Shown: in pieces, positions 1 through 64,000 of the stretch | How positions within the stretch are numbered: the stretch's first letter is position 1 | Layout of the letters: the number at the start of each line of letters is the position of its first letter | Assembly: GCA_964484995.1 (NCBI GenBank) | Contig: CAZAHF010000001.1 | Coordinates: 672-64,671, forward strand | DNA: 64,000 bases | From: an uncultured Candidatus Bathyarchaeia archaeon | Lineage (GTDB): Archaea; Thermoproteota; Bathyarchaeia; Hecatellales; Hecatellaceae | Direction: 5' to 3' | Notes under the pieces: generated by a model | What the model saw: the letters and a program-made list of their open reading frames with translations, nothing else | Databases searched by the model: none | Told to the model about the DNA's origin: nothing | Made by a program: the position numbers and the translations under genes

Positions 1-446
1 CTCTTGTCTTCTTCATCTTCTTCTTTACCTCTGTTGGAACTCTAGCCTATACTGGTGTTGCAAAATTAATGGCTGAAGGTGTTGTTTCAGCTGCAGGTGG
101 AAACCCAATATATATGGCTACAATAGTAACATGGACAGCAGGAATCTTAAGCGCCTTTATGGATAATATACTTGCAGTAGCAACCTTAATTTCTATAGTT
201 CATGGGTTAGAGGCTTATGGTTTTAATGTTTTCCCAAACTGGTGGGGACTACTTTTTGGTGCATGTTATCTTGGAAATCTTACTATGATTGGTAGTACAG
301 CAAACATAGTCGCAATAGGAATTATAGAAAAAGAACGGAAAAGATACATAAACTTCTTAGACTGGATTAAGCCAGGACTAGCAATAGCGGTTCCAGAGCT
401 TTTGCTTGCAACTTTCCTTCTAATTCTTCAACATTTTACATTCTAG
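1..446 (+). CDS. C-terminal fragment of an ArsB/NhaD/CitT-superfamily anion permease (5' end lies off the window)
   Basis: The reading frame is open from position 3 with no upstream stop, so the first ATG at 69 is internal. Hydrophobic TM segments and glycine-rich permease-like motifs (GSTANIVAIGI, SAFMDNILAVATL) are present. It overlaps convergently with the polB stop. Confidence 0.5.
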   Translation, partial: LVFFIFFFTSVGTLAYTGVAKLMAEGVVSAAGGNPIYMATIVTWTAGILSAFMDNILAVATLISIVHGLEAYGFNVFPNWWGLLFGACYLGNLTMIGSTANIVAIGIIEKERKRYINFLDWIKPGLAIAVPELLLATFLLILQHFTF

Positions 447-3148
447 AAAAACTCTAATTTAGCCTCTCTTGGAAGACCCCTTATCTCATCAAAACTTATA
501 CCTAAAGCATCTAACACCTGCTCAAAAGTTGTTTGGATATGTTCAACATATTTTTCAACATCTATTTCGTCTATGGAAGCTAAAGATAAAAGTTTAACAC
601 CAGGGTCTTTTTTAACCTTAACATATCTAATAACAGATCCAGCTCCAATATCTTCTCTCTGTTCTTTTGGAAGAGCTTTTAAGGCTTTAACATGCTGAGG
701 AGTTGTTTTATTATAGTCTTCAATATCCTTACCTAATACAACTGTAAACGCAAGTTCTTCAAGAGGATACTTTCTGTCTTTAAGCTTAACATAACAGTCT
801 TTAACTATGCTTTTAATAGTTTCTCTAGCCTTAACAAAGTCATCCTTACTTTTAACTTCCCCTAGAATCTTAACCATCTCAGCAAAAGCCTTCTTAAGAA
901 ACTCGGGAGTATTCCTTTTTTTACCTGTTAAACCCTTAATTTCCACATTTCCATCAGGATAAACACCAATATAGTTTTTCTTACGCGTGGAAAAAACAGA
1001 ATACCTGTAAACTTTGTCTACATCCAACTCCATTCCAAGTATATTCCTAGACCACTTAAGAAGCTCTTCAATCTGTTCTTCTGTAGGATCTTTTAGGAAA
1101 ACAGAGTCCGTGTCGCCATAAATTACTTCTATTCCAAGCTCCTGAGCCTTGTTAATAGTGTTTGTTATAGCATACCTTCCTATACTTGCTGTTGCTTCAG
1201 CTACAGGTGGACAGTAGAGAGCAAAATGTTCAGCTCCAAAAACACCGTATGCAGCATTCAAAATAACCTTTAGAGTTCTTTGAACAACAGAATACCATCT
1301 TCTTACGTCAGATGGAAGGTTTTGGTCTTTTGCTTTAACCTTATACCATCTAACACGTAAGTCTCTAAGTGAACCTATAACCAGACTTGTTAAACCAATC
1401 TTTTTTCTACAAACCCAATGGTTTGTTTCGGGGATAAGATTGCTTTTACATTCTTCATGTGGACATCTAACAGTCTCATAGGATAAATTCCATTTTTTAA
1501 TGATGCTTGGATAGAGACTGCTAAAATCAAGAACAACGACATTAAAGTTTACTCCAGGTTTAGGTTCAATTACCACAGCGCCTCTATACTTTTTACCCTT
1601 AATAACAGCATGAGTTGAAGTAACACCTTTTAAACTTAAAATATCATCTGAGGTTGGAATTAAATATCCGTTTTTACGGTGTTCCCCATACATTAAGCTT
1701 CGAATCCAGTTTGAAACACCCTGCCTTGAAACATCTTCCATAGGCATTCTAGCAATTCTAGCTAAAGCAACAATAAGCTTTAAAACCAAGAAATCATCAA
1801 AGGCTGTAAGCCTATAGGTTAATTCAGCATCCCTTAAACAGTAAGCTGCAAGCTCAGTATAGGTTAGGTCTGAAACATTCTTCTCCAAACTTATCTTTCC
1901 AACACCAAGAAGAAACATAGAAACATCCTGAAGGGTTACATCTTTATACTTCTGGTCAAAGGCATAGGTTTGAATGGCTTTGTTAAAGAAAAACCTGTAA
2001 AGGTCTATATGAATACCGTAGGTTAACATTGCATATTCTCTACCCATTTGAATAGGAATATCCTCTTTTGGAAATCCAAGTTTTTGAGCTCTATGCCAAA
2101 GATATCTAAGATCAAATTCGTCACCATTAAACGTAACAACAATCGGATAGTCTACCAGAAACCTAAAAATTCTACTTAAAAGCTCAACCTCATTTTCACA
2201 ATATATAATTTTCACATCTTCAGGAAGCTTTATATCCCCTTCTTTAACTCCCTCTCTTCTAAGCAGTAGAACTTGTTTAACTCCATCAGACCCTACCACT
2301 GATGCACATATAACCTTGTAGAGGGCTTCTCTAGGTTCTGGAACCCTATCAACAGTTGGAGATTCAACCTCTATATCTAAAGCTACATATCTAAGGTTTG
2401 GAACAGGTGTTTCAAGAAGCTGAATCCAGCTTAAAATATACTCTAAAAACTTTTCGTTTTCACCCAGAAAAATTTTTTTAATTTCCTCAACAAGCCTTTT
2501 ATCTACATCTTTTACGGGGATAAGCTTTCCATCTTCTATGTTGTAGGGAACACCAACATCTAAGTTAAGATCATAAAGAAAGTTTTCATAGTATTTGATG
2601 TCAGCCTCCCAAACTCTAACATTTGGGTCATTAGGTTTTGCTTTAGGAATAATTTCTCTTACAGAGCCTGAAGGTTTTCCACCTATTGTTAATGGGTCAC
2701 GAGCAACAATCTTTGTTACTTTAATGGGTTTATCAAGTAGAGGATTAAACTTTTCAACAACCTCAATTTTTTCTACATTTTCAATTGGTTTAACCTCAAA
2801 AATCTTTTTTAGTTCTTCTGGTGGGAGACTAGTAAAACAATAGGGTTTATGGCCGGTGTTATCATACCAGAGATAGATGTTTTTATCTTCAGGATTATAA
2901 AACTTTAAAACTGCACAAAGTCTATCTCCATCATAAGTTGCTGATAAAAGATAAACATTTTTAAGGTTTAAAGGTTGAATAGTCTTTTTAGCTTTATATT
3001 CTCTACTAAACTCAATCCAACGTCTTAATGAGTCGGCAGACTCATCTATGGTTTTAGGCTCCTCTTCCTTCTTTCCCTTCTCTTCCTCAAAAAAGTCTTC
3101 TAGAAGCTTTTTTTGCATTAGTAAACCCAAAAATAGGTTGGAAACCAA
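443..3148 (-). CDS. polB: Family B DNA polymerase (901 aa)
   Basis: Exonuclease motif (ALDIEVES), PolB motif A (DFSSLYPSII), motif B (KVILNAAYGVFG) and motif C (YGDTDS) are present. No intein-like insertion is visible. Confidence 0.9.
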   Translation of the reverse strand: MVSNLFLGLLMQKKLLEDFFEEEKGKKEEEPKTIDESADSLRRWIEFSREYKAKKTIQPLNLKNVYLLSATYDGDRLCAVLKFYNPEDKNIYLWYDNTGHKPYCFTSLPPEELKKIFEVKPIENVEKIEVVEKFNPLLDKPIKVTKIVARDPLTIGGKPSGSVREIIPKAKPNDPNVRVWEADIKYYENFLYDLNLDVGVPYNIEDGKLIPVKDVDKRLVEEIKKIFLGENEKFLEYILSWIQLLETPVPNLRYVALDIEVESPTVDRVPEPREALYKVICASVVGSDGVKQVLLLRREGVKEGDIKLPEDVKIIYCENEVELLSRIFRFLVDYPIVVTFNGDEFDLRYLWHRAQKLGFPKEDIPIQMGREYAMLTYGIHIDLYRFFFNKAIQTYAFDQKYKDVTLQDVSMFLLGVGKISLEKNVSDLTYTELAAYCLRDAELTYRLTAFDDFLVLKLIVALARIARMPMEDVSRQGVSNWIRSLMYGEHRKNGYLIPTSDDILSLKGVTSTHAVIKGKKYRGAVVIEPKPGVNFNVVVLDFSSLYPSIIKKWNLSYETVRCPHEECKSNLIPETNHWVCRKKIGLTSLVIGSLRDLRVRWYKVKAKDQNLPSDVRRWYSVVQRTLKVILNAAYGVFGAEHFALYCPPVAEATASIGRYAITNTINKAQELGIEVIYGDTDSVFLKDPTEEQIEELLKWSRNILGMELDVDKVYRYSVFSTRKKNYIGVYPDGNVEIKGLTGKKRNTPEFLKKAFAEMVKILGEVKSKDDFVKARETIKSIVKDCYVKLKDRKYPLEELAFTVVLGKDIEDYNKTTPQHVKALKALPKEQREDIGAGSVIRYVKVKKDPGVKLLSLASIDEIDVEKYVEHIQTTFEQVLDALGISFDEIRGLPREAKLEFF

Positions 3149-3247
3149 AACCTAAAAACTTTAACCTCTAAAAAATTGTATTTGAAGGATTCTTCCTAAC
3201 AAAACTAGATTTTGTGTATGACACTGCATTGCAGTGCATTACACGTT

Positions 3248-4168
3248 TTAAAATTTAGGTTTAAACAGGGTTTTTCTTCTTTTTTCAGTTGAGCATAAGA
3301 CTTCAAAGATTATTTTTGCTGCTAGGATTGCTGTAACTCCAAAATCGTATTTTGGGGTAAACTCAACAACGTCTAAACCTATAATGTTTAAAGTGTTACC
3401 TAAACCGACAAGTATGCTGGTTAATGTAGTTGGGTTTAAGCCTTCAGGTTCGGGGTTTGATGCTGCTGGAGCATAAGCAGGGTCTAAAACGTCTATATCA
3501 ACTGTTAAATAAACACCTGAAAAGGAGGAGGCAAAGCTTCTAAGTGTTTTTAAGGTTTCTTTAATATTTTGAGTTTTAACCTGTAAAGATGTTAAAAAAC
3601 CAATTTTTTCTTTTTTAGTGTATTCTAACTCTTCTTTGCATACGGCTCTAGTTCCAACAAAAAATACTCTTTCTCCACCGTTTTTTTCAATTATTCTACG
3701 CATAAAGGTTGTATGGGAAAACCTTTTTCCCAGATATTCGTCTCTAAGGTCTAAATGGGCGTCAAAAGAGATTATTCCAAACTTTTCTGGGAAGGCTTCG
3801 GCAACACTATAGGTAAGGGTGTGTTCTCCACCTAAAACTACAGGAAACTTTTTTAAACTAAAAATTTTTGATAAAACATTTTTTAGGTTTAAAAAGTTCT
3901 GGTTAAAATCATCAACAATAATAAGGTTTCCAAGGTCGCAAATTTTTAGGTCTTCAATATATAGGTCAGACCTAAAACTGTAGGTTTCAATGTTTAGGGA
4001 GGCTTCTCTAACAGCCTCCGGAGCTTTATTTGAGCCAAAACGGTAGGTGCTTGTGGCGTCAAAAGGAAAACCAAGAACAACATAATCCGAGTTTTTAAAG
4101 TCTACCTGAACATCAGCAAAAGGGTTTTTAGGTTTAACAAAAAATTCTTCTAAACTTTTATTCTCCAA
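3248..4168 (-). CDS. speB: Agmatinase / arginase-family ureohydrolase
   Basis: Binuclear Mn-site motifs of the arginase fold are present (GGEHTLTY, DAHLDLRD, TVDIDVLDP). It overlaps the upstream deoxyhypusine synthase gene by 11 nt, indicating an operon. Confidence 0.8.
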   Translation of the reverse strand: MENKSLEEFFVKPKNPFADVQVDFKNSDYVVLGFPFDATSTYRFGSNKAPEAVREASLNIETYSFRSDLYIEDLKICDLGNLIIVDDFNQNFLNLKNVLSKIFSLKKFPVVLGGEHTLTYSVAEAFPEKFGIISFDAHLDLRDEYLGKRFSHTTFMRRIIEKNGGERVFFVGTRAVCKEELEYTKKEKIGFLTSLQVKTQNIKETLKTLRSFASSFSGVYLTVDIDVLDPAYAPAASNPEPEGLNPTTLTSILVGLGNTLNIIGLDVVEFTPKYDFGVTAILAAKIIFEVLCSTEKRRKTLFKPKF

Positions 4169-5129
4169 AAATCCTCTCCATCACAGCTGCAACCAGTATA
4201 GGTAAACAGATTGTTGCATCACATATTACCTGAACCCTATGAGCTTCACCGCCAACCTTACCCCATGAAACAGCTTCCTCTAAGGTTGCACCTGACAAGC
4301 CTCCAGGTTCAGGGCGGTCCATAGTTATCTGAATAACATAGTCGTAGGGTTTCCCAAGCTTAAAAGCTGCTTGAAAAGCATAGTTTTTTGGCACTCCTCC
4401 ACCAACAATTAGAGCTCCAAGCTTTTTAGCTCTTCCAACAATGTTAAGAAAGTCTATAACACCTTTAAACGCATCAACAACTATACGTTTACCACAATGT
4501 TTTTCAACATACTCTTGAACAGCTAAACCAAAACATGAGTCTTGAATAGCTGGAACAAATATTGGAACCCTATACTTATATGCATTGTAAACTATAGAGT
4601 TTTCATCCCTAATTCTTTTACCTATTTCCTCAATAAACTCGGCAGTCGAAAAAATTTTGTCACCATTTTCCCTTATTATATCATTAAAAATTTCTATGAG
4701 AGGTTTGTCAAACTTATTTTTAAAATCATCTTCTGGAATAAAAACATCATAAACCCTATCAACTCCAGACTCATAAAGAAGTTTGTCATCAATATATGGT
4801 GTGCCTCTATAATGAACTCCACCAAAAACCTCTAACACATCATGAACAAGGTTAGCTCCAGTGCTAACAATAACATGGACCATTTTACGTTTAATCATCT
4901 CAATTACCACATGCTTCATACCCGCTGGAACCATAGCCCCTGCAAACCCAAAAACTATAGTTGCTCCATCTCTAACCATTTTCTCATAGATGTTTACTGC
5001 TTGAGCTAATCTTCCAGCACTAAAAGAACCTGACCTTGACATTTCAAGAATAAGCTCGTTTACAGTCATTTTTGGTTTAAGTCTTAAAGGTTTTACAGGC
5101 TCTCTACATATTTCACTAATCTGAGGCAA
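4158..5129 (-). CDS. dys: Deoxyhypusine synthase
   Basis: Full-length DHS-family protein (323 aa) with an NAD-binding glycine-rich region (IVGGGVPKNYAFQAA) and family-typical length. Confidence 0.85.
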   Translation of the reverse strand: MPQISEICREPVKPLRLKPKMTVNELILEMSRSGSFSAGRLAQAVNIYEKMVRDGATIVFGFAGAMVPAGMKHVVIEMIKRKMVHVIVSTGANLVHDVLEVFGGVHYRGTPYIDDKLLYESGVDRVYDVFIPEDDFKNKFDKPLIEIFNDIIRENGDKIFSTAEFIEEIGKRIRDENSIVYNAYKYRVPIFVPAIQDSCFGLAVQEYVEKHCGKRIVVDAFKGVIDFLNIVGRAKKLGALIVGGGVPKNYAFQAAFKLGKPYDYVIQITMDRPEPGGLSGATLEEAVSWGKVGGEAHRVQVICDATICLPILVAAVMERIFGE

Positions 5130-5249
5130 TCTTCCCTCACTCTACTTTAATCGTTTCTATTCTAAATACGATAAAAGTTTTTCTTAAAAATTTAGGGTAA
5201 ACGGAAATTTAATCTATTAAAAAGAATCTTAAGAATTTCTTGGGTTTGT

Positions 5250-7067
5250 ATGGGGTTAAAGTTTAACATTTCCAAAGAAAAAAATATTCTTTTGGCAGTT
5301 TTTACTCTAAATTTTGTTTTAGCAGTTTTAGCGACAAAAGTTTTTTTTGAAAGCTACCCTTTAGGTATGGATTCTTTTTCGCATTTACCTAAGTTTCTCT
5401 ATTTTTCGAAGTACAGTTTTTCTCAATGGTTTTTTGATTGGTATTGTGGTTTTCCATATCTAATCTCTTATGCACCTTTAGCCTACATAATTGCTTATCT
5501 TCCAACCTTTATTGGTATTAATCCTATCCTATCTTACAAGCTTACTGAAATCTTCTTCTTAATATTAACTCCACTTGTTTTCTATAGACTGGCTAGAAGA
5601 CTTGGCTTAGAAAAAAATAGGTCGGCTTACGCAACCCTAATCTTCAGTATTATACCTTCAACAATCCAAAACTATCTAATTTTTGGTAGGTTTGCAAATA
5701 TTATTAGCTATCCTTTCTTTATTCTAACCCTAATCTTTATGTTTGATGTTTTAGAAAATTCCAAGAAAAAAAGTTTTATTTTAGCTTCCATATGTTTTAG
5801 TTTAACACTTTTAACACATCATTTTTCAGCTTATATTCTTCTTCTTGTAATGGTTATTTGTTTTCTCACTTTAGTCCAGGAAAAAGCAAGCCTAAATCAG
5901 GCTTTAGTAGGCATGGTTAAACTTGGGGGGATATCTCTTGTTGGATGTATTCTTTCAGGTTTTTGGCTTATACCCTACTACACCTATAAAGATTACTGGG
6001 TTTTAAGCGATTTTTCCCAGGAGACAGTTACGCTTCTAGCTTCACCAATCCTACTGGTTTTGATGGTTATCCTCATATGTTTAACTGTAAAAAAAGTTTT
6101 TAAACCAAAAAATTTTAGAAGTCTTTTTATTTTGGTTTGGATGATTGTTTTTCTTCTTTTAGGTTCAAGTCTTCTACCTTTAAAATATTTTTTACCTTTT
6201 GGTGGTGAAGTTGATTTCTTAAGGTTCCAACTTTATCTAGCTATACCTATAAGTCTTCTTTTAGTCAACCTTAAAGACTACTCTCTAGGTAAAATAGGAA
6301 AAAAACTTTTACTTCAACAAAAACTGGATAAACCAAAAATGTGGATCCTTATAATCGTAGTTTTAAATATTTTAATTATGGGAGTTATTCTCCAGGTTTT
6401 CCCCACAGTTCTAGCTGAAGAGGTTTGGCCTGAAGACCCCCCACCCAAACTTATTCAATATATCAAAGAGCAAAAAGATTGGGGTAGAATCCTACCCATA
6501 GACTGTCCATTTTGGGTTTATAACCTCCCATATCTAACAGAAAAACCTTTAGTTGACGGATGGTATCCTCAAGGATGTATTTTGCCAAAAATAAAATCTA
6601 GTACAAGAAAAACAATAAACCATTATTCAAATGAAACAATGTTAAAACACTTTATAGGTAACGCCGAAACCTACGGTATAAAATGGGTTTTAGTTGGAAA
6701 CCATTCAAAACTTTATCTACTCAAAAACAGCAATTTCCACAAAGTTTTAACTATTTCAAGGTTTACACTTTTTGAAAATACTTTAAATTTAACCTATATA
6801 GAGACAAACCCAAAAACAACAAAAATTGAGTACATCCAAAAAAGAGACTCCATAATTATAAGTTTAGAAACAAAAAGCTTTAAAACAACAGTTCTAGTTA
6901 AAGAAGCATATTTTCCAGGATGGGTTGTAACCGAAAACAATAAAGAGATATCCGTCTATCCAGATGAAAATGGATTTATCTGTTTTAATATTTATGGTGC
7001 TGGTAAGCATACGGTTATCTTAAAGTTTAATCCATACAGGGATATTCTTCAAAGATTTTTTGGATAA
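5250..7067 (+). CDS. Polytopic membrane protein, putative GT-C-fold glycosyltransferase / YfhO-like (605 aa)
   Basis: About 12 predicted TM helices in the first ~400 aa. An Asp-containing first loop (GMDSFSH) precedes a soluble C-terminal ~200-aa domain. No WWDYG (AglB) motif is present. Confidence 0.35.
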   Translation: MGLKFNISKEKNILLAVFTLNFVLAVLATKVFFESYPLGMDSFSHLPKFLYFSKYSFSQWFFDWYCGFPYLISYAPLAYIIAYLPTFIGINPILSYKLTEIFFLILTPLVFYRLARRLGLEKNRSAYATLIFSIIPSTIQNYLIFGRFANIISYPFFILTLIFMFDVLENSKKKSFILASICFSLTLLTHHFSAYILLLVMVICFLTLVQEKASLNQALVGMVKLGGISLVGCILSGFWLIPYYTYKDYWVLSDFSQETVTLLASPILLVLMVILICLTVKKVFKPKNFRSLFILVWMIVFLLLGSSLLPLKYFLPFGGEVDFLRFQLYLAIPISLLLVNLKDYSLGKIGKKLLLQQKLDKPKMWILIIVVLNILIMGVILQVFPTVLAEEVWPEDPPPKLIQYIKEQKDWGRILPIDCPFWVYNLPYLTEKPLVDGWYPQGCILPKIKSSTRKTINHYSNETMLKHFIGNAETYGIKWVLVGNHSKLYLLKNSNFHKVLTISRFTLFENTLNLTYIETNPKTTKIEYIQKRDSIIISLETKSFKTTVLVKEAYFPGWVVTENNKEISVYPDENGFICFNIYGAGKHTVILKFNPYRDILQRFFG

Positions 7068-9046
7068 TAAACAGTTTCCCCTGTCTCCTTTAAAATAAGA
7101 ATCCCCTCAACTCTCTCTTTTACTCTCTCCTTAAAATCTTTAGACCTTAAAATTTCAAGAAAACTTTGAATCTCAACCTTATTCATCCTATCAACCCTAA
7201 AAACAAAATCGTATAAGTCTTCAGTTAAAGGTATAAAGTCTAAACCATAACGTTTAGCAAAACCTTCAAACCCAAATCCAACATCTACTCTACCATCCAA
7301 AATTGCTGAAATACAACTTTGATAAGAGCCAACCTCAAAGTTGTATCCCTTAATCTTTGACGTTAAACTTTCAAAGTCCAATCCAGTTTTTTCAGCAAGC
7401 TTTCTAAACAAGAAATCTAAAAGTTCTCTTTGCTCTAAACCATGACTCCAGTTAACCATAATAACATCTTCTCTTAAGAAATCATCTAAACCACGAATAT
7501 TTTTCGGGTTTCCCTTCTTCACAAAAATCCCATGCCGCCTTTTATAGCCTCTAACAAGAACAGCCTCATTTTTAATTCCGTAAATTTCAAGAAAAGGCAG
7601 ATTATAGTCTCCTGTTTGCTTATCTAAAAGACTTATTCCAGCAAAATCCGCTCCACCTCTTCTTAAACTTGTTAAACCACCAGAAGAACCAACATTAAAA
7701 ATTTTAATTTTCCAGTTAGGATGTTTTAAAGCTAAAATTTCTAGGATAAAATCTAAACCTAAACAAGCTAAACCAGCAAAAACAAGATTTGAAGGTTTAA
7801 CTTCTTGACTAAAAAGTTTAACCTCAAAAACTTCCCCCTTCTCAACAATAGTCTTATTTTCAGGTATTTCAATAAACCCGTCAGCCTTTGCTAGAGTTGT
7901 AATTGCACCAGAACCTGTTGGTAGAGAAAAAGCTTCCAGCCCATCTTTTGTATGTAGAAGGTTTACAGGTAAAAAGTCTCTTCGCCCCTCGCTAGCAAAA
8001 ATTTTTTCGCCAACCTTTACCTTTAAAACTCTTCTTCTAATTGTAGGGTCTAATCCAGCCATCTCCATAAGAATTGGACGTACAAATAAGTCAAAAACCA
8101 TCAAGGCTGAGGTGGGATAACCAGGTAAACCAAAAATAGGTTTTTTATCTACAACAGCAAGCAAAGTTGGTTTTCCTGGTTTAATTAAGACTCCATGAAC
8201 AATTATTCCAGGTTTTCCAAGCTTCTCCACAACCCTATAAAGTATATCTCCAACCCCTGCTGATGTACCTCCTGAAACAATAACAGCATCACTAATCTCT
8301 AATCCTTCCTTAAGCTTCTGGTAAATAGAATTAAAATTATCTTCAGCAATCCCAAGAAAAATAGGTTCACATCCACATTCCCTAACCGAGCAGCAAATAG
8401 TATAACTATTTACATCATAAATTTTGCCAGACTCTAAGGGTTTTCCAGGTGAGACAAGTTCAGCGCCAGTTGAAAAAACAGCAATCTTAGGTTTTTTAAA
8501 GCAAGGAGGTTTAACAAAACCTATAGCTGCAAGTAACCCTATTTCTCTAGCTGTAAGAATTGTCCCTCTCCTTAAAAGAAGTTCTCCAGCTTTTATATCT
8601 GAACCTGCAACCATAACATTTTCATTTGGTGAGATAGGCTTGTAGACATAAACAAAATCTTTTTCACGTCTAGTATATTCAACCATTACTACAGCATCAG
8701 CACCCAAAGGTATAGGTGCACCAGTAGAAATTTCAACAGCCTCTCCATCATCAACTTTTATGCTTGGTTTTTCACCTGCAGCTATTCTTCCAACAACCCT
8801 AAGTTTAATAGGGTTTGTTTCTCCAGCTCCAAATGTGTTTTTTGCTTTTACAGCATAACCATCCATAGCAGCCCTATCAAAAAACGGAACATCAACTAAA
8901 CCAAAAACATCAGAACCTAAAACTCTACCACAAGCCTCAGTTAAGGGTACACTCTCAACACCTAAAGGTTTTGGTTTAAAAAAACTGTAAAACCTTTTTT
9001 TAGCTTCTTCAACAGACAAAAGTTTATGAAAAATTTCTCTTTCCAA
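7049..9046 (-). CDS. moeA: Molybdopterin molybdotransferase MoeA fused to a C-terminal PBP-like (oxyanion-binding-like) domain (665 aa)
   Basis: The N-terminal ~400 aa align to MoeA (FDRAAMDGYAV, GGTSAGVGD-like MoCF-biosynthesis motif). About 250 extra C-terminal aa resemble the PBP-like domain found fused to archaeal MoeA. Confidence 0.8.
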   Translation of the reverse strand: MEREIFHKLLSVEEAKKRFYSFFKPKPLGVESVPLTEACGRVLGSDVFGLVDVPFFDRAAMDGYAVKAKNTFGAGETNPIKLRVVGRIAAGEKPSIKVDDGEAVEISTGAPIPLGADAVVMVEYTRREKDFVYVYKPISPNENVMVAGSDIKAGELLLRRGTILTAREIGLLAAIGFVKPPCFKKPKIAVFSTGAELVSPGKPLESGKIYDVNSYTICCSVRECGCEPIFLGIAEDNFNSIYQKLKEGLEISDAVIVSGGTSAGVGDILYRVVEKLGKPGIIVHGVLIKPGKPTLLAVVDKKPIFGLPGYPTSALMVFDLFVRPILMEMAGLDPTIRRRVLKVKVGEKIFASEGRRDFLPVNLLHTKDGLEAFSLPTGSGAITTLAKADGFIEIPENKTIVEKGEVFEVKLFSQEVKPSNLVFAGLACLGLDFILEILALKHPNWKIKIFNVGSSGGLTSLRRGGADFAGISLLDKQTGDYNLPFLEIYGIKNEAVLVRGYKRRHGIFVKKGNPKNIRGLDDFLREDVIMVNWSHGLEQRELLDFLFRKLAEKTGLDFESLTSKIKGYNFEVGSYQSCISAILDGRVDVGFGFEGFAKRYGLDFIPLTEDLYDFVFRVDRMNKVEIQSFLEILRSKDFKERVKERVEGILILKETGETVYYPKNL

Positions 9047-9078
9047 AAACTTTTCACCGATATTTGGGTCTAATTTGT

Positions 9079-10347
9079 TTAAAACAAAATCACTTCTACT
9101 TCTTCTCCCTCTTTTAATCCTTCCCTGTTTTTAGGTATAACAATAAATCCGTCAGCTTTAACCATTGAGGAGATTACTCCAGCACCAGAAACTCTGATAG
9201 GCTCAGCATAAAGTTTCCTATCAACATTCTTCAAAGAAACTCTAACAAAATCCATTGTTCCAAGAGTTGAAGGAATATCCTTTGTAACTTTTGCTTTAAT
9301 AATACGTTCATACTTCTGATAGGGGATGTCTAACATTTCACAAAAGATTCTTTTAACAAAAACATGAAAAGCAACCATTGTTGAGACAGGGTAACCTGGA
9401 AGTAAAACAGCTGGTTTACCGTTAACCAAAGCTAAAGCTGTAGGTTTTCCAGGTCTAATTGAAACTCCATGAACAATTACTTTTGAGTTTTTTGTTTGGT
9501 TTACTGCTTGAGGCACAAAATCTTTTTCACCAACAGAAGTTCCACCACAAACAAGAATTAGGTCAGCTTTTTCCGAGGCTTCTAAAAGTTTAAGCTTAAT
9601 TAGCTCAACATCATCAGAAACAATACCTAAATCTACCGGTTCTCCGCCAATTTTTTTGATAGCTGAAAGAAGAAAATATCTATTTGAATCAAAAATTTTC
9701 CCTATAGAGGGAGTTTCACCATCTTTAGGTTCTACAAGTTCACTTCCAACAGAAAAAACTGCAACCTTAGGCTTACAAAAAACCCTAACCTTTTTTAATC
9801 CTAAAGCTGCAAGTAAACTTAAATCGTAGGGACTTAAAACAGTCCCTCTACTCAAAACTTTTTCTCCAACCTTAACATCTTCTCCAGCTTTTGAAACATT
9901 AGCACCAGCAGGAACAGAAGAATATACTATTAACTTATCTTCCCCAAGAACCTCTGTATATTCAACCATTACTACAGCATCAGCACCTTTAGGCAGAGGT
10001 GCACCAGTAAAAACTTTTACAGCTTCCATCTCTCCAACAGTAAGGTTTGAAGGTTTTCCAGCTTCAACATTACCAACTATTTTAAGGATAACCGGACTTG
10101 TTTTTGAAGCTCCAAATGTGTTTTTTGCTTTTACAGCATAACCATCCATAGCAGCCCTATCAAAAAACGGAATATTAGTAGTGCTAAAAACGTCAGAACC
10201 TAGAACTCTATCTAGGCTTTCAGTTAGATTAACCTCCTCAACATTCATCTTTCCTATACTTACGTTTTCAAGAAAACTTCTCCAAGCCTCTTCAACATTT
10301 AAAGTCTCAATAAAACCTCTTACCCTAACATCCTTCACAGAACCCAA
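9079..10347 (-). CDS. moeA: Molybdopterin molybdotransferase MoeA (422 aa), second tandem paralog
   Basis: Canonical MoeA length and motifs (FFDRAAMDGYAVKAKNTFGA, GGTSVGEKD). Confidence 0.85.
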   Translation of the reverse strand: MGSVKDVRVRGFIETLNVEEAWRSFLENVSIGKMNVEEVNLTESLDRVLGSDVFSTTNIPFFDRAAMDGYAVKAKNTFGASKTSPVILKIVGNVEAGKPSNLTVGEMEAVKVFTGAPLPKGADAVVMVEYTEVLGEDKLIVYSSVPAGANVSKAGEDVKVGEKVLSRGTVLSPYDLSLLAALGLKKVRVFCKPKVAVFSVGSELVEPKDGETPSIGKIFDSNRYFLLSAIKKIGGEPVDLGIVSDDVELIKLKLLEASEKADLILVCGGTSVGEKDFVPQAVNQTKNSKVIVHGVSIRPGKPTALALVNGKPAVLLPGYPVSTMVAFHVFVKRIFCEMLDIPYQKYERIIKAKVTKDIPSTLGTMDFVRVSLKNVDRKLYAEPIRVSGAGVISSMVKADGFIVIPKNREGLKEGEEVEVILF

Positions 10348-10368
10348 CAGTTTTTCAGCCTCAACAGA

Positions 10369-11220
10369 TTAACTTAACCCGTACTCTTTAAGGATTTTTT
10401 TAAATTTAACAGCATCCTCCTCTAAAACAGGGCTTTCAGAGATTATTACTCCACTAACACTGTATTCTTTTAGTGCTTCAGCTAAAAACCTAAAGTTTAT
10501 GTCACCCTTCTCAAAAATAAGATGCCTTTTCTCATCTCCAGAAGGTGAATACTCAATTTGGGTAAAATGTTGATGAAGATTTTTTAGTGCGTTTGAACCA
10601 AGCTCAGACTCTATCAGGTTAAGTATCCTTATAAAGTCCTCCTTTGTTTTTAGACATCCAGCACAACGTGCATGAATATGAGCCCAGTCAACAACAATCT
10701 TTTGGCCTGTTTCACGAACAATTTTTAGAACATCTTCAATAGGTCCAACTTGAGATTGTCTACCCATAGTTTCAATACCTATGGGTATAGGGCATTCATC
10801 AGCTATCTCATTTATGGCTTTAATAACCATCTTGTTTGCTTCTTCTCTTGAATGTTTCCCATAGTATGCTGGATGAACAACTGCTAATTCAGCATTATAA
10901 AGACTTCCAATTTTACATGTTTCAACTATCCTTTGCTGAGACTTTTTGATGGTAGTCTTATCTCCACAAAGATTGATAAAATAGGGTGCATGACATGAAA
11001 GTTTAACATCAAACTCTTTAGAGTAGTCTTTAAGCTTTAAGGCAACATCTCTATTCATTTTAACACCACGAACATACTGAACTTCAAGAGCATCTAAACC
11101 TATTCTTCTACAATATTCTAAGGCTTCTCTGTAACCTTTCCCTTTCATAGCAAGAGGTATACCTGCAGGTCCAACCCGAATCAAGAACAAACCTCCAAAA
11201 ACAGGATGGTAAAAGGGCAA
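10369..11220 (-). CDS. nfo: Endonuclease IV-like AP endonuclease (xylose-isomerase-like TIM barrel)
   Basis: Matches Nfo metal-site motifs: HAPYFINL (HxSYLINL), VVHPAYY (FHPGSH), GIETMGRQ (IENTAGQG), VVDWAHIHA (IDTCHAFA). Confidence 0.65.
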   Translation of the reverse strand: MPFYHPVFGGLFLIRVGPAGIPLAMKGKGYREALEYCRRIGLDALEVQYVRGVKMNRDVALKLKDYSKEFDVKLSCHAPYFINLCGDKTTIKKSQQRIVETCKIGSLYNAELAVVHPAYYGKHSREEANKMVIKAINEIADECPIPIGIETMGRQSQVGPIEDVLKIVRETGQKIVVDWAHIHARCAGCLKTKEDFIRILNLIESELGSNALKNLHQHFTQIEYSPSGDEKRHLIFEKGDINFRFLAEALKEYSVSGVIISESPVLEEDAVKFKKILKEYGLS

Positions 11221-11282
11221 TAATTATTTTTGTTTTAAAGCTACATATACCTAACCTTAAACAAGGTTAAAAAGAAGGGATG

Positions 11283-12290
11283 CTAAGCTAATTCTCTTAA
11301 TGCCTTCAACCTTTTAACAATGTTTGGATGGGTTGAAAAAATCTCCATTATTCTATCCGCTAAAGTTATTTTTCTTGATAAAATCTCGTTTACAAGCTGC
11401 TGATCTGAAACTCTTTTAAAACTTGAAATTTCTAAGCTATCCCTTTCAGCCCTATCAGGATCAGAGATAAAGAGGGTTTTAAAGCTACTTAAGTTACCTA
11501 TCTCTCTACGCTGGTAGCCTTTAAGTCTGCCAGTATGATAAACTATTTTAGCTAAAGCTTCTGAAAGTTTACGTGCACCATCCTCAACACGGATTACACT
11601 TTCTCTGTCAGCGTAATACTCTCTATATCGGCTTAAACCTAAAACAAACAAAGATAAAATCCAGTAGATAAGCAGACATATGCCTCCAATAGCCAAAGCT
11701 ACAACAGGTCCTCCACCATTTCTTGACTCATATCCTCTCCAACCACCAAACCATCCTGAAAGCAGTAGAGAGTAACCTAAAAAGTAGAAAATTGCAGGTA
11801 AAACTGAAACAAACATCATTATCTGAACATCTTTATGTTTTAGATGGCCTAACTCATGTCCAACCACAGCTTCAACCTCTTCATCCTCTAAAACTCTTAA
11901 AAGTTCTTTTGTAACTGCAACTCTATTTCCTGTTAAAGGTGAACCGTAAGCAAAAGCATTTGGTATTGGAAGGTTTGCAACCATAACTTTTGGCATTTCT
12001 TTAAACCCCATTTTTCTACTTAAACTCTCAACAATTCTGTAAAGTTTTGGATTCTCGTTTGGTTTAACCTCACGTACACGGTAAAGAGTCTCAATCATTC
12101 TTGGAGCAAAAAGCCATTGGAGAAGATTAAACATAATAACTATTACAGCTAAAACAAAAAGGTTTAAAGAACCAATCCAAGTTAAAATTGCTGCAAAAAA
12201 TAGGGTTGATATGGCTATGATAAGTGTAAGTGTTCCATACATGGATAGGTAAAGCTTTAAGGCTCCCATAACCTTACCACTTATAATCAT
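11283..12290 (-). CDS. htpX: HtpX-like M48 zinc metalloprotease, membrane-bound
   Basis: HEXXH zinc motif (HELGHLKH) flanked by TM helices; N-terminal double TM segment. Confidence 0.8.
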   Translation of the reverse strand: MIISGKVMGALKLYLSMYGTLTLIIAISTLFFAAILTWIGSLNLFVLAVIVIMFNLLQWLFAPRMIETLYRVREVKPNENPKLYRIVESLSRKMGFKEMPKVMVANLPIPNAFAYGSPLTGNRVAVTKELLRVLEDEEVEAVVGHELGHLKHKDVQIMMFVSVLPAIFYFLGYSLLLSGWFGGWRGYESRNGGGPVVALAIGGICLLIYWILSLFVLGLSRYREYYADRESVIRVEDGARKLSEALAKIVYHTGRLKGYQRREIGNLSSFKTLFISDPDRAERDSLEISSFKRVSDQQLVNEILSRKITLADRIMEIFSTHPNIVKRLKALRELA

Positions 12291-12339
12291 TTAAAAAGGA
12301 AAATATAACCTTTAACCCATAGGGAGAGGCTATAGCTTC

Positions 12340-12735
12340 TTATTTAGGCTTTTTTAAAAGCAGTATTCTTGCCGCAAGTAAAGCAGCATTTTCACCATTA
12401 TCTATACCTACACACGCGACAGGAACACCTTTAGGCATCTGAACTATGGAAAGTAACGCATCTAAACCTCCAAGCCTTACATTAACAGGAACACCTATTA
12501 CTGGTTTATCTGTTCTTGAAGCAATAAATCCGGGTAGATGAGCGGAAAGACCAGCTATAGCAATAAAAACTTTTGCATCACATTTTTCCAGATACTCTTC
12601 AAGCTTCTTAGGATTTCGGTGTGCAGAAAGAACTTTAACCTCATAGGTTAAACCATATTCATCAAGAACTTTAACTGCTTTTTCAGCAATAGGCCTATCA
12701 GTTTCACTTCCAATTATAATGGCAACATCAACCAT
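12340..12735 (-). CDS. purE: PurE (N5-CAIR mutase / AIR carboxylase catalytic subunit)
   Basis: Flavodoxin-like PurE fold with the SAHR motif (VLSAHRNP) and glycine-rich loop. Position within the pur operon supports the call. Confidence 0.8.
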
Positions 12736-12759
12736 CTTTCACTATCCCGCCTCATCCAC

Positions 12760-14241
12760 CTAAGTCTCTAAAACTATTTTTCCTCTTTTAGGTATCCATT
12801 CAATAGTTTTACCAATAAGACCTTTTTTAGCTCTATAACGGTAGACAGCTCTAATCAAGTTTGCCTGCTCAATTCTTTTTTCTAGAAGCTGTTTTGAGCC
12901 TATATCGCTTCGGTGGAAAACTCCCCAACCATCCTCTAACCAAACATAGGGTATACAAGCCTCAACTTTTTCACCCGCCTCAGGTATAGTTTTACCCTTA
13001 CCAAAAATTTCAACAAGCCTAGAACCACCGGAAACAATTTTACCATCTGGCTTTAAGTCTGTTGAAGCAAAATAGACTTTACATCCTCTTCTCTCAATAG
13101 CCTTAACATCAACATGAATAGGATGACCCTTAGCCAAGTTTCTTTCTTCAGGATAGCCTTTTGGAGCAACACATTTAACAACTGTTGCAACATCTTCAAA
13201 CTCTAACTTAACCTTGTTTAGTCTTTCATCTATAATTGCTTCACAAACCTCTATAAGGTCTGTTTTAAGAATAGGAAGAACATTCACAGCTTCAGGGTCG
13301 CCAAGCCTACTATAAAACTCTATGATTGTTGGACCCCAAGCAGCTGTACACATCATCTGACCAGAAACAATACCCTTATATTTTTCACCAGTCTCCTTCT
13401 CAACAGCTCTAACACATCTTCTAACAATCTCAACAGATTTTTCAAATTCGTCTCTGGTTATAAATGGAAGAAACATACCTTTACCAGCTATAGAACCCAT
13501 ACCACCTGTTTCAGGTCCAATATCCATCTCAAAAGCATTCTTATTATCCTGAACCAAAGGTAAAGGTTTAACAGTTCTTCCATCAGTAAACGTTTGAAGT
13601 GTATATTCAGGGCCTTCAACCCTTTCCTCGATCAAAATTCTATCTTCTATGTCTGTATAGTCCTTCATATATTTCTCATGAATAGCTTTAGTATGTTCTT
13701 CTTTAACATGTGCTTTTTCTTGGCTTAGGTAAGCCTGAAGATCAGCTATAACTTTAACACCTTTCCCTCCAGCCTGTCTAGCTGGTTTTAAAGCTACACT
13801 TTCAGCATACTCGTGTATGTAGGCTACAGCATCCTCAACATTTTTGAATGCCTTAAATCTAAGTCTTCCAGGAATCCTATACTTCCACATAAGTCTCCTC
13901 ATAAAAGCCTTAGACATCTCAAGTTCAGCTGAACTACGTTTAGCACCAATACATGGTATCCCCTCTTTTTCTAACTCATCAGAAACACCACGAAACAGAG
14001 GTTCCTCAGGACCAACAAAAACAAAGTCTACCCTATACTTTTTTGCAGTTTCAACAACAGTTTTGGGGTCTTGAGAATTTCCAAGAGTAACCTCTCCACC
14101 AGTAACCTTACATAAGGAGGCTATACCAGGATTGTTTAACCTCATAACAGCATAAAGTTTAGGGTCTAATCTGCTTCTACATAAAGCCTCAGCTATTGCA
14201 TGTTCACGTGCGGCTTCACCAACCAACAAAACCTTAACCAC
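12760..14241 (-). CDS. purD: Phosphoribosylamine-glycine ligase (GAR synthetase)
   Basis: Typical PurD N-terminus (KVLLVGEAAREHAIAEAL) and an ATP-grasp region. It sits in the pur operon. Confidence 0.85.
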   Translation of the reverse strand: MVKVLLVGEAAREHAIAEALCRSRLDPKLYAVMRLNNPGIASLCKVTGGEVTLGNSQDPKTVVETAKKYRVDFVFVGPEEPLFRGVSDELEKEGIPCIGAKRSSAELEMSKAFMRRLMWKYRIPGRLRFKAFKNVEDAVAYIHEYAESVALKPARQAGGKGVKVIADLQAYLSQEKAHVKEEHTKAIHEKYMKDYTDIEDRILIEERVEGPEYTLQTFTDGRTVKPLPLVQDNKNAFEMDIGPETGGMGSIAGKGMFLPFITRDEFEKSVEIVRRCVRAVEKETGEKYKGIVSGQMMCTAAWGPTIIEFYSRLGDPEAVNVLPILKTDLIEVCEAIIDERLNKVKLEFEDVATVVKCVAPKGYPEERNLAKGHPIHVDVKAIERRGCKVYFASTDLKPDGKIVSGGSRLVEIFGKGKTIPEAGEKVEACIPYVWLEDGWGVFHRSDIGSKQLLEKRIEQANLIRAVYRYRAKKGLIGKTIEWIPKRGKIVLET

Positions 14242-14259
14242 ATCTTCTTCCTCCCAAAC

Positions 14260-15597
14260 CTAACTAATAGGATACTTGCCTGTAAAACATCCTAAACAAA
14301 GATTTTTTCTAGGTATACCTATTGCCTCAACAAGGCCTTTTAGACTTAGCCAGTAAAAGGTGTCAGCTCCAACAACCTTACTTACCTCTTCAGCATTAAG
14401 ATGAACAGCTATAAGCTCATCTTTTGGCGGAACATCTGTTCCAAACGGACATTGAGCTATAAGTCTTGGACTACCAATCCTTACATGAACCTCTTTTGCC
14501 CCCATCTTGTTTCGCATAAGGTTAACAGTATTCTTGGTTGTTGTCCCTCTAACAACACTATCATCTATTAACACAACCCTTTTTCCAGCTATAGCTGCTC
14601 TTATAGGGTTTAGCTTTAGCTGAACACCAACTATCCGCTCAAACTCTGTTGGTTTAATAGCGCTTCTAATTCTTCTACCAGTCTGAACAAAACCTATCCC
14701 CATAGGTGTTTTTGTCTTGTTTGAGTAGGCTACAGCAAAAGGTATGGCTGTCTCAGGAACACCTAAAACAACTTCACTTCGGTTTACTTTATGCTCCTCA
14801 GCAAGTTTTTCACCAATCTTCATTCTAACCTCATAAATACTCTTACCATTAATTATTGAGTCGGGTCTTGCATAGTAAACATATTCAAAAGCACAGAATC
14901 TTGGGTTTGGCTTTAACACTTGCTTTCTCTCAATACTGTATGCATCAAAAAAATAGATTTCACCAGGCTGAACATCATTTTTAAAGTCTGCACCTATAAC
15001 ATCCATAACACAACTTTCAGACGCAACAACCCCATAATCAAAACCAAAACTTCCAATAGTTAAAGGTTTAACACCATAACTGTCTCTAGCTACAACCATC
15101 TCTCCACTCCCTGTTAAAGCAATAAGCGAATAAGCACCTTTCACTTTACCCATAAGACTAACAATAGCCTCCACAGCTTTCCCTGTTCTTTCTAACTCTA
15201 AAGAAAAAAGTTTGGCTAAAAATTCAGCATCATCTTCACAGTTTATACCTTCTTTTTCAGCTAACTCTCTAAAATTCAATATTTTTCCATCATAACATAA
15301 AGCCACAGGTTTCGGCTCCCAAACAACTATAGGTTGAATTTTTGAGGGATCTTTCTGAGGTATTGAGGTTACACTTCCAATACCAATCCAACCTTGAAGA
15401 TTTTCTATTGTTTCAGGCTCTGAAAACACCTGGTCCACAAGTCCAACATTTTTATGGTAGCTTAAACTTTCACCATTAAAAGTTACAATTCCACAGTTTT
15501 CCTGTCCACGATGTTGAAGAGCTAAAAGTGAATAATAAATAAAACGAGCCATTCTCCATTCTTTACTAAACCCATATATTCCAACTATTCCACCCAA
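14260..15597 (-). CDS. Amidophosphoribosyltransferase paralog with degenerate glutaminase site (445 aa)
   Basis: Full PurF architecture: PRPP loop VVLIDDSVVRGTT and Fe-S cysteines CPFG...CLGCFTG. The N-terminus reads (TTG)-GGIVGIYG, so Gly replaces the Ntn Cys, and the oxyanion NG is replaced by DG. An in-frame stop lies 6 codons upstream of the start, so no upstream Cys is possible. Confidence 0.75.
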   Translation of the reverse strand: MGGIVGIYGFSKEWRMARFIYYSLLALQHRGQENCGIVTFNGESLSYHKNVGLVDQVFSEPETIENLQGWIGIGSVTSIPQKDPSKIQPIVVWEPKPVALCYDGKILNFRELAEKEGINCEDDAEFLAKLFSLELERTGKAVEAIVSLMGKVKGAYSLIALTGSGEMVVARDSYGVKPLTIGSFGFDYGVVASESCVMDVIGADFKNDVQPGEIYFFDAYSIERKQVLKPNPRFCAFEYVYYARPDSIINGKSIYEVRMKIGEKLAEEHKVNRSEVVLGVPETAIPFAVAYSNKTKTPMGIGFVQTGRRIRSAIKPTEFERIVGVQLKLNPIRAAIAGKRVVLIDDSVVRGTTTKNTVNLMRNKMGAKEVHVRIGSPRLIAQCPFGTDVPPKDELIAVHLNAEEVSKVVGADTFYWLSLKGLVEAIGIPRKNLCLGCFTGKYPIS

Positions 15598-15615
15598 ATT
15601 TTTCCACCTTCTAAC

Positions 15616-17055
15616 CTAAAAATTAAATTCAACATATCTACCTTCAACATATTGAGCTTTACCTTTCATTGTATCAGCTAGCTTTTGGGCTTTTGGTGTA
15701 GGATACTCGCCAGTTAAACATGCTAAACAAAGGTTTTCCCTACTAATTCCTATCGCATCAACAAGGTTTTCTATTGTCTGATATCCTAGGGAGTCTGCAC
15801 CTATAATTTTGCATATTTCTTCAACAGACCTTTTCGAGGCTATAAGCTCTCTATGAGTTGCTATGTCTATCCCATAAAAGCATGGGGAAATTATTGGTGG
15901 ACATGTTATTCTTACATGAACCTCTTTTGCCCCTGCTCTTCTAATCATTTGAATTATGTTTCTAATGGTTGTTCCTCTAACAATACTATCATCAATAAGT
16001 ATAATTTTTTTGTCTTTAAGCACAGACCTAAGAGGATTTAGCTTAACTCTAACAGCATTCTCTCTTAAATCTTGTTTTGGCATAATAAAGGTTCTATGAA
16101 TATACCTATTCTTTATTAAACCTTCTGCTACCGGGAGACCTGTATACCTAGCCATTCCTTCTGCAGCAGGTCTTGATGTATCCGGAACAGGAACAATAAC
16201 ATCCGCATCATCTCCACCATAAGTTTTTGCAAGATTTATACCAAGCCTTAACCTAACATCATAAACACTTCTCTCTTCAATCACAGAGTCTGGACGGCTA
16301 AAATAAACAAACTCAAACATGCAATAAGCTCTTTTACCTGTTCTCATAAAACACTTTCTTTCAACACCAGAATCAGAAATTAGGATAGCTTCACCAGGTT
16401 TAACATCAGAAACAAGTTTTCCACCAAGCATATCAACAGCAACACTTTCAGAAGCACCTATAAAGGCCGAGTCTGTTTCACCAAAACATAAAGGTTTAAA
16501 CCCTAACGGGTCTCTAAAAATAAGGATTTTTTCATCACCAGTAAGACAGACAGCAGAGTAAGCTCCCTCAACAGATTTTGAAAGCTCTGAAAGAGCATCA
16601 AAAAAATCACCTGTTTCTCTAAACTCACGTAACAAAATATTTAATAAAAGTTCAGCATCAGAAGTTGAGGTAAAATAGACTCCACTTTTTCTAAGTTTTT
16701 CTTTAAGCTCTACATAGTTTACTATGGTTCCATTATAGGCTAAAGCTGTACTGTCAAGGTTAAAGGGTTGAGCATCTGTTAGGCTTGATTTTCCAACAGT
16801 TGAATATCTTACATGACCTATTCCAAACCTACTTTTAAGCATTGATAACTCTGTCAAGGATAATGCTTCAGCAACAAGCCCCATTTCCTTTCTTAGATAA
16901 AGGCCTCCATTACCAGTTGTTAAAGCAATTCCAGCAGATTCTTGTCCACGATGCTGAAGAGCCATAAGCCCATAAAAGATATTTTCTGCAACATTTCCCT
17001 CTTTATCATGAATACCTATTACTCCACAAGCTTCTTTTAGACTCATGGTTTTCAA
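15616..17055 (-). CDS. purF: Amidophosphoribosyltransferase (canonical, with 9-aa propeptide before Cys)
   Basis: MKTMSLKEA-CGVIGI propeptide plus Cys1 resembles B. subtilis PurF. HVRYST, LAYNGTIVN, PRPP loop IILIDDSIVRGTT and Fe-S ligands CFYGID / CLACLTGEYP are present. Confidence 0.85.
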   Translation of the reverse strand: MKTMSLKEACGVIGIHDKEGNVAENIFYGLMALQHRGQESAGIALTTGNGGLYLRKEMGLVAEALSLTELSMLKSRFGIGHVRYSTVGKSSLTDAQPFNLDSTALAYNGTIVNYVELKEKLRKSGVYFTSTSDAELLLNILLREFRETGDFFDALSELSKSVEGAYSAVCLTGDEKILIFRDPLGFKPLCFGETDSAFIGASESVAVDMLGGKLVSDVKPGEAILISDSGVERKCFMRTGKRAYCMFEFVYFSRPDSVIEERSVYDVRLRLGINLAKTYGGDDADVIVPVPDTSRPAAEGMARYTGLPVAEGLIKNRYIHRTFIMPKQDLRENAVRVKLNPLRSVLKDKKIILIDDSIVRGTTIRNIIQMIRRAGAKEVHVRITCPPIISPCFYGIDIATHRELIASKRSVEEICKIIGADSLGYQTIENLVDAIGISRENLCLACLTGEYPTPKAQKLADTMKGKAQYVEGRYVEFNF

Positions 17056-17056
17056 C

Positions 17057-19297
17057 CTACACTCCCTCCATAGCTTTTGGTATTGCTTCCTTCCATGTTT
17101 TCTCCATTAAACTAACAGAACACTCAACAACCTCATTCAAACCCCTCATAAGAATAAACCTATCATCATCAACAACCTCCCCTATAACATTTGCTGGAGC
17201 ACCCCATTTACTAGCAATTTTTAATATCTCTTCCGCCGACTCTTTACCCGATGTTGTTAAAACAACCCTTGAATAAGACTCTGAAAACAGTAGTTCATCA
17301 AGCCTTATCAGCCTAGCTGATGGAACATTTGAAAGGTCTACCCTAACACCCATCTTCCCCTTTATAGCCATTAAAGCTAAGGCTACAGCAAGCCCACCTT
17401 TTGAACAGTCATGAGCCGCGGTTACAAGCCCATTTCTAATAGCCTCCATAACAGTTTGAACTGTTGCTTTTTCTCTTTTTCCATCAGCTTTTGGAGGTTT
17501 TCCACCAGTTAAATTATGAATTTCATGGTAGTATTCCGATCCTCCAAGCTCTGGATAAGTTTTTCCAACTAAAACTATGAGGTCTCCATGATTCTTAAAG
17601 GCCATAGTAGTTATCCAATCTAAGTTTTCAATTAAACCTAACATTACAACTACAATGCTTGGCTTAACCGCAACCTTTGTTTTTTCATCTTCATTATAAA
17701 AGCTAACATTTCCGCCTACACATGGTATCCCTAAAGCTTTACTCATGTAAGCTAAACCCTCAACTCCACGTTTAAACTGCCAAAAAACTTCAGGGTTTTC
17801 TGGATTACCAAAATTACAGCAGTCCGTATAGGCTAAAGGTTCTGCCCCAACACAAACAACATTTCTTGCAGCTTCAGCAAGAGCACCAGCAGACCCATTA
17901 AACGGATCCAAATAGCTATGACGACTATTACAGTCAGCTTTTGCTGCAATAGCCCTATCTGTTTCAAGAATTCTAAGAACAGCAGCATCAGAGTTTCCTG
18001 GTTTTAAAATTGTTCTAACACCAACCTCATGGTCATACTGTTGGTAGACCCACTCTTTACATGCAATATTTGGTGCTTCTAGAAGCCTGTAAAGAGTTTC
18101 TGAAAGGTCTTCTGGCTCCTTAGGTTTCTTAACATTTAAAAGCCTTTTAAGGTAGGATGGTTTTTTAGCTTTTCTTCTAACTATTGGTGCTTCAGCCAAA
18201 TATTTTGGTGGAATTGAAGCAACAACTTCTCCCTTAAATTTTGCAACAAGCAAACCTGTATCTGTAACCTTTCCAATAATCGAGTAAGAAATTTCATATT
18301 TTTCCAGAATTCTTTTAACTTCATCAACTCCCTTAGGATCAACAGCAAGCAGCATTCTTTCTTGAGACTCTGAAAGTAGAAGCTCATAAGGATTCATACC
18401 TTCTTCACGAACATGTATCTTCTCTAACTCAATTTCAACACCAGTCCCGCCTTTAGCAGCCATTTCCGAAGTTGCACATGTTAGACCTCCACCACCGAGA
18501 TCTTTTACTCCATGCACATAACCAGTCCCTAAAATTTCAAGTACAGCCTCAATAAGAAGCTTTTTTGTAAAGGGATCTCCAATCTGAACTGAAGGTCTAT
18601 CTTCCTCAGACTTTTCACCTATAGTTTTTGATGCGAAGGTTACACCATGAATTCCATCTCTTCCTGTTGCACCACCAATAAGAACAAGTAAATCTCCTGG
18701 ATGTTCAAACTTAGCTAAGAATATTTTATCTTTTTTTGCTACACCGTAACATGCAACATTAACCAAACAGTTTGTCTCAAAACTTTCATCAAACTCTACC
18801 TCACCAGCAACCGTTGGAATACCTATACAGTTTCCGTAATCACCTATTCCTTTAACAACATAACGGAAAAGCCATTTTGTACGTCCAGTGTTTAATTTAC
18901 CAAACCTTAAAGGGTCTATGAGCAAAATAGGCCTTGCACCTGTAGCAAGAATATCTCTAACAATTCCACCTATACCTGTTGCAGCCCCATTATATGGTTC
19001 AATAGCTGAAGGATGATTATGGCTTTCAACTTTAAACGCTACTACATAACCATCTCCAACATCAACAATACCTGAGTCATAACCAGGACCAACAACAACT
19101 CTGGGTGAGGTTGTAGGTAGCTTCTTAAGAACTGGCCGGCTACTCTTATAAGAACAGTGCTCAGACCACATAATATCAAACATTCCCCATTCAGCAGGAG
19201 TAGGCTCTCTACCTAAAAGCCTCCTAATAGTTTTAATCTCTCTGTTTGAGAGGTTTACCTTAACAGGGATAGTTTTAGACTTAACCATAATCACCAT
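17057..19297 (-). CDS. purL: FGAM synthase II, large subunit PurL
   Basis: 746-aa PurM-like tandem domain protein with typical archaeal/Gram-positive PurL length and motifs. It sits in the operon between purQ and purF. Confidence 0.9.
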   Translation of the reverse strand: MVIMVKSKTIPVKVNLSNREIKTIRRLLGREPTPAEWGMFDIMWSEHCSYKSSRPVLKKLPTTSPRVVVGPGYDSGIVDVGDGYVVAFKVESHNHPSAIEPYNGAATGIGGIVRDILATGARPILLIDPLRFGKLNTGRTKWLFRYVVKGIGDYGNCIGIPTVAGEVEFDESFETNCLVNVACYGVAKKDKIFLAKFEHPGDLLVLIGGATGRDGIHGVTFASKTIGEKSEEDRPSVQIGDPFTKKLLIEAVLEILGTGYVHGVKDLGGGGLTCATSEMAAKGGTGVEIELEKIHVREEGMNPYELLLSESQERMLLAVDPKGVDEVKRILEKYEISYSIIGKVTDTGLLVAKFKGEVVASIPPKYLAEAPIVRRKAKKPSYLKRLLNVKKPKEPEDLSETLYRLLEAPNIACKEWVYQQYDHEVGVRTILKPGNSDAAVLRILETDRAIAAKADCNSRHSYLDPFNGSAGALAEAARNVVCVGAEPLAYTDCCNFGNPENPEVFWQFKRGVEGLAYMSKALGIPCVGGNVSFYNEDEKTKVAVKPSIVVVMLGLIENLDWITTMAFKNHGDLIVLVGKTYPELGGSEYYHEIHNLTGGKPPKADGKREKATVQTVMEAIRNGLVTAAHDCSKGGLAVALALMAIKGKMGVRVDLSNVPSARLIRLDELLFSESYSRVVLTTSGKESAEEILKIASKWGAPANVIGEVVDDDRFILMRGLNEVVECSVSLMEKTWKEAIPKAMEGV

Positions 19298-19300
19298 CCA

Positions 19301-20002
19301 TTAACACTTCAAAAACCTAATCATAGACTCAAAAAGTAGCAGTCCATCGTTATCTTTGTAAGGACTCAAAATTTTTTCTGAGGCTCTTTCAGGATGAGGC
19401 ATAAGTCCAACAACATTTCCTTTAGGATTACAAACAGAAGCTATATTTTCCACAGAACCATTTGGATTTGCTTTGGAGGTTATTTTTCCATTCTCATCAA
19501 CATACCTAAAAACTATCTGCTGTCCTTTCTTCATCCTCTTTAATTCCTCTTTAGTGTTAAAGTATCTTCCTTCCTTATGGGCTATGGGTATGTGAAGAAG
19601 CTTTCCTTCCGGAATTAAAGAAGTAAAAGCTGTTTTATTTGTTTCACATTTTAAAGTTACCCATTTACAAACAAACCTTAAACAGTCATTTGGCAAGAGT
19701 GCTCCTGGAAGAAGCCCTGCCTCAATAAGAATTTGAAAACCGTTACATATACCAAGTATAGGTCTACCATCCTCAGCCATTTTTCTTACTTCATCCATAG
19801 CTGGACTGTGAGAAGCAATTGCACCGCTTCGTAAATAATCTCCATAAGAAAAACCACCAGGAAGTATAACAGCATCATAAAAATTGTTCTTGAAAAACTT
19901 ATGCCAAACAAGATCCGTAGGAACACCTAAAACATTCTTTAACACGTAAACAACATCATAATCACAGTTCGAACCTGGAAACTGGATAACTGCAATTCTC
20001 AT
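19301..20002 (-). CDS. purQ: FGAM synthase I, glutaminase subunit PurQ
   Basis: Class I GATase (MRIAVIQFPGSNCDYD; catalytic Cys in GICNGFQ; HPER motif). Confidence 0.9.
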   Translation of the reverse strand: MRIAVIQFPGSNCDYDVVYVLKNVLGVPTDLVWHKFFKNNFYDAVILPGGFSYGDYLRSGAIASHSPAMDEVRKMAEDGRPILGICNGFQILIEAGLLPGALLPNDCLRFVCKWVTLKCETNKTAFTSLIPEGKLLHIPIAHKEGRYFNTKEELKRMKKGQQIVFRYVDENGKITSKANPNGSVENIASVCNPKGNVVGLMPHPERASEKILSPYKDNDGLLLFESMIRFLKC

Positions 20003-20271
20003 TCTTTAAAACCTCTAACACGAATTTTATGGGTATGAACAACCGGGTTGTAAATTCTTAAAGCATTACACATATCAAAAACAATTTTCTCAGCCTGCTT
20101 CTTATCATTAGCATCAACTAAAACCTTAAGATATTTTCCAGTCCGAACAGACTTTACACTTTCATAACCACCTTTAAGAATCAAATCTTTATAGATTGTT
20201 TCACCTTCAGGGTCTCTTGCAGCAGGCTTATTTTCTATAATAACCTCAACAGTATAGGTTTTTGTCTTCAT
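19999..20271 (-). CDS. purS: FGAM synthase PurS subunit
   Basis: 90-aa PurS-like ferredoxin-fold protein. It overlaps purQ (ATGA) and purC. Confidence 0.85.
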   Translation of the reverse strand: MKTKTYTVEVIIENKPAARDPEGETIYKDLILKGGYESVKSVRTGKYLKVLVDANDKKQAEKIVFDMCNALRIYNPVVHTHKIRVRGFKE

Positions 20272-20999
20272 TTTGGCTCCTTTCCCACAATTAATTTGTA
20301 GGTTTGAACATAGGTTTGGAGAACCTTATCTAAATCTGCCCCTTCCCTATAGACATCCTTATCCATAGATTTACCTGTTTTTAAATCCCAAAGCCTCATA
20401 CAATCAATATTTAACTCATCACCAACCCTAAGTTTCCCATTTTTATCTCTGCCAAACTCAAGCTTAAAGTCAACAAGCTGTAAACCAAGCTTCTGCATAA
20501 AACTACTTAAAACCTTATTAACTTTCAAAGTGATCTTTTTTATCTCGTTTATTTCCTTTTTACTCATCAAACCAAAAACTTTTAGATGTTCTTCAGAGAG
20601 AAGCGGGTCATGGAATAAATCGTTTTTAAGATAAAACTCGATAAGAGGAGTTTTAAGTTTTTCACCCTTCTTAAAGAACGGGTAATTCTTAACAAGATGG
20701 CCTGCAGCAATATTTCTACATACAACCTCAACAGGAATCATATTAAGTTTTTTAACTCTCATTGTTGAAGAGTTAACCATTCCAATAAAATGGGTAGGGA
20801 TACCTCTTCTCCTAAGTAGACTAAAAATTTTTGCCGAAACACCAGCATTAATTACACCTTTCCCAGGAAGAATATCGTGTTTTTTACCATCTAAAGCTGT
20901 AACATCATCTTTAAACTTTAACAGAACCTCATCTTCTACAGATGAAGCATAAACTATCTTTGTTTTACCTTCAGCAAGCTTTCTAAGCAATGTTTTCAT
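20268..20999 (-). CDS. purC: SAICAR synthetase
   Basis: PurC motifs (GKTKIVY, KFKDDVTALDGKK). First gene of the minus-strand pur operon. Confidence 0.9.
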   Translation of the reverse strand: MKTLLRKLAEGKTKIVYASSVEDEVLLKFKDDVTALDGKKHDILPGKGVINAGVSAKIFSLLRRRGIPTHFIGMVNSSTMRVKKLNMIPVEVVCRNIAAGHLVKNYPFFKKGEKLKTPLIEFYLKNDLFHDPLLSEEHLKVFGLMSKKEINEIKKITLKVNKVLSSFMQKLGLQLVDFKLEFGRDKNGKLRVGDELNIDCMRLWDLKTGKSMDKDVYREGADLDKVLQTYVQTYKLIVGKEPK

Positions 21000-21241
21000 A
21001 ATTAAAAATTGATTAATAGCTATAAAAAAATTTTTAAATAAAAAATTTTAAAAAAAGAAAAAATTTTACAAAAATATGTAAAAGACCTCAATAAAAATAT
21101 ACTTAAAAATAGAATAAAATAGAGTTAACTATTAAAGTTTTGTTTGGATTCTTCTAATAAAAAATATTATTAAAGCAAAAATCTAAATATCCCCTTAAGC
21201 ATAGGAAGTTTCGTGTGAGGTAAGACAAAGGGAGAACAAAG
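21000..21241. promoter_or_regulatory. Extremely AT-rich divergent promoter region between the pur operon (minus strand) and Sm/MAT (plus strand)
   Basis: A 242-bp non-coding stretch made almost entirely of A/T, with several TATA-like runs (TTTAAATA, TTTTAAAAAAAG). It is flanked by divergent start codons. Confidence 0.5.
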
Positions 21242-21475
21242 ATGACAAGTGAAACAATAAAAAAACCTATTGTTTTTCTAATGAAAAATTTACAGAGTAA
21301 TGTTAGAGTTAGATTAAAGAATGATTTAGAATATCGTGGAAGACTTGTTCAATGTGATAGTTATATGAACCTTATTATTGATAATGCCACCGAATATCAT
21401 AATGGAGATCCTGTTGCAGACTATGGAAATATCTTTATTCGGGGAAACAACATAATTTTTATCTCTTTTGAATAA
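21242..21475 (+). CDS. Sm-like archaeal protein (LSm/SmAP)
   Basis: 77 aa with Sm1/Sm2 motifs (VRVRLKNDLEYRGRLVQCDSYMNLII ... IFIRGNNIIFIS). Confidence 0.8.
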   Translation: MTSETIKKPIVFLMKNLQSNVRVRLKNDLEYRGRLVQCDSYMNLIIDNATEYHNGDPVADYGNIFIRGNNIIFISFE

Positions 21476-21510
21476 AGACTAACTATTAACAATAGGTTTA
21501 GTGAGAAAGA

Positions 21511-22722
21511 GTGAAGAAGGTTCTCATAGAAAAACTTACTGGAAAACCAGTTATAAAACAAAACATAGAAATTGTTGAAAGAAAGGGGAGAGGACATCCA
21601 GACTATATTGCTGATGCTTCAGCTGAAAAGTGTAGTCAAAAACTTTGCGAATATTATCTTGAAAAACTTGGTGTAATTCTACATCATAACGTTGATAAAG
21701 GTTTGGTTGTGGGGGGGAAGTCAAATCCGAAGTTTGGTGGAGGGGAAGTTTTAGAGCCGATAGAAATAATAGTTGCTGGAAGAGCATCAACTCAAGCAAA
21801 AAAAGAGGGTAGGATTATTAATATTCCAGCTGAAGAAATAGGTGTTAACGCTATAAGAGAGTTCCTAAAGGGAAACTTTAGATTTTTAGATCCTGAAAAA
21901 CATGTAAAAATAAGCTGCAAAATTAAGCAGGGCTCAGTCGACTTAGTGAAGATTTTTGAGTCAAAAAGAACTGTTCCATTAGCAAATGATACTTCTTTTG
22001 GAGTTTGTTTTGCACCTTTAACCCCAACAGAAAAACTTGTTCTTGAAACCGAGAAATATTTAAACTCGGAAAAATTAAAAAAAGAGCTTCCAGAAGTTGG
22101 TGAAGATATTAAGGTTATGGGGTTAAGACAAAAAAACAAGATTAGACTTACAATTTCAGCAGCAATGATAAGTAGTTTAATTCCTGATAAAAGCCATTAT
22201 CTAAACATAAAGGAGGAAATATGTAACAGAGTTAAAGACTTTGCTTCAAAAATAGTAGAAATGGATGTTGATGTTCGTGTAAATACTGGGGACAACCCTA
22301 GAAGAGGAATATTTTATCTTACAGTAACAGGAACATCAGCTGAACAGGGAGATGACGGAAACCCTGGAAGAGGAAACAGGGTTAATGGACTAATAACACC
22401 ATGTAGACCTATGAGTCTTGAAGCTACAGCTGGAAAGAATCCTGTTAACCATGTTGGAAAAATCTATAATGTTTTAGCTAAAATTATGGCTGAAAAAATT
22501 TATAGAGAGGTTAAAGGTATAGAGGAAGTCTATGTGAGAATTCTTAGTCAAATAGGAAAACCGATAAATCAACCTCAAACCACGAATATTCAGGTTATGT
22601 TAGAAAAGGGGTATTCCTTAGCAAACATTGCTGCTGACATTAAGTCTATTGTTGATGAAGAAATAGCAAACCTTTCAAATTTGACGGACTCTATTGTTAA
22701 AGGAAAATTTGAGCTTTTCTAA
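21511..22722 (+). CDS. mat: Archaeal-type S-adenosylmethionine synthetase
   Basis: 403-aa archaeal MAT family ([18 protein letters not shown]; archaeal-specific length). It has a GTG start preceded by a purine-rich SD-like sequence. Confidence 0.9.
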
Positions 22723-23605
22723 TTTTTCCACCTTTTTTAACGATGTTTAAAGAGTTTTCAACCGAAATTTTTAGTTTAAGTTTACGCCAAAAATATTTTG
22801 CAAGATTTTCAATATCCCTTTTAAGAAGCTCATCAGCTTGAGGATGGCTTAAAGTTACATATTGCGGCCAATCTATTATCTGTATTTTTCCATCTTCTGC
22901 TAACAAAATATTGTATTCACTAAGGTCGGCATGAATAATTCCCGCCTTTTTGTAGGCTTTTTGGATGTTTCTAAGTATACTCAAAAAAACTTTCTCAGGG
23001 TTTGGTATAGATTTAAGCTCATTTAACTGAACACCTATAATTTTCCCCATAAGCACCGCATGCCTATTTTGAGCTACTGGTTTTGGAACAGATACTCCAC
23101 AACTATACAGCTTTTTTAATGCCTCATACTCTTTTTCAGCAGCAGCTTTTGAACGGAAAATCCAAAAAGTTTTTGGTTCAGTATAGTTTCTAAACTTTAC
23201 AGTTTGTCTAAAACTTATTCTTCCAAGCCTATGAAATTTTATAGCTACCTCCTCATTTTTTGGTGTTAATGCTTCATAAACATCAGCTTCTTTCCCTAAC
23301 CCTAAGCAGCTTCCAACAGCAGAAAGAAAATCAGCTTTAACAAAGACGTTTAAAGCTAAAAAATCATAACCCATATAGTTTAGTGAATATCCCTCATATG
23401 GTACTGTTATTCTTCTAACAAGCCTTAACCTATGAATTCTTTGAATTCGATAGATAGCCTCATCCTCAGGTAAATTTGAGTAGGCTACGATTCTATTAAC
23501 AGGAACATATCCATAAGTTTTCATTCCTATTTCTACTGCCAAAAGCACACGAAAATCTTCAGTTTCAAGTTCTCGAAACTTTTCCATAAAAGATTTAAAA
23601 GACAT
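22697..23605 (-). CDS. rio2: RIO-type serine/threonine kinase Rio2
   Basis: N-terminal winged helix (EDFRVLLAVEIGMKTYGYVP) followed by a RIO kinase domain (IHADLSEYNIL, IDWPQ). Confidence 0.85.
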   Translation of the reverse strand: MSFKSFMEKFRELETEDFRVLLAVEIGMKTYGYVPVNRIVAYSNLPEDEAIYRIQRIHRLRLVRRITVPYEGYSLNYMGYDFLALNVFVKADFLSAVGSCLGLGKEADVYEALTPKNEEVAIKFHRLGRISFRQTVKFRNYTEPKTFWIFRSKAAAEKEYEALKKLYSCGVSVPKPVAQNRHAVLMGKIIGVQLNELKSIPNPEKVFLSILRNIQKAYKKAGIIHADLSEYNILLAEDGKIQIIDWPQYVTLSHPQADELLKRDIENLAKYFWRKLKLKISVENSLNIVKKGGKIRKAQIFL

Positions 23606-23634
23606 AACTTAAACCATAAAAGAAAATTTTAGGG

Positions 23635-25251
23635 TTATAGAGTTTTCCCGTATTTTCTTTTTAAGCATGCAGAAATAAACCCATAAAATACAGGACTTGG
23701 CCTGTTTGGTCTACTCTTAAATTCTGGATGAAACTGAGTTCCAACATGAAAAAGATTCTTTGGAAACTCAAAAACCTCTATTCTTCTACCGTCAGCGCTT
23801 TTACCAGAGAAAACCAGCCCATTTCTCTCCAAAAGATCCCAATATTCAGGGTTAACTTCAAACCTATGTCTATGCCTCTCATATATGACACTAGAACCAT
23901 AAAGTTTATGGATTAAGGTTCCGGGTTTAAGATGGATTTCATGGGCACCAAGTCTCATAGTCCCACCCATAACTTTAACATTTTTTTGTTCAGGAAGATA
24001 ATCTAAAACTGGGTATGGTGTATTCGGGTTATTTTCAACGCTATTTGCGTCCTTTAACCCGCAAACGTTTCTTGCAAAATCCACAATAGCCATTTGAAAA
24101 CCAAAGCATATCCCGAGAAACGGAATATTCTTCTCTCTTGCATATCCAATAGCTAAAATTTTTCCTTCAGTTCCTCTTACACCAAAACCAGGAGGAACAA
24201 TTATTCCATCATAAACATTTAAAATCTCAAGCTTAGAAGAATTTTCCTCAAAAGTTTCTGTTTCAATCCAGTCTATGGTTACATTTGTTTGAAGAGCAGC
24301 ACCAGCATGTTTTAACGCCTCATTTATGCTTATATAGGAGTCGGCAAGCTTAGCATATTTACCACACATAGCAACTTTTACTTCATATTTTGGGTTAAGA
24401 TATCCCTCTAAGGTTTTAATCCACGAATCCCAAACAGGTTTTCTTTCAGGTAAACCCATCCTTCTACAAATATAATCCCCCATCCCTTGCCTATCAAAAA
24501 TTAATGGTAACTCGTAGATGCATTTTATGGTTGGGGAGCAAAAAACACCTTTCTCTTCAACATTAGCAAATAAGGCTATCTTTTTTTGAACTTCAGGCTC
24601 AATCATTACACTACATCTTGCAAGAATAATATCGGGTTGAATACCTATTCTTCTAAGCTCATTAACACTATGTTGAAGCGGCTTTGTTTTCTGCTCTTTT
24701 GTTGTTTCCAAAATTGGAACAAGGGCAACATGAACAAAAAGTGTATTCAGAAATCCTTCTTCAAGCCTTAACTGTCTAACAGCTTCAAGAAAGGGTAACC
24801 CTTCAATATCGCCTGTTGTCCCCCCAATCTCCGTCAAAACTACGTCAGCCTTTGTTTTTTCAGCAACTCTTCTTATCCTCATTTTTATCTCATCGGTTAT
24901 ATGGGGAATTATCTGAACACATTTGCCTAAGTATTCTCCCCGTCTCTCTTTTTCAATTACACTCCCATAGATTTGGCCTGTTGTTATATAATGGTCTTTG
25001 GTCATTGAAACATCTAGAAACCTTTCATACCAGCCAAGATCTAAGTCTGTTTCGCTTCCATCATCAGTTACAAAAACTTCACCATGCATAAAAGGGTTCA
25101 TCGTCCCTGCGTCAACATTAACATAAGGATCTATCTTAATTGCTGTTACACTGAAACCTCTTACCTGAAGCATTTTTCCTATAGAAGATGCTGTTACCCC
25201 CTTACCTACGCTTGAAAGCACCCCTCCAGTAACAAATATATATTTTGTCAA
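23635..25251 (-). CDS. pyrG: CTP synthase
   Basis: N-terminal synthetase P-loop (YIFVTGGVLSSVGKG) and C-terminal class I GATase (GICFGFQ, HPEF). Confidence 0.9.
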   Translation of the reverse strand: MTKYIFVTGGVLSSVGKGVTASSIGKMLQVRGFSVTAIKIDPYVNVDAGTMNPFMHGEVFVTDDGSETDLDLGWYERFLDVSMTKDHYITTGQIYGSVIEKERRGEYLGKCVQIIPHITDEIKMRIRRVAEKTKADVVLTEIGGTTGDIEGLPFLEAVRQLRLEEGFLNTLFVHVALVPILETTKEQKTKPLQHSVNELRRIGIQPDIILARCSVMIEPEVQKKIALFANVEEKGVFCSPTIKCIYELPLIFDRQGMGDYICRRMGLPERKPVWDSWIKTLEGYLNPKYEVKVAMCGKYAKLADSYISINEALKHAGAALQTNVTIDWIETETFEENSSKLEILNVYDGIIVPPGFGVRGTEGKILAIGYAREKNIPFLGICFGFQMAIVDFARNVCGLKDANSVENNPNTPYPVLDYLPEQKNVKVMGGTMRLGAHEIHLKPGTLIHKLYGSSVIYERHRHRFEVNPEYWDLLERNGLVFSGKSADGRRIEVFEFPKNLFHVGTQFHPEFKSRPNRPSPVFYGFISACLKRKYGKTL

Positions 25252-25388
25252 CAGCCAGCCCTCTATAATTAGCCGTTACTTTACACATAAATTTTTCCGT
25301 GACGGATAAGTTAAATTTTTTAGACCGATTGATGTAAAAACTGAATGTTAAGAGTTCTACTGGTGGAGGGGTTTTTCTGAGCCTAGAA

Positions 25389-26036
25389 ATGAAATGTAAA
25401 ATGGTTTCATGGGAGGAAGTTTATAGTTTTTGTAAGAGTTTAGCTAGGAAAGTTGAGGAGTCTGGTTATGAGCCTGAAACTATTATAGGTTTGGCTCGTA
25501 GCGGTTTTGTTCCTTCACGTTTACTTTCAGATTTTCTTGGTATAACTGATCTTGTATGTTTGAAAGTTGAACATTGGCTTGATACTACTGGTGAACATAA
25601 AGATGAAGCAACGATACCCTACCAGATACCCTTCAAAATTGAAGGTCGAAAAGTTCTGGTTGTAGATGATATTGTAGACACAGGTAAAAGCATGAATATT
25701 TCTATAGACTACATAAAAAAGTTTAAGCCAAAAGAAGTTAAATCTGCAGTTATGCAATATATTACTTCTTCTCAGCATATCCCTGACTACTATGTGGTAA
25801 AGGTAACTGATTGGACATGGTTTATTTACCCCTGGAATAAGGTTGAAGACTTATGTAACCTAACTCTAAGACTACTAAAAAAATCAGAGCAAGGATTAAC
25901 CCTAAACCAAATAAAAAACGGTTTTAAGGAAAAATACGGTTTAGAAGTTGACTTTGAAACTTTAGATGAAATAGTAGAAACATTAAGAAAAAGAAGAAAA
26001 GCTGTCTTTTTTGACGGGTTATGGAAATCTATTTAA
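25389..26036 (+). CDS. Type I purine phosphoribosyltransferase-like protein with ~60-aa C-terminal extension
   Basis: PRPP-binding loop VLVVDDIVDTGKS and an HGPRT-like N-terminal core. The C-terminal extension is of unknown function. Confidence 0.6.
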   Translation: MKCKMVSWEEVYSFCKSLARKVEESGYEPETIIGLARSGFVPSRLLSDFLGITDLVCLKVEHWLDTTGEHKDEATIPYQIPFKIEGRKVLVVDDIVDTGKSMNISIDYIKKFKPKEVKSAVMQYITSSQHIPDYYVVKVTDWTWFIYPWNKVEDLCNLTLRLLKKSEQGLTLNQIKNGFKEKYGLEVDFETLDEIVETLRKRRKAVFFDGLWKSI

Positions 26037-26045
26037 ACCTTAACC

Positions 26046-26843
26046 TTAAATCTGAGCGTTTCTTAGTGCTTCACCACAACTACAACCACGTTTTTTCGGG
26101 ATTTTTGGTATAACCTCATAAATTAGTCTTTTAACATTCTCCACATTTTTATGTAAAGTTTCAGCAAGCTCTTTTGCACTTAAAGGTCTTGGATGCCAAA
26201 CATCATAGTCTGTTACAAGAGAAATGTTTGCATAACATATTTCAAGCTCTCTAGCTAAAACAACCTCAGGGTACTGAGTCATGTTAATTACCTCCCAACC
26301 AAAACTTTTAAACCAGTGACTTTCAGCTTTGGTGCTAAACCTTGGACCTTGAACAACAACCACCGTTCCCTTTTCATGAATCCTTAAGCCAAGCTTTTCT
26401 CCTGTTTTAACTATAATTTTTCTAAGTTCTGGACAGTAAGGTTCAGCCATAGAGATATGGGTTGTTACTGGGCCGTCATAAAAGGTATCTTCTCTACCTG
26501 TTGTTCTATTAACAAACTGGTCGCAAATAACAAAATCTCCTATCCTAATATGTGGTTGAAGACTTCCAACAGCGCAGGGGGCAATTATTCTTTTAACTCC
26601 AAGCCTTTTTAAAGCCCATAGGTTTGCTTTGTAAGGGATTTTGTGAGGGGGATACTGATGATGTCTTCCATGTCTTGGAAGAAAAGCAACTCTCCTTTTT
26701 GAAATCTCACCTATAGCTATTCTGTCGGAAGGTGAACCATAAGGTGTGTCAATTTTAACCTCTTTTGGGTTAGCTAAAAGGCTGTATAGACCTGTTCCAC
26801 CAATAATAGCTATCTCGGCTCTTTCCAATATCCAACTCCCCAA
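26046..26843 (-). CDS. mtnP: 5'-methylthioadenosine / purine nucleoside phosphorylase (PNP family 2)
   Basis: IIGGTGLY phosphate loop, MTQYPE and SLVTDYD motifs. It has a C-terminal Cys-rich tail (CSCGE), as seen in archaeal MTAPs. Confidence 0.85.
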   Translation of the reverse strand: MGSWILERAEIAIIGGTGLYSLLANPKEVKIDTPYGSPSDRIAIGEISKRRVAFLPRHGRHHQYPPHKIPYKANLWALKRLGVKRIIAPCAVGSLQPHIRIGDFVICDQFVNRTTGREDTFYDGPVTTHISMAEPYCPELRKIIVKTGEKLGLRIHEKGTVVVVQGPRFSTKAESHWFKSFGWEVINMTQYPEVVLARELEICYANISLVTDYDVWHPRPLSAKELAETLHKNVENVKRLIYEVIPKIPKKRGCSCGEALRNAQI

Positions 26844-26920
26844 ACAAAAAATATTTTTGTTTGAAACATAAAAACTATGTCAAAATTTAAGTTTAGAGGT
26901 TAAGAGAGGAAAAGATTTCC

Positions 26921-27610
26921 ATGGTAACCAAAAGTGAACAAGACTTAATTCAAAAATTAAGCTTATTATTAAGAGAGGATGAGACGACTGCAAAGATAAT
27001 CTTTAAAACTCTAAGCTTAGGTAAACGTAGAATCAGTTTTAAAGAAATTTTTTCTTTAGCCTCACCTTTACCAACTAATAAACAACAGGAAAAAAATCTT
27101 GTTAAAGAAGCAGTTTTAGCCATGTGTTGGTGGAAGCTTCTTCTGCCTACAAACAGAAACCATAACTTATCTTGGAAAGATTCCTCTTGTAAAGCTGAAC
27201 TTGAAGAAGTTTATGAAATACCTGCATGTATAAGTTATGTATTTGAAAAGTTTTACACTCAAGGAGTATGGGACTACAAGTTTGCTGTTTTTAAATATTT
27301 TGAGGATATCAAGGAACCACATAAAAACTTGATTCTAAAAATAGTTGAGGATGTTTTAAAGGAAGCTTATGGGAGAAGTTTTGTTAGTGCATCAATGATA
27401 AAAAGAATTTGTAAAAAGAATGGTTATCCGGAAGATAGAATAGGAGTATTAATTGCAGAATTAAAAGGAGGAGGTTTCATAAGTCCATTCATAACTCTTA
27501 TAAGAAAGAACTTTCAGGAGAAAGAGGAGGGTTGTCTGACTGAGGAAGGTCCTGTTTATGAATTAAACAAAGCTCTCTTCATAAACTATAAAAAAGTAGA
27601 TTCCTATTAG
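26921..27610 (+). CDS. Hypothetical protein (229 aa), possible winged-helix regions at both ends
   Basis: ORF only. The N- and C-terminal segments show a helix-turn-helix-like amphipathic pattern. No recognisable catalytic motif. Confidence 0.4.
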   Translation: MVTKSEQDLIQKLSLLLREDETTAKIIFKTLSLGKRRISFKEIFSLASPLPTNKQQEKNLVKEAVLAMCWWKLLLPTNRNHNLSWKDSSCKAELEEVYEIPACISYVFEKFYTQGVWDYKFAVFKYFEDIKEPHKNLILKIVEDVLKEAYGRSFVSASMIKRICKKNGYPEDRIGVLIAELKGGGFISPFITLIRKNFQEKEEGCLTEEGPVYELNKALFINYKKVDSY

Positions 27611-28069
27611 CTAAATTGGTTCTATAATTGTTTTTGATCCGTTACTTGTAAACTCTGAGTCGGTTAATTTCACTTTTTTACCTGAAAACTTTTCATAAAT
27701 GACCATGGCTATTAAGGCAAAACGACATGTTAATTTTTCTGGCTTTAAAGTTGAATGGACACGTTTAGCATAAACACATTCTTCGACATTAAAAACATAT
27801 TTTTCTTCTCCTACTTTCTCAAACCAAGCATTCCTAACTAAACCCGAACTTTTTAGCATCATTACATATTTGTTTAAAGCATGCTCTAAATTTTCGCCTT
27901 TAACTAAATCTAAACTCATTTTTTCACAAATTTTTCTTAGAGAGTCAAGAACCATACGTGTAAGGTAAGGGTAAGGAAAAACACATAGGTTACGAAGGGT
28001 TTCCTGGTAAGCAAAAAGTAAAAGATGGGAAAGAATCTCAGCTTCAGACGTTTTCTTTTCGTTATTCAC
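27611..28069 (-). CDS. Hypothetical protein, possible V4R-like Cys-containing small-molecule-binding domain (152 aa)
   Basis: The C-terminal E-E-C-x16-C-R-F-x-G pattern resembles V4R domains. It overlaps the downstream Dph6-like gene by 4 nt. Confidence 0.35.
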   Translation of the reverse strand: MNNEKKTSEAEILSHLLLFAYQETLRNLCVFPYPYLTRMVLDSLRKICEKMSLDLVKGENLEHALNKYVMMLKSSGLVRNAWFEKVGEEKYVFNVEECVYAKRVHSTLKPEKLTCRFALIAMVIYEKFSGKKVKLTDSEFTSNGSKTIIEPI

Positions 28070-28761
28070 GTTTTATCCTCCAATCTAGCTTTCTTAACCA
28101 GCAGATAACCAGAATCCTTTTTCCAAACTTTTTTAACTTCCAAAAACTCTATTCTTTTTCTAAAGAAGGGAGCATCTTTTACAAACGTTTCCCCTTCACC
28201 TCCCTCAAGTGAAAGATGGATTCCAAACCTTTTATTGAGAACTTTAAGCTCTTCTAATGCATCTAGGTCAAGTTTTCGGTTAAGCCATTTTTCTGTTAAA
28301 CCTTCAGCAGCTACAGCTGTAAAAACAACCTCAAATCCTTCACTAATAATCTCTTTTAAAAGTTTCTCAGGGTCCATATGCCAAAGAGGAGTTAAACTTA
28401 TGAGATCGGTTTCATTACAAACCTTTTCTATTCTTGTTTTTTGGTAGACACTTTCAACAGCTCCAGAAACTAAGGCTTCAAACTTTAACCTGTTTTTAAG
28501 GTTTTCTACTGCTTTTTTAAGGTCTAAAACTTCTTCTTCTTTTCTACCCTTAGTTATAACGGTATGAAGAGGGATACCCATAGCTTTAGATTGAAGAGGA
28601 GTTAAACTTATACATGGATAGTGGAACATCCATGACTCCGGATTTAAGGGTTTAACCGTTAAAAGTCCAACAACATCATACCCCATTTTAATGGTTTTCC
28701 AAACACTAAAAGTTGAGTCTTTTCCACCAGAGAAAAGAGCTAAAACCCTTAAAGTCTCCAT
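28066..28761 (-). CDS. PP-loop ATP pyrophosphatase of the Dph6 / MJ0570 family (putative diphthine-ammonia ligase)
   Basis: SGGKDS PP-loop in the N-terminal 15 residues and ~230 aa length, typical of archaeal Dph6 homologues. Confidence 0.7.
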   Translation of the reverse strand: METLRVLALFSGGKDSTFSVWKTIKMGYDVVGLLTVKPLNPESWMFHYPCISLTPLQSKAMGIPLHTVITKGRKEEEVLDLKKAVENLKNRLKFEALVSGAVESVYQKTRIEKVCNETDLISLTPLWHMDPEKLLKEIISEGFEVVFTAVAAEGLTEKWLNRKLDLDALEELKVLNKRFGIHLSLEGGEGETFVKDAPFFRKRIEFLEVKKVWKKDSGYLLVKKARLEDKT

Positions 28762-28815
28762 GGATTCTTCACAAAAGATGAACCAAAAAGGTTAATTAGT
28801 GTTTTTCTAAAAATA

Positions 28816-29889
28816 ATGCACAATAGCTTGGGGTGGTTAGAGGGAAAAACTTTGCCTTGTAAAGTTGTTGTAGGTGGATTTTGGGGAGATGAGGGAAAAG
28901 GAAAGATCATTTCTTATTTAGCTTTAAGAGATAGAATTGATATTGGTGTTAGGGGTGGTGTTGGACCTAACGCTGGGCATACTGTTGAATTTGAGGGAAG
29001 AGTTTACAAACTTAGAATGCTTCCAAGCACATTCATAAATGAGAAGTCACGTGCTTTAGTTGGTGCTGGTGTTCTTGTAAATCCAAAAATTTTTCTTGAA
29101 GAAGTGAAAGCAACAGGTTGCGGGAAAAGAGCGGGATTAGACCCTAATTGTGCAATTATAGAGGAGAAACATATAGTGGAAGATAAAAAATCAGCTTATC
29201 TCTCAAAGAGAATAGGAACAACAGGAAGCGGTACAGGACCATGCAACGTTGACAGAGTTAGAAGAAAAGCCAAAACAGCAAAAGATATTCCTGAACTTAG
29301 AGATTTTTTGGTTGATGTTGCTTTTGAGATAAACAAAGCTTTAGACGAAGAAAAAAATGTTTTGGTTGAAGGAACCCAAGGAACTTTCTTATCGCTCTAT
29401 CATGGAACCTATCCTTACTGTACCTCAAAAGACGTTACAGCATCCTCTATTTGTGCTGATGCTGGTATAGGGCCGACAAAAATTGATGAAGTACTTGTTG
29501 TTTTTAAGGCTTACATAACAAGAGTTGGTGGTGGACCGTTACCAGGTGAAATCCCCCAAGAAGAAGCTGAAAAACGTGGTTGGCTTGAAGTTGCAACAGT
29601 TACGGGAAGAGTTAGAAGAGCTGCTCCTTTTAACATAGATTTAGCTAAAAGAGCTGTTATGCTTAACAGTGCAACTCAAATAGCCATAACAAAACTTGAT
29701 GTTTTATATCCTGAATGTAGAGGGGTAAAAAGATATGCGGATCTCCCGGATGAAGCAAAAAACTTTCTTAAAAACATAGAAAACTCTATTGGTGTACCAA
29801 TAACCTTAATAGGTACAGGTCCAGACATTTACGACATTATAGACTTAGAAGCTTCCGGCAGAATTAGCCCCGTAGAAAAACGCAAATAA
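28816..29889 (+). CDS. purA: Adenylosuccinate synthetase
   Basis: GGFWGDEGKGK P-loop, GPNAGHTV, and a short archaeal-type PurA. The true start may be the internal TTG at ~28852 (LPCKVVVGG). Confidence 0.9.
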   Translation: MHNSLGWLEGKTLPCKVVVGGFWGDEGKGKIISYLALRDRIDIGVRGGVGPNAGHTVEFEGRVYKLRMLPSTFINEKSRALVGAGVLVNPKIFLEEVKATGCGKRAGLDPNCAIIEEKHIVEDKKSAYLSKRIGTTGSGTGPCNVDRVRRKAKTAKDIPELRDFLVDVAFEINKALDEEKNVLVEGTQGTFLSLYHGTYPYCTSKDVTASSICADAGIGPTKIDEVLVVFKAYITRVGGGPLPGEIPQEEAEKRGWLEVATVTGRVRRAAPFNIDLAKRAVMLNSATQIAITKLDVLYPECRGVKRYADLPDEAKNFLKNIENSIGVPITLIGTGPDIYDIIDLEASGRISPVEKRK

Positions 29890-29914
29890 AATGTTAAAAC
29901 ACTTGTAATCCGTT

Positions 29915-30286
29915 TTAAAGTTTTTTAGTTTCAATTTTTTCCTGAAGTGCTACAAGATAACTTCTTGCAGAAAAAACCTTCTCATAAACCTTCTCTATTT
30001 GTTTTTCTTTACAGAGCTGTAATGACTCTTGAAGAAGTTCTTGAGCCTTAACTATATATTCAACCATGTCAAGATTCTGATTCTTGTTTTGGGAGGGAGA
30101 GGGACTCTTTTTTCCCTCTGTTTTTGTTTGCATTCTTAACATGAAGAGTAAATATTCAACCTCTGAAGATGTGTTCCAAACTCTTTTATTTACTTCCTCA
30201 AAATCTTTTTTAATGTATGCTTTTAAGGCTAGGTCTAACTCTTCTAAAGCCTTTTGAATTAAATCTTCAACTTCAACAATATTCAA
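29915..30286 (-). CDS. Hypothetical coiled-coil protein (123 aa)
   Basis: ORF with strong heptad-like charge pattern and no recognisable motifs. Confidence 0.4.
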   Translation of the reverse strand: MNIVEVEDLIQKALEELDLALKAYIKKDFEEVNKRVWNTSSEVEYLLFMLRMQTKTEGKKSPSPSQNKNQNLDMVEYIVKAQELLQESLQLCKEKQIEKVYEKVFSARSYLVALQEKIETKKL

Positions 30287-30334
30287 ATTTTCCCCTTACC
30301 CATAAACAAATGTTTTTCACGTTTAAGTTTTATT

Positions 30335-30961
30335 CTAAGAAGCTGAAACCTCAAAAACCTTATTATGTTTAGCTAAAAATTTCTCCCAATCTATTCTCCA
30401 AATCAAAAAAACTATAAGTCCAAGAAGTATAGCTGTAACAAGAGTAAGAGTTAGAGATAAAAATGGTGAGATTTCCTCTGTAAATGAGCGGATAAGCGAA
30501 CCGGTATATCTTCCACCCATAATTATTACATAAAACATGGCTAACTTACCTATTAAACATGGGAAGAAAACTCTAAAAAAATTAAAACGAGCTAATCCTA
30601 AGGGCACAAAAATAAGGTCGTCTGGAAGAGGTGTAAAAGCAAAAAGAAAAATTAGTAGAGGCCAAATGTTTTTATGTTTCATTAAAACCTTTAACATAGC
30701 ATCAAACTTTCTTCTTGTTTTTTCACCTACAACCCCTTTTGCAGCATAACCAACAGTATATCCTACAATTTCTCCTAAAGCAGAACCTACTCCCGCTGAA
30801 ATCATTAAAAAAATAGGGTTAAGGTTTGTATTAGCACTTAACCAGAAAATCACTACCGTGTAGGGAATAGGAAAAACTATAGATGAGGCCCCAATAAGGC
30901 TTACTAAAAAAACACCTATAAACCCAAACTGAATTGCCAGGTTGTAAAGAAGGTTTTCCAA
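30335..30961 (-). CDS. DedA / SNARE-associated (TVP38) family membrane protein
   Basis: Four to five TM segments with the DedA signature region (GYTVGY..G.....R.KF) and a re-entrant loop (PLPDDLIFVPLG). Confidence 0.75.
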   Translation of the reverse strand: MENLLYNLAIQFGFIGVFLVSLIGASSIVFPIPYTVVIFWLSANTNLNPIFLMISAGVGSALGEIVGYTVGYAAKGVVGEKTRRKFDAMLKVLMKHKNIWPLLIFLFAFTPLPDDLIFVPLGLARFNFFRVFFPCLIGKLAMFYVIIMGGRYTGSLIRSFTEEISPFLSLTLTLVTAILLGLIVFLIWRIDWEKFLAKHNKVFEVSAS

Positions 30962-31148
30962 ACTTAACCACTTATATTGTATACTTAATCTTTATCTTTT
31001 TTCACTACTTCTACTTGAAAACTTTTATCCTTAACTATTTGTCTGTAATAATGTTTGTTAAACATTCTAGTTGAAGGCGAAACACTATTAACCTATTAAT
31101 ATTTGGAAGATTGTTAGTGTAGAAGGGGGAGAAGGAGGCTTAACTGTA

Positions 31149-32588
31149 ATGGTGGAGAGAAAACGGTGGGAAAACAACTTTAGTGAGTGGTTTCAAGAGA
31201 TTATAGCTAATGCTGAAATTATGGATTATAGGTATCCTGTTAAAGGTTGTGGTGTCTGGCTACCCTACGGGTTTAAGCTTAGAAATAACGTGATAAACCT
31301 TATAAGAAAACTTTTGGATGAAAAGGGACATGAAGAAATACTTTTTCCCCTAATGATTACCTCAAGAATGATAGGTAAAGAATCCGAGCATATTGGAAGT
31401 TTTGAAGAGCAAATTTTTTGGGTAACTCATGCTGGAAAAAGAGAGCTTGATGAAAAACTTGCTCTTAGACCCACAAGTGAAACCGCTATTGCACCCATGC
31501 TTAAGCTTTGGATTCGTTCTCATGCAGACTTACCTAAAAAATACTATCAGATTGTAAGTATTTTCCGTTATGAAACAAAGGCGACAAGACCTCTTATTAG
31601 ACTCAGAGAAGTTACAACATTTAAAGAAGCCCATACTTCTCATGAATCTTATGAAGATGCTGAAAGACAGGTGAAAGAGGCAGTAGAAATATATAGCAAA
31701 TTTTTTGACGAGTTATGCTTACCCTACATTATCTCTAAAAGACCTGAATGGGATAAGTTTGCTGGAGCCTTATACTCAATAGCTTATGATACAGTTTTTC
31801 CTGATGGACGTACTCTTCAAATAGGAACAATCCATAATCTTGGGCAAAACTTCTCTAAAGCATTTGAAATAACGTTTGAGACAAAAGACGGATCTAGAGA
31901 CTATATTTGGCAAACATGTTATGGGATATCTGAACGTGTTATTGCGGCTGTCATTGCTGTTCATGGAGACGACCATGGACTTGTTTTACCGCCTACAATT
32001 GCTCCAATTCAAATAGTTATAATTCCTATACCATACAAAGGATATGAAGAAAAAGTTTTGGAGAAGTGTAAAAAAGTAGAAGAAACATTAAGAAAAGCAA
32101 ATTTAAGAGTTAAACTGGATCCGAGAGAAAAGCTAACCCCTGGAGCTAAGTTTTTTGAGTGGGAGCTTAAAGGTGTCCCCCTAAGAATTGAGGTGGGCCC
32201 TAAAGATTATGAGGAGGAAACTTTAACTTTTGTTAGAAGAGACAGCTTAGAAAGGGTAAGAGTTAAAGACGTAGAAGTTGTTGAAAAAACGTTGGAGTTA
32301 CTTAATAAAATTCATGAATCCTTAAGGAAAAGAGCCTTAAAATATCTTTGGAGTAAAGTTTGTAGAGCTGAGAGTATTGAAGAGGTTGTTAAACTTACAA
32401 GTGAAAAGCCTTTAATTGTTGAAACAGGTTGGTGTGGAAAATCTGAGTGTGGTATAGCCTTAGAAGAAAAAACAAACCTAAATGTTCTGGGAACACCAGT
32501 TAATAACGAAAAACCTCCTGAAAACATGAAATGTCTAATTTGTGGTGAAAAAGCAAGGTTTCTAGTTAGAATAGCAAAATCCTATTAG
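31149..32588 (+). CDS. proS: Prolyl-tRNA synthetase, archaeal/eukaryotic type
   Basis: Class II aaRS motifs with the archaeal-type N-terminus (WFQEIIANAEIMDYRYPVKGCGVWLPYG) and a C-terminal zinc-binding domain (CGKSECG ... CLICGEKA). Confidence 0.9.
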   Translation: MVERKRWENNFSEWFQEIIANAEIMDYRYPVKGCGVWLPYGFKLRNNVINLIRKLLDEKGHEEILFPLMITSRMIGKESEHIGSFEEQIFWVTHAGKRELDEKLALRPTSETAIAPMLKLWIRSHADLPKKYYQIVSIFRYETKATRPLIRLREVTTFKEAHTSHESYEDAERQVKEAVEIYSKFFDELCLPYIISKRPEWDKFAGALYSIAYDTVFPDGRTLQIGTIHNLGQNFSKAFEITFETKDGSRDYIWQTCYGISERVIAAVIAVHGDDHGLVLPPTIAPIQIVIIPIPYKGYEEKVLEKCKKVEETLRKANLRVKLDPREKLTPGAKFFEWELKGVPLRIEVGPKDYEEETLTFVRRDSLERVRVKDVEVVEKTLELLNKIHESLRKRALKYLWSKVCRAESIEEVVKLTSEKPLIVETGWCGKSECGIALEEKTNLNVLGTPVNNEKPPENMKCLICGEKARFLVRIAKSY

Positions 32589-32679
32589 TAGGAAAACTCT
32601 ACAGATAAAAGGAAAACTAAATTAATGGTTTCTTCCCACATTAAGATAGTTAGGATAGTTAGGTTAAGGATGGAATTAT

Positions 32680-32964
32680 ATGCCTAAAAAAAGAAAAAGC
32701 AGAGGTAGGTCAAAAGGAGGAAAAGGTAGAAGCGAGCTTGTTCATTGTAGTGGATGTGGCTGCCTTGTTCCAAGAGACAAAGCAAAAAAAGTAACCGCCT
32801 GGGTTTCGTTTGTAGACCCTGTTTTAGCTAAAGAGCTTAGAGCTCAAGGTGCTTTTATTCCAAGAGAAAAGGTTGTAAAGTACTATTGTATCTCATGTGC
32901 TGTTTATAGAGGGATTGTAAAAGTTAGAGCTAAAGAAGAAAGAAAAATAGCTAGACCGCTTTAG
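32680..32964 (+). CDS. rps26e: Ribosomal protein S26e
   Basis: MPKKRKSRGRSKGGKGRSELVHCSGCGCLVPRDKAKK matches the S26e N-terminus and Cys4 zinc knuckle. Confidence 0.85.
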   Translation: MPKKRKSRGRSKGGKGRSELVHCSGCGCLVPRDKAKKVTAWVSFVDPVLAKELRAQGAFIPREKVVKYYCISCAVYRGIVKVRAKEERKIARPL

Positions 32965-33004
32965 AAGCTAATAAACAACACTATTTTTTGAGGGGCATTA
33001 TTAT

Positions 33005-33337
33005 TTGAGTGTTAAAAGGCTTATTTCAAAATTAACTAAAGAAAACCTATGGCTTTATATTCTAACAGAGCTTTCAAACAATCCTATGTATGCATATGAG
33101 ATAGCTAAAGCTTTAAAAAACAAATATAAGATTCCTGTTGCAACAGTCACAACCTATGTTGTTCTCTATAAGATGGAGCGGGAAGGCCTTATAACAAAAA
33201 AAGGTTCATCCTCCATAAGTAAGCTTGGAAGAAAATATTATGCGATTACAGAAAAAGGTGTTTCTGCTCTAGATGAAGGAAAAAAAGTTTTACGAGAAAC
33301 AATTAATATTCTTGAAAAAAGCTTAAACGAGAAGTAG
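33005..33337 (+). CDS. PadR-family winged-helix transcriptional regulator
   Basis: LWLYILTELSNNPMYAYEIAKAL ... VVLYKMEREGLI fits the PadR signature. It has a TTG start. Confidence 0.65.
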   Translation: MSVKRLISKLTKENLWLYILTELSNNPMYAYEIAKALKNKYKIPVATVTTYVVLYKMEREGLITKKGSSSISKLGRKYYAITEKGVSALDEGKKVLRETINILEKSLNEK

Positions 33338-33349
33338 AAACCTGAAGTT

Positions 33350-33946
33350 TTATTTTCTTAACTGTTTAAATGTGTAAAACATTCTTTGAATAACCGTCGT
33401 GTTTGTTAAAATTGCTAAGACTACAAGTCCTACTTCTGGATGGAGAAGGATACTCGTTATAACAAGTATAAGAACTCTTTCAGGTCTTTCTGTTAAACCA
33501 ACTCCCTCTAGTTTTATGTTTAAGCCTTCAGCTTTAGCTCTAGTGTAGCTTACCAAAATCGAACCTAAAACTGCAAACAAACCCCAAACATAACCATAAA
33601 CACCAAGAATTGTTTGGTTTGCAAAATGGAAAGTTATACCAAAAAGTACTGCTGCATCAGCGTATCTATCTGTAAGTGAGTCAAGAAAACTTCCAAATAA
33701 AGTGTTTTTTCCAGAGATTCTGGCAACAGCACCATCTAAAACATCACAAAAACCCGAAAGTGAAAGAAACAGTGCTGCAACCCAAAAATACCAAAAATTT
33801 AGAGGGAAAGCGTAAAAAAATGCAGCAATAATGGAGAGACATAAACCTGAAACTGTTAACATGTTTGGGGTAAACCTAGCTTTTACCAGTTTTACTGCAA
33901 TTCCTCTAAGCCAACCTTCAACCTTTTCTCTTATCCTTGAAAGCAA
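33350..33946 (-). CDS. CDP-alcohol phosphatidyltransferase (archaetidylinositol-phosphate synthase-like)
   Basis: DVLDGAVAR...G...D...D signature (CDVLDGAVARISGKNTLFGSFLDSLTDRYAD) and ~6 TM helices. Confidence 0.8.
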   Translation of the reverse strand: MLSRIREKVEGWLRGIAVKLVKARFTPNMLTVSGLCLSIIAAFFYAFPLNFWYFWVAALFLSLSGFCDVLDGAVARISGKNTLFGSFLDSLTDRYADAAVLFGITFHFANQTILGVYGYVWGLFAVLGSILVSYTRAKAEGLNIKLEGVGLTERPERVLILVITSILLHPEVGLVVLAILTNTTVIQRMFYTFKQLRK

Positions 33947-34138
33947 GGAGCCTTTTTCTCCTTCTTAACCTTTTAACCTAAAGACTATGATTTGGCTTAA
34001 ACTAGGTTTGAGATTCTTCTAAAATAAAAGTTTTATCACAAAATTTTTAGTAATGTTAAGGGAAAGTAAACTTAAATCTAACAACATAGAAGATTATGCT
34101 TAAAAAAGTAGACTATACTCTAAGAGGTTAAAGTTAAC

Positions 34139-34345
34139 ATGGGTAAGGTAGCTTCAGGAACAAAATGTAGTGTTCCAGAATGTACAGCTGAAGCTGTAAA
34201 ATCTGTTTCAGTTGAAAAGGCTAAAATTGGAGGTTTTAATGTTTCTGGTGGGAAAAGAGTTTATCTTTGTAAAACTCACTATAAGCAGTTAAAGAAAAAC
34301 CTAAAAAAAGAAAAGCTTATTGAAAAATGGAGATACATGAGGTAG
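34139..34345 (+). CDS. Small basic zinc-ribbon-like protein (68 aa)
   Basis: C-x4-C ... C-x2-H arrangement (KCSVPEC ... CKTHYKQ) and a Lys-rich C-terminus. It lies 13 nt upstream of thrS. Confidence 0.4.
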   Translation: MGKVASGTKCSVPECTAEAVKSVSVEKAKIGGFNVSGGKRVYLCKTHYKQLKKNLKKEKLIEKWRYMR

Positions 34346-34358
34346 AGATGGTAGTTAG

Positions 34359-36203
34359 ATGAGAATTTTACTTATTCATGCTGACAGGTTTGGATGGACA
34401 GCTAAAGAAAAAGCACTTAAAGATGCTGAAGAGCTCAAACATAACCAAAAATTCTATTTAACAAACGATGTTCTTGTTGTTTTTTGTGCTGTTGAAAAAG
34501 TGGATGAAAAAAATCCTGAACAGATTTTAGAAAAAACCGTAGGTTCTATTGTGGAGGTGGCTGAGAAAGTTAAAACTCAAAATATGGTTGTTTATCCCTA
34601 TGCTCATCTTTCCCCAGAACTTGCTTCTCCAAAAATAGCTACAACTCTGCTTAAAAAGTTAAATGAAAAGCTTACAGAAAAAGGGTATAAAGTTAAGTTG
34701 GCACCTTTTGGCTGGTATAAAAGTTTTGAGTTGGTTTGTAAGGGACATCCTCTCTCAGAACTTTCAAGAGTAATCACTCCAGAGGAGGTTGAGGAAAAAC
34801 CTCAACCCGCAGAAAAGAATGTTTACAAGGTGTTAACACCAACTATGGAGGTTTTAGATCCTGAAAACTATCAGTTTAAGCAGGGGGAAGAGAATTTTAG
34901 GTTTCTTGTTGAAAAGGAAGCTCTTGGTAAAGAGTTTGCTGGTGGAGAAAAACCAAAATATCTTGACTACTGTAAAAAGTTTGGTTTTGAGTGGGAGCAT
35001 TTTTCAGATCTTGGTCATATGCGGTATGAACCTGAAGCTAACCTGATTTTTGAACTTGTTGCAGAATATTCTAGAAGTCTTGTTGATTCTCTTGATTTTC
35101 CAGTTTATCATGTTCGTGGAACAAATATGTTTGATCTTTCAGTTCCGGCTGTTAGTGAACATGCAAAACTTTTTGGTGGAAGACTTTATGAGATTAAAAC
35201 TGATAAACGTAGTCTTGTATTAAGATATGCTGCATGTCACCAGCAGTTTGCCATGTTAAAAGACTGGATTATAAGCTATAAGGATCTTCCTTTTGGTGTT
35301 TTTGAGATTGCTGACAGTTATAGGTTTGAACAAGAAGGGGAGCTTCTTCTATGTTTTAGAGTAAGAAAGCTTCACATGCCTGATCTTCACATTTTATGTA
35401 AAAATATGGATGAAGCAAAAAAATATGCTTTAATAATTCATAAGAAGATTTATGAGGAAATAAGAAAGATTGGAAGAGACTATGTTTCACTTTATAACAC
35501 GACCAAAGAATATTTTGAAGAAAATAAAGAGTTTTTTAGGGAGCTGTTAGAGGTTGAAAAAAAACCTGTTTTACTATGTTTTGTTCCTGAGAAAAAATAC
35601 TATTGGGTTTTAAATATTGAATATAATGTTATTGACGAGCTTAATCGTCCAAGAGAAATTGCAACCTTCCAGATAGATGTTGGGAACTCTAAAAGGTTTA
35701 ACATAACTTTTACAGATGCTGACGGGTCAAAAGCCTATCCGATAATAATCCATACTGCTTTAATAGGTACAATTGAGAGGTACATATTTACAATGTTTGA
35801 TTTGGCAGTAAAAAATGAGAAAGAAGGTAAACCTCCCATGCTTCCTGTTTGGCTTTCACCAGTCCAAGTTCGGGTTATTCCTGTTTCAGAAAGACTGCTT
35901 AAATTTGCAGAAGAAGTTGTTGAGAAACTGGAAAAAGAGAGGATTCGTGTTGATTTAGATGATACTGACGAAACTTTAGCAAAAAAAGTTAGGAAAGCTG
36001 AAACTTCATGGGTTCCGTATATTGTTGTTGTTGGGGAGGAGGAAGTAAAAACAGGAAAGTTTGATGTAAGGTTTAGAGAAACAGGTAAACGTGAAAAAAT
36101 TAGTTTAGAAGAGCTTATAGAAGAGGTTAAGAAGAAAATAGACGGATATCCTTGGAAACCTTTACCATTACCAAAAAAACTAAGCATAAGACCTATCTAT
36201 TAG
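34359..36203 (+). CDS. thrS: Threonyl-tRNA synthetase, fused archaeal type with N-terminal D-aminoacyl-tRNA-deacylase-like editing domain
   Basis: 614 aa. The archaeal editing-domain N-terminus (MRILLIHADRFGW) is followed by the class II catalytic core and an anticodon-binding domain. Confidence 0.9.
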   Translation: MRILLIHADRFGWTAKEKALKDAEELKHNQKFYLTNDVLVVFCAVEKVDEKNPEQILEKTVGSIVEVAEKVKTQNMVVYPYAHLSPELASPKIATTLLKKLNEKLTEKGYKVKLAPFGWYKSFELVCKGHPLSELSRVITPEEVEEKPQPAEKNVYKVLTPTMEVLDPENYQFKQGEENFRFLVEKEALGKEFAGGEKPKYLDYCKKFGFEWEHFSDLGHMRYEPEANLIFELVAEYSRSLVDSLDFPVYHVRGTNMFDLSVPAVSEHAKLFGGRLYEIKTDKRSLVLRYAACHQQFAMLKDWIISYKDLPFGVFEIADSYRFEQEGELLLCFRVRKLHMPDLHILCKNMDEAKKYALIIHKKIYEEIRKIGRDYVSLYNTTKEYFEENKEFFRELLEVEKKPVLLCFVPEKKYYWVLNIEYNVIDELNRPREIATFQIDVGNSKRFNITFTDADGSKAYPIIIHTALIGTIERYIFTMFDLAVKNEKEGKPPMLPVWLSPVQVRVIPVSERLLKFAEEVVEKLEKERIRVDLDDTDETLAKKVRKAETSWVPYIVVVGEEEVKTGKFDVRFRETGKREKISLEELIEEVKKKIDGYPWKPLPLPKKLSIRPIY

Positions 36204-36257
36204 GCTGATTGTAGATAACGGTTGCCCTACATGTTCTAATTTTTATGGGTAGGAATA

Positions 36258-36284
36258 GGTAGGAACAGTTCCTACCTTTTTTTT
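36258..36284 (+). terminator. Perfect palindrome GGTAGGAAC-A-GTTCCTACC followed by T8, intrinsic-type terminator downstream of thrS
   Basis: Read directly: 9-bp arms at 36258-36266 and 36268-36276, T-tract at 36277-36284. It is preceded by a half-repeat (GGTAGGAAT). Confidence 0.5.
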
Positions 36285-36336
36285 AAACTCTCGGACTAAG
36301 GATAATCGAAAAGTTTTAGGTTTTTGTTTAACCATA

Positions 36337-37119
36337 ATGTTTAGGGTTCTTTTTATGTCTTCCAAGGTTTTGATAGTTGGTGTTAAAGGTATACCTTTGA
36401 TTAAACCTAATGATGATTTAGCTAAGATTATTTGTGAGGCTGTGGAGAAGCAGGGTTTAAGTTTGGAGGATGGAGATATTGTTGTTGTTTCTCAAACTAT
36501 TGTTTCTAAGGCTGAGGGTTCCATAGTTAGGCTTAGTGAAGTAAGACCTAGTGTTAAAGCAAAAATTTTAGCTGAGGCTACTAAAAAGGAACCTGAGGTT
36601 GTTGAAGTAATACTAAGAGAGTCTAAAAACATAGTTAGGCTTAGACATTCACATTTGATAACTCAAACTAAGCATGGGTTTATATGTGCAAACGCTGGTG
36701 TTGATGTTTCAAACGTTTCTGGTGGAGACTGTGTAGCAACTTTACCAAAAAACCCGGATGAGTCTGCTAGAAAGCTAAGAAAAAGAATTAAAGAGTTAAC
36801 TGGTAAGGATGTTGCTGTAATAATTTCTGATACTTCTGGTAGACCTTTAAGAATGGGTCAAATTAACATAGCTATAGGTGTTTCAGGCATGAATCCTCTT
36901 TTAGATAGGAAGGGTGAAAAAGACCTTTTCGGCTACGAGTTAAAGGTTAAAGAAATAGCTATAGCCGATGAGCTTGCTTCAGCTGCTGAGCTTGTTATAG
37001 GAGAGGCTGATGAAGGAATACCTGTAGCCATAATAAAAGGCTATAAAAAATATGTGAAGGATGAAAAAGCCGGAGCATATATGCTTAATAGACCAATAAA
37101 ATACGACTTATTTGTCTAA
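36337..37119 (+). CDS. cofE: CofE-like gamma-glutamyl ligase family protein (F420-0:gamma-glutamyl ligase homologue)
   Basis: 260 aa with CofE/FbiB-N-like motifs (VVSQTIVSKAEG, GFICANAGVDVSNV, ISDTSGRP). Confidence 0.6.
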   Translation: MFRVLFMSSKVLIVGVKGIPLIKPNDDLAKIICEAVEKQGLSLEDGDIVVVSQTIVSKAEGSIVRLSEVRPSVKAKILAEATKKEPEVVEVILRESKNIVRLRHSHLITQTKHGFICANAGVDVSNVSGGDCVATLPKNPDESARKLRKRIKELTGKDVAVIISDTSGRPLRMGQINIAIGVSGMNPLLDRKGEKDLFGYELKVKEIAIADELASAAELVIGEADEGIPVAIIKGYKKYVKDEKAGAYMLNRPIKYDLFV

Positions 37120-37141
37120 TCCTTAAACATTAACAACACTT

Positions 37142-38347
37142 TTAAGTTTTGAGTGTTTTTGCTTCTTTTTCTGTTAAAGCTTCATCTAAACTTTTTAAGA
37201 CTTTGTCTATCTGTTCCTCCGTAATTACACATGGAGGCAGAAATCTTAAGGTGTTTCTTCCCGCATTCAGAACCAAGACTCCTTTTTCTAACATTTTTTC
37301 CATCACATCTAAAACATCAAACCTTAATTCCATACCCAACATAAGCCCTAAACCTCTTACTTCTCTTACAATCTTATGTTTTTCAGCTAATCCTCTAAGA
37401 CCACTAATAAAATATTCTCCAAGTTTTGCTGCTCTCTCCCAAAGCTTTCCTTCAACCAGAACATCTATTGTTGCTGAAGCTGCTACACATGCTATAGGGT
37501 TTCCACCAAAAGTGCTTGAATGTTCTCCAACACCCAACGTTTCCATTATTTCTTCTTTTGCAACAGTAATACCTATAGGAATACCGCTTCCAGTAGCTTT
37601 AGCTAAACAAAGAATATCTGGTGTAACTCCCCAATGTTCAAAAGCAAAAAGTTTACCTGTTCTCCCAAATCCTGTTTGAATTTCATCAAAAATTAAAACT
37701 AAACCTTTCTCATCAGCAATCTCTCTCAACTCTTTAAGATACCCATCTGGTGCAACATAAATACCCCCTTCACCTTGAATAGGCTCAACAATTATTGCTG
37801 CTGTGTCAGAAGTTATGGCCTCCTTAACCTTTTCAGACCTTCCGAAGGGTACAAACTTTATCTTTGGAATTAAGGGTTCAAATGCAATCCTATATTTTGG
37901 GTTCCATGTTGCTGATAAAGCACCCATCGTTTTTCCATGATAGCTTCTCATCATAGCAATTATCTCTTTCTTTCCAGTAAATTTTCTTGAAAGCTTTAAT
38001 GCTAATTCAACAGCTTCAGCTCCACTATTTGAAAGAAAAATTCTGTTAAGGGTTTTAGGTAAAATATTGATTATTCTTTTTGATAGTTGAGCTCTAGCTT
38101 CAAGATATAGGGAGCCATGACATGCGATAAGCTTTTCCGCCTGTCTTTTTATAGCCTCAACAATTTTTGGGTTTGAATGCCCTATAAAGGCTGCACCAAA
38201 ACCAGCCATACAATCAATATACTCTTTACCGTTTACATCCCAGATTACCGCATCTTTCCCATGGTCTACAACAATTTTTCTTCTATGGTAAACTTTAGCT
38301 AAAAACTCATCCTCAACCTTTATTATTTCATCTCTACTCATAGACAA
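37142..38347 (-). CDS. lysJ: LysW-gamma-L-lysine / acetylornithine aminotransferase (class III PLP aminotransferase)
   Basis: Class III aminotransferase motifs (DEIQTGFGRTG, PLP-Lys region). It overlaps lysZ by 14 nt. Confidence 0.85.
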   Translation of the reverse strand: MSMSRDEIIKVEDEFLAKVYHRRKIVVDHGKDAVIWDVNGKEYIDCMAGFGAAFIGHSNPKIVEAIKRQAEKLIACHGSLYLEARAQLSKRIINILPKTLNRIFLSNSGAEAVELALKLSRKFTGKKEIIAMMRSYHGKTMGALSATWNPKYRIAFEPLIPKIKFVPFGRSEKVKEAITSDTAAIIVEPIQGEGGIYVAPDGYLKELREIADEKGLVLIFDEIQTGFGRTGKLFAFEHWGVTPDILCLAKATGSGIPIGITVAKEEIMETLGVGEHSSTFGGNPIACVAASATIDVLVEGKLWERAAKLGEYFISGLRGLAEKHKIVREVRGLGLMLGMELRFDVLDVMEKMLEKGVLVLNAGRNTLRFLPPCVITEEQIDKVLKSLDEALTEKEAKTLKT

Positions 38348-39152
38348 TTAAGGTTCCCACCTCATGGTTTAAAGCTTGAGTCATAGGTTCTTCTTTTAAA
38401 CCTGAAGTTATAACAACCTCTTTTACACCCATTTGAAGAGCTTCAACAGCAGCATAAACCTTCTTTTTCATCCCATGTCCGATAACCTCAAGATTTTTCT
38501 TAGCTTCTTCAACACTCATTTTTCTTCTAACTGTTTCTTCAATTATTACACCCTCAACATCAGTACATATAATAATGGCGTCAGCCTTCAAAGCTCCAGC
38601 AATATAGGCTGCAGCACGGTCGCTATCAACATTTAAAAGCTGATATTCATCATCCATTGCTATTGGAGCAACAACAGGCAAATATCTAAGGTTAAGTAAG
38701 GCTTCCAAAAACTCCTTGTTTACAGCTTCAATTTTACCTGTGTAGCCACCGTCAATAGCAATCTTTCTTCCACGTTCATCCAAAACTATAAGCTTCTTTT
38801 TCCTTATAGCTCTTAAAAGAAAACCGTCAACACCAGACACCCCTACAGCCCTAATTCCATAACTTTGAAGCCAAGCAACAAGCTGCTTATTTATTTTCCC
38901 CGCCATAACCATAGTATAAACTTCCATTGTCTCTTTATCCGTATAACGGCTACGCATCCCATCAGGTGAAACAATAAACTTTTGCTCTTTACCCATAGCT
39001 TTAGCTGTTTGAGTAACCAGGTCTGCTCCACCATGGACTAAAACAACCTTATCATGTTCATATAAACTTTTTAAATCTTTTAGGAAGGATTCAGGAAAAC
39101 CAGACTTTAAAATACTTCCACCAATTTTAACAACAAACGTTTTTTGCTGCAC
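38334..39152 (-). CDS. lysZ: [LysW]-aminoadipate / acetylglutamate kinase (amino-acid kinase family)
   Basis: AAK-fold N-terminus (VVKIGGSIL) and the ArgB-like central region. Confidence 0.8.
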   Translation of the reverse strand: MQQKTFVVKIGGSILKSGFPESFLKDLKSLYEHDKVVLVHGGADLVTQTAKAMGKEQKFIVSPDGMRSRYTDKETMEVYTMVMAGKINKQLVAWLQSYGIRAVGVSGVDGFLLRAIRKKKLIVLDERGRKIAIDGGYTGKIEAVNKEFLEALLNLRYLPVVAPIAMDDEYQLLNVDSDRAAAYIAGALKADAIIICTDVEGVIIEETVRRKMSVEEAKKNLEVIGHGMKKKVYAAVEALQMGVKEVVITSGLKEEPMTQALNHEVGTLIVYE

Positions 39153-39372
39153 GTTTATTCCGCCTCAGCAACATACATTTTTACTAATGTAAGATAAAAC
39201 TACTCTATGAAAATTTTACCCTTATTTAAGTATTTCCCAATGTTTCACAAAGTCTCTTAAACATAATTTAGCGCTAGTAAAATTTGTGATAAACATATGG
39301 CTCCTATAAAAGTAAAGGTACATTATAGGTCTAGGTCTCCTAAATAATCTTTTTTATAAATAAAACGGTAGG

Positions 39373-40428
39373 TTAAATTGGATGTAAAGCTGGCTGATTT
39401 AAACCTGTTTTTTCATCTATTCTAAGCATAATATTCATGTTTTGAACAGCTATTCCAGCAGCACCTTTAATAAGGTTGTCTATTGCACCTAAAATTACAA
39501 GCCTATTTGTGTGGTTATCAATTTCAAACCCTAAATCACAAAAGTTTGAGCCAACAACAACTTTTGGGTCTGGAAGCCTATACAAACCCTTCCTGTCTCT
39601 GACAAGCCTAATAAACGGTTCACCCTGATAAAGAGACCTAAAAGCCTTCCATATAGTTGCTGTGTCTGCTTTTTCAACCAAAAAACTATGAACAGTTGTA
39701 AGAATCCCACGAACAATATTAACAGCATGAGCAGACATAGAAACCTTTACATTGGAGCCTGCGATTAAGCTTAACTCCTGCTCAATTTCAGCTGTATGTC
39801 TATGTCCGGTAGGCTTATAGGGTCTAACCACACCAAACCTTTCAGCATGATGGGTTGAAGCTGAAGGTTTAGCTCCAGCACCAGAAGAACCAATTTTAAC
39901 ATCAACAACAATATGGTCTTTATCAATAAGGTTTGCTTTAATCACGGGAGCTAACGCAAGGATAGTAACCACAGCCATACATCCAGGGCAAGCAACAAGC
40001 TGAGCATCCCTAATTTTTTCTCTGTAAAGCTCAGGAACACCATAAACAGCCTTTTTAAGAGTATCTGGTGCGGGATGATTCCAACCATACCATTTTGGAT
40101 AATCTTCAGGATTTTTTAACCTAAAATCAGCGCTTAAATCTATAACTTTTAAGCCAGCCTCTAAAAGTTTTGGTGTAAGTTTAGAGGAAACACCGTGAGG
40201 TGTTGACATAAAAACTAGGTCACACAAGTTAATTGTCTTTGAAAGATCTGGTTTATCAAATTGAAGATTTGTAACTCCTCTTAGGTTTGAGTGAACCCTA
40301 AAAACGTATTCTCCAACATATTCCCTTGAAGTTACCTGGGTTATTTCAACTTCAGGATGGGATAAAAGCAGTCTTAAAAGTTCTCCTCCAGTATAACCTG
40401 AACCTCCAATAATTCCAACACGAACCAT
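39373..40428 (-). CDS. lysY: [LysW]-aminoadipyl-phosphate / N-acetyl-gamma-glutamyl-phosphate reductase
   Basis: ArgC family (VGIIGGSGYTGGELLRLL; catalytic Cys in ACPGCMA). Confidence 0.85.
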   Translation of the reverse strand: MVRVGIIGGSGYTGGELLRLLLSHPEVEITQVTSREYVGEYVFRVHSNLRGVTNLQFDKPDLSKTINLCDLVFMSTPHGVSSKLTPKLLEAGLKVIDLSADFRLKNPEDYPKWYGWNHPAPDTLKKAVYGVPELYREKIRDAQLVACPGCMAVVTILALAPVIKANLIDKDHIVVDVKIGSSGAGAKPSASTHHAERFGVVRPYKPTGHRHTAEIEQELSLIAGSNVKVSMSAHAVNIVRGILTTVHSFLVEKADTATIWKAFRSLYQGEPFIRLVRDRKGLYRLPDPKVVVGSNFCDLGFEIDNHTNRLVILGAIDNLIKGAAGIAVQNMNIMLRIDEKTGLNQPALHPI

Positions 40429-40456
40429 GTTCTCCTTTAAACCTCCAAGTTTCTTT

Positions 40457-41314
40457 TTACCTTTTTGCCTTCCTAATCAGATACCCAACAATATATTTGG
40501 GGATGTTTACTTTTGTGGTTTCAACGGTTGCCTGAAACTCTATTGTATGGTTTATCTCATGAACAACCAAACCATCCTCGGTTTCCATCATGTCAACCCC
40601 TAAAATCCCTCCACCTACAGCTTCAGCAGCCTTAAGACTTAACTCTCTTAACTCATCAGTTATTGGGCAGTACTCAGCTTTTCCTCCTCTAGCTATATTA
40701 GTTTTCACATCATTAAAAGAATACCGATAAATTCCAGCTACAACCTCCTCTCCAACAACAAAAGTTCTAATATCTCTTGGTGGTCTTTTAACCAATTCTT
40801 GAAGGTAATAAATATGGTAAAGAGGAAACATATATTGTCTTTCTTCAAAAACAGCCTCAGCAGTTTCACGGTCCTTAAGAGGAACAATAAGTCTTCCCCA
40901 GCTTCCAATAATAGGCTTTAGAATAGCTGAATTGTTAAGCTTTTCAAAAGCGTTAAGAGCACTTTCAGGTGTAAATGCAACATAGGTTTTTGGGGTTGGA
41001 ACACCAGCCTTAGAAAGAGTTAGGGTTGTTAAAAGCTTATTACCACAAACACGAGCAACATCATAACGGTTAACCACAGTATATCCTTGATGCTCTAAGA
41101 TTGCCGATATGTTTAGGTTTCTAAAGTAGCTTACACAACGTTGAAGTATCACATCACCAAGAAACTCTTTTTTTTCAGGTTTACATGCTAAATCAAAAAA
41201 GTTTCTTTTTGCATCTATTAGTTTTACAGGTATACCTCCTGCTTTAGCAGTATCTATAATTGCTTTTTCTTCCCAACGTATCTGGTCATAAACTATTCCT
41301 ATAGAAATCCCCAA
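40457..41314 (-). CDS. lysX: LysX/ArgX RimK-type ATP-grasp ligase (attaches substrate to LysW C-terminus)
   Basis: ATP-grasp fold, 285 aa. The TTG start sits immediately after the lysW stop. Confidence 0.8.
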   Translation of the reverse strand: MGISIGIVYDQIRWEEKAIIDTAKAGGIPVKLIDAKRNFFDLACKPEKKEFLGDVILQRCVSYFRNLNISAILEHQGYTVVNRYDVARVCGNKLLTTLTLSKAGVPTPKTYVAFTPESALNAFEKLNNSAILKPIIGSWGRLIVPLKDRETAEAVFEERQYMFPLYHIYYLQELVKRPPRDIRTFVVGEEVVAGIYRYSFNDVKTNIARGGKAEYCPITDELRELSLKAAEAVGGGILGVDMMETEDGLVVHEINHTIEFQATVETTKVNIPKYIVGYLIRKAKR

Positions 41315-41488
41315 TCATTCTCCCCAATCTTCACCTGCAACCTGAACAGGCTTAACCTCAATGTTTCCAGCTTCAATTTTTGTTACTTCAAGTTCTAGAC
41401 CACAATCAGGGCAGGTTACAATTTCCCCAACAATAACATCATCTGGAACATTAAATTCTGCTCCGCATTCTGGACATTTAACTTTCAT
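41315..41488 (-). CDS. lysW: Amino-group carrier protein LysW (57 aa), not in the supplied ORF track
   Basis: Hand-translated from the minus strand: MKVKCPECGAEFNVPDDVIVGEIVTCPDCGLELEVTKIEAGNIEVKPVQVAGEDWGE. It has a Cys4 zinc ribbon plus an acidic EDWGE C-terminus, the hallmark of LysW. Confidence 0.8.
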   Translation of the reverse strand: MKVKCPECGAEFNVPDDVIVGEIVTCPDCGLELEVTKIEAGNIEVKPVQVAGEDWGE

Positions 41489-41649
41489 CTTTTACTCACA
41501 CTTAAGTTTCAGTAATATTATTAATCAAACAGTAAATGCTTTTAAACTTTTGTATCCAAAAAATTTTTTGTTAAAGACAAACATAAACTTTACATGTAAC
41601 TTATTTTAAAAGTTACTAAGGTTTTTTGCTTAAATTAAAGTATAATGTT
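41489..41649. promoter_or_regulatory. Divergent promoter region shared by the lysW operon (minus strand) and the hisA operon (plus strand); contains a 7-bp inverted repeat and TATA-like boxes
   Basis: GTAACTT (41596-41602) N7 AAGTTAC (41610-41616). TATA-like TAAATTAAAGTATAA lies at 41631-41645, just upstream of the hisA ATG at 41650. A TATA-like TTAATAATA sits ~30 nt upstream of lysW on the other strand. Confidence 0.45.
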
Positions 41650-42408
41650 ATGGAAAAAGAAGGGAAAAACTCTTTGTATATAATTCCCTCTGTAGATATT
41701 TTGAACGGGAAGTGTGTTAAGCTTATTCAAGGTAAACCTGGAACAGGTTTAGAGGTTTCTCCGGATCCTGTGCAAGTTGCTAAAATGTGGGAGGAAAAAG
41801 GAGCGGAAATTCTTCATGTAGTAGATTTGGATGCAGCTATTTTTGGTAGTAAAAGAAGCAGAAAAATTGTTAAAGAAATTTTAAGAAAAATAAGCATTCC
41901 TGTTGAGGTTGGTGGTGGTATAAGAAATATTGAGGAAGCTGTCTCTCTTGTTAAAGAGGGAGCTTCATGGATTATTTTAGGTACAAAAGCAGTAGAAAAA
42001 CCAGAGTTTGTTGGTGAGGTTATAGAAAAAGTTGGTTCAAACCATGTGATAGTTGCATTAGACTCAAGAAAAAAACTTGTTTTAAAGAAGGGTTGGAAAG
42101 ATGAAACACAAGTCTCTCCTTTTGAGTTTGCTAAATTTTTTGAACCTTATAATTTAGCCTCGATTCTTTTTACGGATGTTGAAGTTGAGGGAACTTTGAC
42201 AGGTATAAACCTTGAAAATATTGTTAAACTTGTAAATTCAACAAGAATACCCATAACTTATTCAGGCGGGGTATCCTCTATTCAGGATATCTTAAAACTT
42301 TTAAATGTTAATTTAAGGGGTGTTGTGGTTGGGAGAGCCTTATATGATGGATATTTTACTTTGGAGGAAGCAATGGAGGTTATAAAAAATGCGTCAAGAA
42401 AAAGTTGA
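41650..42408 (+). CDS. hisA: ProFAR isomerase HisA
   Basis: IIPSVDILNGKCVKLIQGK is the HisA N-terminal signature. The ATG at 41650 is preferred over the TTG at 41626 given in the ORF track. Confidence 0.8.
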   Translation: MEKEGKNSLYIIPSVDILNGKCVKLIQGKPGTGLEVSPDPVQVAKMWEEKGAEILHVVDLDAAIFGSKRSRKIVKEILRKISIPVEVGGGIRNIEEAVSLVKEGASWIILGTKAVEKPEFVGEVIEKVGSNHVIVALDSRKKLVLKKGWKDETQVSPFEFAKFFEPYNLASILFTDVEVEGTLTGINLENIVKLVNSTRIPITYSGGVSSIQDILKLLNVNLRGVVVGRALYDGYFTLEEAMEVIKNASRKS

Positions 42409-42985
42409 ACGTTTAACAAAAGAAACAACTGTAAAGATAGTTTTAAACTTAGACGGGGAAGGTAAAACCAAAATCCAAACGGGAAAACCCTTTTTTGACC
42501 ATCTACTAGAATCTTTTGCTTTTCATGGAATGCTCGACTTGGAGGTTTTTGCTGAAAGTAAAACTTTAGCTGGAGATCACCATCTTATTGAAGATGTTGG
42601 TTTAACCTTAGGTTTAGCTTTAAACAAAGCTTTAGGAGATAAAAAGGGTATAAGTAGGTTTGGCGCTGCAATTATACCTATGGATGACTCCTTAATTATG
42701 GTTTCTTTAGATCTTTCAGGAAGAACCTATTTTGACTCAAATCTAAAGTTTGAATATGAGAATGTTGAAGGTATACCGTCTCAAATGGTAAATCATTTTT
42801 TAAGGTCTCTAGCTGAAGGGGGAAAATTTAATCTTCATGTTGTTGAATTTAGAGGGGTAAACGATCACCATAAAGCTGAAGCTACTTTTAAGGCGTTAGG
42901 TAAGGCTCTAAATCAAGCTGTAAAAATCGAATTAAACTACAAGAAAGTTCCAAGTACTAAAGGTAGGTTAACTGAAAATGATTGA
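42389..42985 (+). CDS. hisB: Imidazoleglycerol-phosphate dehydratase
   Basis: IGPD motifs (TKETTVKIVLNLDG, HHLIEDVGL). It overlaps hisA and hisD. Confidence 0.85.
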   Translation: MRQEKVERLTKETTVKIVLNLDGEGKTKIQTGKPFFDHLLESFAFHGMLDLEVFAESKTLAGDHHLIEDVGLTLGLALNKALGDKKGISRFGAAIIPMDDSLIMVSLDLSGRTYFDSNLKFEYENVEGIPSQMVNHFLRSLAEGGKFNLHVVEFRGVNDHHKAEATFKALGKALNQAVKIELNYKKVPSTKGRLTEND

Positions 42986-44282
42986 GCCTATTAGACTTAG
43001 TGAAATGGATGAAAAAACTTTAAAAAAAATTATTGAAAGAAATAAACCTAATTTTAGAGCCTTTAGAGATGTTGTATCAAAAATTTTGGATGATGTTAAA
43101 AGGAACGGTGATAGAGCTCTTATCAAGTATACTAGAATTTATGATGGAGTAAAAATATCTATACGACAGCTTAAAGTTTCGGAAAGCGAAGTTTTAGAGG
43201 CATACCGAAAAACTCCTAAAACCTTAATTAAAGCAATAGAAAAAGCCTCAAAAAACCTTAGAGAAATTCATGAAAAACAGCTTCCAAAAAATAGGATTCT
43301 TAAAAACTCTGGAGGGGTTTATGTAAAACAGGTTTTTAAGCCTATAAACTCTGTTGGGTTGTATGTGCCTTGTGGAAAAGCTTCCTATCCCTCAACAGTT
43401 CTTATGCTCGGTATTCCCGCCAAAATTGCTGGAGTTAAAAGGCTGGTTGCATGCACCCCCCCAACAAAAACAGGTAAAGTAAATCCCGCAATTCTTGTGG
43501 CGCTTGACATGGTTGGTGTGGATGAGGTTTATAGGGTTGGAGGGGTTCAGGCGATAGGAGCTTTAGCTTATGGAACTCAAACAATACCTAGAGTTGATAA
43601 AATAGTTGGACCTGGAAACATCTATGTAACAACAGCAAAAATGATGGTTTATGGTGAGGTTGGAATAGATTTTCCTGCAGGCCCCTCAGAAATATTAGTT
43701 TTTGCAGATGAAACAGCAAATCCAACCTTAGTATTTCTAGATATGGTTTCTCAAGCAGAACATGATAATCTCTCTGTTCCAATACTGGTTACAACCTCAG
43801 AAAAACTTGCGTTAAAAGTTAAAGAGAAGATTTTAGAGTTTTTATCTAAAAAGTCTGAGAAAAAAACAGCTAAAGAGGCTTTAAGAAAAAACAGTGCTAT
43901 TGTTCTTGTTAAGGATGAGGAGGAAGCTGCAAACTTCATAAACAAGTTTGCACCTGAACATTTAGAGGTTTTTGCTAAAAACCCAGAAAAACTTATCTCC
44001 TTAATCTACAATGCTGGCTTAATTTCTGTTGGAAAGTATACTCCTGTTGCTGTTGCTGATTATGCTATTGGTGTAAGCCATGTGCTACCAACAAGCAGAA
44101 CAGCATCCTTCCATTCGGGATTAACTGTTTATGATTTTCTAAAACCCATCTATATTCAACAACTAACCAAAAACGGGTTAAAAAGGCTTAAAAAAATTGT
44201 TGAAGCTTTTGCTATGGTTGAAGGTTTAAATTGGCATGCTGAATCTGTTCGAAGAAGATTTGTTGGTAGGTTAAAAAAATGA
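42978..44282 (+). CDS. hisD: Histidinol dehydrogenase
   Basis: 434-aa HisD (QAEHD zinc-site region, NAD-binding segment). Confidence 0.9.
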   Translation: MIEPIRLSEMDEKTLKKIIERNKPNFRAFRDVVSKILDDVKRNGDRALIKYTRIYDGVKISIRQLKVSESEVLEAYRKTPKTLIKAIEKASKNLREIHEKQLPKNRILKNSGGVYVKQVFKPINSVGLYVPCGKASYPSTVLMLGIPAKIAGVKRLVACTPPTKTGKVNPAILVALDMVGVDEVYRVGGVQAIGALAYGTQTIPRVDKIVGPGNIYVTTAKMMVYGEVGIDFPAGPSEILVFADETANPTLVFLDMVSQAEHDNLSVPILVTTSEKLALKVKEKILEFLSKKSEKKTAKEALRKNSAIVLVKDEEEAANFINKFAPEHLEVFAKNPEKLISLIYNAGLISVGKYTPVAVADYAIGVSHVLPTSRTASFHSGLTVYDFLKPIYIQQLTKNGLKRLKKIVEAFAMVEGLNWHAESVRRRFVGRLKK

Positions 44283-44563
44283 GTTTGAATGTTTTAGCTG
44301 AAGTGTATGGAGTTATTGAAGAAAGAAAAAATAATCCAAAACCATCTTCCTATGTTTCAAATCTTCTACAAAAAGGACTTGATGCTGTTGTAGCAAAAGT
44401 TGAGGAGGAAGCTGAAGAGTTTATTGAGGCATCTAAAGATAAGAATTCAAAAGAAATAGTTCATGAGGCTGTTGACCTGATGTTTCATATGTTTATTCTT
44501 CTTGTCTTAAAAAACATTAAACTAGAAGAAGTGCTTGAAGAGTTTCAGAGAAGAAGAAGGTGA
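44279..44563 (+). CDS. hisE: Phosphoribosyl-ATP pyrophosphatase
   Basis: MazG-like HisE (PSSYVSNLLQKGLDAVVAKVEEEAEEFIEA). ATGA overlap with hisD. Confidence 0.8.
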   Translation: MSLNVLAEVYGVIEERKNNPKPSSYVSNLLQKGLDAVVAKVEEEAEEFIEASKDKNSKEIVHEAVDLMFHMFILLVLKNIKLEEVLEEFQRRRR

Positions 44564-44970
44564 GTCTTCTTTTGGAAGAAAAAATTGTTCTTAACCCTGA
44601 AAAAGCCAAAAAAATTGCTGAAAAATTAAATTATCGTCATAACGGATTGGTTGTGGTTGTTGTTCAAGAAATAGAAACAAACAAGGTTTTAATGGTTGCT
44701 TTTGCAAACAGGGAGGCTGTTGAAAAAACCTTAACCACGGGAATGATGCATTATTGGAGTACTGAACGTAAAAAGTTGTGGTTGAAAGGGGAAACTTCAG
44801 GTAACCATCAAATTGTTAAAGAAATCTATGTTGACTGTGACTTAGATACGGTTCTTGTTAAAGTTCATCAAATAGGTGGTGCTTGCCACTTAGGTTATAA
44901 AACATGCTTCTTCCGTAAACTTGAAGATGAAGAATTTAAGGTTGTTGAAAGAAAAGTTTTTGGTGAATAG
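44560..44970 (+). CDS. hisI: Phosphoribosyl-AMP cyclohydrolase
   Basis: HisI motifs (VVQEIETNKVLMVAFANREA, HYWSTERKKLW, CHLGYKTCF). Confidence 0.85.
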   Translation: MSLLLEEKIVLNPEKAKKIAEKLNYRHNGLVVVVVQEIETNKVLMVAFANREAVEKTLTTGMMHYWSTERKKLWLKGETSGNHQIVKEIYVDCDLDTVLVKVHQIGGACHLGYKTCFFRKLEDEEFKVVERKVFGE

Positions 44971-44972
44971 TT

Positions 44973-45650
44973 TTGAATAAAATCTCCTCAAAAAGAATCG
45001 ATCTTCACATCCATTCACTTTTAAGCGATGGTGAACTTTTACCAGTTGAAATTTTAAGAAGAGCTGAAGCTTTAAACTATGAGGCAATAGCCATAACAGA
45101 CCATGCTGACCAGTCAAATCTTGAATCTGTTGTATCAAAAATTGTTAAATTTTCCGAGGAACTGGAAAAGGAAGACTTTAAAACAAAGTTTTATCCTGGT
45201 GTGGAGCTTACTCATATTCCACCTAAACATATACCTAAAATGGCTGTTAAGGCAAGAAAACTTGGAGTTTTACTTGTGATTGTTCATGGTGAAACCTTAG
45301 TTGAGCCTGTTAAACCAAACACAAACCATGTTGCTGTTGAATGTGGAGAAGTTGATATTCTTGCTCACCCTGGCTTAATCACCCTAGATGATTGTGAAAC
45401 TGCAAAAAACAATGATGTATATTTAGAGTTAACAACAAGAAAAGGGCATTGTCTAGCTAACGGTTATGTAGCAAAAACAGCCTTAAAAACTGGGGCTAAA
45501 CTTCTTGTAAACACAGATCTTCACAGCCCAGAAGACTTTGTTAGCCAAGAATTTGCTTTTAAGGTTGCTTTAGCTGCTGGTTTAGAGGAAAACCAAGCTA
45601 CCCGTATAATTGAGGAGAATCCTAGAAAACTTTTAAAAAAACTAGGATAG
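44973..45650 (+). CDS. PHP-family phosphoesterase, probable histidinol-phosphate phosphatase
   Basis: PHP motif I (IDLHIHS) and further His/Asp ligands (ITDHAD, VIVHGE, DLHS). It is the last gene of the his operon. Confidence 0.6.
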   Translation: MNKISSKRIDLHIHSLLSDGELLPVEILRRAEALNYEAIAITDHADQSNLESVVSKIVKFSEELEKEDFKTKFYPGVELTHIPPKHIPKMAVKARKLGVLLVIVHGETLVEPVKPNTNHVAVECGEVDILAHPGLITLDDCETAKNNDVYLELTTRKGHCLANGYVAKTALKTGAKLLVNTDLHSPEDFVSQEFAFKVALAAGLEENQATRIIEENPRKLLKKLG

Positions 45651-45678
45651 GTATGTTAAGTTTAGATAGGTGTAGCTT

Positions 45679-47907
45679 TTGAGGAAGATTGCTGCTGTTA
45701 TTCTAGGTGTTTTAACTGTTTTTAGTTATGGTTACACGTATCTACCTAAAAGTCTAAACCTAATAGGAAACTGGCTTTCCCCAATTTTAGGGGCATCATT
45801 CTATGTTTTACTATCAACAATCTTCCTGCTTTTTGCAAACCCAACAACAAACCTTGTTCTGCTTGGACTATGGCTAGGAGTAGGTGTACTTATCGGATTT
45901 TTAACAAGAAGAAAACGTGCAGCATTAGCAAGTGGAATCCTAATTTTTACTATTCTTCACCTTATACTTGGATTATCAATTGTAAAAGTTTTGTTAAACA
46001 TTACAAGTTTAGGGTTTAAATTAGACCCTAAACTTCTACCACCTTTTCCACAGGAACTAAGCACAACCACCATTTTATCTGCGCCAGTTATTGGAGAAAT
46101 ATATCCAAAAATAATTGATTTGATAAGTAAGGGTGGTTTTACTGGTTTACCCGACCTATTAAACACAATAATAAACGTGATTCTAAAAAACTGGGTTTTA
46201 AACTTGTCTATACTTTTAGCATCCTCAATTGTGTTTGCCCATATTTTTGATATGCTAACAAAACGTTTCCTAAGCAAAAAAACTGAGGTTTGGAGAGTTA
46301 GGCTTGCAAAGTTCTTCGTTGTTTTTCTTTGTTTAGCCACTTTTTCCTCTATATTTGGGTTTACAACAGTAATGGCAACTCCTCCAAACACAAATTATTA
46401 TGCTGAAAACCTTATTGGCGGTGTTCTTCCAGATGGAACAGCTATTGCTAGCATGATTTTCTTTCATGACCTAAATTTAACAGAGTTCGTTAGCAAAGAA
46501 AAACCCGCGTTCGACCAGTTGGTTGCAGCTATACTTACTACTCAAAAGTTTCAGCCAAATACCCTTTCCCGTCTTTTAAAAGGTTTAAATGTTTCAATCC
46601 CAAACCTGTCAACATTTACAGCTTTAATACCAGATACCCTTTTTATTGTGGTTTATAATGGGACAGATCAAAACTTGTTAGAGTTAAGAGCAGATACTGT
46701 TGCTTCACTATTCTCTAAGAGGTTTAGTGTTTCTTTAACTCCAATATTTAGTACTTCTAAAAGGTTTGGTGAGGGAAGGGGAGGCTTATACGTTAAGGTT
46801 TACCAGTCATTTGAACCTTTTTCTTTGGTTAAGGATAAGGTTGTAAAAGCTTTACCTACAAATTTTGGAGGATTAACGTCAGTTATGTATTTAGCATACA
46901 AAAATGGAAGAATTATTCCTGAAGCCTCACCTAAAAGTGCAAACGGAACAGTTTTATGGGTAGGTTTAATAGATTTTTCTTCTCTCCCATTGGAGAGGTT
47001 GGGAAAGACAGAAGCCTTTGAAAAAATTGATCCATCAAAATATCTACCTCGGAAAACTGTTTGGATTAACGGTTTCTTCTCATATTGGGTAGGCTATATG
47101 CACTCCTCACCAAAAACTCATGAGTTTAATCCAAATGAGCTTTTAGGTTATAACCAAAGCCTCCCCTTATCAAATCAAGCAGTTTTTTCTAACATCATCG
47201 TTTTAACACCAACCAAAACAACACCTGAAAAACAGCCTACAATTAATGTTTCTTTAATAACTACTCTTGAAATCCCAAAAGAAGCTATACCTCAAAATAT
47301 TACACTCACTAAGGTTAGTAAAGGCTCCGTAATTAACCCAAGTATAATAACATCCACGTTTAGCTATGTTTTTCCTGCACAACTAAAAGTTATAAAAACT
47401 GTTAAGCTAAAGGATAACAATAATGTTGAAATTACTATAAGAGTCTTAAACAAGGATGATAAACCTATCACGAATGTTGTGGTTGATGACAGTCAGGCTT
47501 TAATCCCATATAAAGCCAGTATAGAAAAAACTTTAACTCCAATATTTAAGTGTGAAAAAATTGAAGGTAATAGTGAAAAAGTGTTTACCTATAGTGTTCT
47601 TGCCAAAAATCCTGGAACCTATACTTTTCTTCCTGCAACAGTAACCTATACTTCTGAAGGCTTAGAATTTTCCTCATCTTCAAACATGGCTCATGTTACT
47701 CTTCCAAAACCGTCAATATTCACACTAATGGTAGATGGGTATCTTTTTGTAGGTAGCTTATTCAACTATATTCCAGGTTTTCAAAACTATGGACTAACTA
47801 TTTTTACACTTATTGTTTTAGGAATAATTGCTTTAATAATATTCAATGAGTATCGTGGACTTAAAAAACAGGTTAAAACTACATCTAAGAGAATAGAAAA
47901 AACATAA
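45679..47907 (+). CDS. Large surface-exposed membrane protein with DUF11/CARDB-like beta-sandwich domain (742 aa)
   Basis: An N-terminal multi-TM bundle is followed by ~450 aa rich in N-x-S/T sequons. A DUF11-like segment (NVEITIRVLNKDDKPITNVVVDD ... TYTFLPATVTYTSEG) is followed by a C-terminal TM and a basic tail. Confidence 0.5.
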   Translation: MRKIAAVILGVLTVFSYGYTYLPKSLNLIGNWLSPILGASFYVLLSTIFLLFANPTTNLVLLGLWLGVGVLIGFLTRRKRAALASGILIFTILHLILGLSIVKVLLNITSLGFKLDPKLLPPFPQELSTTTILSAPVIGEIYPKIIDLISKGGFTGLPDLLNTIINVILKNWVLNLSILLASSIVFAHIFDMLTKRFLSKKTEVWRVRLAKFFVVFLCLATFSSIFGFTTVMATPPNTNYYAENLIGGVLPDGTAIASMIFFHDLNLTEFVSKEKPAFDQLVAAILTTQKFQPNTLSRLLKGLNVSIPNLSTFTALIPDTLFIVVYNGTDQNLLELRADTVASLFSKRFSVSLTPIFSTSKRFGEGRGGLYVKVYQSFEPFSLVKDKVVKALPTNFGGLTSVMYLAYKNGRIIPEASPKSANGTVLWVGLIDFSSLPLERLGKTEAFEKIDPSKYLPRKTVWINGFFSYWVGYMHSSPKTHEFNPNELLGYNQSLPLSNQAVFSNIIVLTPTKTTPEKQPTINVSLITTLEIPKEAIPQNITLTKVSKGSVINPSIITSTFSYVFPAQLKVIKTVKLKDNNNVEITIRVLNKDDKPITNVVVDDSQALIPYKASIEKTLTPIFKCEKIEGNSEKVFTYSVLAKNPGTYTFLPATVTYTSEGLEFSSSSNMAHVTLPKPSIFTLMVDGYLFVGSLFNYIPGFQNYGLTIFTLIVLGIIALIIFNEYRGLKKQVKTTSKRIEKT

Positions 47908-47915
47908 AAACTAGA

Positions 47916-49328
47916 CTATTTTTCTAAACCAAACTCTTTATGTAAAACTTTAACAGCCTTTTCACCATCACTTTCCTTAACAACAAAAGAAATGTTTAAT
48001 TCAGACGAGCCTTGAGCAATCATCCTTACGTTTATTTTTTCTTTTCCAACAGCACCAAAAACTCTTGCAGCAACCCCAGGTGTTCCAACCATCCCAGCTC
48101 CAACCAATGCTATCACACAAATATCATCTTCAGCCTTAATTTCACGTGCAATATTCCCACCTAAAATTTTAACTTCAAGCGCGTTTAAAGCATCTTCAAG
48201 CATATCTCTTGGAACAACAAAGGAAATGTTTGCTTCTGAAGAACTCTGGGAAATCATAAGTATGTTAATATTTTTCTCTCCAAGAATACTAAAAATCTTT
48301 GCAGCAACTCCAGGAACACCAAACATACCTGCACCTTCAACAGTAATCAATGCAGCCTTACGAATCAAGGATATAGCCTTAACTATAGACCTAGATTCTA
48401 CCTTCTGCTCTTTAGTGATAAGGGTTCCCGGATTTTCTGGGTTAAACGTATTTTTAACTCTTATAGGTATTCCTTTCTCCATAACTATCTCAATAGCCCC
48501 AGGATGCATCATTTTAGCTCCAAAATAAGCCATTTCCATGGCTTCCGCATAGGATATTTGAGGTATAACTCTAGCTTTAGCTTCAATTTTAGGATCTGTT
48601 GTCATTATACCGTCAACATCAGTCCAAATCCAAATTTCATCAACATCCAAAGCAACACCTAAAATTGAGGCTGTACAGTCAGACCCTCCTCTACCTAAAG
48701 TTGTGATTACACCATTTTGGTCTGCAGCAATAAACCCAGTTACAATAGGTGTAACATCTTCATCAAGAAGTTTTTGAAGCCTACTTTTAACCTGATGACT
48801 TGTAGTCTCCATTAATGGTCTTGCACTACCAAAATTTGAGTCTGTTACTATTCCCGCGTCTTTTCCAGTAAACCACTGGGTTTTTACTCCCATAGATTTT
48901 AAGGCTCCCCACACAATAGGGGTTGAAAGTCTTTCCCCAAAACTTAATATATAATCTTTAATTCTTGGTGTAAGCTCACGGAGATACGCAACCCCAACTA
49001 AAACGTTTTCAAGTTCAAGAAGTGTATCTTTAATTGTTTCCTCTACAGCCCTACGAACAGTTTCCTCTTTTACCGCTTTTTTACATGTGTTTAAATGTCT
49101 TTGTTTAAGCTCATCAACAAATCTTTTAATAAATTCTTTTTCACCCTTACCAGCTAAATTAGATGCTCTAAGAAGCTCATCGGTTACTCCGGCTAAAGCT
49201 GAAACAACAACCACAATTTTATTGTCTTGCTTAAGATATTTGTCTATAAGATTGCATACATGGCTTATACGTTCCCCATCAGCGACAGATGTTCCGCCAA
49301 ACTTCATTACAAGCCTCATTTTTACCAC
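47916..49328 (-). CDS. ask: Aspartate kinase with C-terminal ACT domains
   Basis: KFGGTSV amino-acid-kinase N-terminus, TLGRGGSD motif, and two ACT repeats. Confidence 0.85.
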   Translation of the reverse strand: MVKMRLVMKFGGTSVADGERISHVCNLIDKYLKQDNKIVVVVSALAGVTDELLRASNLAGKGEKEFIKRFVDELKQRHLNTCKKAVKEETVRRAVEETIKDTLLELENVLVGVAYLRELTPRIKDYILSFGERLSTPIVWGALKSMGVKTQWFTGKDAGIVTDSNFGSARPLMETTSHQVKSRLQKLLDEDVTPIVTGFIAADQNGVITTLGRGGSDCTASILGVALDVDEIWIWTDVDGIMTTDPKIEAKARVIPQISYAEAMEMAYFGAKMMHPGAIEIVMEKGIPIRVKNTFNPENPGTLITKEQKVESRSIVKAISLIRKAALITVEGAGMFGVPGVAAKIFSILGEKNINILMISQSSSEANISFVVPRDMLEDALNALEVKILGGNIAREIKAEDDICVIALVGAGMVGTPGVAARVFGAVGKEKINVRMIAQGSSELNISFVVKESDGEKAVKVLHKEFGLEK

Positions 49329-49333
49329 TAAAC

Positions 49334-50380
49334 CTAAACATATCTTGAGGATTTTAAAGATATATCCTGTTTAATAGTTAATAAATCTCTCAGAATAGCA
49401 CTTGCAGTCTCTATTCCACCAGCACCTCTACCAATAACCGTTTCCTCACCAGCATATTGAGAAACAAAAGTTACCGCATTCAAAACTCCGCTAACACATA
49501 GAGGGTGATCTCTAGGAATTAGCTGTGGGGAAACCTGAAGTTCCCCTTCTTTAGCTGAAGCAATAAGCTTAATTTCACAACCTTTTTCTAGGGCTTTCCT
49601 AACATCTTCTAGGGTTATTCTTCTTATTCCCTCAACTTTTACATCTTTTAAAACAGCTCTTAAACCCAGAATCCAGTTAGCTAAAATTACAAGTTTACAT
49701 GCTGAATCATAACCGTCAACATCCATAGATGGATCTGCTTCTGCATAACCAGCTTTTTGAGCTTCAACTAAAGCCTCCTCAAAAGACATATTTTCATAAG
49801 TCATTCTTGTTAAAATATAGTTTGTTGTTCCATTAAGAATTCCTCTAAAAGAAAGAATTTTATCTCCTAAAAGACATTTTTTAGCAAAATCCAAGATGGG
49901 TGTTCCGCCACCAACACAACCACTAAACCTAAGTAAAACATTATTGTATTCCGCTAACTCCATAAGAGCTGGCATAGCTAAAGCTAAAGGCCCTTTATTA
50001 GTTGTAACAACATGTTTCCCCGTTCTTAGAGCTGTTTTAATGTGGGTTAATGCAGGTTCACCGTCAACTATATTTGTTGGTGTAGCCTCAACAACAACCT
50101 CCGCATCTGTTTCCTCAATAATTTTTGCCGCATTAACATTTCTAACACCGTTTTCCTCATCCATACAGACAGAACCTTTCTCCCTTTTTACATCTAAAAC
50201 TTTTTTAAGGTTTAATCCTTTAAGGTTTAAAGAAGCACCTCCACTATCAATAACAGCAATAATCTTAGGGTGAATTTTAAAACTCTCAATCAACTCTTTC
50301 TCTCTTACCAGCAAAAGCTTAGCAAAACTCTGACCAACAACACCAAAACCAACCAAGATTAACCGCATTTTAAACACCAA
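49334..50380 (-). CDS. hom: Homoserine dehydrogenase
   Basis: NAD-binding N-terminus (RLILVGFGVVGQ), HSD catalytic region and a C-terminal ACT-like segment. Confidence 0.85.
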   Translation of the reverse strand: MVFKMRLILVGFGVVGQSFAKLLLVREKELIESFKIHPKIIAVIDSGGASLNLKGLNLKKVLDVKREKGSVCMDEENGVRNVNAAKIIEETDAEVVVEATPTNIVDGEPALTHIKTALRTGKHVVTTNKGPLALAMPALMELAEYNNVLLRFSGCVGGGTPILDFAKKCLLGDKILSFRGILNGTTNYILTRMTYENMSFEEALVEAQKAGYAEADPSMDVDGYDSACKLVILANWILGLRAVLKDVKVEGIRRITLEDVRKALEKGCEIKLIASAKEGELQVSPQLIPRDHPLCVSGVLNAVTFVSQYAGEETVIGRGAGGIETASAILRDLLTIKQDISLKSSRYV

Positions 50381-51593
50381 CTATCCTTTTTATAACATCT
50401 AAGTCTGCTTCAACTTCAACAGGCTTAACAAAAAATTTAACTGGTGTATCCGGATCTTTTAGCCCATGACCAGTAGTAACACAAACAATAACCTCATCTT
50501 TATCGATTTCACCCATCTCTAAAAATTTTTTTAAGCCAGCAATTGAGGAGGCGCTTGCAGGTTCAACAAACAAACCTTCACTTCTAGCTAAAACCTTTTG
50601 AGCTTCAAGAATCTCTTTATCTGAAACAGTTTCAGCTTTCCCACCTGACTCTTTTATTGCACGTATAGCCTTCTTCCAGTTTACAGGAGCACCTATTCTT
50701 ATAGCTGTAGCTACAGTTTCAGGTTCAAGAACAGGCTCAATAGTGTCTTTTCCGGCTTTAACAGCTTTTGCTATTGGAGCTGCACCTTCAGCTTGAACAC
50801 CCATCATTTTAGGAAGAGAATTTATAAGTTCAAGCTCTTTAAACTCTTTAAATCCCTTCCATATAGCGCTAATGTTTCCCGCGTTTCCAACAGGAACAAT
50901 AACTCTGTCAGGTGGTCTACCATTTAACTGGTCTACAACCTCATAAGCCAGAGTTTTTTGTCCTTCAAGCCTATAAGGGTTAACAGAGTTAAGCATGTAA
51001 ACTTCACCACAATCGAGAGAAAGCCTAATAATAATGTTTAAAGCATCATCAAAATTTCCATGAATCTGAACCACCTCAGCCCCATAAACAATAGCCTGAG
51101 CAAGTTTCCCGTAAGCAACCTTTCCAGAAGGAATAACAACTAAACATCGAATACCAGCCTTCGCCGCATAGGCTGCTAAAGAAGCTGAAGTATTACCTGT
51201 CGAAGCGCAAACAACAGTTTTAACTCCATACTCTAAAGCTTTTGTTACACCAACAGTCATTCCCCTATCTTTAAAAGAGCCTGTCGGGTTTTCCCCCTCA
51301 TTTTTAACGTAAAGATTCCTTAATCCAAGTTTTTCAGCTAAACGGTTACATCTATAAAGCTTGGTTCCTCCCTCATTTAGTGAAACAATTTTTGACTCGT
51401 CAAGGATAGGTAAAAACTCTTTATATCTCCAAACTGATAGAGGCCTTTTTTCCCAGTCAGACTTTTCTATTTTGAATTTTAACTTTTCAAAATCGTATTT
51501 TACCTCAAGTAGATCTCCACATTTTTTACAGTAATAAACTACTTCCTCTGGGCTGCTTTTTTCATGACAACCTATACATTGAAGATAGAACAT
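50370..51593 (-). CDS. thrC: Threonine synthase
   Basis: PLP fold-type II with a Lys motif (GSFKDRG) and an N-terminal Cys-rich extension. It overlaps hom by 11 nt. Confidence 0.85.
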   Translation of the reverse strand: MFYLQCIGCHEKSSPEEVVYYCKKCGDLLEVKYDFEKLKFKIEKSDWEKRPLSVWRYKEFLPILDESKIVSLNEGGTKLYRCNRLAEKLGLRNLYVKNEGENPTGSFKDRGMTVGVTKALEYGVKTVVCASTGNTSASLAAYAAKAGIRCLVVIPSGKVAYGKLAQAIVYGAEVVQIHGNFDDALNIIIRLSLDCGEVYMLNSVNPYRLEGQKTLAYEVVDQLNGRPPDRVIVPVGNAGNISAIWKGFKEFKELELINSLPKMMGVQAEGAAPIAKAVKAGKDTIEPVLEPETVATAIRIGAPVNWKKAIRAIKESGGKAETVSDKEILEAQKVLARSEGLFVEPASASSIAGLKKFLEMGEIDKDEVIVCVTTGHGLKDPDTPVKFFVKPVEVEADLDVIKRIVGV

Positions 51594-52175
51594 TTACAAT
51601 ATTTCTCCAGGGACCTTCAAAAGAATCTTCCTTTTTTTCCTTAAAATCTTTTTAACTAGATACCACGGTATCATTCTTTCGGGAAGTTTTATCCCAAGCT
51701 TTTTAAAAATTTTTTCAAATCCAAGTCTTTCTAAAACACCTTCAATACCTATATCTAACCCGATAACACGCCAAGAACCACCAACTTGCTCAATTTTTAT
51801 ATCATCAACCCTATCAATTAAACGTCCATCAGCATCAACTATCTGCCTATCCAAAACATCCTTACATAAAAAAATCTTATTTTTAAGGTCTGGTTTAAAA
51901 TCCAACTCAACCATTTTCAAAAATTTTTCATGATCTGCCTTTAAAAAAAGATTCTTTTTCCCGATTTCCTTTACTTGACTCCAAGGAAGATAAACAAGAA
52001 ACTTTTTGCTTCTTATACCCAACTTTTTTAAAACTTTTTTTCTTGGTTTTATTGTTAAAGCAACAACTCTAGGAAAAACATGTCTAGAGTCAACTAGCAA
52101 ATCAGAAACTTTTCCTACTTTTTCACCGTCGGATGTTATAACAGTCTTTTTAAAGATGTCTTCACAAAATCTCAT
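51594..52175 (-). CDS. PRC-barrel domain protein (tandem PRC barrels)
   Basis: Two PRC-barrel-like segments (VITSDGEKVGKVSDLLVD; IVDADGRLIDRVDDIKIE). Its stop abuts the thrC start. Confidence 0.6.
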   Translation of the reverse strand: MRFCEDIFKKTVITSDGEKVGKVSDLLVDSRHVFPRVVALTIKPRKKVLKKLGIRSKKFLVYLPWSQVKEIGKKNLFLKADHEKFLKMVELDFKPDLKNKIFLCKDVLDRQIVDADGRLIDRVDDIKIEQVGGSWRVIGLDIGIEGVLERLGFEKIFKKLGIKLPERMIPWYLVKKILRKKRKILLKVPGEIL

Positions 52176-52298
52176 CGTCTAACCATCACGTTGATTATGC
52201 TTAAGTTAATGTAATCTCTACGGTCTAAAGTATATGTTTTTTGTTAAACGAAAAATCTATACATAGTTACCATGTTTAAAGCTAATATTGTGAGTTAG

Positions 52299-52694
52299 TT
52301 GACTGCTCAAAGATTTGATATTCATACTTTAGCAGTTGTTTTACCCATAGTGGTTTTAGTTACATTAGGGTTAACAACCTCAGTTTTAAACTTAACCTAC
52401 AACTTTTACCATGAAGAAAAAAATGGTGTTGAAGTTAGGGCATGGTGGGATGGTGACCATGCCGATATTTATGTTAAAGTTAAATCAGAGGAGCTTCTTC
52501 CAGCCCTAGTTGAGGTAAGAGAGTTTATAGAGGAAAAAAATTCGTATCAACCAACTAAACATATTCTCCGTTCACTTGTTATATCTTCCACGGATAGCCC
52601 CTTGTTTATTACAAGTGCTGTAACCTCAAAAAATTTTGAGATAATTGTTTTGACTTCGCAAAAAGACTTTGTGTTTAAAATAAGGTTAAGGTAG
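52299..52694 (+). CDS. Hypothetical membrane-anchored protein (131 aa)
   Basis: TTG start, one N-terminal TM helix, a soluble domain and no recognisable motifs. It ends 8 nt before mntH. Confidence 0.35.
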   Translation: MTAQRFDIHTLAVVLPIVVLVTLGLTTSVLNLTYNFYHEEKNGVEVRAWWDGDHADIYVKVKSEELLPALVEVREFIEEKNSYQPTKHILRSLVISSTDSPLFITSAVTSKNFEIIVLTSQKDFVFKIRLR

Positions 52695-52702
52695 GTTATC
52701 CT

Positions 52703-53998
52703 ATGAAGAAGGACCGTTCAACACGTAGAGTGGTTGGTGGTAGAAGAAGGTCTCGTTTAAGAAAAGTTAAACATTTTTTGTGGGTTATTGGCCCAGGAAT
52801 TATAGCTGGTGCTGCTGGAAATGATGCTGGAAGTATTGGAAGTTTAGCTTCTGGTGGCGCACTTTATGGCTGCTCTATACTTTGGGCTTTACTTCTTTCT
52901 CTCATATTCTCATATTTTATCCAAGATATGTGTGTTCGGATTGGTGTGGTCTCAAGGAAAGGTTTAATTGAACATGCAAGAGAAAGGTATGGATTTAAGG
53001 TTGGATTTATTTTTTTACTAGTCTTCTTAGCTGTAAATTTTGCTACAGTTATCGCTGGGATTGCTGGTATGGCTGCAAGCTTAGAGCTTTTAGCGTGGGT
53101 AGCTGGCCTCTATTTTCCTTACACAATTCTTGTACCAATCTTAACATTTTGTGTTTGGCTTTTTCTTTTAAAAGAGGGATACGGTCCTATTGAACGTGTT
53201 TTTTCTATTGTAAGTTTAACAATGTTTGTTTATGTTGTTGTAGCTTTTATGGCTAATCCTTCTCCTGAAGAAATTATTCGAGGTTCTCTTTGGATAACAG
53301 AAGAACTAACTTTCGACTATTTGGTTTATGTTTCAGCAATCATTGGTGCAACAATTTCTCCTTATATGCAGTTTTACCTGGTTTCAGCTATTGTTGATAA
53401 AAGAGTTAGGATTAGAGATCTTCTTTCAGAAAGAGTAGGATCCATTCTTGGAATAACGATTTCAGGTATTCAAGCTTTTGCTATTGTTATTGTTGCAGCC
53501 TATGTTCTTTTTCCGAGAGGAATAATTGTTGAAACAGCTAAAGATGTTGCTTTATCTCTTGTACCTTTTCTTGGGTTTTCAGCATTTACTCTTTTTGCTA
53601 TAGGGTTTTTCTCCTCCTCTCTTAATGGGACGGGTGTAATAATTAGTAGTTCAGGCTACTCTTTTAGCGAGTTTTTTGGTGTTGAAAGAGGTTTAAGTAA
53701 AAGAGTTCGTGAAGCTTTTACCTTTTATCTTATGTTTACTATCTGTTTTATGATTGGTTATGGTGCTCTAATCTTAGGGATAACACCAATTCAAGCTATG
53801 GTTTACTCTATGGTTATATCGTTTATCCTAAGCCCCATGGTTGTGTATCTAATTTTAAGGGTTGCAAATGATAGTGAGGTTATGGGAAAACATGCAAACA
53901 ATTTTGTTATGAAAATTGTTGGATGGGCTATTTTTGTAATTCTTTTATTGTTGGACTTTATACTTTTAATGGATGTGGTTATTACGTATATGCCGTGA
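52703..53998 (+). CDS. mntH: NRAMP-family divalent metal (Mn2+/Fe2+) transporter
   Basis: GPGIIAGAAGNDAGSIGSLASGGALYGCSILWALL matches the NRAMP TM1 signature. There are 11-12 TM helices. Confidence 0.85.
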   Translation: MKKDRSTRRVVGGRRRSRLRKVKHFLWVIGPGIIAGAAGNDAGSIGSLASGGALYGCSILWALLLSLIFSYFIQDMCVRIGVVSRKGLIEHARERYGFKVGFIFLLVFLAVNFATVIAGIAGMAASLELLAWVAGLYFPYTILVPILTFCVWLFLLKEGYGPIERVFSIVSLTMFVYVVVAFMANPSPEEIIRGSLWITEELTFDYLVYVSAIIGATISPYMQFYLVSAIVDKRVRIRDLLSERVGSILGITISGIQAFAIVIVAAYVLFPRGIIVETAKDVALSLVPFLGFSAFTLFAIGFFSSSLNGTGVIISSSGYSFSEFFGVERGLSKRVREAFTFYLMFTICFMIGYGALILGITPIQAMVYSMVISFILSPMVVYLILRVANDSEVMGKHANNFVMKIVGWAIFVILLLLDFILLMDVVITYMP

Positions 53999-54064
53999 AC
54001 CATAAAAGTTAATTGTGAATTTTTAACAGTATTTTCAAGTGTAATCTAAAGGTCTTAAGGGTGA

Positions 54065-55345
54065 ATAGCCATATCTAAAACACCAACCTACATAAAAAAA
54101 ATTGTTAAGGAACACCATAAATGGAGAAGTAGCTGTATAAACCTTGTTGCAAGTGAAAATGTTACAAGCCCAGCTGTAAGGGAAGTTTTAGCCTCAGATT
54201 TTACTCATAGATATGCTGAAGGTGAACCTTACAATAGGCTTTATGGTGGAACAAAATATTTTGATGAGGTTGAAGCTTTTGCCATAAATCTGGCTAAAAA
54301 AATCTTTAAAGCTGAACATGTAAACCTCAAACCAATTTCAGGCTGCCAATCAAATCTAGCAGCTCTATATGCTTTAACAAATATTGGAGATACTGTTATG
54401 GCCTTATCCTTAGTTACTGGTGGGCATATTAGTTATATGGAGTTTGGTGGAGCTGGTGTTAGAGGATTAAAAGTTGAAAGTTTACCCTTTAACCCGGAAG
54501 AAATGAATGTTGACCTAGACGCTACAATAAGAAAGATTAGAGAGGTTAAACCAACTCTAATTTTTCTAGGTGGAAGCGTAATCCTATTTCCAGTTCCTAT
54601 CAAAGAAATAAAAGAGGCTTCAGAAGAAGCTGGAAGCAGTCTTGTTTATGACGCCTCTCATGTTTTAGGTTTAATAGCAGGCAAACAGTTCCAAGATCCT
54701 ATAGGTGAGGGGGTAGATGTTCTTACAAGCAGTACCCATAAAACTTTTCCAGGTCCTCAGGGTGGAATAATTTGCTGTAAAAAAAGTTTAGCTGAAAAAA
54801 TTGATAAGGCTGTTTTTCCTGGGCTTGTAAGCAACCATCATCTTCACCATATAGCAGCATTAGCTATAGCTCTCTTAGAAATGGAAAAGTTTGGGGTTGA
54901 GTATGCTAAACAAACAATAAAAAACGCTAAAGCTTTAGCTGAAAACCTATACAATCAAGGTTTTGATGTTATTTGTGCAGATAAAGGTTTTACAGAAAGC
55001 CATCAGGTTTTAGTTGATGTCTCAAAGTTTGGTGGAGGAGCTAAAACAGCAGACCTACTAGAAAAAGCAAACATTATTTGTAACAAGAATCTTATACCTA
55101 AGGATAATTTAAAAAATGCTGAAAACCCAAGCGGTATAAGATTAGGAACAGCAGAAATTACTAGACTTGGACTTAAAGAAAAAGACATGGAAAATGTTGC
55201 AACCTATATTAGAAAAGCTATTATTGACAGAGTCGATCCATTAAAGGTGGCTAAGGAAGTTAAAAAGTTTATGAAAAAGTTTTCAACTATAAAATACTGT
55301 TTTCAAAAAAGAAGTCAAGCTTACAAATATTTTGATTTCTACTAA
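54065..55345 (+). CDS. glyA: Serine hydroxymethyltransferase; 5' end unresolved (no canonical start codon in frame)
   Basis: SHMT motifs (INLVASENVTSPAVRE, RYAEGEPYNRLYGG, SSTHKTFPGPQGG). Conserved N-terminal sequence extends ~110 codons upstream of the first ATG (54398), up to an in-frame TGA at 54062-54064. Confidence 0.8.
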   Translation: MAISKTPTYIKKIVKEHHKWRSSCINLVASENVTSPAVREVLASDFTHRYAEGEPYNRLYGGTKYFDEVEAFAINLAKKIFKAEHVNLKPISGCQSNLAALYALTNIGDTVMALSLVTGGHISYMEFGGAGVRGLKVESLPFNPEEMNVDLDATIRKIREVKPTLIFLGGSVILFPVPIKEIKEASEEAGSSLVYDASHVLGLIAGKQFQDPIGEGVDVLTSSTHKTFPGPQGGIICCKKSLAEKIDKAVFPGLVSNHHLHHIAALAIALLEMEKFGVEYAKQTIKNAKALAENLYNQGFDVICADKGFTESHQVLVDVSKFGGGAKTADLLEKANIICNKNLIPKDNLKNAENPSGIRLGTAEITRLGLKEKDMENVATYIRKAIIDRVDPLKVAKEVKKFMKKFSTIKYCFQKRSQAYKYFDFY

Positions 55346-55430
55346 AAATTTTAAAGTTTAGTTTTTCAGATGTAAAAATTGTAAAAGATTTTATACGTGT
55401 AGAGGGGTTACTATAACAAAAATCATAGAG

Positions 55431-56618
55431 GTGAATTGTTTGGCGGGTAAACCTTTAGCAGCAATAGTTTCAGCTGGGCTTTCAAAGTTTGGTAGACGTG
55501 AGGGACTATTAACAAGGGAGCTTTTTGCTGAGGCTGCAAAAGAAGCTTTTGACAGATGTCCAAACCTAAACCCAAAGAAGGATATTCAAGCAATCTTTTT
55601 TGGTCAAGCTATTCCAGAATCTTTAGAACATCAGTCTCATGCAGCTCCCATGATAACAAACGTTATAGGTACTGTTCCTGTTCCATGTATAAGAACTGAA
55701 AATGCTTGTGCTTCAAGTGGTGCAGCTTTAAGATGTGGTGTTTATGCTATTGCTTCAGGTTTAGCTGATATTGTTATGGTTGGTGGTGCAGAGAAAATGT
55801 GTCATAGAACAACTGGTGAGGTTACCGAAGGTTTAGCAACAGCTTTAGACTTCTTTGTCTCTTCATGGAGTGGGTTAACTTTCCCAGGTTATTTTGCGTT
55901 AATGGCTACAGCTCACATGCATAAATACGGTACAACTGAAGAGCAGTTAGCAAAAATTGCTGTAAAAAACCATAAAAATGGTGCATTAAACCCCAAAGCC
56001 CACATGCAAAAGATTATTGATCTGGAAACAGCTTTAAAGTCAAGGATGATTGCATGGCCTTTAAAACTTTATGATTGTTCACTTATAACTGATGGTGCAA
56101 GCTGTGCTATCCTCACAAAACCCGAGATTGCCAAAAAATTTACAGACACCCCAATATGGATTGTAGGTTCAGCCATGGCTTGCGACACTTTAGAGGTTTA
56201 TGAGAGAGAGGATTATACAAAGTCAATAGCAATAATAACTGCTGGACGTGAAGCCTATAAAATGGCTGGATTAGAGCCTAAGGATATTGATTTAGCTGAA
56301 GTTCATGACTGTTTTACTATTGCTGAGCTTATAGCCTATGAAGATTTAGGCTTCTGTAAAAAGGGTGAAGGGGGAAAACTTATTGATGAAGGTGAAACAG
56401 AGATTGGTGGAAGAATACCTGTAAACACAAGTGGAGGATTAAAAGCTAAAGGCCATCCTGTTGGTGCAACTGGTGTAGCCCAATTATATGAGATTTATCT
56501 TCAGCTTTTAGGTGAAGCTGATAAACGCCAAGTTAAAGGTGCTGAAATAGGGTTATCTCACAATCTTGGAGGAGCAGCAGCCTCATGTGTTGTACATATT
56601 TATAGGAGGGGTGATTAA
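55431..56618 (+). CDS. Thiolase (acetoacetyl-CoA thiolase, archaeal SCP-x-like type)
   Basis: Thiolase fold with active-site Cys (ENACASSGAA) and C-terminal His/Cys region (GHPVGATG). GTG start. Confidence 0.8.
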   Translation: MNCLAGKPLAAIVSAGLSKFGRREGLLTRELFAEAAKEAFDRCPNLNPKKDIQAIFFGQAIPESLEHQSHAAPMITNVIGTVPVPCIRTENACASSGAALRCGVYAIASGLADIVMVGGAEKMCHRTTGEVTEGLATALDFFVSSWSGLTFPGYFALMATAHMHKYGTTEEQLAKIAVKNHKNGALNPKAHMQKIIDLETALKSRMIAWPLKLYDCSLITDGASCAILTKPEIAKKFTDTPIWIVGSAMACDTLEVYEREDYTKSIAIITAGREAYKMAGLEPKDIDLAEVHDCFTIAELIAYEDLGFCKKGEGGKLIDEGETEIGGRIPVNTSGGLKAKGHPVGATGVAQLYEIYLQLLGEADKRQVKGAEIGLSHNLGGAAASCVVHIYRRGD

Positions 56619-56620
56619 GT

Positions 56621-57067
56621 TTGGCTTCAGAAGAAATTACATCAATAGTTTCTCCAGTAATTCCAGCACCAACCATTGAACAATTCTACAAATATTGTGC
56701 TCAACGTAAACTAATGGGCTCAAAATGTAAGAAGTGTGGAGAGATTTTTCTACCTCCAAGAATTATGTGTAACAAATGTTATTCAACAGACCTTGAATGG
56801 GTTCAACTAAAAGGAGATGGAGAAATCGTTACCTATACAGTTATTCATGTTCCACCAACCTTAATGAAAGGACAGGAACCCTACGTATTTGCTGTTATTA
56901 AGCTTGATGAAGGAGTTCAGATTGGAGGGCTTGTTAAAGACGTAAAGACAGAAGACCTAAAGATAGGGATGAGAGTTAAAGTAGACTTTGAAGAGCAGCC
57001 TCCACCTGGAGTTTGGCCTGAAAGACAGTGGCCTAAATGGGTTAGATTCTACTTTAAACCAGCCTAA
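56621..57067 (+). CDS. DUF35 OB-fold / zinc-ribbon protein (thiolase-HMG-CoA synthase scaffold partner)
   Basis: A C-x2-C ... C-x2-C rubredoxin-like zinc ribbon (CKKCGEIFLPPRIMCNKC) is followed by an OB-fold. It starts 3 nt after the thiolase stop. Confidence 0.75.
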   Translation: MASEEITSIVSPVIPAPTIEQFYKYCAQRKLMGSKCKKCGEIFLPPRIMCNKCYSTDLEWVQLKGDGEIVTYTVIHVPPTLMKGQEPYVFAVIKLDEGVQIGGLVKDVKTEDLKIGMRVKVDFEEQPPPGVWPERQWPKWVRFYFKPA

Positions 57068-57168
57068 TCTAAAACCACTTATTTTTCTTCATAACCCCTT
57101 TTGGCTAAATTTTTTATAGGTGAAATTTGTTCTAAATAAGGAAGTAAACTCAGTATTTTAGGTAAACA

Positions 57169-58269
57169 GTGATGAAGCCGAGAGAAATCTTAGAGAATTT
57201 TAAGCCTTACGAGTGGGAACTCTCAGTTATAGATGTGGCAAAAAAGTTTGGTTTAAACCCGGATAAAATTTTAAGGTTTGACACAAACACGATGCCTTTC
57301 CAACCAATAAGGTTACTTGAAAAGCTTAACCAGAAACTTTTAAATCTTAAGGTTAATGAATACCCTGAAACTTCCTATTTGGAGTTAAGAGAGGCTTTAG
57401 CAAGATATCTTAGGAGAAATGTGGATGAAATAACTGTTACAGCTGGATGTGATGAAGCCTTAGATATTCTTGTAAAAGTTTTTATAGACCCTAATACAAA
57501 GGTTCTGGTTTCAACTCCAACCTATGCCATGTATAGAGTTGTTGTTGAAGCCATGGGTGGAAAAATTGTTAATATCCAAAGAAAACCTGATTTTTCAGAT
57601 GATGTAGAGAACATTCTTAGAACTGTTGACAATAAAACAAAACTTATTTTCCTTTGCAATCCTAACAATCCAACAGCAAACCCAATATCCGAAAAAACAG
57701 TCACCCAGTTACTTGATGAAACAGATTGTGCTGTAGTTGTAGATGAGTCTTACGTAGAGTTTTATGGAAAATCTTTTGTAAATCTAATAGACAAGTATGA
57801 GAATCTCATAATTCTTAGAACTTTTTCTAAAGCTTTTTCTTTAGCTGGTGCTAGGGTTGGCTACATGGTTGCAAACAAAAAAACTATAAACCTTTTAAAT
57901 CTTATGCGTCCTCCAAATAGTTTAACAGTAATTTCTTTAGCTTTAGCAAAAATTGCCCTGGAAAACTTAGACTGGATTAGAGAAAATGTTAAAAAAATTG
58001 TTGAAGAGAGAGAAAGATTAGCAAAGGTTTTAGGTGAAATAGACGGGGTTTATGTTTATCCATCTGTAACAAACTTTCTCCTAGTAAAATTTGTTAAAGG
58101 GAATGTTAACAAAATTCATCAAGAACTTTTGAAAAGTGGGATTATAACAAGAAATGTTAGTGATCAGCCTATGCTGGAGAACTGCTTAAGAATTACTGTA
58201 AGAAAACCAGAAGAAAACAGGGTTTTAATTGAAAACCTTAAAAAAATTCTCTCAAGAATAGGAGGTTAA
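57169..58269 (+). CDS. hisC: Histidinol-phosphate aminotransferase (class II PLP aminotransferase)
   Basis: HisC-like length and motifs (PLP-Lys in FSKAFSLAGARVGY; N-terminal YPE). Confidence 0.8.
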   Translation: MMKPREILENFKPYEWELSVIDVAKKFGLNPDKILRFDTNTMPFQPIRLLEKLNQKLLNLKVNEYPETSYLELREALARYLRRNVDEITVTAGCDEALDILVKVFIDPNTKVLVSTPTYAMYRVVVEAMGGKIVNIQRKPDFSDDVENILRTVDNKTKLIFLCNPNNPTANPISEKTVTQLLDETDCAVVVDESYVEFYGKSFVNLIDKYENLIILRTFSKAFSLAGARVGYMVANKKTINLLNLMRPPNSLTVISLALAKIALENLDWIRENVKKIVEERERLAKVLGEIDGVYVYPSVTNFLLVKFVKGNVNKIHQELLKSGIITRNVSDQPMLENCLRITVRKPEENRVLIENLKKILSRIGG

Positions 58270-58278
58270 AAAGGAAGG

Positions 58279-58545
58279 TTGGAGAAAGATAAAGTTGTTG
58301 TAGTTGTTGTTGGGAAAGATAAACCAGGACTTATTGCAGGAGTAACCTCAATAATATCGGGGTTAAACGGAAACATAGAGGATATGGATCAGGTTGTGCT
58401 TCAAGAAGTATTTATAATGTCACTAATTGTAAAATTCTTAAACTTAGAAACCACAGAAAAAATTGAAAAACTGGTAAGTATGCTTAATAAGGAAGGAGAA
58501 AAGCTTGGTTTAAAAATTCATGTTTATCCTTTAAATAAACTTTAA
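58279..58545 (+). CDS. Stand-alone ACT-domain protein (88 aa)
   Basis: The ACT-domain ligand-binding loop KDKPGLIAGVTSIISGLNGNI parallels that of the N-terminal domain of the downstream SerB. Confidence 0.6.
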   Translation: MEKDKVVVVVVGKDKPGLIAGVTSIISGLNGNIEDMDQVVLQEVFIMSLIVKFLNLETTEKIEKLVSMLNKEGEKLGLKIHVYPLNKL

Positions 58546-58560
58546 GGAAAATGTGAAAGA

Positions 58561-59487
58561 ATGGGGAATATTATAGTTACAAGTATTGGTAGAGACAGAC
58601 CTGGCATAGTTGCTGGGATATCAAATATACTTTATCGGCATAATGCAAACATCCTTAAAACAAGAGCCTCAATTCTAGGCGGACTTTTTGTTATGGTTAT
58701 GGTTGTTGATATATCAAAAGTAAACATTAAACTTGAAGACTTAATTTCAAAATTAAAGGAGAAAGGTGTAGAACTTGGTTCGGGAATTTCTGTTGAGGAT
58801 GAGAAAACCTATCGTAAAAAGAAAAAGCTTGTAGCATTTGATTTAGATGGAACTTTGATTCAGATGGAAACTTTAGATGAACTTGCAAAAGCTGCTGGTG
58901 TTTATGAGGAAGTAAAAAAGATTACAAAGATGGCCATGGAAGGAAAAATGAGCTTTAAGGAAGCATTAGCTAGAAGGGTTAAGCTTCTAAAAAATCTACC
59001 AGTAGAAGAGGTGGAAAAGTTAAAGAGGAGAATAGAGTTTACACCTGGTGTTCAAGATCTTGTTAAGGAACTTAAAAAAGCTGGTTTTGTTACAGCAATT
59101 ATTACTGGTGGATTTGATGTTTTTGCTAAACATGTTGCTGAAAAACTTGGAATAGAGTATGTTTACGCTAACAGACTGATTGTTAGGAAGGGTGTTCTAA
59201 CTGGAGAGTTTAAGGGCGAAATTGTTTCTGCTCAATCGAAACTTAAAGCTTTAACAGAGATAGCTAAAAAGGAAGGTATAAGCCTTAGTGAATGTGTTGC
59301 TGTGGGGGATGGGGCAAACGATGTTTTTATTCTAAAAAGTTCAGGTTTAGGTATTGGGTATAAACCAAAAACAGTTGTTAAACGTCATGCTAAAGCCTTA
59401 ATCAACAGTGAGGATTTAAGGACAATTATGGCTTTTATTGGAGGAGGCCAAATAAGAAAAGATGTAATCAAAAAACTTAAAGAGTAG
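58561..59487 (+). CDS. serB: Phosphoserine phosphatase (HAD superfamily) with N-terminal ACT domain
   Basis: ACT region (RDRPGIVAGISNIL), then HAD motif I (LVAFDLDGTLI), motif II/III and motif IV (VGDGANDVF). Confidence 0.8.
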   Translation: MGNIIVTSIGRDRPGIVAGISNILYRHNANILKTRASILGGLFVMVMVVDISKVNIKLEDLISKLKEKGVELGSGISVEDEKTYRKKKKLVAFDLDGTLIQMETLDELAKAAGVYEEVKKITKMAMEGKMSFKEALARRVKLLKNLPVEEVEKLKRRIEFTPGVQDLVKELKKAGFVTAIITGGFDVFAKHVAEKLGIEYVYANRLIVRKGVLTGEFKGEIVSAQSKLKALTEIAKKEGISLSECVAVGDGANDVFILKSSGLGIGYKPKTVVKRHAKALINSEDLRTIMAFIGGGQIRKDVIKKLKE

Positions 59488-59488
59488 C

Positions 59489-59830
59489 CTAGACAGGAAT
59501 AATTCTTATCGTCCCATCTTTTCTGTTTATTCTAATCTCAATTTCATCATTATATTGGTATTTATGTTCCATTCTTTCCCATTCTTGATTTGTCAAAAAA
59601 AGAACAAGTCTATGCGTATATGTTTTCCCTTGACTAAACATTTTTGGTATTTGACTTAAAATTGGTATAACAAAAGAAAATTCTTGAGGTACGTTGCTTG
59701 GAAAAGACATTACTGTTGGAGGTTTTTGGGCTTCAACACTAAACTCAACACAAACATACTCGTTTCCATAGGGATCTGAAGATGGGTGGATGGATGTAAC
59801 TTTACAGTGTATTATAATCTCATCGTCCAT
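59489..59830 (-). CDS. Hypothetical protein (113 aa)
   Basis: ORF only, with no recognisable motif. It is convergent with serB with a 1-nt gap. Confidence 0.4.
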   Translation of the reverse strand: MDDEIIIHCKVTSIHPSSDPYGNEYVCVEFSVEAQKPPTVMSFPSNVPQEFSFVIPILSQIPKMFSQGKTYTHRLVLFLTNQEWERMEHKYQYNDEIEIRINRKDGTIRIIPV

Positions 59831-60098
59831 ATTTTTTTCCTCAAAGATTAGTTTTAAACATCCTTCCCTTATAAAGAAGTTGTATATGGCTTGTCGTAAC
59901 GCTTAAATACTGTTTTTTTCCTATTATGAAATTCAAGTGTGAGGTTGTTGGTGGTGAACAGGAGGCTTTACGTTTTCTGGAGGTCTTGTATTTACCCTAG
60001 GTAACCAAGGAGACTCTAGGAAAAAGAAGTTTTTCATAAAATTTTTCTGGGTTTTTTATAAATCTTCTTTTACCCATGGATACTGGAGGGACTAAATT

Positions 60099-61331
60099 AT
60101 GGTTAAAAGTTTAATTGTAAAGTTTGGCGGCTCCTGTCTTTCAACACCTCAAAACATAAACTTAGCTGCAAAAAAGGTTGTTGAAGAAGTTAAAAAAGAC
60201 CGTAAAATTGCGGTTGTTGTTTCAGCTTTAGCCGGAGTAACCGATAATCTTCTTAAAACAGCTACTGAAGCAAGTTTAAATAAGCTTTCAAAAGAAGAGT
60301 TAGACGAAATTTTGTCTATGGGTGAAAGAACAGCGACAAGGCTAATGGTTTCAGCTCTAAAATCCTATGGTTTAAAGGCTATAGGGTTAGACCCTGCGGA
60401 TAAACTTTGGCCTATCTATACTAACGCAGAATATGGGAATGCCGAGGTTGATTTAGAAAAAACTTTGAAGGCTGTTAAAAGGAAGATTAAACCTTTACTT
60501 GATAATGGTTTTGTGGTTGTTGTCCCTGGTTTTATTGGTTTATCGCCAGAAGGTAAAACTACAACCTTGGGTAGAGGTGGAAGTGACATTACAGCTGTTG
60601 TTTTGGGTAGGTGTATTGAAGCTGATGAGGTTGTTTTTGTTAAAGATGTTGCTGGGGTTCTTTCAGCAGACCCAAAAAAGATTCCTACACCAACAAAAAT
60701 AGATGTTTTGGATGCTGAAGAAATGTTTAGTTTAAGTTCAGCAGGTGCAAAAGTTCTTCATCCAAGAGCATTAAAATATGTGACAAACAGTCTTACCTTA
60801 AGAGTTGCTGGTTTTAATGAAAGTCTTTCAGAAGGAACAGTGATAAAAGGAGAATTAGGTGTTGGTTTAAGGGTTTTCCTTTACCCTAAACCAGTATCCA
60901 TGGTAACAATAGTTGGAAGAGAGGTTGCAACACCAGAATCATTATTAAAAATTTTTTCAGAAACTCTTCCAACAAAGACAAAAATTTTAGGTTTAACTCT
61001 TGCCTCACCTTCTCTACTACTTTATGTTGAAAACCCTTCAAAGCTGATTAAAAATATTCATAACTTAATTAAAACTCAAAAAGTTGCTAAGGCTATTCAC
61101 AGTTTTGAACCGCTAACATTAATTATTGTTTCAGGTCATGAGTTAGAAAAGACTCCAGGTATTGTTGATTGTATTTCAGCTCCTTTAGCTAAAGAGAACA
61201 TTAACCTTTATGGTTTACTTACCATAAGTAATTCTGTTCGTGTTTTTGTTCATCAAAAAGATGGTAAGAAAGCTCTGGAGCTAATAAAAGAAAATTTAAG
61301 TAAAACAGGATTAGTTTTGCAGGAGGTGTAA
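60099..61331 (+). CDS. Aspartate kinase paralog (410 aa)
   Basis: Amino-acid-kinase N-terminus (IVKFGGSCL), TLGRGGSD motif and a C-terminal regulatory region. It is immediately upstream of asd. Confidence 0.75.
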   Translation: MVKSLIVKFGGSCLSTPQNINLAAKKVVEEVKKDRKIAVVVSALAGVTDNLLKTATEASLNKLSKEELDEILSMGERTATRLMVSALKSYGLKAIGLDPADKLWPIYTNAEYGNAEVDLEKTLKAVKRKIKPLLDNGFVVVVPGFIGLSPEGKTTTLGRGGSDITAVVLGRCIEADEVVFVKDVAGVLSADPKKIPTPTKIDVLDAEEMFSLSSAGAKVLHPRALKYVTNSLTLRVAGFNESLSEGTVIKGELGVGLRVFLYPKPVSMVTIVGREVATPESLLKIFSETLPTKTKILGLTLASPSLLLYVENPSKLIKNIHNLIKTQKVAKAIHSFEPLTLIIVSGHELEKTPGIVDCISAPLAKENINLYGLLTISNSVRVFVHQKDGKKALELIKENLSKTGLVLQEV

Positions 61332-61333
61332 CT

Positions 61334-62383
61334 ATGGCTGGAAAACTAAAAGCCGCAGTTTTAGGAGCAACCGGAATGGTTGGACAAATGTTTGTTAGAC
61401 TTCTAGAAAAAAATCCGTGGTTTAAGGTTGAGGTTGTAGCCGCCTCTGAAAGGTCTGTGGGTAAAAGATACTGTGAAGCCATGAGAGGTGGGGGAACTCT
61501 TGGAGAATTTTCTGAGGAGACTATGAATCTTGAAGTTCAACCTTTAAACCCTAAAGCCTTAAAAGATGTTGATGTTGTTTTTTCAGCGTTACCATCAGAT
61601 GTGGCTTATAAAATTGAGGAAGATTTTGCTAAAGAAGGATTTATTGTTTTAAGTAATGCAAGCTCTCATAGGATGGACCCTGATGTTCCAATTTTAAATC
61701 CTGAGGTAAACTGGGAACATATTGTCTTAATCGAGGATCAACGTAAAAGAAGAAACTGGGATGGGGCAATAGTAACAAATCCTAACTGTACAACAGCAAT
61801 TCTTACTCTTTCACTTAAACCAATTTTTGATAGGTTTGGTTTAAAACGTGTTATAGTTTCTACTATGCAAGCTGTTTCTGGAGCTGGTTACCCGGGTGTA
61901 GCTTCTTTAGATATTATTGATAATGTTATTCCTTTCATTAAAAAAGAGGAAGAAAAAGTTTGTAGTGAGTCTTTAAAAATGATGGGTTCTCCTGAGAAAC
62001 CTGCATCATTTAAGATTTCTGCAAGCTGTCATAGAGTTCAAACTATTGATGGCCATTTAGAAGCTGTTTTTGTTGAAACTGAGGAAAAAGTTAAGCCCGA
62101 AGATGTTGTTGAAGTTATGGTTAAGTTTGAAAGTGAACCTCAAAAACTTAAGCTTCCAACAGCTCCAAGCCCACCTATAGTTGTTAGGTTTGAAGAGAAC
62201 CGTCCTCAGCCAAGACTTGATAGAATGGCTGGTGATGGTATGGCTGTTGTTGTTGGTAGAGTTAGAAAAGATGATGTTTTTGAATGTGTAAAGTATGTTG
62301 TTTTAGGTCATAACCTAATTAGGGGAGCTGCTGGATGCTCAATTTTGAATGCTGAACTACTTAAAGCAAAAGGATACTTATAG
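61334..62383 (+). CDS. asd: Aspartate-semialdehyde dehydrogenase
   Basis: Rossmann N-terminus (LGATGMVGQ), catalytic Cys (NPNCTT) and an archaeal-type Asd length. Confidence 0.9.
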
Positions 62384-62396
62384 GAGGTGTAGAGAT

Positions 62397-63188
62397 TTGG
62401 ATATAGGTAAAAAACGGAGACTAAACAGAATTTTTAGAAAAGATGGAAAAGCGGTAATTGTTCCTATGGATCATGGGGTAACCATAGGTCCTGTTAAAGG
62501 CTTAGTTGATATGCAACAAACAATTAACAAGCTGATACTTGGTGAAGCTGACGCCGTAGTGGTTCATAAGGGTATTGCAAGCTATGTTGACACTGAGGGT
62601 CTTGGGCTTATTATCCATCTTTCTGGAAGCACAAAAATCGGGCCGGATCCAAACTGGAAGGTTAACGTATGTAGTGTTAAACAAGCTTTAAGACTAGGAG
62701 CAGACGGAGTTTCTGTTCATGTAAATGTAGGTTCAGCTCAGGAACCAGAAATGCTAAAAAGTATGGGTAGAATAGCTGATAAGGCGGCAGAATACGGGTT
62801 ACCACTACTAGCTATGATGTATCCAAGAGGACCTAACATAAAAAATGAACATGACCCTGAGCTTGTTAAACATGCTGCAAGACTTGGGGCGGAGCTTGGA
62901 GCAGACATAATAAAAACAAATTATACTGGAAGTATCGAAAGCTTTAGAGAGGTTGTTAAAGGCTGTCCTGTTCCAGTAATAATTGCTGGTGGACCTAAAG
63001 CCAAAGATGATGCTGGATTCTTAAGGATGGTTTATGATTCTATTCAGGCTGGTGGAGCAGGAGTATCTATAGGTCGAAACGTTTTCCAGCACCAAAACCC
63101 AACAGGAATGGTTAAGGCTCTAAACGCGATAGTTCATGAAAAAGCCACTGTTGAAGAAGCATTAAAAATTCTTGGTGAATCTGGATGA
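62397..63188 (+). CDS. DhnA-family class I aldolase, probable 2-amino-3,7-dideoxy-D-threo-hept-6-ulosonate (ADH) synthase AroA'
   Basis: DhnA/FbaB-family motifs ([18 protein letters not shown] Schiff-base Lys). The TTG at 62397 is preferred as the start because a GGAGGTG SD follows the asd stop directly; the ORF track starts at 62349 inside asd. Assignment to ADH synthase rather than FBP aldolase rests on context. Confidence 0.65.
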
Positions 63189-64000
63189 AGGAGCTATGGG
63201 TTGAAGTAAACGAGGAGCTGCCAGAAAACCTTAAGCAATCAATTTTAGAAAACTGTAAAAAAGGTTGTAATGTGGTTATTGTTGAAAAAGACTCTCTTAA
63301 ATATGCTAAAAACTTAAACCTAACAACAGCCTCAAAAACAGATGGAGACTTAGTTTTAGTTGAGGGTTTAGATGAGAATCTTATTAAAAAACATGTAAAC
63401 GAGAAAAAGCGGGTTTGTGTTAAAATAACAGTTAAAGACAGAGAAGATGAAGAAAAGATTGTTAATGCAGCAAACATAGGTGCATCCTACATTATTGCTT
63501 TATGTCAAAACTGGAAAATCATTCCACTTGAAAACTTAATAGCAAAAATTCGTGGAAAAGCAAAACTTTTAACAGAAGTTTCAAATGCGGATGAAGCAAA
63601 ATTAGCTTTAGAAATTTTAGAGCTTGGCGTTGATGGTGTTGTTCTCAAAACAGACAAACCAGAAACAATACAAGAGGTAGCCTTGACTTTAGCAAACTTT
63701 AAAGAAAAACCAAGATTAAAGTTAACCATTGCAAAAATCTTGGGGAGTAAAGAGATAGGTTTAGGTGACAGAGTTTGTATCGACACATGTAATCTTATGG
63801 AGAAGGGAGAAGGAATTCTTGTAGGATGTCAGTCTTCAGGCTTGTTTCTTGTTCAAGCAGAGGTTTTAGAAACTCCTCATGTTGAACCAAGACCTTTTAG
63901 GGTTAATGCAGGGCCAGTCTCACTTTATGTACTTGCAACAAAAGATAAAACACGCTATCTTTCAGAGTTAAAAGCTGGAGAAGAAATTTTGATTGTTGAT
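63185..64000 (+). CDS. 3-dehydroquinate synthase II-like protein (AroB'), 3' end beyond window
   Basis: An open frame from ATG 63185 (ATGA overlap with the aldolase stop) runs to the window end. Translation ([15 protein letters not shown] ... [10 protein letters not shown] ... GDRVCIDTC) has the right length class for DHQS-II. The call is supported mainly by genomic context. Confidence 0.6.

Follow-up and report, generated by a model that had tools for sequence, protein, structure and literature searches.

The duplication that separated MoeA1, which carries a fused PBP domain, from MoeA2 is older than the diversification of the Archaea, and the two copies usually remain contiguous (PMC11291035). 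Distinct roles have been proposed for them, namely tungsten for MoeA1-PBP and molybdenum for MoeA2, and the two clades are described as having evolved apart since before archaeal diversification, with gene conversion unmentioned (PMC11291035). Sequence exchange between ancient archaeal tandem copies is known from the mtrA-1/mtrA-2 paralogs of Methanococcales and Methanomicrobiales, where one copy likewise bears an extra fused domain, and only the shared catalytic part has been homogenised, recurrently and independently in several lineages (Wang et al. 2015; PMC4632066). More broadly, long-lasting recurrent concerted evolution in prokaryotes has been reported for 26 genes, and the main text of that survey makes no mention of moeA or other molybdenum-cofactor genes (Wang and Chen 2018; PMC6053082). 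At the mechanistic level, short-patch, discontinuous conversion is a documented mode of recombination in Sulfolobus acidocaldarius, in which short intervals are transferred, markers only 20–30 nt apart are separable, and mismatches are resolved without strand direction (Mao and Grogan 2012; PMC3367456).

The stretch of DNA analysed here, 64,000 nucleotides from a metagenome-assembled genome of an uncultured Candidatus Bathyarchaeia archaeon (the window; W where genomes are compared), harbours a moeA pair of this kind (Table 1). It consists of a PBP-fused copy, fus, with the Pfam domains MoeA_N, MoCF_biosynth, MoeA_C, and PBP_like, and a MoeA-core copy, sol, with MoeA_N, MoCF_biosynth, and MoeA_C. 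The two are contiguous and co-oriented, sol lying directly upstream of fus across a gap of 32 nt, and the pair shares its domain architectures, contiguity, and gene order with the described archaeal MoeA1/MoeA2 pair (PMC11291035). The same order, sol then fus, recurs in L001, L002, L005–L008, and L010–L013 (L1, L2, and so on below). A sister species, Hecatellales archaeon B76_G16, is represented by two assemblies, L001 and L002, with 99% identity between them, and its ortholog shares 80% protein identity with fus. The nearest solved structures to sol are those of Pyrococcus MoeA, 1xi8 and 1wu2.

Table 1. The moeA paralogs of the window and the exact tracts that they share
Feature	Position	Strand	Length	Description
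fus	7049-9046	(-)	665 aa	moeA1-type; MoeA with C-terminal PBP-like domain; ORF and Pfam
sol	9079-10347	(-)	422 aa	moeA2-type; stand-alone MoeA; ORF and Pfam
Tract 1, fus copy	8825-8889	(-)	65 nt, exact	Encodes (V)PFFDRAAMDGYAVKAKNTFGA; same sequence in the independent contig L009
Tract 1, sol copy	10108-10172	(-)	65 nt, exact	Fus-type derived F and K, found in no other sol ortholog
Tract 2, fus copy	8673-8704	(-)	32 nt, exact	Encodes GADAVVMVEYT
Tract 2, sol copy	9956-9987	(-)	32 nt, exact	

Over their whole length, the window paralogs share 46% protein identity and 57% DNA identity, as against 76–81% DNA identity between window genes and their orthologs, and there is no excess similarity outside the tracts. 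The pair is thus not an instance of whole-gene concerted evolution in the sense of Wang and Chen (2018), and the original prediction that the remainder of both genes is diverged holds. Tract 1 departs from this background, with 65 of 65 positions identical compared to 52–63% elsewhere between the two genes. The predicted identity was reproduced base for base, without a mismatch; it is exactly 65 nt long, with a mismatch bordering each end, and the 65-mer matches twice in the window where 100 dinucleotide shuffles give an expectation of 0. The similarity of about 20 bp that had been claimed for the flanks survives only as a moderate resemblance further out, as the directly adjoining codons are diverged. 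The tract comprises 21 whole codons, preceded by the final two bases of a Val codon in fus and of an Ile codon in sol, and codes for the most conserved motif of MoeA_N; its true peptide is PFFDRAAMDGYAVKAKNTFGA, the leading F given previously having arisen from a frame slip.

Comparison with the sister species indicates that this identity belongs to the window lineage. In the corresponding segment, the sister paralogs are identical at only 47 of 65 positions (72%), and their 18 differences include 7 at the amino-acid level. Each window copy differs from its sister ortholog at 11–13 of the 65 positions, from which it follows that the nucleotide sequence varies between species; the 80–83% identity between orthologs within the tract equals the gene-wide level, and cross-species nucleotide conservation does not account for the tract. 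Homogenisation extends to synonymous sites and to lineage-specific states, with five W-specific synonymous states (CCG, GCT, GGT, GCT, and ACA) common to both window copies. At the protein level, wherever a window copy departs from its sister ortholog within the tract, it has taken on the residue of the other paralog: T>A, V>M, D>N, and R>G in fus, and P>F, N>D, and E>K in sol. Phylogenetic grouping is correspondingly incongruent, following the genome within the tract and orthology beyond it. The nearest neighbours of W_fus and W_sol are each other inside the tract, and L1_fus and L1_sol, respectively, over the remainder of the genes. In W, L7, L12, and L13 alike, the tract region lies closest to the paralog of the same genome and the remainder to the ortholog; whole-gene trees stay cleanly orthologous. 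A four-taxon site-pattern test yielded 25 concerted versus 12 crossed sites, a modest excess that is partly confounded by a difference in GC content. Many of the concerted sites are third positions with A in W and G in L, a pattern that the shift in composition (35% vs. 38% GC) could mimic, and the test is given no weight here.

Could such identity arise without recombination, from an invariant active-site motif under strong purifying selection in an AT-rich genome whose codon usage is heavily biased? The setting is favourable to this explanation, in that no MoeA_N motif is more conserved than the one encoded by the tract, GC content is 35% with skewed codon usage (the same-codon probability for Phe is 0.81), identical residues share codons gene-wide somewhat more often than predicted (115 observed vs. 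92 expected), and conserved motifs produce cross-genome exact runs of up to 25 nt. Quantitatively, it falls far short. Under the codon usage of the window, the probability of 21 identical codons, given identical amino acids, is 9.6e-7, and the longest same-codon run is 24, compared to a maximum of 19 in 20,000 simulations. In a GENECONV-style test, none of 5000 column permutations yielded a run as long as the observed one in W, L7, L12, or L13. A control that holds protein constraint fixed is offered by a 10 × 10 matrix of every fus_i against every sol_j, whose cross-genome pairs are under the same constraint without possible conversion. The longest exact runs within genomes are 65 nt in W, 95 in L13, 68 in L12, 41 in L7, and 31 in L1, whereas all 90 cross-genome pairs stay at or below 25 nt, and those between W and L1, with the same motif and similar bias, reach merely 13–15 nt. 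Within-genome identity in the tract thereby exceeds both its flanks and the prediction from chance or codon bias. The cross-genome control effectively refutes selection with codon bias, against which the seven amino-acid differences among the 18 in the sister species and the coverage of non-conserved residues by the L13 tract also speak; we regard it as extremely improbable.

The phenomenon is not confined to the window. Three other Bathyarchaeia genomes carry same-genome tracts of 95, 68, and 41 nt over the same motif, each with a sequence of its own, and the synonymous choices differ in every tract-bearing genome. Tracts at motif 1 are present in W, L13, L12, and L7, and tracts at motif 2 in W and L1, a recurrence in several independent lineages of the kind expected under concerted evolution. 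The 95-nt tract of L13 reaches upstream of the motif across variable residues that are normally paralog-specific. Five of the 10 tandem fus/sol pairs (L5, L6, L8, L10, and L11) have no tract, nor do two outgroups, a tandem MoeA/MoeA pair of Lokiarchaeia and a genome without the moeA tandem. On these alignments, the locus is a putative recurrent micro-conversion hotspot between paralogs older than archaeal diversification.

The recurrence at one site might also be read as a sign of a functional nucleotide-level element common to both genes, for instance an RNA structure, a target of small or antisense RNA, or a protein-binding site, whose identity would be maintained by selection acting directly on the DNA or RNA sequence. 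An identical sequence in two co-oriented and probably co-transcribed genes could indeed serve as a shared regulatory target. Such selection, however, should preserve the sequence between species, and the tract is conserved no more than the protein requires (80–83% between W and L1 orthologs), its synonymous choices change from one tract-bearing genome to the next, and half of the 10 genomes manage without any tract. An RNA element was rejected in particular, since Rfam returned no match across the whole window and the 65-mer is predicted to fold no better than shuffled sequences (z = -0.55). We therefore consider a shared element most unlikely.

A more practical concern is assembly or polishing, whether through reads of one paralog contributing to the consensus for its neighbour or through the collapse of a graph bubble between near-identical segments, so that one or both copies of the tract would be unreal. 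The window is metagenome-assembled, a protein identical to sol (P0001) is recorded at NCBI on a single contig, and bubbles between near-identical repeats are liable to be popped when short reads are assembled. In a De Bruijn graph, this step could have removed one or two real mismatches, such that "perfect" may be slightly overstated. Yet assembly should not be able to create identity from DNA that is about 75% similar. A chimeric path would need exact k-mer overlaps where it enters and where it leaves the tract, in which case the true copies would already be nearly identical. Both copies also sit between correct orthologous flanks on each side, with no swap of flanks. Independent evidence for fus comes from L009, a JGI metagenome contig and the only one in a metagenome scan to match the exact 65-mer, which is 99.62% identical to the window (15 SNPs) and carries the same fus tracts 1 and 2. 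It confirms the fus copy only, as it ends at window position 9611, 497 nt before the sol tract, and the sol copy is known from a single MAG assembly. Four further assemblies from different projects, among them a 1.27-Mb contig of Ca. Hecatella orcuttiae and a 207-kb NCBI contig, have same-genome tracts of other sequence in the same position. The collapsed-read artefact that the original prediction had named as its alternative is hence not supported, in view of the orthologous flanks, the L009 fus tract, and the four other assemblies, and appears very unlikely, if less securely so for the sol copy.

A second tract, absent from the original prediction, accompanies the first. At three synonymous sites within its 32 nt, W differs from the sister species, yet the paralogs agree within each species, both W copies reading GTA GTA..GAA and both L copies GTG GTT..GAG. 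Taken alone, its length is barely above the cross-genome maximum of 25 nt. The 255-nt region that includes both tracts is 77% identical between the paralogs, which could suggest an older and wider conversion. This possibility was ruled out by removing the exact tracts, whereupon identity drops to 63%, within genomes and across genomes alike; the similarity of the flanks consequently reflects protein conservation rather than extended conversion. Two 16-nt runs elsewhere were set aside as chance or conservation, one (8190–8205/9464–9479) at a motif that yields cross-genome runs of up to 22 nt, the other (8652–8667/9515–9530) out of register.

Taken together, tracts 1 and 2 in all likelihood record recent intrachromosomal (non-allelic) gene conversion between two moeA paralogs that lie in tandem as direct repeats in a Hecatellales-like member of the Bathyarchaeia, a reading based on the directly observed identity, its statistical excess and lineage specificity, the phylogenetic switch, the confinement to two short tracts, and the recurrence. 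It agrees with the original prediction of recent conversion between the tandem copies, which gains support from the 47 of 65 positions in the sister species, the synonymous states shared only within W, the switch of nearest neighbour, and the cross-genome ceiling of 25 nt.

With respect to the route by which the sequence was transferred, we infer recombination, with a direction and a homology-limited hotspot as described below. When one copy suffers a break or a stalled fork, homologous recombination would repair it from the neighbouring copy 1283 bp away. Heteroduplex would form only where the ancient paralogs retain enough DNA similarity, namely in the segments for the invariant MoeA_N motifs PPFDRAAMDGYAV and GADAVVM.E, and short-patch resolution would carry a few dozen bases across between the strands. 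As each event would restore 100% identity, the next would become easier, and the same spot would be homogenised repeatedly across lineages while the rest of the genes remains at about 50–57% identity. Conversion appears to have been mosaic or bidirectional. In the window, derived residues F and K of fus origin are now in sol and a derived N of sol origin is now in fus, which suggests that a heteroduplex was resolved as a mosaic or that conversion occurred at least twice. How many events there were, and in which direction, is weakly determined, because a single sister species is available for polarising the changes. The polarity calls for K and N each depend on a single G>A transition in an AT-drifting genome.

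The closest parallels place the moeA tracts among known processes, of which they are a clean example, with no new type of genetic element or mechanism. With mtrA they share an ancient archaeal tandem with an extra domain fused to one copy, and recurrent homogenisation of the shared catalytic part. The scale is different: the whole MtrA domain is homogenised and the mtrA paralogs cluster by species (PMC4632066), whereas at moeA exchange is limited to micro-tracts of 30–95 nt at one or two motifs. The genes surveyed by Wang and Chen (2018) resemble the moeA pair in undergoing recurrent conversion between old paralogs of the same pathway or complex. The recombination mode of S. acidocaldarius matches both the short lengths and the mosaic donor pattern of the tracts (PMC3367456). 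It was demonstrated in a crenarchaeon for incoming DNA against the chromosome and would here apply to chromosomal paralogs in Bathyarchaeia; if so, the moeA tracts may be natural evidence of short-patch conversion in these uncultured archaea.

Whereas the two MoeA clades have been portrayed as evolving apart since before archaeal diversification (PMC11291035), local exchange between them is seen in the window. Paralogs that split so early, and are now about 46% identical, can still exchange sequence, in the form of micro-tracts seeded by conserved motifs and repeated at the same spot. Phylogenies of MoeA1 and MoeA2, as well as ancestral reconstructions of their active-site motifs, are locally contaminated by such exchange, and assignments of tungsten or molybdenum specificity from motif residues should allow for swaps, as with F and K into MoeA2 and N into MoeA1 in the window. 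Screens for concerted evolution that rely on trees overlook events of this kind.

It is conceivable, though unlikely, that the homogenisation of active-site-motif segments is favoured by selection, which would keep these loops matched between the two enzymes, and is not a mere by-product of homology-limited recombination. If true, heterodimers, a shared partner, or a surface for substrate handover in the tungsten and molybdenum cofactor pathways could be the reason, and conversion would act as a device of co-evolution between paralogs split before the archaeal radiation. The tracts of W and L12 end at a common 3′ boundary, right before the residues that distinguish the paralogs (GAG/E vs. GAS), which fits conversion being tolerated only up to paralog-specific residues.

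The two genes of the tandem moeA pair, the MoeA-PBP fusion (fus, moeA1-type) and the stand-alone gene (sol, moeA2-type), are diverged over most of their length, with 46% protein identity (191/412 aligned residues) and 57% DNA identity across the whole genes. Embedded in them, as the original prediction held, is a segment (tract 1) that is identical base for base over exactly 65 nt, with a mismatch at either end; a search allowing up to three mismatches finds no sites in the window beyond these two, versus none at all in 100 shuffles. Both copies encode PFFDRAAMDGYAVKAKNTFGA, without the leading F once assigned to this peptide, the two bases ahead being the end of a Val codon in fus or an Ile codon in sol.

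The window has a GC content of 35.4%, finds its best protein matches in Bathyarchaeia MAGs, encodes deoxyhypusine synthase, an archaeal and eukaryotic marker, and contains no tRNA genes across its 64 kb (ARAGORN). Hecatellales, an order within Bathyarchaeia, supplies the closest relative, 'Candidatus Hecatellales archaeon isolate B76_G16' (L002), whose sol and fus proteins are 73% and 80% identical to those of the window; it shares 99% DNA identity with an ENA contig (L001), the two representing one sister species. The 3′ end of fus overlaps the 3′ end of a convergent ORF by 19 nt, and a similar overlap is seen in the sister species. The window and Ca. Hecatella orcuttiae have part of the moeA neighborhood in common, namely an M48 peptidase and deoxyhypusine synthase. 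In L005, L006, L010, and L011, a Bathyarchaeia clade at greater distance, the moeA context is another one, made up of NAD kinase, PIN, PK_C, and aminotransferase genes.

Coordinates of the moeA pair, its exact tracts, and related features
Feature	Coordinates	Strand	Description
fus	7049-9046	minus	665 aa; Pfam MoeA_N, MoCF_biosynth, MoeA_C, PBP_like
sol	9079-10347	minus	422 aa; Pfam MoeA_N, MoCF_biosynth, MoeA_C
Tract 1 (fus; sol)	8825-8889; 10108-10172		65 nt
Tract 2 (fus; sol)	8673-8704; 9956-9987		32 nt
Convergent ORF	5250-7067		605 aa; PTPS-related membrane domain
ORF overlap	7049-7067		19 nt
Neighborhood genes in common, window	4158-5129, 10369-12290
Neighborhood genes in common, Ca. H. 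orcuttiae	L007:960-1937, 7421-8413
moeA locus, L13	L013:3001-5934		Own tract, 95 nt
moeA locus, L12	L012:3001-6266		Own tract, 68 nt
moeA locus, L7 (Ca. H. orcuttiae)	L007:4001-7280		Own tract, 41 nt
Match to contig L009	5635-9611		99.62% identity
Aspartate-kinase paralogs	47916-49328; 60099-61331	minus; plus	AA_kinase + ACT
Aspartate-kinase similar segment	49153-49234; 60190-60271 (inverted)		82 nt, 84% identity

Codon bias is excluded as the source of the tract 1 identity. With the codon usage of 39 long window ORFs as the basis, identical codons at 21 identical residues have P = 9.6e-7, and the longest same-codon run among identical residues is 24, against a maximum of 19 in 20,000 simulations. 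As a control, the longest exact aligned run was measured for each fus against each sol, using the tandem sol-then-fus pairs of nine further contigs and the window. Same-genome runs reach 95 nt in L13, 68 nt in L12, 65 nt in the window, 41 nt in L7 (Ca. H. orcuttiae), and 31 nt in L1, with 10-14 nt in L8, L5, L6, L10, and L11, whereas all 90 cross-genome pairs stay at or below 25 nt. Since cross-genome pairs are under equal protein constraint and cannot have converted after speciation, the same-genome excess reflects neither constraint nor codon bias. When variable alignment columns were permuted in a GENECONV-style test, none of 5000 permutations matched the observed run in the window, L7, L12, or L13; P was 2e-4 for L1 and at least 0.03 for the other genomes.

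The identity of tract 1 is lineage-specific. The corresponding paralogous segments of the sister species match at only 47 of 65 positions and differ at seven residues (fus, FFDRATVDGYAVKAKDTFRA; sol, PFNRAAMDGYAVKAENTFGA). Each sister ortholog differs from tract 1 at 11-13 of the 65 positions, matching the overall divergence of the genes; between species there is thus no conservation of the nucleotide sequence itself. Five synonymous states (CCG, GCT, GGT, GCT, ACA) occur in the window lineage only, in both copies. Within alignment columns 49-83 the window's fus and sol are reciprocal nearest neighbors, while the remainder of each gene groups with its orthologs; L7, L12, and L13 show the same switch. 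Judged from these alignments, the combination constitutes the standard signature of gene conversion, and conversion between fus and sol, as originally proposed, very probably explains the tract, with the cross-genome control, the sister species, and the neighbor switch all in its support.

That collapsed reads rendered the copies identical is highly unlikely. An assembler cannot turn ~75% similar DNA identical, both copies retain correct orthologous flanks on either side, and the same phenomenon occurs in four other assemblies. The independent contig L009 (JGI Ga0180301_10027742) carries 15 scattered SNPs relative to the window and none in the fus copies of tracts 1 and 2, although it stops short of the sol copy of either tract. 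L009, from a JGI metagenome, shows that the organism of the window exists there as another strain or population. More improbable still is a functional RNA or DNA element that keeps the tract identical, considering the lack of cross-species nucleotide conservation, a fold z-score of -0.55, and the fact that no Rfam family reaches the gathering threshold anywhere in the 64-kb window.

Gene conversion has probably also acted on a second segment, tract 2, which encodes GADAVVMVEYT. Its codons read GTA GTA ATG GTT GAA in both window copies and GTG GTT ATG GTT GAG in both sister copies; these three synonymous sites, fixed between species yet common to paralogs, require one or more conversions since the two species diverged. 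Relative to more distant orthologs, fus of the window and sister lineage has sol-type D and Y in this motif and sol has fus-type V, indicating earlier exchange as well. The flanking similarity noted originally is attributable to protein conservation: with exact tracts removed, within-genome and cross-genome paralog identity are equal, both in the 255-nt similar region (63%) and in the remainder (50-53%). Conversion is thus limited to two short tracts.

Wherever tract 1 differs in amino acid from the sister orthologs, the window gene has taken on the residue of the opposite paralog (in fus, T>A, V>M, D>N, and R>G; in sol, P>F, N>D, and E>K). Polarization with eight outgroup pairs assigns the origin of F (CCN to TTT) and of K to the fus lineage, although both now also occur in the window's sol, and the origin of N to the sol lineage, although it now also occurs in the window's fus, making tract 1 a mosaic. 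The mosaic may tentatively be ascribed to at least two events or to one patchily resolved heteroduplex; the direction is weakly inferred because K and N rest on one G>A transition each. In experiments with Sulfolobus acidocaldarius, short-patch resolution is patchy and undirected, splitting markers 20-30 nt apart (PMC3367456).

In the window and in three other Bathyarchaeia genomes, L12, L13, and L7 (where 17 nt more follow a single mismatch), the tract overlaps the PPFDRAAMDGYAV motif. Synonymous choices within it differ from genome to genome, which argues for independent or continually renewed events. The L13 tract reaches upstream across residues that are elsewhere paralog-specific, which excludes motif conservation as its cause, and the window and L12 tracts both stop immediately ahead of the residues, GAG/E versus GAS, that distinguish the paralogs. 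The motif-coding DNA alone may be similar enough for fus and sol to pair, and each conversion would restore perfect identity, creating a self-reinforcing, homology-limited hotspot. A Lokiarchaeia tandem MoeA pair has no tract (longest run, 11 nt).

One study places the MoeA1(PBP)/MoeA2 duplication before the diversification of archaea, describes the two genes as contiguous in most cases and MoeA1-PBP as possibly tungsten-specific, and does not mention gene conversion (PMC11291035); a prokaryote-wide survey of long-lasting concerted evolution does not mention moeA in its main text (PMC6053082). The closest analogue is mtrA-1/mtrA-2 of methanogens, likewise an ancient tandem duplication with an added domain on one copy and recurrent conversion (PMC4632066). 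There, the whole shared domain is homogenized, whereas the moeA tracts are 30-95-nt micro-tracts and whole-gene trees remain orthologous. The moeA tracts are a textbook-quality example of a known process and involve no new mechanism, with the modest twist that micro-conversion recurs at a motif and joins paralogs of great age. This bears on MoeA phylogenetics and on inferring tungsten or molybdenum specificity from motif residues.

Elsewhere in the window, two aspartate-kinase paralogs lie ~11 kb apart in opposite orientation and share a similar segment containing a 34-nt exact run from 49179, which may represent another motif-anchored micro-conversion or only conservation.

Follow-up and report, generated by a model that had tools for sequence, protein, structure and literature searches.

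A Cys-less, glutaminase-dead PurF paralog retained beside canonical PurF in archaeal purine operons: a possible ammonia-dependent phosphoribosylamine synthase

The purine operon of an uncultured Candidatus Bathyarchaeia archaeon encodes, next to a canonical glutamine PRPP amidotransferase (PurF), a second PurF homologue whose glutaminase site is dead, with substitutions of the catalytic Cys, the Arg that holds the glutamine carboxylate, the coupling Tyr and the oxyanion Asn. This protein belongs to an ancient set of PurF duplicates that are always found adjacent to a genuine PurF or near one, mostly placed between purF and purD, and we are nearly certain that it is an ortholog of the crenarchaeal PurF' and that it is functional. 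PurF catalyses the first reaction of the purine pathway, a committed step under feedback control. The explanation that best fits the whole, and which we regard as having an even chance of being correct given what can be read from sequence, is that PurF' makes phosphoribosylamine without glutamine, alongside PurF.

PurF' was named by Brown, Hoopes, White and Sarisky in 2011 (Biol Direct 6:63; PMC3261824) for a Cys-less paralog found in Crenarchaeota beside purF and purD, examples being SSO0633, Saci_1612, ST1497, Msed_1982 and PAE0218. Every purine-making crenarchaeon has one gene in each of the two sequence clusters, PurF and PurF', and an ammonia-dependent PRPP aminotransferase role was proposed by those authors (PMC3261824). 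PurF' is absent from the two marine ammonia oxidisers included in their list. The Cys-less paralog, its operon position and the ammonia proposal are therefore not new; what is added here is a wider distribution, the order of active-site decay and a residue-level hypothesis. A search of the literature after 2011, by name, by locus tag and by concept, brought up no assay, structure or knockout of PurF'.

Results

Organisation of the operon

The window, the whole 64,000-nucleotide stretch of DNA that was analysed, carries on its minus strand the gene order purC-purS-purQ-purL-purF-purF'-purD-purE. The upstream genes, defined by ORFs and their translations, together span 17057..20999 (minus strand) and comprise purC (20268-20999, confirmed by Pfam), purS (19999-20271), purQ (19301-20002) and purL (17057-19297), all of which were likewise called in related loci. 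They are followed on the same strand by purF (15616..17055; 479 aa, starting MKTMSLKEACGVIGI), which encodes a canonical glutamine PRPP amidotransferase of the B. subtilis type, and by purF' (14260..15597; 445 aa, M-GGIVGIYGFSKEW..., TTG start), which encodes the Cys-less paralog. The 18-nt junction between the two (15598..15615, minus strand) contains a ribosome-binding site, AGGTGG, at 15604-15609, and another 18 nt separate purF' from purD downstream (GAR synthetase; 12760..14241, minus strand; Pfam matches to GARS_N, GARS_A and GARS_C). The final gene of the cluster is purE (AIR carboxylase family; 12340..12735, minus strand; Pfam AIRC, 1e-51). PurD consumes phosphoribosylamine, the unstable product of PurF. 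Scans for tRNA genes and Rfam families across the window gave no matches.

Residues of the two PurF copies

Residues were mapped by alignment to B. subtilis and E. coli PurF, and both proteins were scored against TIGR01134, the equivalog model of glutamine-dependent PurF, with its curated NCBIfam cut-off of 350 bits. Both are full-length PurF homologues and share 38% identity, but PurF scores 483.4 bits, above the cut-off, and PurF' 338.9 bits, below it. The 479-aa copy retains Cys10 (equivalent to Cys1, after a short propeptide), H81-V-R83-Y84, N108-G109, D133, the KNRYIHRTFIMP loop, DDSIVRGTT and four Cys ligands of a [4Fe-4S] cluster, in agreement with a preliminary description of the DNA that had reported tandem PurF genes with a canonical 479-aa copy.

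By contrast, the 445-aa copy starts M-G-G-I-V-G, with Gly2 (15592-15594) at the position of Cys1. Its S75-V-T77-S78 aligns with H-V-R-Y, so that T77 (15367-15369) stands in place of the glutamine-binding Arg and S78 in place of the coupling Tyr, and D103-G104 (D103 at 15289-15291) takes the place of the oxyanion N-G. Asp127 (E. coli numbering) is retained as D123, unlike the equivalents of Arg73, Tyr74 and Asn101. The alignment thus upholds the loss of Cys1 and the change of Asn-Gly to Asp-Gly proposed earlier; the claim that HVRY had become IGSV was right in that His, Arg and Tyr are lost, but the aligned tetrad is SVTS. With Cys1, Arg, Tyr and the oxyanion Asn all replaced, the protein cannot be a glutamine-dependent Ntn amidotransferase, as had been concluded. 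This dead pocket lies in the N-terminal Ntn-fold domain (14907..15597, minus strand).

The phosphoribosyltransferase (PRTase) domain and the Fe-S ligands are kept, as had also been described. The ligands are C235 (14893-14895), C383 (14449-14451), C434 (14296-14298) and C437 (14287-14289), spanning 14287..14895 on the minus strand; the PRPP-binding loop VVLIDDSVVRGTT (D345, D346) lies at 14539..14577 (minus strand). The type I PRTase features present include the DDSVVRGTT of this loop, the PPi loop P-E-T-A and R311 of the flexible loop, all of them invariant across the clade. The flexible loop itself (14608..14685, minus strand) is rebuilt and reads Q-T-G-R-R-I-R-S-A-I-K-P, compared to K-N-R-Y-x-x-R-T-F-I-M-P in canonical PurF.

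Structure prediction gave an AF2 model of PurF' with a pLDDT of 90.3, whose best Foldseek match was 1ao0_A (TM 0.87). Mean pLDDT over 10-residue blocks of the Ntn domain ranged from 85 to 98, and the flexible loop had a low pLDDT, as expected of a mobile loop. PurF' is thus predicted to fold as a complete PurF. It shares with the B. subtilis-type enzymes (1AO0, 1GPH) the two-domain fold, the four [4Fe-4S] Cys, the PRPP and PPi loops, R311 and the channel residues Ile314 and Leu395. It differs from them by lacking Cys1, His70, Arg72, Tyr73 and Asn102, by an x-T-G-R...S-A instead of a K-N-R-Y...T-F flexible loop, by its score under the TIGR01134 cut-off and by a 3-residue insertion after strand 1, carrying an invariant Trp, relative to B. 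subtilis and E. coli PurF.

Start of purF' and the purF/purF' junction

The TAG stop of purF (15616-15618) is in frame with purF', seven codons 5' of the TTG (15595-15597), and the six codons in between (GTT AGA AGG TGG AAA AAT) include neither a start nor a Cys codon. A hidden Cys in purF' is thereby excluded, which bears out the earlier argument that an in-frame stop rules out an alternative Cys, and a Cys supplied by an earlier start was rejected on the upstream sequence as well as on the orthologs. Downstream of the TTG, residues G3...W14 are invariant family-wide, showing that this stretch is translated and that TTG is the sole possible start; the TTG is common to the window and to five related loci (L001-L005). 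Since the orthologs are conserved, it is very unlikely that resequencing would reveal a Cys codon at the start of purF'.

In 14 related loci, the purF/purF' junction ranges from -13 to +18 nt and the two genes share a frame in only 4, indicating that the in-frame purF stop in the window is due to chance. A read-through fusion of purF and purF' was rejected on the same count and because the stop codons vary.

Conservation and selection in the PurF' clade

The family set consisted of 120 close homologues of purF', 109 of them Cys-less and 11 retaining Cys1 (hereafter Cys-keepers). More than 100 homologues, drawn from independent assemblies, begin with M-[GASPTV]-G-[IVL]-x-G. Arg72 and Tyr73 are missing in all 120 members. 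Position 1 is Ala in 36, Ser in 32, Pro in 16, Gly in 9, Thr in 7 and Val in 7 of the 107 scorable members, and position 102 is Asp in 72, Ser in 25 and Asn in 9. The state of position 102 follows that of Cys1, as Asn is present in all 11 Cys-keepers and Asp or Ser in 97 of the 109 Cys-less proteins. The Cys-keepers (Freyarchaeota and some Bathyarchaeia) retain Cys1, Asn102 and Asp127 and lack the glutamine-binding Arg. Cys1 was lost repeatedly and independently within the clade. Ser or Thr as a substitute N-terminal nucleophile was rejected, position 1 being Ala, Pro, Gly or Val in 68 of 107 members.

All 120 members keep the four Fe-S Cys and the PRPP-loop residues D345, D346, S347, R350, G351 and T353, and the flexible-loop residues T306, G307, R311, A313 and P316 occur in 109/109 Cys-less proteins and 11/11 Cys-keepers. 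Fifty-two positions are conserved both in the clade and in 135 canonical PurFs, including DDSxVRGxT, R311 (E. coli R332), I314 (I335), L395 (L415), Y241/R244/D246 and the four Fe-S Cys. Another 22 positions have come under new constraint in the clade, mostly in the PRTase domain; E320, G324, Q326 and L327, in the flexible-loop region, have become invariant, and W14 is a clade-specific invariant. The clade signature is thus the Trp14 insertion after strand 1, T306-G307...R311-S/T-A313-I-K/R-P316 and the absence of Arg72 and Tyr73; the window protein carries W14, QTGRRIRSAIKP and T77/S78 in place of Arg72/Tyr73.

Compared with five orthologs, purF' has a dN/dS of 0.06-0.12 (0.11-0.18 for purF), and 0.07-0.18 for its N-terminal domain alone, so that both domains are under strong purifying selection. 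The Cys-less paralog, whose conservation had been suggested earlier as the sign of a functional gene, is conserved in many archaeal lineages and evolves there under purifying selection; it is therefore a functional paralog, not a decaying copy.

Phylogeny, synteny and distribution

In a neighbour-joining tree of 149 sequences, all second copies, Thermoproteales included, form a single clade (bootstrap 100/100), with the archaeal canonical partner PurFs as sister group. In searches with the PurF' family profile, a Sulfurisphaera ohwakuensis protein and other Sulfolobales proteins outrank every canonical PurF, which links this clade with the proteins that Brown et al. named PurF' (ST1497, SSO0633, Saci_1612). 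The window protein is closest to Candidatus Hecatellales (Bathyarchaeia) MAGs. The purF-purF'-purD module occurs in Hecatellales/Bathyarchaeia, Nezhaarchaeota, Hadesarchaea, Aigarchaeota/"Thaumarchaeota" MAGs and Freyarchaeota; in one locus (L035), purD lies about 4.4 kb downstream rather than adjoining. PurF lies beside PurF' in all loci with enough flanking sequence (14 tandem, 2 divergent). In some Thermoproteales and in Ignicoccus the pair is divergently oriented or widely separated. Among 1.84 billion representatives searched with a profile, no PurF-PurF' fusion protein was detected.

Like the crenarchaeal PurF', the window protein is a PurF homologue of full length that lacks the N-terminal Cys (Ala, Val or Ser in theirs) and clusters apart from true PurF; each of the two kinds is represented by a single gene (per genome in theirs, in the flanking sequence examined here). 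Sulfolobales share its gene order purF-purF'-purD, and Sulfolobales and Thermoproteales PurF' fall in its clade. It differs in its host lineage, Hecatellales/Bathyarchaeia, which lay outside the 2011 survey, in having Gly at position 1, and in its PRPP loop, which is the canonical DDSVVRGTT in the window subclade whereas the divergent Sulfolobales and Thermoproteales members have DDSMVTGRT or DDSLLKGIT.

Cys-less PurF copies also occur elsewhere. Mlab_0150 of Methanocorpusculum has Ser at position 1 (PMC3261824), and we found Bacillota variants in Tissierellia and in Oribacterium sinus (WP_455025572.1). Like PurF', these copies have Ser or Gly at position 1 and most have Asn102 changed to Asp. 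They are, however, of independent and more recent origin. Unlike PurF', they retain the KNRYxGRTFI flexible loop and in many cases Arg/Lys72-Tyr73; the Trp14 insertion is missing, and they are not among the sequences that carry the PurF' signature.

Discussion

Ammonia use, partnership with PurF and other PRPP chemistry, the three functions suggested in the preliminary description, all stay under consideration. Ammonia-dependent catalysis by PurF' has, in our judgement, slightly less than an even chance. PurF' would still bind PRPP, closing the rebuilt flexible loop over it, and would form phosphoribosylamine from free ammonia or ammonium, with no need for glutamine. The former glutamine pocket appears to have been rebuilt in favour of a cation, by removal of the Arg and the change of Asn to Asp; in E. 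coli PurF, that Arg (Arg73) binds the carboxylate group of DON, a glutamine analogue (PMC7953260). The initiator Met is always followed by a small residue, one that allows Met removal in 107/107 scorable members, so that methionine aminopeptidase could cleave off the Met and expose a free amine at the N-terminus. Of the channel residues, Ile314 and Leu395 are kept and two bulky ones have become small (Tyr to a small residue, Phe to Ala). PurF' would probably act alongside PurF, possibly in mixed oligomers, and feed PurD. An experimental precedent is offered by E. coli PurF in which Cys1 was replaced: as related in PMC3261824, glutamine use was abolished and ammonia-dependent activity stayed (Mei and Zalkin 1989). 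These were laboratory point mutants of an otherwise canonical enzyme, whereas PurF' also lacks the glutamine-binding Arg and the coupling Tyr and has a rebuilt loop. The pairing of Cys to Ser or Gly with Asn to Asp arose independently in the Bacillota PurF variants; Asn to Asp is a single-base change, however, and mutational bias may explain part of this convergence. A more elaborate version, in which PurF' is a dedicated ammonium-dependent phosphoribosylamine synthase whose dead pocket now captures and deprotonates ammonium, with a widened channel to PRPP and a PurF/PurF'/PurD assembly, is suggested by the same residues and is a tentative and rather doubtful proposal.

Several observations sit uneasily with ammonia use. 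Canonical PurF already uses ammonia, and the gain from a dedicated second enzyme is not obvious; the PRPP loop is altered in the divergent Sulfolobales and Thermoproteales members; and strict co-occurrence with PurF suits a dependent partner as well as an isozyme. B. subtilis K305 and R307 (E. coli K326 and R328) and Tyr74 have parts in contacting PRPP, in signalling and in the allosteric site for nucleotides; the matching positions of PurF' are changed, and catalysis could thus be impaired.

The main rival, possible though on balance unlikely, is that PurF' is instead a non-catalytic pseudoenzyme subunit of mixed PurF dimers or tetramers, which would alter PurF stability or feedback, or hand the labile phosphoribosylamine to PurD, through its intact PRPP/nucleotide pocket and rebuilt loop. 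Duplicates of homomers often persist as heteromers, and in B. subtilis PurF K305 and R307 help to build the allosteric site that binds nucleotides between subunits; precisely these positions are changed in PurF', with G307 invariant. Such a partnership would agree with the homotetrameric state of PurF enzymes (PMC7056826), the constant pairing of the two genes, also in crenarchaea (PMC3261824), and the short or overlapping junctions, which suggest co-translation. The neighbouring PurF is moreover fully canonical, so PurF' is not needed for its chemistry. On the other hand, the lack of any fusion protein in the profile search and the separated genes of some Thermoproteales and Ignicoccus speak against this reading. 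Nor would one expect invariance of the six PRPP-loop residues, of R311 and P316 and of the PPi loop, or 22 new constraints mostly around the PRTase site, in a partner with a structural role alone; a ligand-sensing subunit could retain them. Dead paralogs are known as partners or in new roles, as with HisZ, which works with HisG, and beta-lactam synthetase, a relative of AsnB. Viral pseudo-GATs, for their part, recruit cellular PFAS (PMC7605207). These would parallel PurF' in that the original active site is lost and the paralog is retained under selection in the same pathway, but they belong to other protein families and serve as analogies only.

Another PRPP-dependent reaction, with a nucleophile bulkier than ammonia, or some nitrogen donor besides glutamine, admitted through a widened pocket and channel, appears improbable. 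The new invariant loop motif x-T-G-R-x-V-R-S/T-A-I-K-P, Phe313 changed to Ala in every member and small residues in place of Tyr73 would suit such chemistry, and the 11 Cys-keepers, with Cys1, Asn102 and Asp127 but no glutamine-binding Arg, could hydrolyse another amide. However, six or more lineages have preserved the slot between purF and purD, which speaks for a function in the same step, and pocket positions 1, 70, 73 and 127 vary widely, which looks like relaxed constraint rather than a new specific binding site; nor do we know of a PRPP-dependent step lacking in these archaea for which such an enzyme would be required. As for a decaying duplicate, or a Cys missing through a wrong start call or sequencing error, the score just under the TIGR01134 cut-off and the weak TTG codon might suggest it, but the intact frame and low dN/dS, the same Cys-less N-terminus in more than 100 homologues from independent assemblies, the conserved TTG and the in-frame stop with no start or Cys codon after it leave it next to no probability, and a pseudogene was rejected on dN/dS and residue conservation.

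Taken together, a glutaminase-dead second PurF is kept in much of Archaea, namely TACK lineages, Hadesarchaea and some Asgard archaea, and predates their divergence. If PurF' makes phosphoribosylamine from ammonium, the entry of nitrogen into purines would bypass glutamine in these archaea, which would have to be taken into account when the metabolism of Bathyarchaeia, Nezhaarchaeota and others is reconstructed. If PurF' is a regulatory pseudo-subunit, it would represent a new mode of control of the purine pathway.

A canonical purF and a Cys-less paralog in the purine operon

The purine operon is located on the minus strand of the window (12340-20999) and comprises, in order and all on this strand, purC (20268-20999), purS (19999-20271), purQ (19301-20002), purL (17057-19297), purF (15616-17055), the purF-like gene purF' (14260-15597), purD (12760-14241), which directly follows purF', and purE (12340-12735). 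The 479-aa PurF and 445-aa PurF' proteins, whose N-termini read MKTMSLKEA-CGVIGI and M-G-G-I-V-G-I-Y, are 38% identical and both match TIGR01134 end to end, with 483 bits for PurF and 338.9 bits for PurF', the latter slightly below the curated cut-off of 350. Elsewhere on the minus strand, two tandem paralogs of MoeA (molybdopterin molybdenumtransferase) were found at 7049-10347, of which the upstream-lying one (7049-9046, 665 aa) carries a fused PBP-like or solute-binding-like domain at its C-terminus. Scans of the whole window (1-64000, 64 kb) detected neither tRNA genes nor any Rfam family at the gathering threshold.

Both proteins were aligned to B. subtilis PurF, whose mature sequence was rebuilt from the PDB 1AO0 alignment with numbering verified on known landmarks, and to E. 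coli PurF, numbered from the 6CZF alignment. The alignment confirms the tandem arrangement reported in the preliminary description, in which the first copy was considered canonical and the second devoid of Cys1. PurF possesses all canonical residues, namely the Cys10 nucleophile, H81-V-R83-Y84, N108-G109 and D133, together with the flexible loop K-N-R-Y-I-H-R-T-F-I-M-P, the PRPP loop DDSIVRGTT and the four Fe-S cysteines. In PurF', Gly2 stands in place of Cys1 and D103-G104 replaces N-G; D123 is kept. The H-V-R-Y motif, previously paired with IGSV, aligns with S75-V-T77-S78, so that its His, Arg and Tyr are lost and the glutaminase site is degenerate, as had been proposed. PurF' retains C235/C383/C434/C437 and DDSVVRGTT, and its flexible loop is changed to Q-T-G-R-R-I-R-S-A-I-K-P.

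The start codon of purF' is TTG, with AGGTGG upstream of it as ribosome-binding site. The TAG stop of purF lies in the same frame seven codons upstream, and the six intervening codons contain neither a start nor a Cys codon, which excludes a hidden Cys. As these in-frame TAG and TTG codons are 18 nt apart (15595-15618), read-through would yield a PurF-PurF' fusion. This possibility was rejected, as the frame is common to only 4 of 14 related loci and the stops vary (TAA, TAG or TGA); the shared frame looks like chance. The TTG start (15595-15597) is kept in all Hecatellales/Bathyarchaeia relatives and in one Nezhaarchaeota locus (position 5974 in locus L001; 6001 in L002-L005 and L033), and in other lineages an ATG or GTG start overlaps the purF stop, a pattern that could point to translational coupling or to a deliberate lowering of expression. 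The canonical PurF of this lineage also extends about 27 residues past the last Fe-S cysteine (15616-15700, and the purF 3' ends of L001, L003 and L004), terminating in a conserved R-Y-[VI]-E-[FL] (GRYVEFNF, GRYVEFCF, NRYIEL.., ARYIEF..).

PurF' is a conserved paralog of PurF under purifying selection

A search with the window protein yielded 120 close homologues from Hecatellales/Bathyarchaeia (89% identity), Nezhaarchaeota, Thermoprotei, Hadesarchaea, 'Thaumarchaeota'/Nitrososphaeria MAGs and Freyarchaeota, with N-termini of the form M-[A/S/P/G/T/V]-G-[I/V/L]-x-G. A Cys-bearing canonical PurF adjoins purF' in every locus with available flanking DNA, either directly upstream in the same orientation (L001-L006, L009, L028, L030, L031, L033-L036) or, in two MAGs of Thermoproteales/Thermoproteota (L013 and L017), in divergent orientation. 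The spacing from purF stop to purF' start ranges from -13 to +18 nt. In all tandem loci with downstream genes examined, purD directly follows purF', the one exception being L035, with purD about 4.4 kb downstream. In a neighbour-joining tree (149 sequences, 428 columns), all second copies, including those of Thermoproteales, formed one clade in 100/100 bootstraps, with the archaeal canonical partners as sister group.

Pairwise dN/dS values (NG86, against five orthologs) were 0.06-0.12 for the whole purF' gene, 0.07-0.18 for its N-terminal domain and 0.05-0.09 for its C-terminal domain, compared with 0.11-0.18 for the whole neighbouring purF; dS is close to saturation in the more distant pairs, and the closest pair (dS 0.65-0.89) agrees with the others. 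Both domains are under selection, and a decaying copy was rejected on these low values. Conservation across relatives, put forward earlier as the test between a functional paralog and decay, favours the former. The AlphaFold2 model of PurF' (71-sequence alignment) reached a pLDDT of 90.3 and a pTM of 0.89, with means of 85-98 over 10-residue blocks of the N-domain and low values only in the flexible loop. Its best full-length structural matches are the B. subtilis, Arabidopsis and E. coli PurF (TM 0.87-0.88).

Changes to the active sites in the PurF' clade

Conservation was compared between 122 PurF' and 135 canonical PurFs, and key sites were tabulated in 120 family members. Arg72, whose E. 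coli counterpart Arg73 holds DON, a glutamine analogue, by its carboxylate (PMC7953260), and Tyr73 are gone from every PurF' member, and His70, Thr75 and Asp127 are variable. Position 1 is occupied by Ala (36), Ser (32), Pro (16), Gly (9), Thr (7) or Val (7), and all 107 scorable residues permit removal of the initiator Met. Asn102 is replaced by Asp (72) or Ser (25) in the Cys-less members. Eleven members from Freyarchaeota and some Bathyarchaeia (P0015, P0016, P0024, P0025, P0032, P0036-38, P0042, P0043 and P0050; genes at 8001-9344 of the Freyarchaeota locus L028 and 8001-9350 of L030) keep a short propeptide, Cys1, Asn102 and Asp127, yet lack Arg72 and Tyr73. In the tree they are placed in two nested groups, and they would be either intermediates of site decay or amidases for a non-glutamine substrate. 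The glutamine site was probably inactivated when the clade arose, and the nucleophile lost later, several times independently, an order that rests on the neighbour-joining topology with limited rooting.

Fifty-two positions are identically conserved in PurF' and canonical PurF, including the PRPP loop, the PPi loop, Y241/R244/D246, the four Fe-S cysteines, R311 (E. coli R332), I314 (I335) and L395 (L415). Phe313 (E. coli Phe334) is Ala in every PurF' member, and 22 positions are newly constrained, mainly in the PRTase domain and flexible loop (E320, G324, Q326, L327, P384, P390, D393) but also in the N-domain (Trp14, Phe19, Tyr22).

Separate Cys-less PurF variants were also detected (P0132, P0153, P0155, P0196, P0197, P0215, P0223, P0232, P0238, which is Oribacterium sinus WP_455025572.1, and P0256), the named clusters being Bacillota (Tissierellia, Lachnospiraceae). 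Position 1 is Ser or Gly and the oxyanion Asn mostly Asp in these variants, whereas, unlike in PurF', the flexible loop stays canonical (KNRYxGRTFI). In this set, a loss of the same type arose independently.

Possible functions of PurF'

The alignments show that PurF' lacks the means for canonical glutamine binding or hydrolysis, in line with the sound reasoning of the preliminary description, and that it keeps all residues known to be necessary for binding PRPP and the Fe-S cluster. E. coli PurF Cys1 mutants lose glutamine use and still use ammonia (cited in PMC3261824), and the flexible loop of PurF shuts over PRPP, so forming the ammonia channel (PMC7056826). Our leading, still tentative, proposal is that PurF' performs ammonia-dependent catalysis: it would aminate PRPP without glutamine, with ammonia or ammonium from solution as the nitrogen source. 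The former glutamine pocket would shift from anion-binding to cation-friendly through removal of the Arg, the Asn to Asp change and a guaranteed free N-terminal amine, and the channel would stay open, two channel residues being kept and two bulky ones replaced by small ones. Independent recurrence of the Cys to Ser/Gly and Asn to Asp pair in Bacillota argues that this combination is selected; mutational bias also contributes, since Asn to Asp is a single-base change.

The main rival, which we consider rather unlikely, is a non-catalytic PurF' acting as partner of PurF in mixed oligomers. The invariable pairing with a PurF that is canonical throughout, the tight gene junctions and the replacement of loop residues K305 and R307, which contribute to the inter-subunit allosteric nucleotide site, all speak for it, as does the homotetrameric nature of PurF enzymes (PMC7056826). 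However, the catalytic-site residues of PurF' are unusually well preserved, and a search of 1.84 billion representatives with the clade profile found no natural PurF-PurF' fusion. Long library proteins (P0209, 849 aa; P0228, 859 aa; P0173, 727 aa; P0168, 699 aa; P0266, 694 aa; P0162, 670 aa) each contain one canonical PurF module and 200-400 extra residues, and were discarded as fusions on their single matched stretch. Ammonia-dependent catalysis and partnership with PurF are mutually compatible. A different PRPP-dependent reaction is improbable, since the pocket residues drift without settling on a new motif.

PurF' is a described archaeal family

According to a survey by Brown, Hoopes, White and Sarisky (Biol Direct 2011, PMC3261824), all Crenarchaeota that synthesise purines carry a pair of PurF-like genes, which split into two clusters, one with the N-terminal Cys and the other, named PurF', with Ala, Val or Ser at this position. 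Both members of the pair are encoded close together and in the vicinity of other pur genes, and PurF' is missing in the two marine ammonia oxidisers surveyed. The locus-tag table of that study gives for Sulfolobales the purF-purF'-purD order of the window (SSO0632/0633/0635, Saci_1611/1612/1613, Msed_1981-1983, ST1496-1498). Our literature search found no biochemical, structural or genetic study of PurF' later than 2011. In the ranking by the clade profile, Sulfurisphaera ohwakuensis WP_390530961.1, Sulfolobales MAG proteins and one Aigarchaeota protein come level with canonical PurFs or ahead of them, and each bears the clade signature; the window gene therefore belongs to the PurF' of Brown et al. 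A specialist in archaeal purine metabolism would find its presence here unsurprising. It is a Bathyarchaeia/Hecatellales member of an already described family, which spans more lineages than the Crenarchaeota surveyed in 2011.

Follow-up and report, generated by a model that had tools for sequence, protein, structure and literature searches.

A conserved AUA codon as the probable translation start of a serine hydroxymethyltransferase gene without AUG, GUG or UUG in a clade of Bathyarchaeia

Near-cognate starts in described systems and the glyA locus

The accepted start codons in Archaea are AUG, GUG and UUG, and NCBI translation table 11 permits ATA, ATT and ATC starts as well. The bacterial genes infC and pcnB start at AUU, and IF3, the product of infC, regulates infC itself. 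Initiation at AUA, AUC, AUU and CUG in E. coli reaches 1-2% of the level of AUG (10.1101/063800). When a Shine-Dalgarno (SD) sequence has positioned it, an archaeal pre-initiation complex finds the start codon by local scanning (PMC6237735), and in the P. abyssi aEF1A model mRNA the GGUGA motif lies at -10 to -6 (PMC6237735). The archaeal factor aIF1 selects against start codons that are not canonical (PMC6237735; PMC8211752), and AUA should therefore be inefficient as the start of a central metabolic enzyme. Ribosome profiling of Haloferax volcanii showed that about 30% of the putative alternative initiation sites were near-cognate, and these were set aside by the authors (PMC7261190). A conserved AUA start of an archaeal gene was not found as a described case in a limited literature search.

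We analyzed the serine hydroxymethyltransferase (SHMT) gene glyA in a 64,000-nucleotide stretch of DNA, referred to here as the window, from an uncultured Candidatus Bathyarchaeia archaeon (contig CAZAHF010000001.1). Like infC and pcnB, glyA is a housekeeping gene without AUG, GUG or UUG in which an AUN codon lies behind an SD sequence, and the arrangement is conserved in orthologs. However, glyA is an archaeal gene, served by aIF1, aIF1A and aIF2, and its putative start codon is AUA and not AUU; in addition, infC is autoregulated by IF3, whereas no autoregulatory logic is known for glyA. As at the Haloferax volcanii sites (PMC7261190), archaeal initiation would take place one base off AUG, but those are putative alternative or extra sites, while in glyA the near-cognate codon would be the sole start, conserved, of an essential-type enzyme. 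The M. jannaschii GlyA protein (4uqv, 4bhd) aligned from residue 4 to 429 with query residues 4-426, and the difference concerned the start codon only. The PDB protein begins three residues before the aligned region, at the position equivalent to 54065. The closest annotated comparison is RLG90754.1 of Candidatus Hecatellales archaeon B76_G16 (QMXD01000067, the contig L004/L010 below), an ortholog with 79% amino acid identity. It is recorded as MAISKTPAY..., 426 aa, and its initial Met is translated from an ATA, the 54065-equivalent codon; spacing and conservation favour the 54071-equivalent start instead. Near-cognate initiation is a known phenomenon for which there is little documentation in Archaea; glyA is a further case, and one NCBI record already implies an AUA start.

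The open frame, its product and its conservation

Direct reading and translation showed that the SHMT frame was open from 54065 to 55345 on the forward strand (426 codons, stop at 55343-55345). The frame start reads TTAAGGGTGA followed by ATA GCC ATA TCT AAA ACA CCA, with the TGA at 54062-54064 in frame just before it, and the translation opens with IAISKTPTYIKKIVKEHHKWRSSCINLVASEN and runs to the stop. The first in-frame ATG, GTG or TTG was the ATG at 54398-54400, the internal Met112, and both the ORF listing and a codon walk showed none in 54065-54397. The absence of a canonical codon before 54398, which had been claimed in a sequence-only reading of this DNA, was thus borne out, and an in-frame canonical codon within 54065-54150, the sign that the region had been mis-framed, was looked for and was absent. 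The in-frame near-cognate codons were ATA at 54065, 54071, 54092, 54137 and 54284, ATT at 54101, 54335 and 54383, CTG at 54290 and ATC at 54302. The remaining two frames were stop-rich between 54000 and 54400 and held no usable ORF.

Of the window's stop-to-stop ORFs with 150 codons or more, glyA alone among the real genes had its first canonical start preceded by more than 28 codons. A run of 111 codons without ATG, GTG or TTG has a probability of about 0.04 per given stretch at 35% GC, and such runs were also found inside other ORFs. The oddity of glyA is not the size of the run; it is that the run spans a conserved protein N-terminus. The other genes of the window were also screened for an SD-placed ATH or CTG codon before the first canonical start, and glyA alone stood out.

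The identity of the product was examined with Pfam and solved structures. The 426-aa translation matched the Pfam SHMT family (PF00464) with 269 bits against a cut-off of 27, covering profile positions 7-399 of 399, while the 315-aa product that automatic gene callers start at ATG 54398 scored 166 bits and covered positions 114-399 only, so that the N-terminal part contributed about 103 bits. The region of profile positions 1-113 presumably holds the PLP-phosphate loop and active-site Tyr and Glu residues. Query residues 4-426 aligned with M. jannaschii SHMT (4uqv_A, 4bhd_A) with an E value of about 2e-153, and the closest named database relatives were SHMTs of Bathyarchaeia and Hecatellales. 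By its full-size profile match and its alignment with a solved structure, the predicted product is an archaeal-type SHMT.

The neighbours of glyA are an Nramp transporter upstream and a thiolase with its OB-fold partner, an aminotransferase and an ACT-HAD protein downstream. A PALP-family enzyme lies upstream of glyA at 50373-51593 on the reverse strand; on the forward strand downstream are a class I/II aminotransferase at 57169-58266 and an ACT and HAD protein resembling phosphoserine phosphatase at 58561-59484. These amino acid metabolism neighbours suggest a serine/glycine cluster. In the downstream thiolase, GTG 55431 is the first canonical start and falls within the SD sequence AGAGGTGA, and TTG 55440 is properly spaced; the thiolase is called with 395, 392 or 390 aa in relatives.

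The startless 111 codons were present in seven distinct sequence variants on ten contigs, which came from up to seven assemblies and fell into three lineages at 81-99.7% nucleotide identity. In the group of L005 (JGI 3300038381), L090 (JGI 3300014911) and L172 (ENA ERZ27227320), the gene-wide nucleotide identity to the window was 99.7, 99.4 and 99.0%. It was 86.4% for L001 (Logan SRR26701722) and 80.7-80.8% for L002 (ENA ERZ27227320), L003 (ENA ERZ1742239), L004 (JGI 3300014911, also GenBank QMXD01000067; the same contig as L010 and L091) and L173 (ENA ERZ27248328). The samples behind JGI 3300014911, JGI 3300038381 and SRR26701722 come from the Guaymas Basin. In all fetched clade members the frame opened right after the TGA of GGTGA, and the order Nramp-glyA-thiolase was kept. 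A protein search returned three clusters called with 315 aa, P0003, P0007 and P0019, with 99%, 88% and 77% identity, respectively. Comparison with glyA of close relatives, the check proposed with the sequence-only reading, therefore gave relatives that are startless too and carry the same ATA. Two other candidates for a startless glyA were rejected as gene-caller choices, because P0025 (L170) shows a TTG in frame where the N-terminus is expected, and in P0096 (L171) an ATG lies upstream. The best explanation of the alignments would be that the canonical start of glyA was lost in one clade of Hecatellales-like Bathyarchaeia.

We determined dN/dS by the Nei-Gojobori method for codons 1-111 and for codons 112-426. 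The value for codons 1-111 was 0.08 (dS 0.65) between the window and L001, 0.21 (dS 0.39) between the window and L002, and 0.21 (dS 0.53) between L001 and L002, and the corresponding values for codons 112-426 were 0.11, 0.14 and 0.19. Purifying selection acts on the N-terminal codons. Since dN/dS of codons 1-111 was like that of the rest, the N-terminus has been translated in the glyA frame for as long as the three lineages have been diverging. Relaxed selection, as in a pseudogene, was not seen, and the frame was intact in all seven variants. The best reading of these data is that glyA would be an intact and functional gene in which the start codon alone is unusual. A 5' frameshift or truncation, which had been offered as an explanation of the missing start, was refuted by the purifying selection together with the Pfam match from profile position 7 and the M. 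jannaschii alignment from residue 4.

The putative initiation codon and the competing readings

The motif GGTGA at 54060-54064 (+), whose TGA closes the frame upstream, was invariant in all clade members and is SD-like; it is complementary to the 3' end of archaeal 16S rRNA. GGTGA is frequent inside coding regions as Gly-Glu codon pairs, and the motif alone is therefore unspecific. The distance from motif to codon was compared among genes. In window genes with a clear SD sequence, GGTG lay at -9 to -12 from the start: at -11 for TTG 44973 (GGTGAatagtt before the codon), -10 for TTG 45679 (AGGTGtagctt), -10 for TTG 55440 (AGGTGAattgt), -11 for TTG 56621 (GGTGAttaagt), -9 for ATG 61334 (GGAGGTGtaact), -11 for TTG 62397, and, on the reverse strand, -11 for TTG 15597 and -12 for TTG 9046. 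In genes on the related contigs it lay at -10 to -13. Among the 11 genes of the window whose GGTG was clear and lay at -9 to -12, about 8 had TTG as the SD-supported start, which suggests that the lineage of the window relies on the SD sequence and is relaxed about the start codon. A tRNA scan of the window detected no tRNAs.

At the glyA frame start, ATA 54071 (54071-54073, +) follows GGTGA after a spacer of 6 nt, which puts GGTG at -11, and was invariant in the three lineages. The near-cognate ATA 54071 is thus found at the SD distance typical of the genome, and both codon and SD sequence were conserved in orthologs, although Ile is conserved at this position in outgroups with canonical starts as well, and ATA invariance is therefore weak evidence alone. 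The proposed untranslated spacer between SD sequence and start, ATAGCC at 54065-54070 (+), varied at 2 of its 6 positions between lineages: the start-region alignment (A1) showed GTAACC in L001, where the window and the L002 group have ATAGCC. Both changes are at first codon positions and would be non-synonymous, while pN was otherwise 0.05.

By this spacing and conservation, translation probably starts at the near-cognate AUA 54071, placed by the SD sequence, a reading we hold with moderate confidence; that initiation would occur at AUA at either 54071 or 54065 appears clearly likelier. The sequence-only reading had proposed a non-canonical AUA or AUU initiator behind GGTGA. The AUA part of that proposal was supported and could be narrowed to ATA 54071, with ATA 54065 the lesser candidate, but ATT 54101 fell away, as it has no SD sequence; it is ATA in relatives. 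GGTGA itself proved credible as an SD sequence, but it abuts 54065 and has the correct spacing for 54071 only. The proposed coding sequence of glyA would run from 54071 to 55345 (+), with 424 codons and the stop at 55343-55345, in agreement with the Pfam SHMT match, the 4uqv/4bhd alignment and dN/dS. In the proposed mechanism, the 16S 3' end would pair with GGUGA (54060-54064) and so place the small ribosomal subunit, and six nucleotides downstream of the motif Met-tRNAi would pair with AUA, whose third position would be left as a C:A mismatch. The protein would then read MSKTPTYIKK..., 424 aa, and its translation rate would be lower than from AUG, by analogy with AUA in E. coli (1-2% of AUG). 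We infer initiation at AUA, Met as the first residue and the position of the transcript start.

The leader in this mechanism would be short and unstructured, with the promoter probably in the conserved 66-nt intergenic region. Within this Nramp-glyA spacer, the 43-nt block AACCATAAAAGTTAATTGTGAATTTTTAACAGTATTTTCAAGT at 53998-54040 (+) was close to 100% identical in the window, L001 and L002, unlike the synonymous sites in glyA, which differed by 30-54% among the three lineages. The block contains the TATA-like element TTTTTAAC at 54020-54027, which is overlapped by an inverted repeat (GTTAA 54008-54012 and TTAAC 54023-54027), and it probably serves as a promoter that includes a site for a regulator. 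As the sole conserved TATA-like element, 54020-54027 predicts a transcription start at about 54048-54050 and a leader of 20-23 nt including the SD sequence. On a leaderless archaeal mRNA, transcription would begin at the start codon or a few nt from it, and the TATA box would be located about 26 nt upstream. The leader was A-rich, and the 5' region was not more structured than shuffled sequence (z = +1.26). No conserved hairpin was found near the start, where the consensus fold reached only -4.9 kcal/mol, and Rfam gave no match in the whole window at gathering thresholds and none at E <= 1 for 53950-54200.

The outgroups bear on the choice between the two ATA codons. L006 and L092 (P0001, 74% identity) read GGTGA ATA ATG ATT TCA, with the ATG at the GCC position of the window and GGTG at -8, and L007, L008 and L009 (P0002, 69% identity) read AGGTGG TTG ACG ATT TCC, in which the TTG corresponds to ATA 54065 and abuts the SD sequence. 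Both have ATT (Ile) at the -11 position. The start site differs between L006 and L007, and the position of the canonical start is therefore not fixed in this SHMT group. In these nearest outgroups (L007 2995-3009; L006 2992-3006) the annotated start is unusually near the SD sequence, at 0 nt and 3 nt, respectively. The true glyA start in the L006 and L007 genomes may also be uncertain, and in a wider version of the proposal both may initiate at the ATT lying at -11, and an AUH codon at this distance may be in wider use.

A start at ATA 54065-54067, the first codon after the TGA, giving MAISKTP..., 426 aa, is the alternative that survives best. Its counterparts by homology are the TTG start of L007 and residue 1 of M. 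jannaschii SHMT, and NCBI starts RLG90754.1 at the equivalent codon. However, in L001 this codon is GTA, with two mismatches to the initiator anticodon, and in the window it abuts GGTGA, which leaves GGTG at -5, closer than the -9 to -13 of other genes. Every difference between lineages in codons 1 and 2 of the frame, moreover, is non-synonymous, the pattern expected of a spacer. We regard a start at 54065 as unlikely.

An RNA-level change, such as A-to-I editing by which AUA would become AUI and be read as AUG, or some other mode of initiation, would account for efficient expression of a startless gene, and nothing direct speaks for it. We know of no mRNA A-to-I editing system in Archaea, and the absence of a conserved structure around the ATA codon argues against such a change, which appears very improbable.

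Slightly less probable again is that the N-terminus is not made, either because glyA is a decaying pseudogene or because only the 315-aa product is translated from ATG 54398. Automatic gene callers chose this ATG, and a GGAG lies 8 nt upstream of it. However, codons 1-111 kept a dN/dS of 0.08-0.21 over dS of about 0.4-0.65, equal to that of the remainder, their frame was unbroken in the seven sequence variants, and the 315-aa product would be without positions 1-113 of the SHMT profile.

Entry from another frame was considered through GTG 54061, which lies inside GGTGA, out of frame, and opens a 5-codon ORF, MNSHI*, at 54061-54078 (+); a programmed +1 frameshift within its first five codons would lead into glyA. 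The GTG was invariant in all lineages, and its ORF ends at TAA 54076 in the window and L001, so that a stop-stimulated shift is conceivable. However, no codon of GTG-AAT-AGC-CAT-ATC can re-pair in +1 and there is no slippery site, the stop is CAA in L002 and L173, and no conserved SD sequence precedes the GTG. The ORF reads MNSHI* in the window, MSNHT* in L001 and 15 codons in L002, and all lineage differences are non-synonymous in its frame, which thus shows no coding constraint. A prfB-like +1 frameshift would need, besides an upstream ORF with a start such as the GTG, a site where the tRNA can re-pair in +1 and a conserved stop or rare codon; the re-pairing site is absent here and the stop varies, and we rejected the route as scarcely credible. 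As further feeders for frameshift or slippage, TTG 54013, GTG 54015 and GTG 54040 were rejected because a stop follows within 0-3 codons, which leaves GTG 54061 as the sole upstream start to reach glyA, and slippage at the A8 run at 54094-54101 was rejected because the run is broken in L002 and L173 (AAGAAAAA) and no started ORF leads into it.

A sequencing or assembly error, by which a true ATG was read as ATA, had been put forward in the sequence-only reading. Nothing speaks for it beyond its prior plausibility in one metagenome-assembled genome, and it is refuted for practical purposes by the identical ATA and the absent start on ten contigs from JGI, ENA and Logan assemblies in three diverged lineages.

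Consequences for annotation and for archaeal initiation

At least seven public entries have 315 aa (P0003, P0007, P0019, P0121, P0122, P0123 and P0125), among them that of the window's own 72,381-nt contig, and only P0124, which is RLG90754.1, is full size. The 315-aa database entries of the clade are mis-annotated, with 111 residues cut off. These entries are without over a quarter of the enzyme, and any metabolic reconstruction or family alignment built on them is therefore wrong. The full-size NCBI entry RLG90754.1 probably starts two codons too early.

In three lineages whose synonymous sites have diverged by some 30-55%, a central gene of one-carbon metabolism would have retained an AUA start. 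Either SD-led initiation in Archaea tolerates AUA sufficiently for an enzyme of housekeeping type, or selection has favoured a low or conditional translation of SHMT, and both outcomes bear on the start-codon stringency of the archaeal aIF1/aIF2 system. We tentatively consider, as a somewhat improbable reading, that selection has kept the AUA start in the Hecatellales-like clade because it throttles SHMT translation or acts as a sensor for it, and that it is no tolerated defect; it is a possibility that such a throttle might sense the level of aIF1 or the fidelity of initiation, compared with the control of the infC AUU by IF3. If the throttle reading were true, glyA would be the first conserved AUA-initiated core metabolic gene described in Archaea, and its start would be the first start-codon-based regulatory device described in that domain.

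Follow-up and report, generated by a model that had tools for sequence, protein, structure and literature searches.

The last part of the 64,000-nt stretch of DNA analyzed here (the window), which belongs to a Candidatus Hecatellales/Bathyarchaeia contig, corresponds by its gene content to the 5' half of an aro operon conserved among archaea, comprising a putative promoter, a leader, and the genes ask2, asd, aroA', and aroB' (Table 1). In the joint reading that explains these features best, and that we consider quite probable, the operon head would combine an aspartokinase isozyme of the aromatic pathway, encoded by ask2, with a translated sensing leader. The idea of an aspartokinase specialized for aromatic synthesis has already been published, in a survey by Lo et al. 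in 2009 that reportedly described ask gene contexts implying specialization for ectoine or aromatic amino acids; the conserved leader is new, and we know of no leader described in that survey. Genomes of Bathyarchaeia, Aigarchaeota, and Asgard archaea did not exist in 2009.

Table 1. Features of the aro operon head and of related loci in the window
Feature	Position	Strand	Details
LysW-LysX-LysY-LysZ-LysJ cluster	37142-41488		
thrC-hom-ask1 operon, isozyme partner of ask2	47916-51593	-	
ask1	47916-49328	-	NF004938, 665 bits (cut-off 528)
hom	49334-50380	-	
thrC	50370-51593	-	
BRE/TATA-like promoter element, putative	59895-59909	+	CGTAACGCTTAAATA; ~45 nt 5' of leader start codon
Leader ORF, frame f2	59951-60004	+	GTG start, 17 codons, VVNRRLYVFWRSCIYPR; stop TAA 60002-60004; SD-like GAGG 59941-59944
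Two tandem 18-nt modules	59961-59995	+	GGAGG-N6-GTT-TTC 59961-59977; GGAGG-N6-ATT-TAC 59979-59995
Frame f0, +1 relative to leader ORF	59958-60095	+	From stop 59955-59957 to TAA 60093-60095; no start codon of its own
ask2, short aspartate kinase paralogue, first enzyme gene	60099-61331	+	410 aa; SD GGAGGG 60085-60090
asd, archaeal-type aspartate-semialdehyde dehydrogenase	61334-62383	+	349 aa
aroA', 2-amino-3,7-dideoxy-D-threo-hept-6-ulosonate (ADH) synthase	62397-63188	+	263 aa from TTG 62397
aroB', 3-dehydroquinate synthase II	63185-64000, past window end	+	N-terminal 271 of ~360 residues

An ORF check of the window placed ask2, asd, aroA', and aroB' on the + strand as 4 co-directional, overlapping or abutting genes, as the original prediction had them, and the identities that it had given them were borne out by profile scores. 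The ask2/asd junction is a 2-nt gap, the asd/aroA' junction a 13-nt gap (a 35-nt overlap if aroA' starts at ATG 62349), and the aroA'/aroB' junction an ATGA overlap. The 4 genes form only the head of a 9-gene aro operon. The gene order in Ca. Hecatella orcuttiae is trpDCFBAEG-prx-ask2-asd-aroA'-aroB'-aroD-aroE-aroK-aroA-aroC, and the same 9-gene string from ask2 to aroC was identified in a relative (L007) whose ask2 is 89% identical. By the order in these relatives, aroD, aroE, aroK, aroA, and aroC would be expected past the window end. No DAP-pathway, DAHP-synthase, or type I DHQ-synthase genes were found in the 64,000-nt window; a canonical DAHP synthase and aroB elsewhere in the genome had been named as weakening the prediction. 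Lysine had been assigned to the LysW route because DAP genes were lacking, and a LysW cluster is indeed present in the window, but it may also function in arginine synthesis, alongside that of lysine.

The aldolase encoded by aroA' is of the MJ0400 type rather than an FBP aldolase, in agreement with the prediction. Its score exceeded the cut-off of the equivalog model TIGR01949 (ADH_synth, 364 bits; cut-off 299) but not those of the archaeal FBP aldolase model (245 bits against 430) and the LsrF model (201 against 297). It scored 322 bits with MJ0400 versus 150 bits with the Thermoproteus FBP aldolase (1ojx). Its VPMDHGV, MMYPRG, and ADI(I/V)KT motifs align identically with D33, Y153, and K184 of MJ0400, its catalytic residues, K184 being the Schiff-base lysine. 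The ORF is open from ATG 62349 to the stop at 63188; the likely start is TTG 62397, located 7 nt after GGAGGTG and annotated as the start in 2 public assemblies. The partial ORF downstream, predicted to encode DHQS-II, matched PF01959 (DHQS) with 252 bits against a cut-off of 22.2 over profile positions 1-258 of 344, and its best NCBIfam equivalog score was 236 bits against a cut-off of 485, for a protein cut by the window end. Full-length aroB' homologues in relatives match PF01959 and PF26558 and are followed by aroD-aroE-aroK-aroA-aroC in L007 and Ca. Hecatella orcuttiae. It is very improbable that aroA' and aroB' form a GriI/GriH-type pair making 3-amino-4-hydroxybenzoate from aspartate semialdehyde and DHAP, with ask and asd as precursor supply. 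Such bagremycin/ferroverdin clusters also consume aspartate semialdehyde, and both proteins gave matches to the corresponding models, but these fell far below threshold (NF041223, BagB_FevI, 240 bits against 500 for the aldolase; NF041224, BagC_FevH, 115 against 750 for the DHQS-II-like protein), whereas the ADH_synth cut-off was passed and the aldolase is close to MJ0400. The 5 aro genes that follow the pair in relatives likewise argue against it and point to 3-dehydroquinate for chorismate as the product.

We identified ask2 as an aspartokinase gene by matches of its product to PF00696 (AA_kinase, 164 bits), TIGR00657 (asp_kinases, 272 bits; cut-off 208.7), and TIGR00656 (the short, ~400-aa monofunctional-class architecture), with NF005159 just under its cut-off (371.5 bits against 379). 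An AlphaFold model gave full-length Foldseek matches to solved aspartokinases (E 1e-34). The catalytic motifs KFGGS, GER, LGRGGSD, and DP were invariant across 19 ask2 sequences, with K8, G10, G11, S12, G75, E76, R77, G158, R159, G161, S162, and D163 conserved in all, and these motif residues align to MjAK; KFGG, GER, and LGRGGSD are the nucleotide/aspartate-binding motifs. The regulatory region at the C-terminus is divergent by sequence (the Pfam models ACT_7 and ACT_9 gave 23.9 and 18.8 bits, respectively, under a cut-off of 27) and is predicted to form 2 ACT folds, the model (pLDDT 88.5) containing 2 beta-alpha-beta-beta-alpha-beta units at residues 266-327 and 332-402. The match to the M. 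jannaschii aspartokinase is confined to the catalytic domain (127 bits), and ask2 is only 27% identical to ask1, a segment of ~56 ask1 residues being missing between ask2 residues 49 and 50, near the N-terminus. This deletion resembles the N-terminal indel of ~75 residues by which Lo et al. in 2009 reportedly split the family into ASK-alpha and ASK-beta. An in-frame internal start giving a small regulatory subunit is a reported ASK-beta trait; the Met268 codon is ATG in 43 of 44 ask2 genes, and an SD-like motif precedes it in 6 of the 44 only. The effector of ask2 is likely to be either aromatic end products or none; no aspartokinase is known to respond to aromatic compounds.

The second aspartokinase had been placed in a thrC-hom-ask operon at 47916-52175; ask1, hom, and thrC were confirmed there, but the operon is shorter (Table 1). 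The ORF at 51594-52175 was rejected as a member and encodes a PRC-barrel protein. The ask1 product matched the threonine-sensitive M. jannaschii aspartokinase over its full length (469 bits) and is, by this homology, the canonical M. jannaschii-type enzyme, an orthologue of the Thr-inhibited one. The view that the 2 aspartokinases are pathway-specific isozymes gained support from the divergence of ask2 (its low identity to ask1, the missing segment, and a match to the M. jannaschii enzyme in the catalytic domain only), from synteny, from a separate ask2 clade, and from the linkage of ask1 with hom/thrC or asd. We compared 85 ask2-type loci, 78 from a species-level genome collection and 7 from further contigs, and in 57 of these aroA'-aroB' lay directly downstream, with or without an intervening asd and usually followed by aroD-aroE-aroK-aroA-aroC. 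Counted by source, aroA' was directly downstream of ask2 in 50 of the 78 collection loci (39 with asd, 11 without) and in 7/7 further contigs. The ask2-aroA'-aroB' linkage occurs in at least 5 phylum-level groups, including Bathyarchaeia, Thaumarchaeota, Aigarchaeota, Korarchaeia, and Asgard archaea. The ask2 homologues form one clade apart from ask1, whose homologues adjoin hom/thrC or asd. Both kinases were found within one locus in Bathyarchaeia, Thaumarchaeota, and Borr/Promethearchaeota, where hom/thrC or asd accompany ask1 and aroA' accompanies ask2, and in 3 loci (L009, L011, and L046) thrC-hom-ask1 and ask2 operons are paired as in the window. By its gene context, ask2 is the probable aromatic-pathway isozyme. 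Separate allosteric control of ask1 and ask2, also put forward originally, is plausible.

An unlikely alternative is that ask2 and asd are a general aspartate-semialdehyde supply lying beside aroA' by chance, with ask1 as the Thr specialist and no aromatic-specific control. The operon asd is the sole asd in the window and must feed hom/thrC also, the short form represented by TIGR00656 is the ordinary housekeeping type in many bacteria, and ask2-type genes stand alone, away from aro genes, in Caldarchaeum and Hadarchaeota, so the clade is not always aro-linked. Nevertheless, ask2 keeps to aroA' even in 16 lineages whose operon has lost asd, the 2 kinases divide between hom/thrC or asd and aroA' wherever a locus holds both, and the operon carries its own leader with Phe and Tyr codons, all of which favor the aromatic isozyme. 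The asd product itself matched TIGR00978 (asd_EA, 471 bits; cut-off 301) and NF006416 (487 bits). Because asd is the sole copy in the window, is lost from the operon in those 16 lineages, and pairs with ask1 in Borrarchaeota/Promethearchaeota, it is probably shared rather than dedicated, and the tighter linkage of ask2 than of asd with aroA' also suggests that it is common to the aromatic and Thr/Met branches; it is probably a single-copy gene serving both. The original description of the cluster as a "self-contained" entry into the pathway was therefore overstated, and the cluster also lacks a gene for making the second substrate (DKFP or equivalent). A weak asd match at 39373-40428 was rejected as a second copy, being LysY/ArgC.

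From family membership, ask2 would phosphorylate aspartate, asd would reduce the product to aspartate semialdehyde, ADH synthase would condense this with a keto-sugar phosphate, and DHQ synthase II would cyclize the condensation product to 3-dehydroquinate. The keto-sugar phosphate is DKFP in Methanocaldococcus; its identity is contested even for haloarchaea, and DKFP synthase is missing or disputed in other archaea. If ask2 is an isozyme, aspartate semialdehyde would be drawn for aromatics independently of ask1, and the branch point of aromatic synthesis would here be moved from DAHP synthase to aspartokinase. The same 2 enzymes serve the DKFP/ADH pathway of M. jannaschii and Methanococcus maripaludis (AroA' MJ0400, AroB' MJ1249), in which aspartate semialdehyde is the amino donor substrate. 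In these methanogens, however, the ask (MJ0571), asd (MJ0205), aroA', and aroB' genes lie apart from one another, and no aspartokinase is known besides a Thr-sensitive one, whereas in the present case one 9-gene operon opens with a second ask and an asd. Isozyme control of branched pathways in E. coli is similar in that several enzymes share one first step (the ThrA/MetL/LysC aspartokinases; the AroF/AroG/AroH DAHP synthases), and operon membership, together with a feedback inhibitor of its own, links each enzyme to a single end-product branch. A further paralogous aspartokinase, co-transcribed with a pathway consuming aspartate semialdehyde, is Ask_Ect of the ectoine (ectABCD-ask) operons, which forms its own sub-cluster, lacks the feedback residues of the housekeeping enzyme, and usually has asd outside the cluster (PMC5924519). 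Ask_Ect is bacterial, belongs to an osmolyte pathway, and is biochemically characterized and inhibited only by Thr, whereas ask2 is archaeal, belongs to an aromatic pathway, and often has asd adjacent.

Upstream of ask2, in a gap where public annotations call no gene, we identified a leader conserved in 19 Bathyarchaeia lineages (12 used for discovery and 7/7 confirmed out of sample). Its consensus in all 19 is 2 tandem GGRGG-N6-NUU-UUC/UAY modules, with GGRGG (18-19/19), TTTTC, and TTTAY (both 19/19) at fixed spacing and NUU-U at both modules, where N is C in some lineages and mostly G or A at module 1. The promoter element is invariant in the 4 closest lineages, and 16 of the 19 lineages have a (C)TTAAATA box 41-50 nt 5' of the leader start codon; from this we infer a promoter function. 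In 18/19 lineages an NTG start codon is placed exactly 7 codons ahead of the anchor codon and has a GGAGG-like SD ~7 nt 5' of it. Frame f2 always carries the Phe (TTC) and Tyr (TAC/TAT) codons, the TAC/TAT swap being synonymous, and variable sites of the leader show a synonymous pattern. The +1 frame, f0, is open to within -11 to +26 nt of the ask2 start in all 19 lineages, mostly with an ATGA-type overlap (its stop lies 3 nt before the ask2 ATG in the window), while the 2 other frames carry stops in all 19 and f2 ends 49-107 nt earlier; the summed log10 shuffle P of this openness is -15 (combined P about 1e-15). The f0 tail shows no codon-position bias, and its peptide is not conserved. The fixed SD and start codon, the invariant Phe and Tyr codons, and the +1 frame running stop-free to ask2 indicate that the leader is probably translated, and with these codons it may sense aromatic amino-acid supply. 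That a transcription factor instead binds the block as a DNA operator (a pair of 18-bp direct repeats), or that the block is a small noncoding RNA, the frame features being incidental in either case, seems to us decidedly unlikely. Direct repeats in tandem just 3' of a TATA box are a usual arrangement for repressor sites in archaea, and nucleotide conservation exceeds the need of a short leader peptide; yet RNAalifold found 0 consensus pairs in 19 sequences, the MFE z-score was +0.34, and no Rfam match was obtained, and an operator leaves unexplained both the fixed SD and start codon and an f0 that is stop-free over 20-37 nonconserved codons in 18/19 lineages, with its stop overlapping the ask2 start.

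A candidate mechanism for the translated leader is a hungry-codon +1 frameshift of the RF2 type, which would couple leader translation to the operon. Under scarce Phe-tRNA or Tyr-tRNA, a ribosome would pause with NUU in the P site, shift by +1 to pair with UUU in the manner of RF2 (prfB), and read f0 to the ask2 start, where termination-reinitiation would raise operon expression, perhaps aided by shielding of the leader RNA by the reading ribosome. Against a shift count the SD-to-P-site spacing in the modules, which is 6 nt where the E. coli RF2 shift depends on 3 nt, and the GUU codon, which is poorer in slippage than CUU; coupling may also be unnecessary because ask2 has its own SD. The leader could also be a constitutive upstream ORF feeding ribosomes to ask2 without sensing, f0 being reached by noncanonical initiation or an obligatory shift, a possibility of some weight though we doubt it. 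Only the f0 openness and the stop at the ask2 start have strong statistics, the tail peptide varies, and 2 lineages (L018 and L019) have an ATG/TTG start codon in f0 itself, which suits such an ORF. It leaves unexplained, however, a start codon kept in f2 and not f0 (L095 has ATA in f0 and ATG in f2), the invariant f2 Phe and Tyr codons with their synonymous TAC/TAT, and NUU and GGRGG at equal 6-nt spacing before both codons. The f0 starts of L018 and L019 were also counted against the frameshift, as was the trp operon of Ca. Hecatella orcuttiae, where no module analogous to the leader repeats was found.

The proposed sensing leader resembles trpL/pheL/hisL attenuation in being a short 5' ORF with codons for the operon's own amino-acid products, but its regulatory codons do not come in runs, and it lacks alternative hairpins and a terminator; leader-peptide attenuation of the trpL type is not known from Archaea. 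The prfB site, AGGGGG-UAU-CUU-UGA, is an autoregulatory +1 frameshift site with which the leader shares an internal SD-like motif, a P-site NUU followed by U (re-pairing on UUU), a closed zero frame with the +1 frame open downstream, and, as proposed, an A-site codon that is read at a rate reflecting what the regulated genes produce. It differs from prfB in its spacing and in being archaeal, the shift here being a proposal; where prfB has a stop in the A site, the leader has the sense codons UUC and UAY, which would be decoded slowly only under Phe or Tyr limitation. The module is also duplicated, and the shifted frame, which holds no conserved protein, terminates at the start codon of the gene that follows.

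The window is unremarkable archaeal chromosomal DNA with approximately 35% G+C, and the nearest named relatives of its proteins were Candidatus Hecatellales (Bathyarchaeia) MAGs. Among its genes are those for family-B DNA polymerase, deoxyhypusine synthase, SAM synthetase, ProRS, archaeal ThrRS, and CofE, together with a purine operon, a his operon, a LysW cluster, and an arcadin-1-like gene; a search of the window found no tRNA genes. The 4 co-directional ORFs that the original prediction had placed at 60099-64000 were all present, and their coordinates are collected with those of the other features in the table. The best equivalog for the aspartokinase gene heading the cluster, ask2, was NF005159 (371.5 against a cut-off of 379).

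Features of the window discussed in the text, in order of position
Feature	Coordinates	Strand	Remarks
lysW, lysX, lysY/argC, lysZ/argB, lysJ/argD	37142-41488	-	LysW of 57 aa, ending EDWGE
thrC-hom-ask1 operon	47916-51593		
ask1, canonical aspartokinase	47916-49328	-	
PRC-barrel protein	51594-52175		
SHMT	54065-55345	+	
HisC-type aminotransferase, 88-aa ACT protein, ACT-SerB fusion	57169-59487	+	
Arcadin-1-like gene	59489-59830	-	PF18653
Conserved leader block	59895-59997		
Conserved TATA box	59903-59909		
Short leader ORF (frame f2)	59951-60004		
Leader +1 frame (f0)	59958-60095		
ask2	60099-61331	+	AA_kinase 164 bits; TIGR00657 272 bits, cut-off 208.7
asd	61334-62383	+	Archaeal-type; TIGR00978 471 bits
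aroA' (ADH synthase)	62397-63188	+	
aroB' (DHQ synthase II)	63185 to window end	+	HMM match 252 bits; truncated by window end

The reading of the aldolase as a 2-amino-3,7-dideoxy-D-threo-hept-6-ulosonate (ADH) synthase was supported, with a score of 364 for the ADH-synthase equivalog (cut-off 299) and, among characterized enzymes, 322 bits to MJ0400 vs. 150 bits to the Thermoproteus FBP aldolase. The segments VPMDHGV, MMYPRG, and ADIxKT are identical between the aldolase and MJ0400. An FBP aldolase or LsrF identity was ruled out by the NCBIfam cut-offs, with both models failing, and by PDB comparison, and a secondary-metabolite pair of the GriI/GriH type was rejected on the failure of the BagB model and the aro genes found downstream in relatives. 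The true start of aroA' is most likely the TTG at 62397, which lies 7 nt after GGAGGTG and is the same in 2 public gene calls. The partial fourth ORF matched DHQ synthase II, as expected. The cluster enzymes are typical representatives of families already known, and their pathway is the route described in Methanocaldococcus and Methanococcus.

The idea that the cluster is self-contained appears overstated. A single asd was identified in the window, the other semialdehyde dehydrogenase being LysY/ArgC, and since hom and thrC must draw on this asd too and its position varies among lineages, we regard it as probably shared rather than dedicated. No gene making the sugar substrate was found in the operon; the synthase for DKFP, the keto-sugar phosphate co-substrate in Methanocaldococcus, is absent or disputed in many archaea. 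The LysW cluster fits alpha-aminoadipate lysine synthesis and could also serve arginine synthesis; no DAP genes were found within these 64 kb.

The second aspartokinase, ask1, was present together with hom and thrC, and the predicted thrC-hom-ask operon held for these 3 genes but not for the ORF beyond them, which encodes a PRC-barrel protein. The 2 aspartokinases share 27% identity, and approximately 56 residues near the N-terminus are absent from ask2. Compared with the threonine-sensitive M. jannaschii enzyme, ask1 matched end to end (469 bits) and ask2 in the catalytic part only (127 bits). The catalytic motifs of ask2 were unchanged in 19 sequences; its C-terminal 150 residues were hardly detected as ACT by Pfam but form 2 ACT units in an AlphaFold model (pLDDT 88.5), which in its entirety matches aspartokinases of solved structure. 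Given this divergence and the different matches, it is plausible that ask1 and ask2 are differently regulated. At the border of the catalytic and ACT parts, codon 268 of ask2 (60900-60902) is ATG in 43 of 44 ask2 genes, and this conserved methionine is reminiscent of the start codon within the genes of ASK-beta enzymes. A Shine-Dalgarno (SD)-like motif precedes the codon in only 6 of the 44, however, which speaks against an internal beta-subunit start.

An alignment of ask2 homologues was scanned against 1 genome per species, giving 80 loci whose genes were identified by local tblastn. In 50 of 78 ask2-type loci, the string continued directly into aroA', through an intervening asd in 39 and without one in 11, and all 8 genes after ask2 were present in 19 loci. 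Five loci had asd alone after ask2, 3 of them ending at a contig edge, and the remaining 23 had neither asd nor an aro partner (4 cut, 11 Caldarchaeum-type, 3 Hadarchaeota-type, and 5 distant loci that are bacterial, Thermoplasmata, or Nanoarchaeota matches). The aro-linked loci came from Bathyarchaeia, Jord/Freyarchaeia, Borr/Promethearchaeota, Heimdallarchaeota, 1 Korarchaeia MAG, many Nitrososphaerales/Thaumarchaeota, and the Aigarchaeota Pelearchaeum, Terraquivivens, and Geocrenenecus; ask2-(asd)-aroA'-aroB'-aroD was also found in 7 of 7 additional Bathyarchaeia contigs. The ask2 sequences formed a single clade, separate from ask1, in a neighbor-joining tree. Where 1 locus held both genes, ask2 lay beside aroA' and ask1 beside hom/thrC in Bathyarchaeia, or beside asd in Borr/Promethearchaeota or a thaumarchaeon. 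The constant partner of aroA' is ask2, not asd. In the 11 Caldarchaeum-type genomes, neither asd nor any aro gene lies within 10 kb of the isolated ask2-clade gene; their sister Aigarchaeota (Pelearchaeum, Terraquivivens) retain the full operon. On a DPANN contig of a Nanoarchaeota MAG (L086, 1-2484), a distant ask-like gene is preceded, 52 nt upstream, by one for a DhnA-family aldolase with 43% identity to AroA'. A thaumarchaeal ask2 used as a query for cultured organisms matched MAGs only.

Both public contigs bearing these exact genes stop 114 nt past the window end, so the genes farther 3' were read from relatives. In the relative with an 89% identical ask2 (L007), the string goes on as aroB'-aroD-aroE-aroK-aroA-aroC, and Ca. 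Hecatella orcuttiae has the gene order trpDCFBAEG-prx-ask2-asd-aroA'-aroB'-aroD-aroE-aroK(GHMP type)-aroA-aroC. From these arrangements we infer that the 60099-64000 cluster opens an aro operon of nine genes. The 2 contigs (L001 and L002, from independent ENA assemblies) break at the same base within aroB', at window position 64114, which hints at a repeat or strain-variable site there. Upstream, the aminotransferase and ACT genes are kept directly before the aro operon in 6 Hecatellales relatives (L007, L009, L011, L012, L046, and L091), a HisC-type aminotransferase of the same kind precedes the trp operon of H. orcuttiae, and in Thaumarchaeota a different class I/II aminotransferase comes after aroC. 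The HisC-type enzyme may be an aromatic aminotransferase.

In bacteria, committed-step control of aromatic synthesis is exerted on DAHP synthase; in archaea making aromatics from aspartate semialdehyde, such control has no obvious target. A single threonine-inhibited aspartokinase would starve the aromatic branch when threonine is plentiful, a problem that a second ask within the aro operon would solve, and its spread over Bathyarchaeia, Thaumarchaeota, Aigarchaeota, Korarchaeia, and Asgard argues that this solution is old and general. To our knowledge, no aspartokinase with an aromatic effector has been described, and the ask2 family is a concrete place to look for one. Ask genes were reportedly noted in aromatic gene contexts by Lo et al. 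in 2009, beyond which our full-text search found no literature linking ask or asd to aroA' or aroB'. The ask2-aro operon is of a type known in kind, here seen to be widespread among TACK and Asgard lineages; for ectoine, an operon with its own pathway-specific aspartokinase has been described (Ask_Ect; PMC5924519).

When the 270 nt separating ask2 from the arcadin-like gene were aligned for the 4 closest lineages, a block of approximately 100 nt proved conserved far above its flanks. Its reading frames were analyzed first and the pattern was then tested out of sample on 7 new contigs, for a total of 19 Bathyarchaeia lineages, and it was found in all 19, with asd present or not. In 16 of 19 lineages the leader start codon is preceded at a distance of 41-50 nt by a TATA box, (C)TTAAATA, and a GGAGG-type SD with an NTG start stands at a fixed distance, 7 codons ahead of an anchor TTTTC, in 18. 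The f2 ORF opened by this start spans 16-33 codons among lineages and encodes the pattern x-x-x-(R/W)-(R/G)-x-x-(V/L/I)-F-(R/W)-(G/R)-x-x-x-Y, with invariant codons for Phe (TTC) and Tyr (TAC/TAT). At the nucleotide level, it comprises 2 tandem 18-nt units, GGRGG-N6-NTT-TTC and then GGRGG-N6-NTT-TAY. In most lineages no start codon opens f0, the frame 1 nucleotide ahead, and a stop often stands just before the block; past the block f0 runs stop-free over 20-37 non-conserved codons and ends at the ask2 start, mostly with an ATGA-type overlap. None of the public gene calls annotates a leader gene, and no description of this leader was found in the literature searched. The conserved TATA box could also serve the arcadin-1-like gene, the divergent neighbor of the operon.

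Downstream of the block, f0 lacked a stop in 18 of 19 lineages, whereas each of the other 2 frames had at least 1 stop in all 19; shuffle tests of this openness gave P values of 0.05-0.41 for the individual lineages and a summed log10 P of -15. Third-position bias was absent from the f0 tail in close pairs (6, 8, 4 and 11, 6, 9 vs. 19, 8, 38 and 12, 10, 40 in ask2), so selection on the tail acts on openness, not on a peptide, and a conserved small protein in f0 was rejected on the same lack of codon-position bias. A 24-codon ATG ORF at 59926 was discarded, being interrupted by TAG in relatives. A structured RNA or riboswitch was also rejected: a G.U-rich hairpin seen with 4 sequences had no compensatory changes and was gone with 19, the MFE was no better than that of shuffles, RNAalifold gave no consensus pairs in the 19 leaders, and no Rfam family was found at gathering thresholds across the whole window or at E<=10 across 59800-60150. 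The element did not recur elsewhere in the window or in the collected loci, and a metagenome scan with the leader core returned the same 4 Hecatellales lineages only.

The leader is very probably translated, with translation ending on the ask2 start, and the chances are about even that it senses aromatic aminoacyl-tRNA. The only simple entry of ribosomes into f0 appears to be a +1 shift within the conserved block. We put forward, as a tentative and rather doubtful model, that RF2-like +1 frameshift modules in the leader switch on the ask2-headed aro operon when charged Phe- or Tyr-tRNA is short. Ribosomes would translate the leader from the f2 start, and in each unit an SD-like motif would be followed by a P-site NUU plus U, letting the tRNA re-pair on UUU. 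Scarce Phe-tRNA or Tyr-tRNA would stall them at the A-site Phe or Tyr codon and favor a +1 slip, after which the shifted ribosome would continue to the ask2 start and reinitiate, and operon expression would thereby follow aromatic amino-acid supply. The arrangement resembles the frameshift autoregulation of RF2 (prfB), but its A site holds a sense codon rather than a stop; it also resembles bacterial leader peptides, although without alternative hairpins. Against this mechanism, the GGRGG spacing is 6 nt compared with 3 at the RF2 site, the commonest P-site codon is GUU, f0 contains a start codon in 2 lineages (L018 and L019), ask2 carries its own SD, and there is no analogous module at the trp operon. 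A Trp-codon counterpart before the H. orcuttiae trp operon was sought and rejected, the region holding just a 7-codon uORF, VHQLDWR and a stop (contig L003, 350-400, upstream of trpD), with 1 Trp codon and an SD-like GGGGAG, 3' of a TTAAATA box. If the frameshift model is true, the leader would represent a new regulatory principle, a sense-codon, RF2-like frameshift sensing amino-acid supply. It would also be the first case of a biosynthetic operon governed by an amino-acid-sensing programmed frameshift and, in Archaea, the first of leader-peptide-type control. Even as a mere coupling uORF, the leader would still be a first cistron that annotations lack and all 19 lineages keep.

A separate conserved leader was observed approximately 200 nt upstream of ask2 in 9 thaumarchaeal operons (L045, L048, L050, L052, L053, L057-L059, and L061). 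It has a TATA/GCATAAATA box, a Phe/Tyr-rich uORF, MRLQRGGSVYPHLSYQKPIFGFRY and a stop, and 2 further frames open nearly as far as ask2. Its details set it apart from the Bathyarchaeia leader.

Elsewhere in the window, SHMT has been called, in public annotation too, as a 315-aa protein starting at the ATG at 54398, and in this form it matches profile positions 106-403 only. The open frame reaches back to 54065 and supplies the absent N-terminus, with no ATG, GTG, or TTG; with an SD-like AGGGTGA at 54058-54064 and an ATA at 54071, the gene probably starts at AUA.
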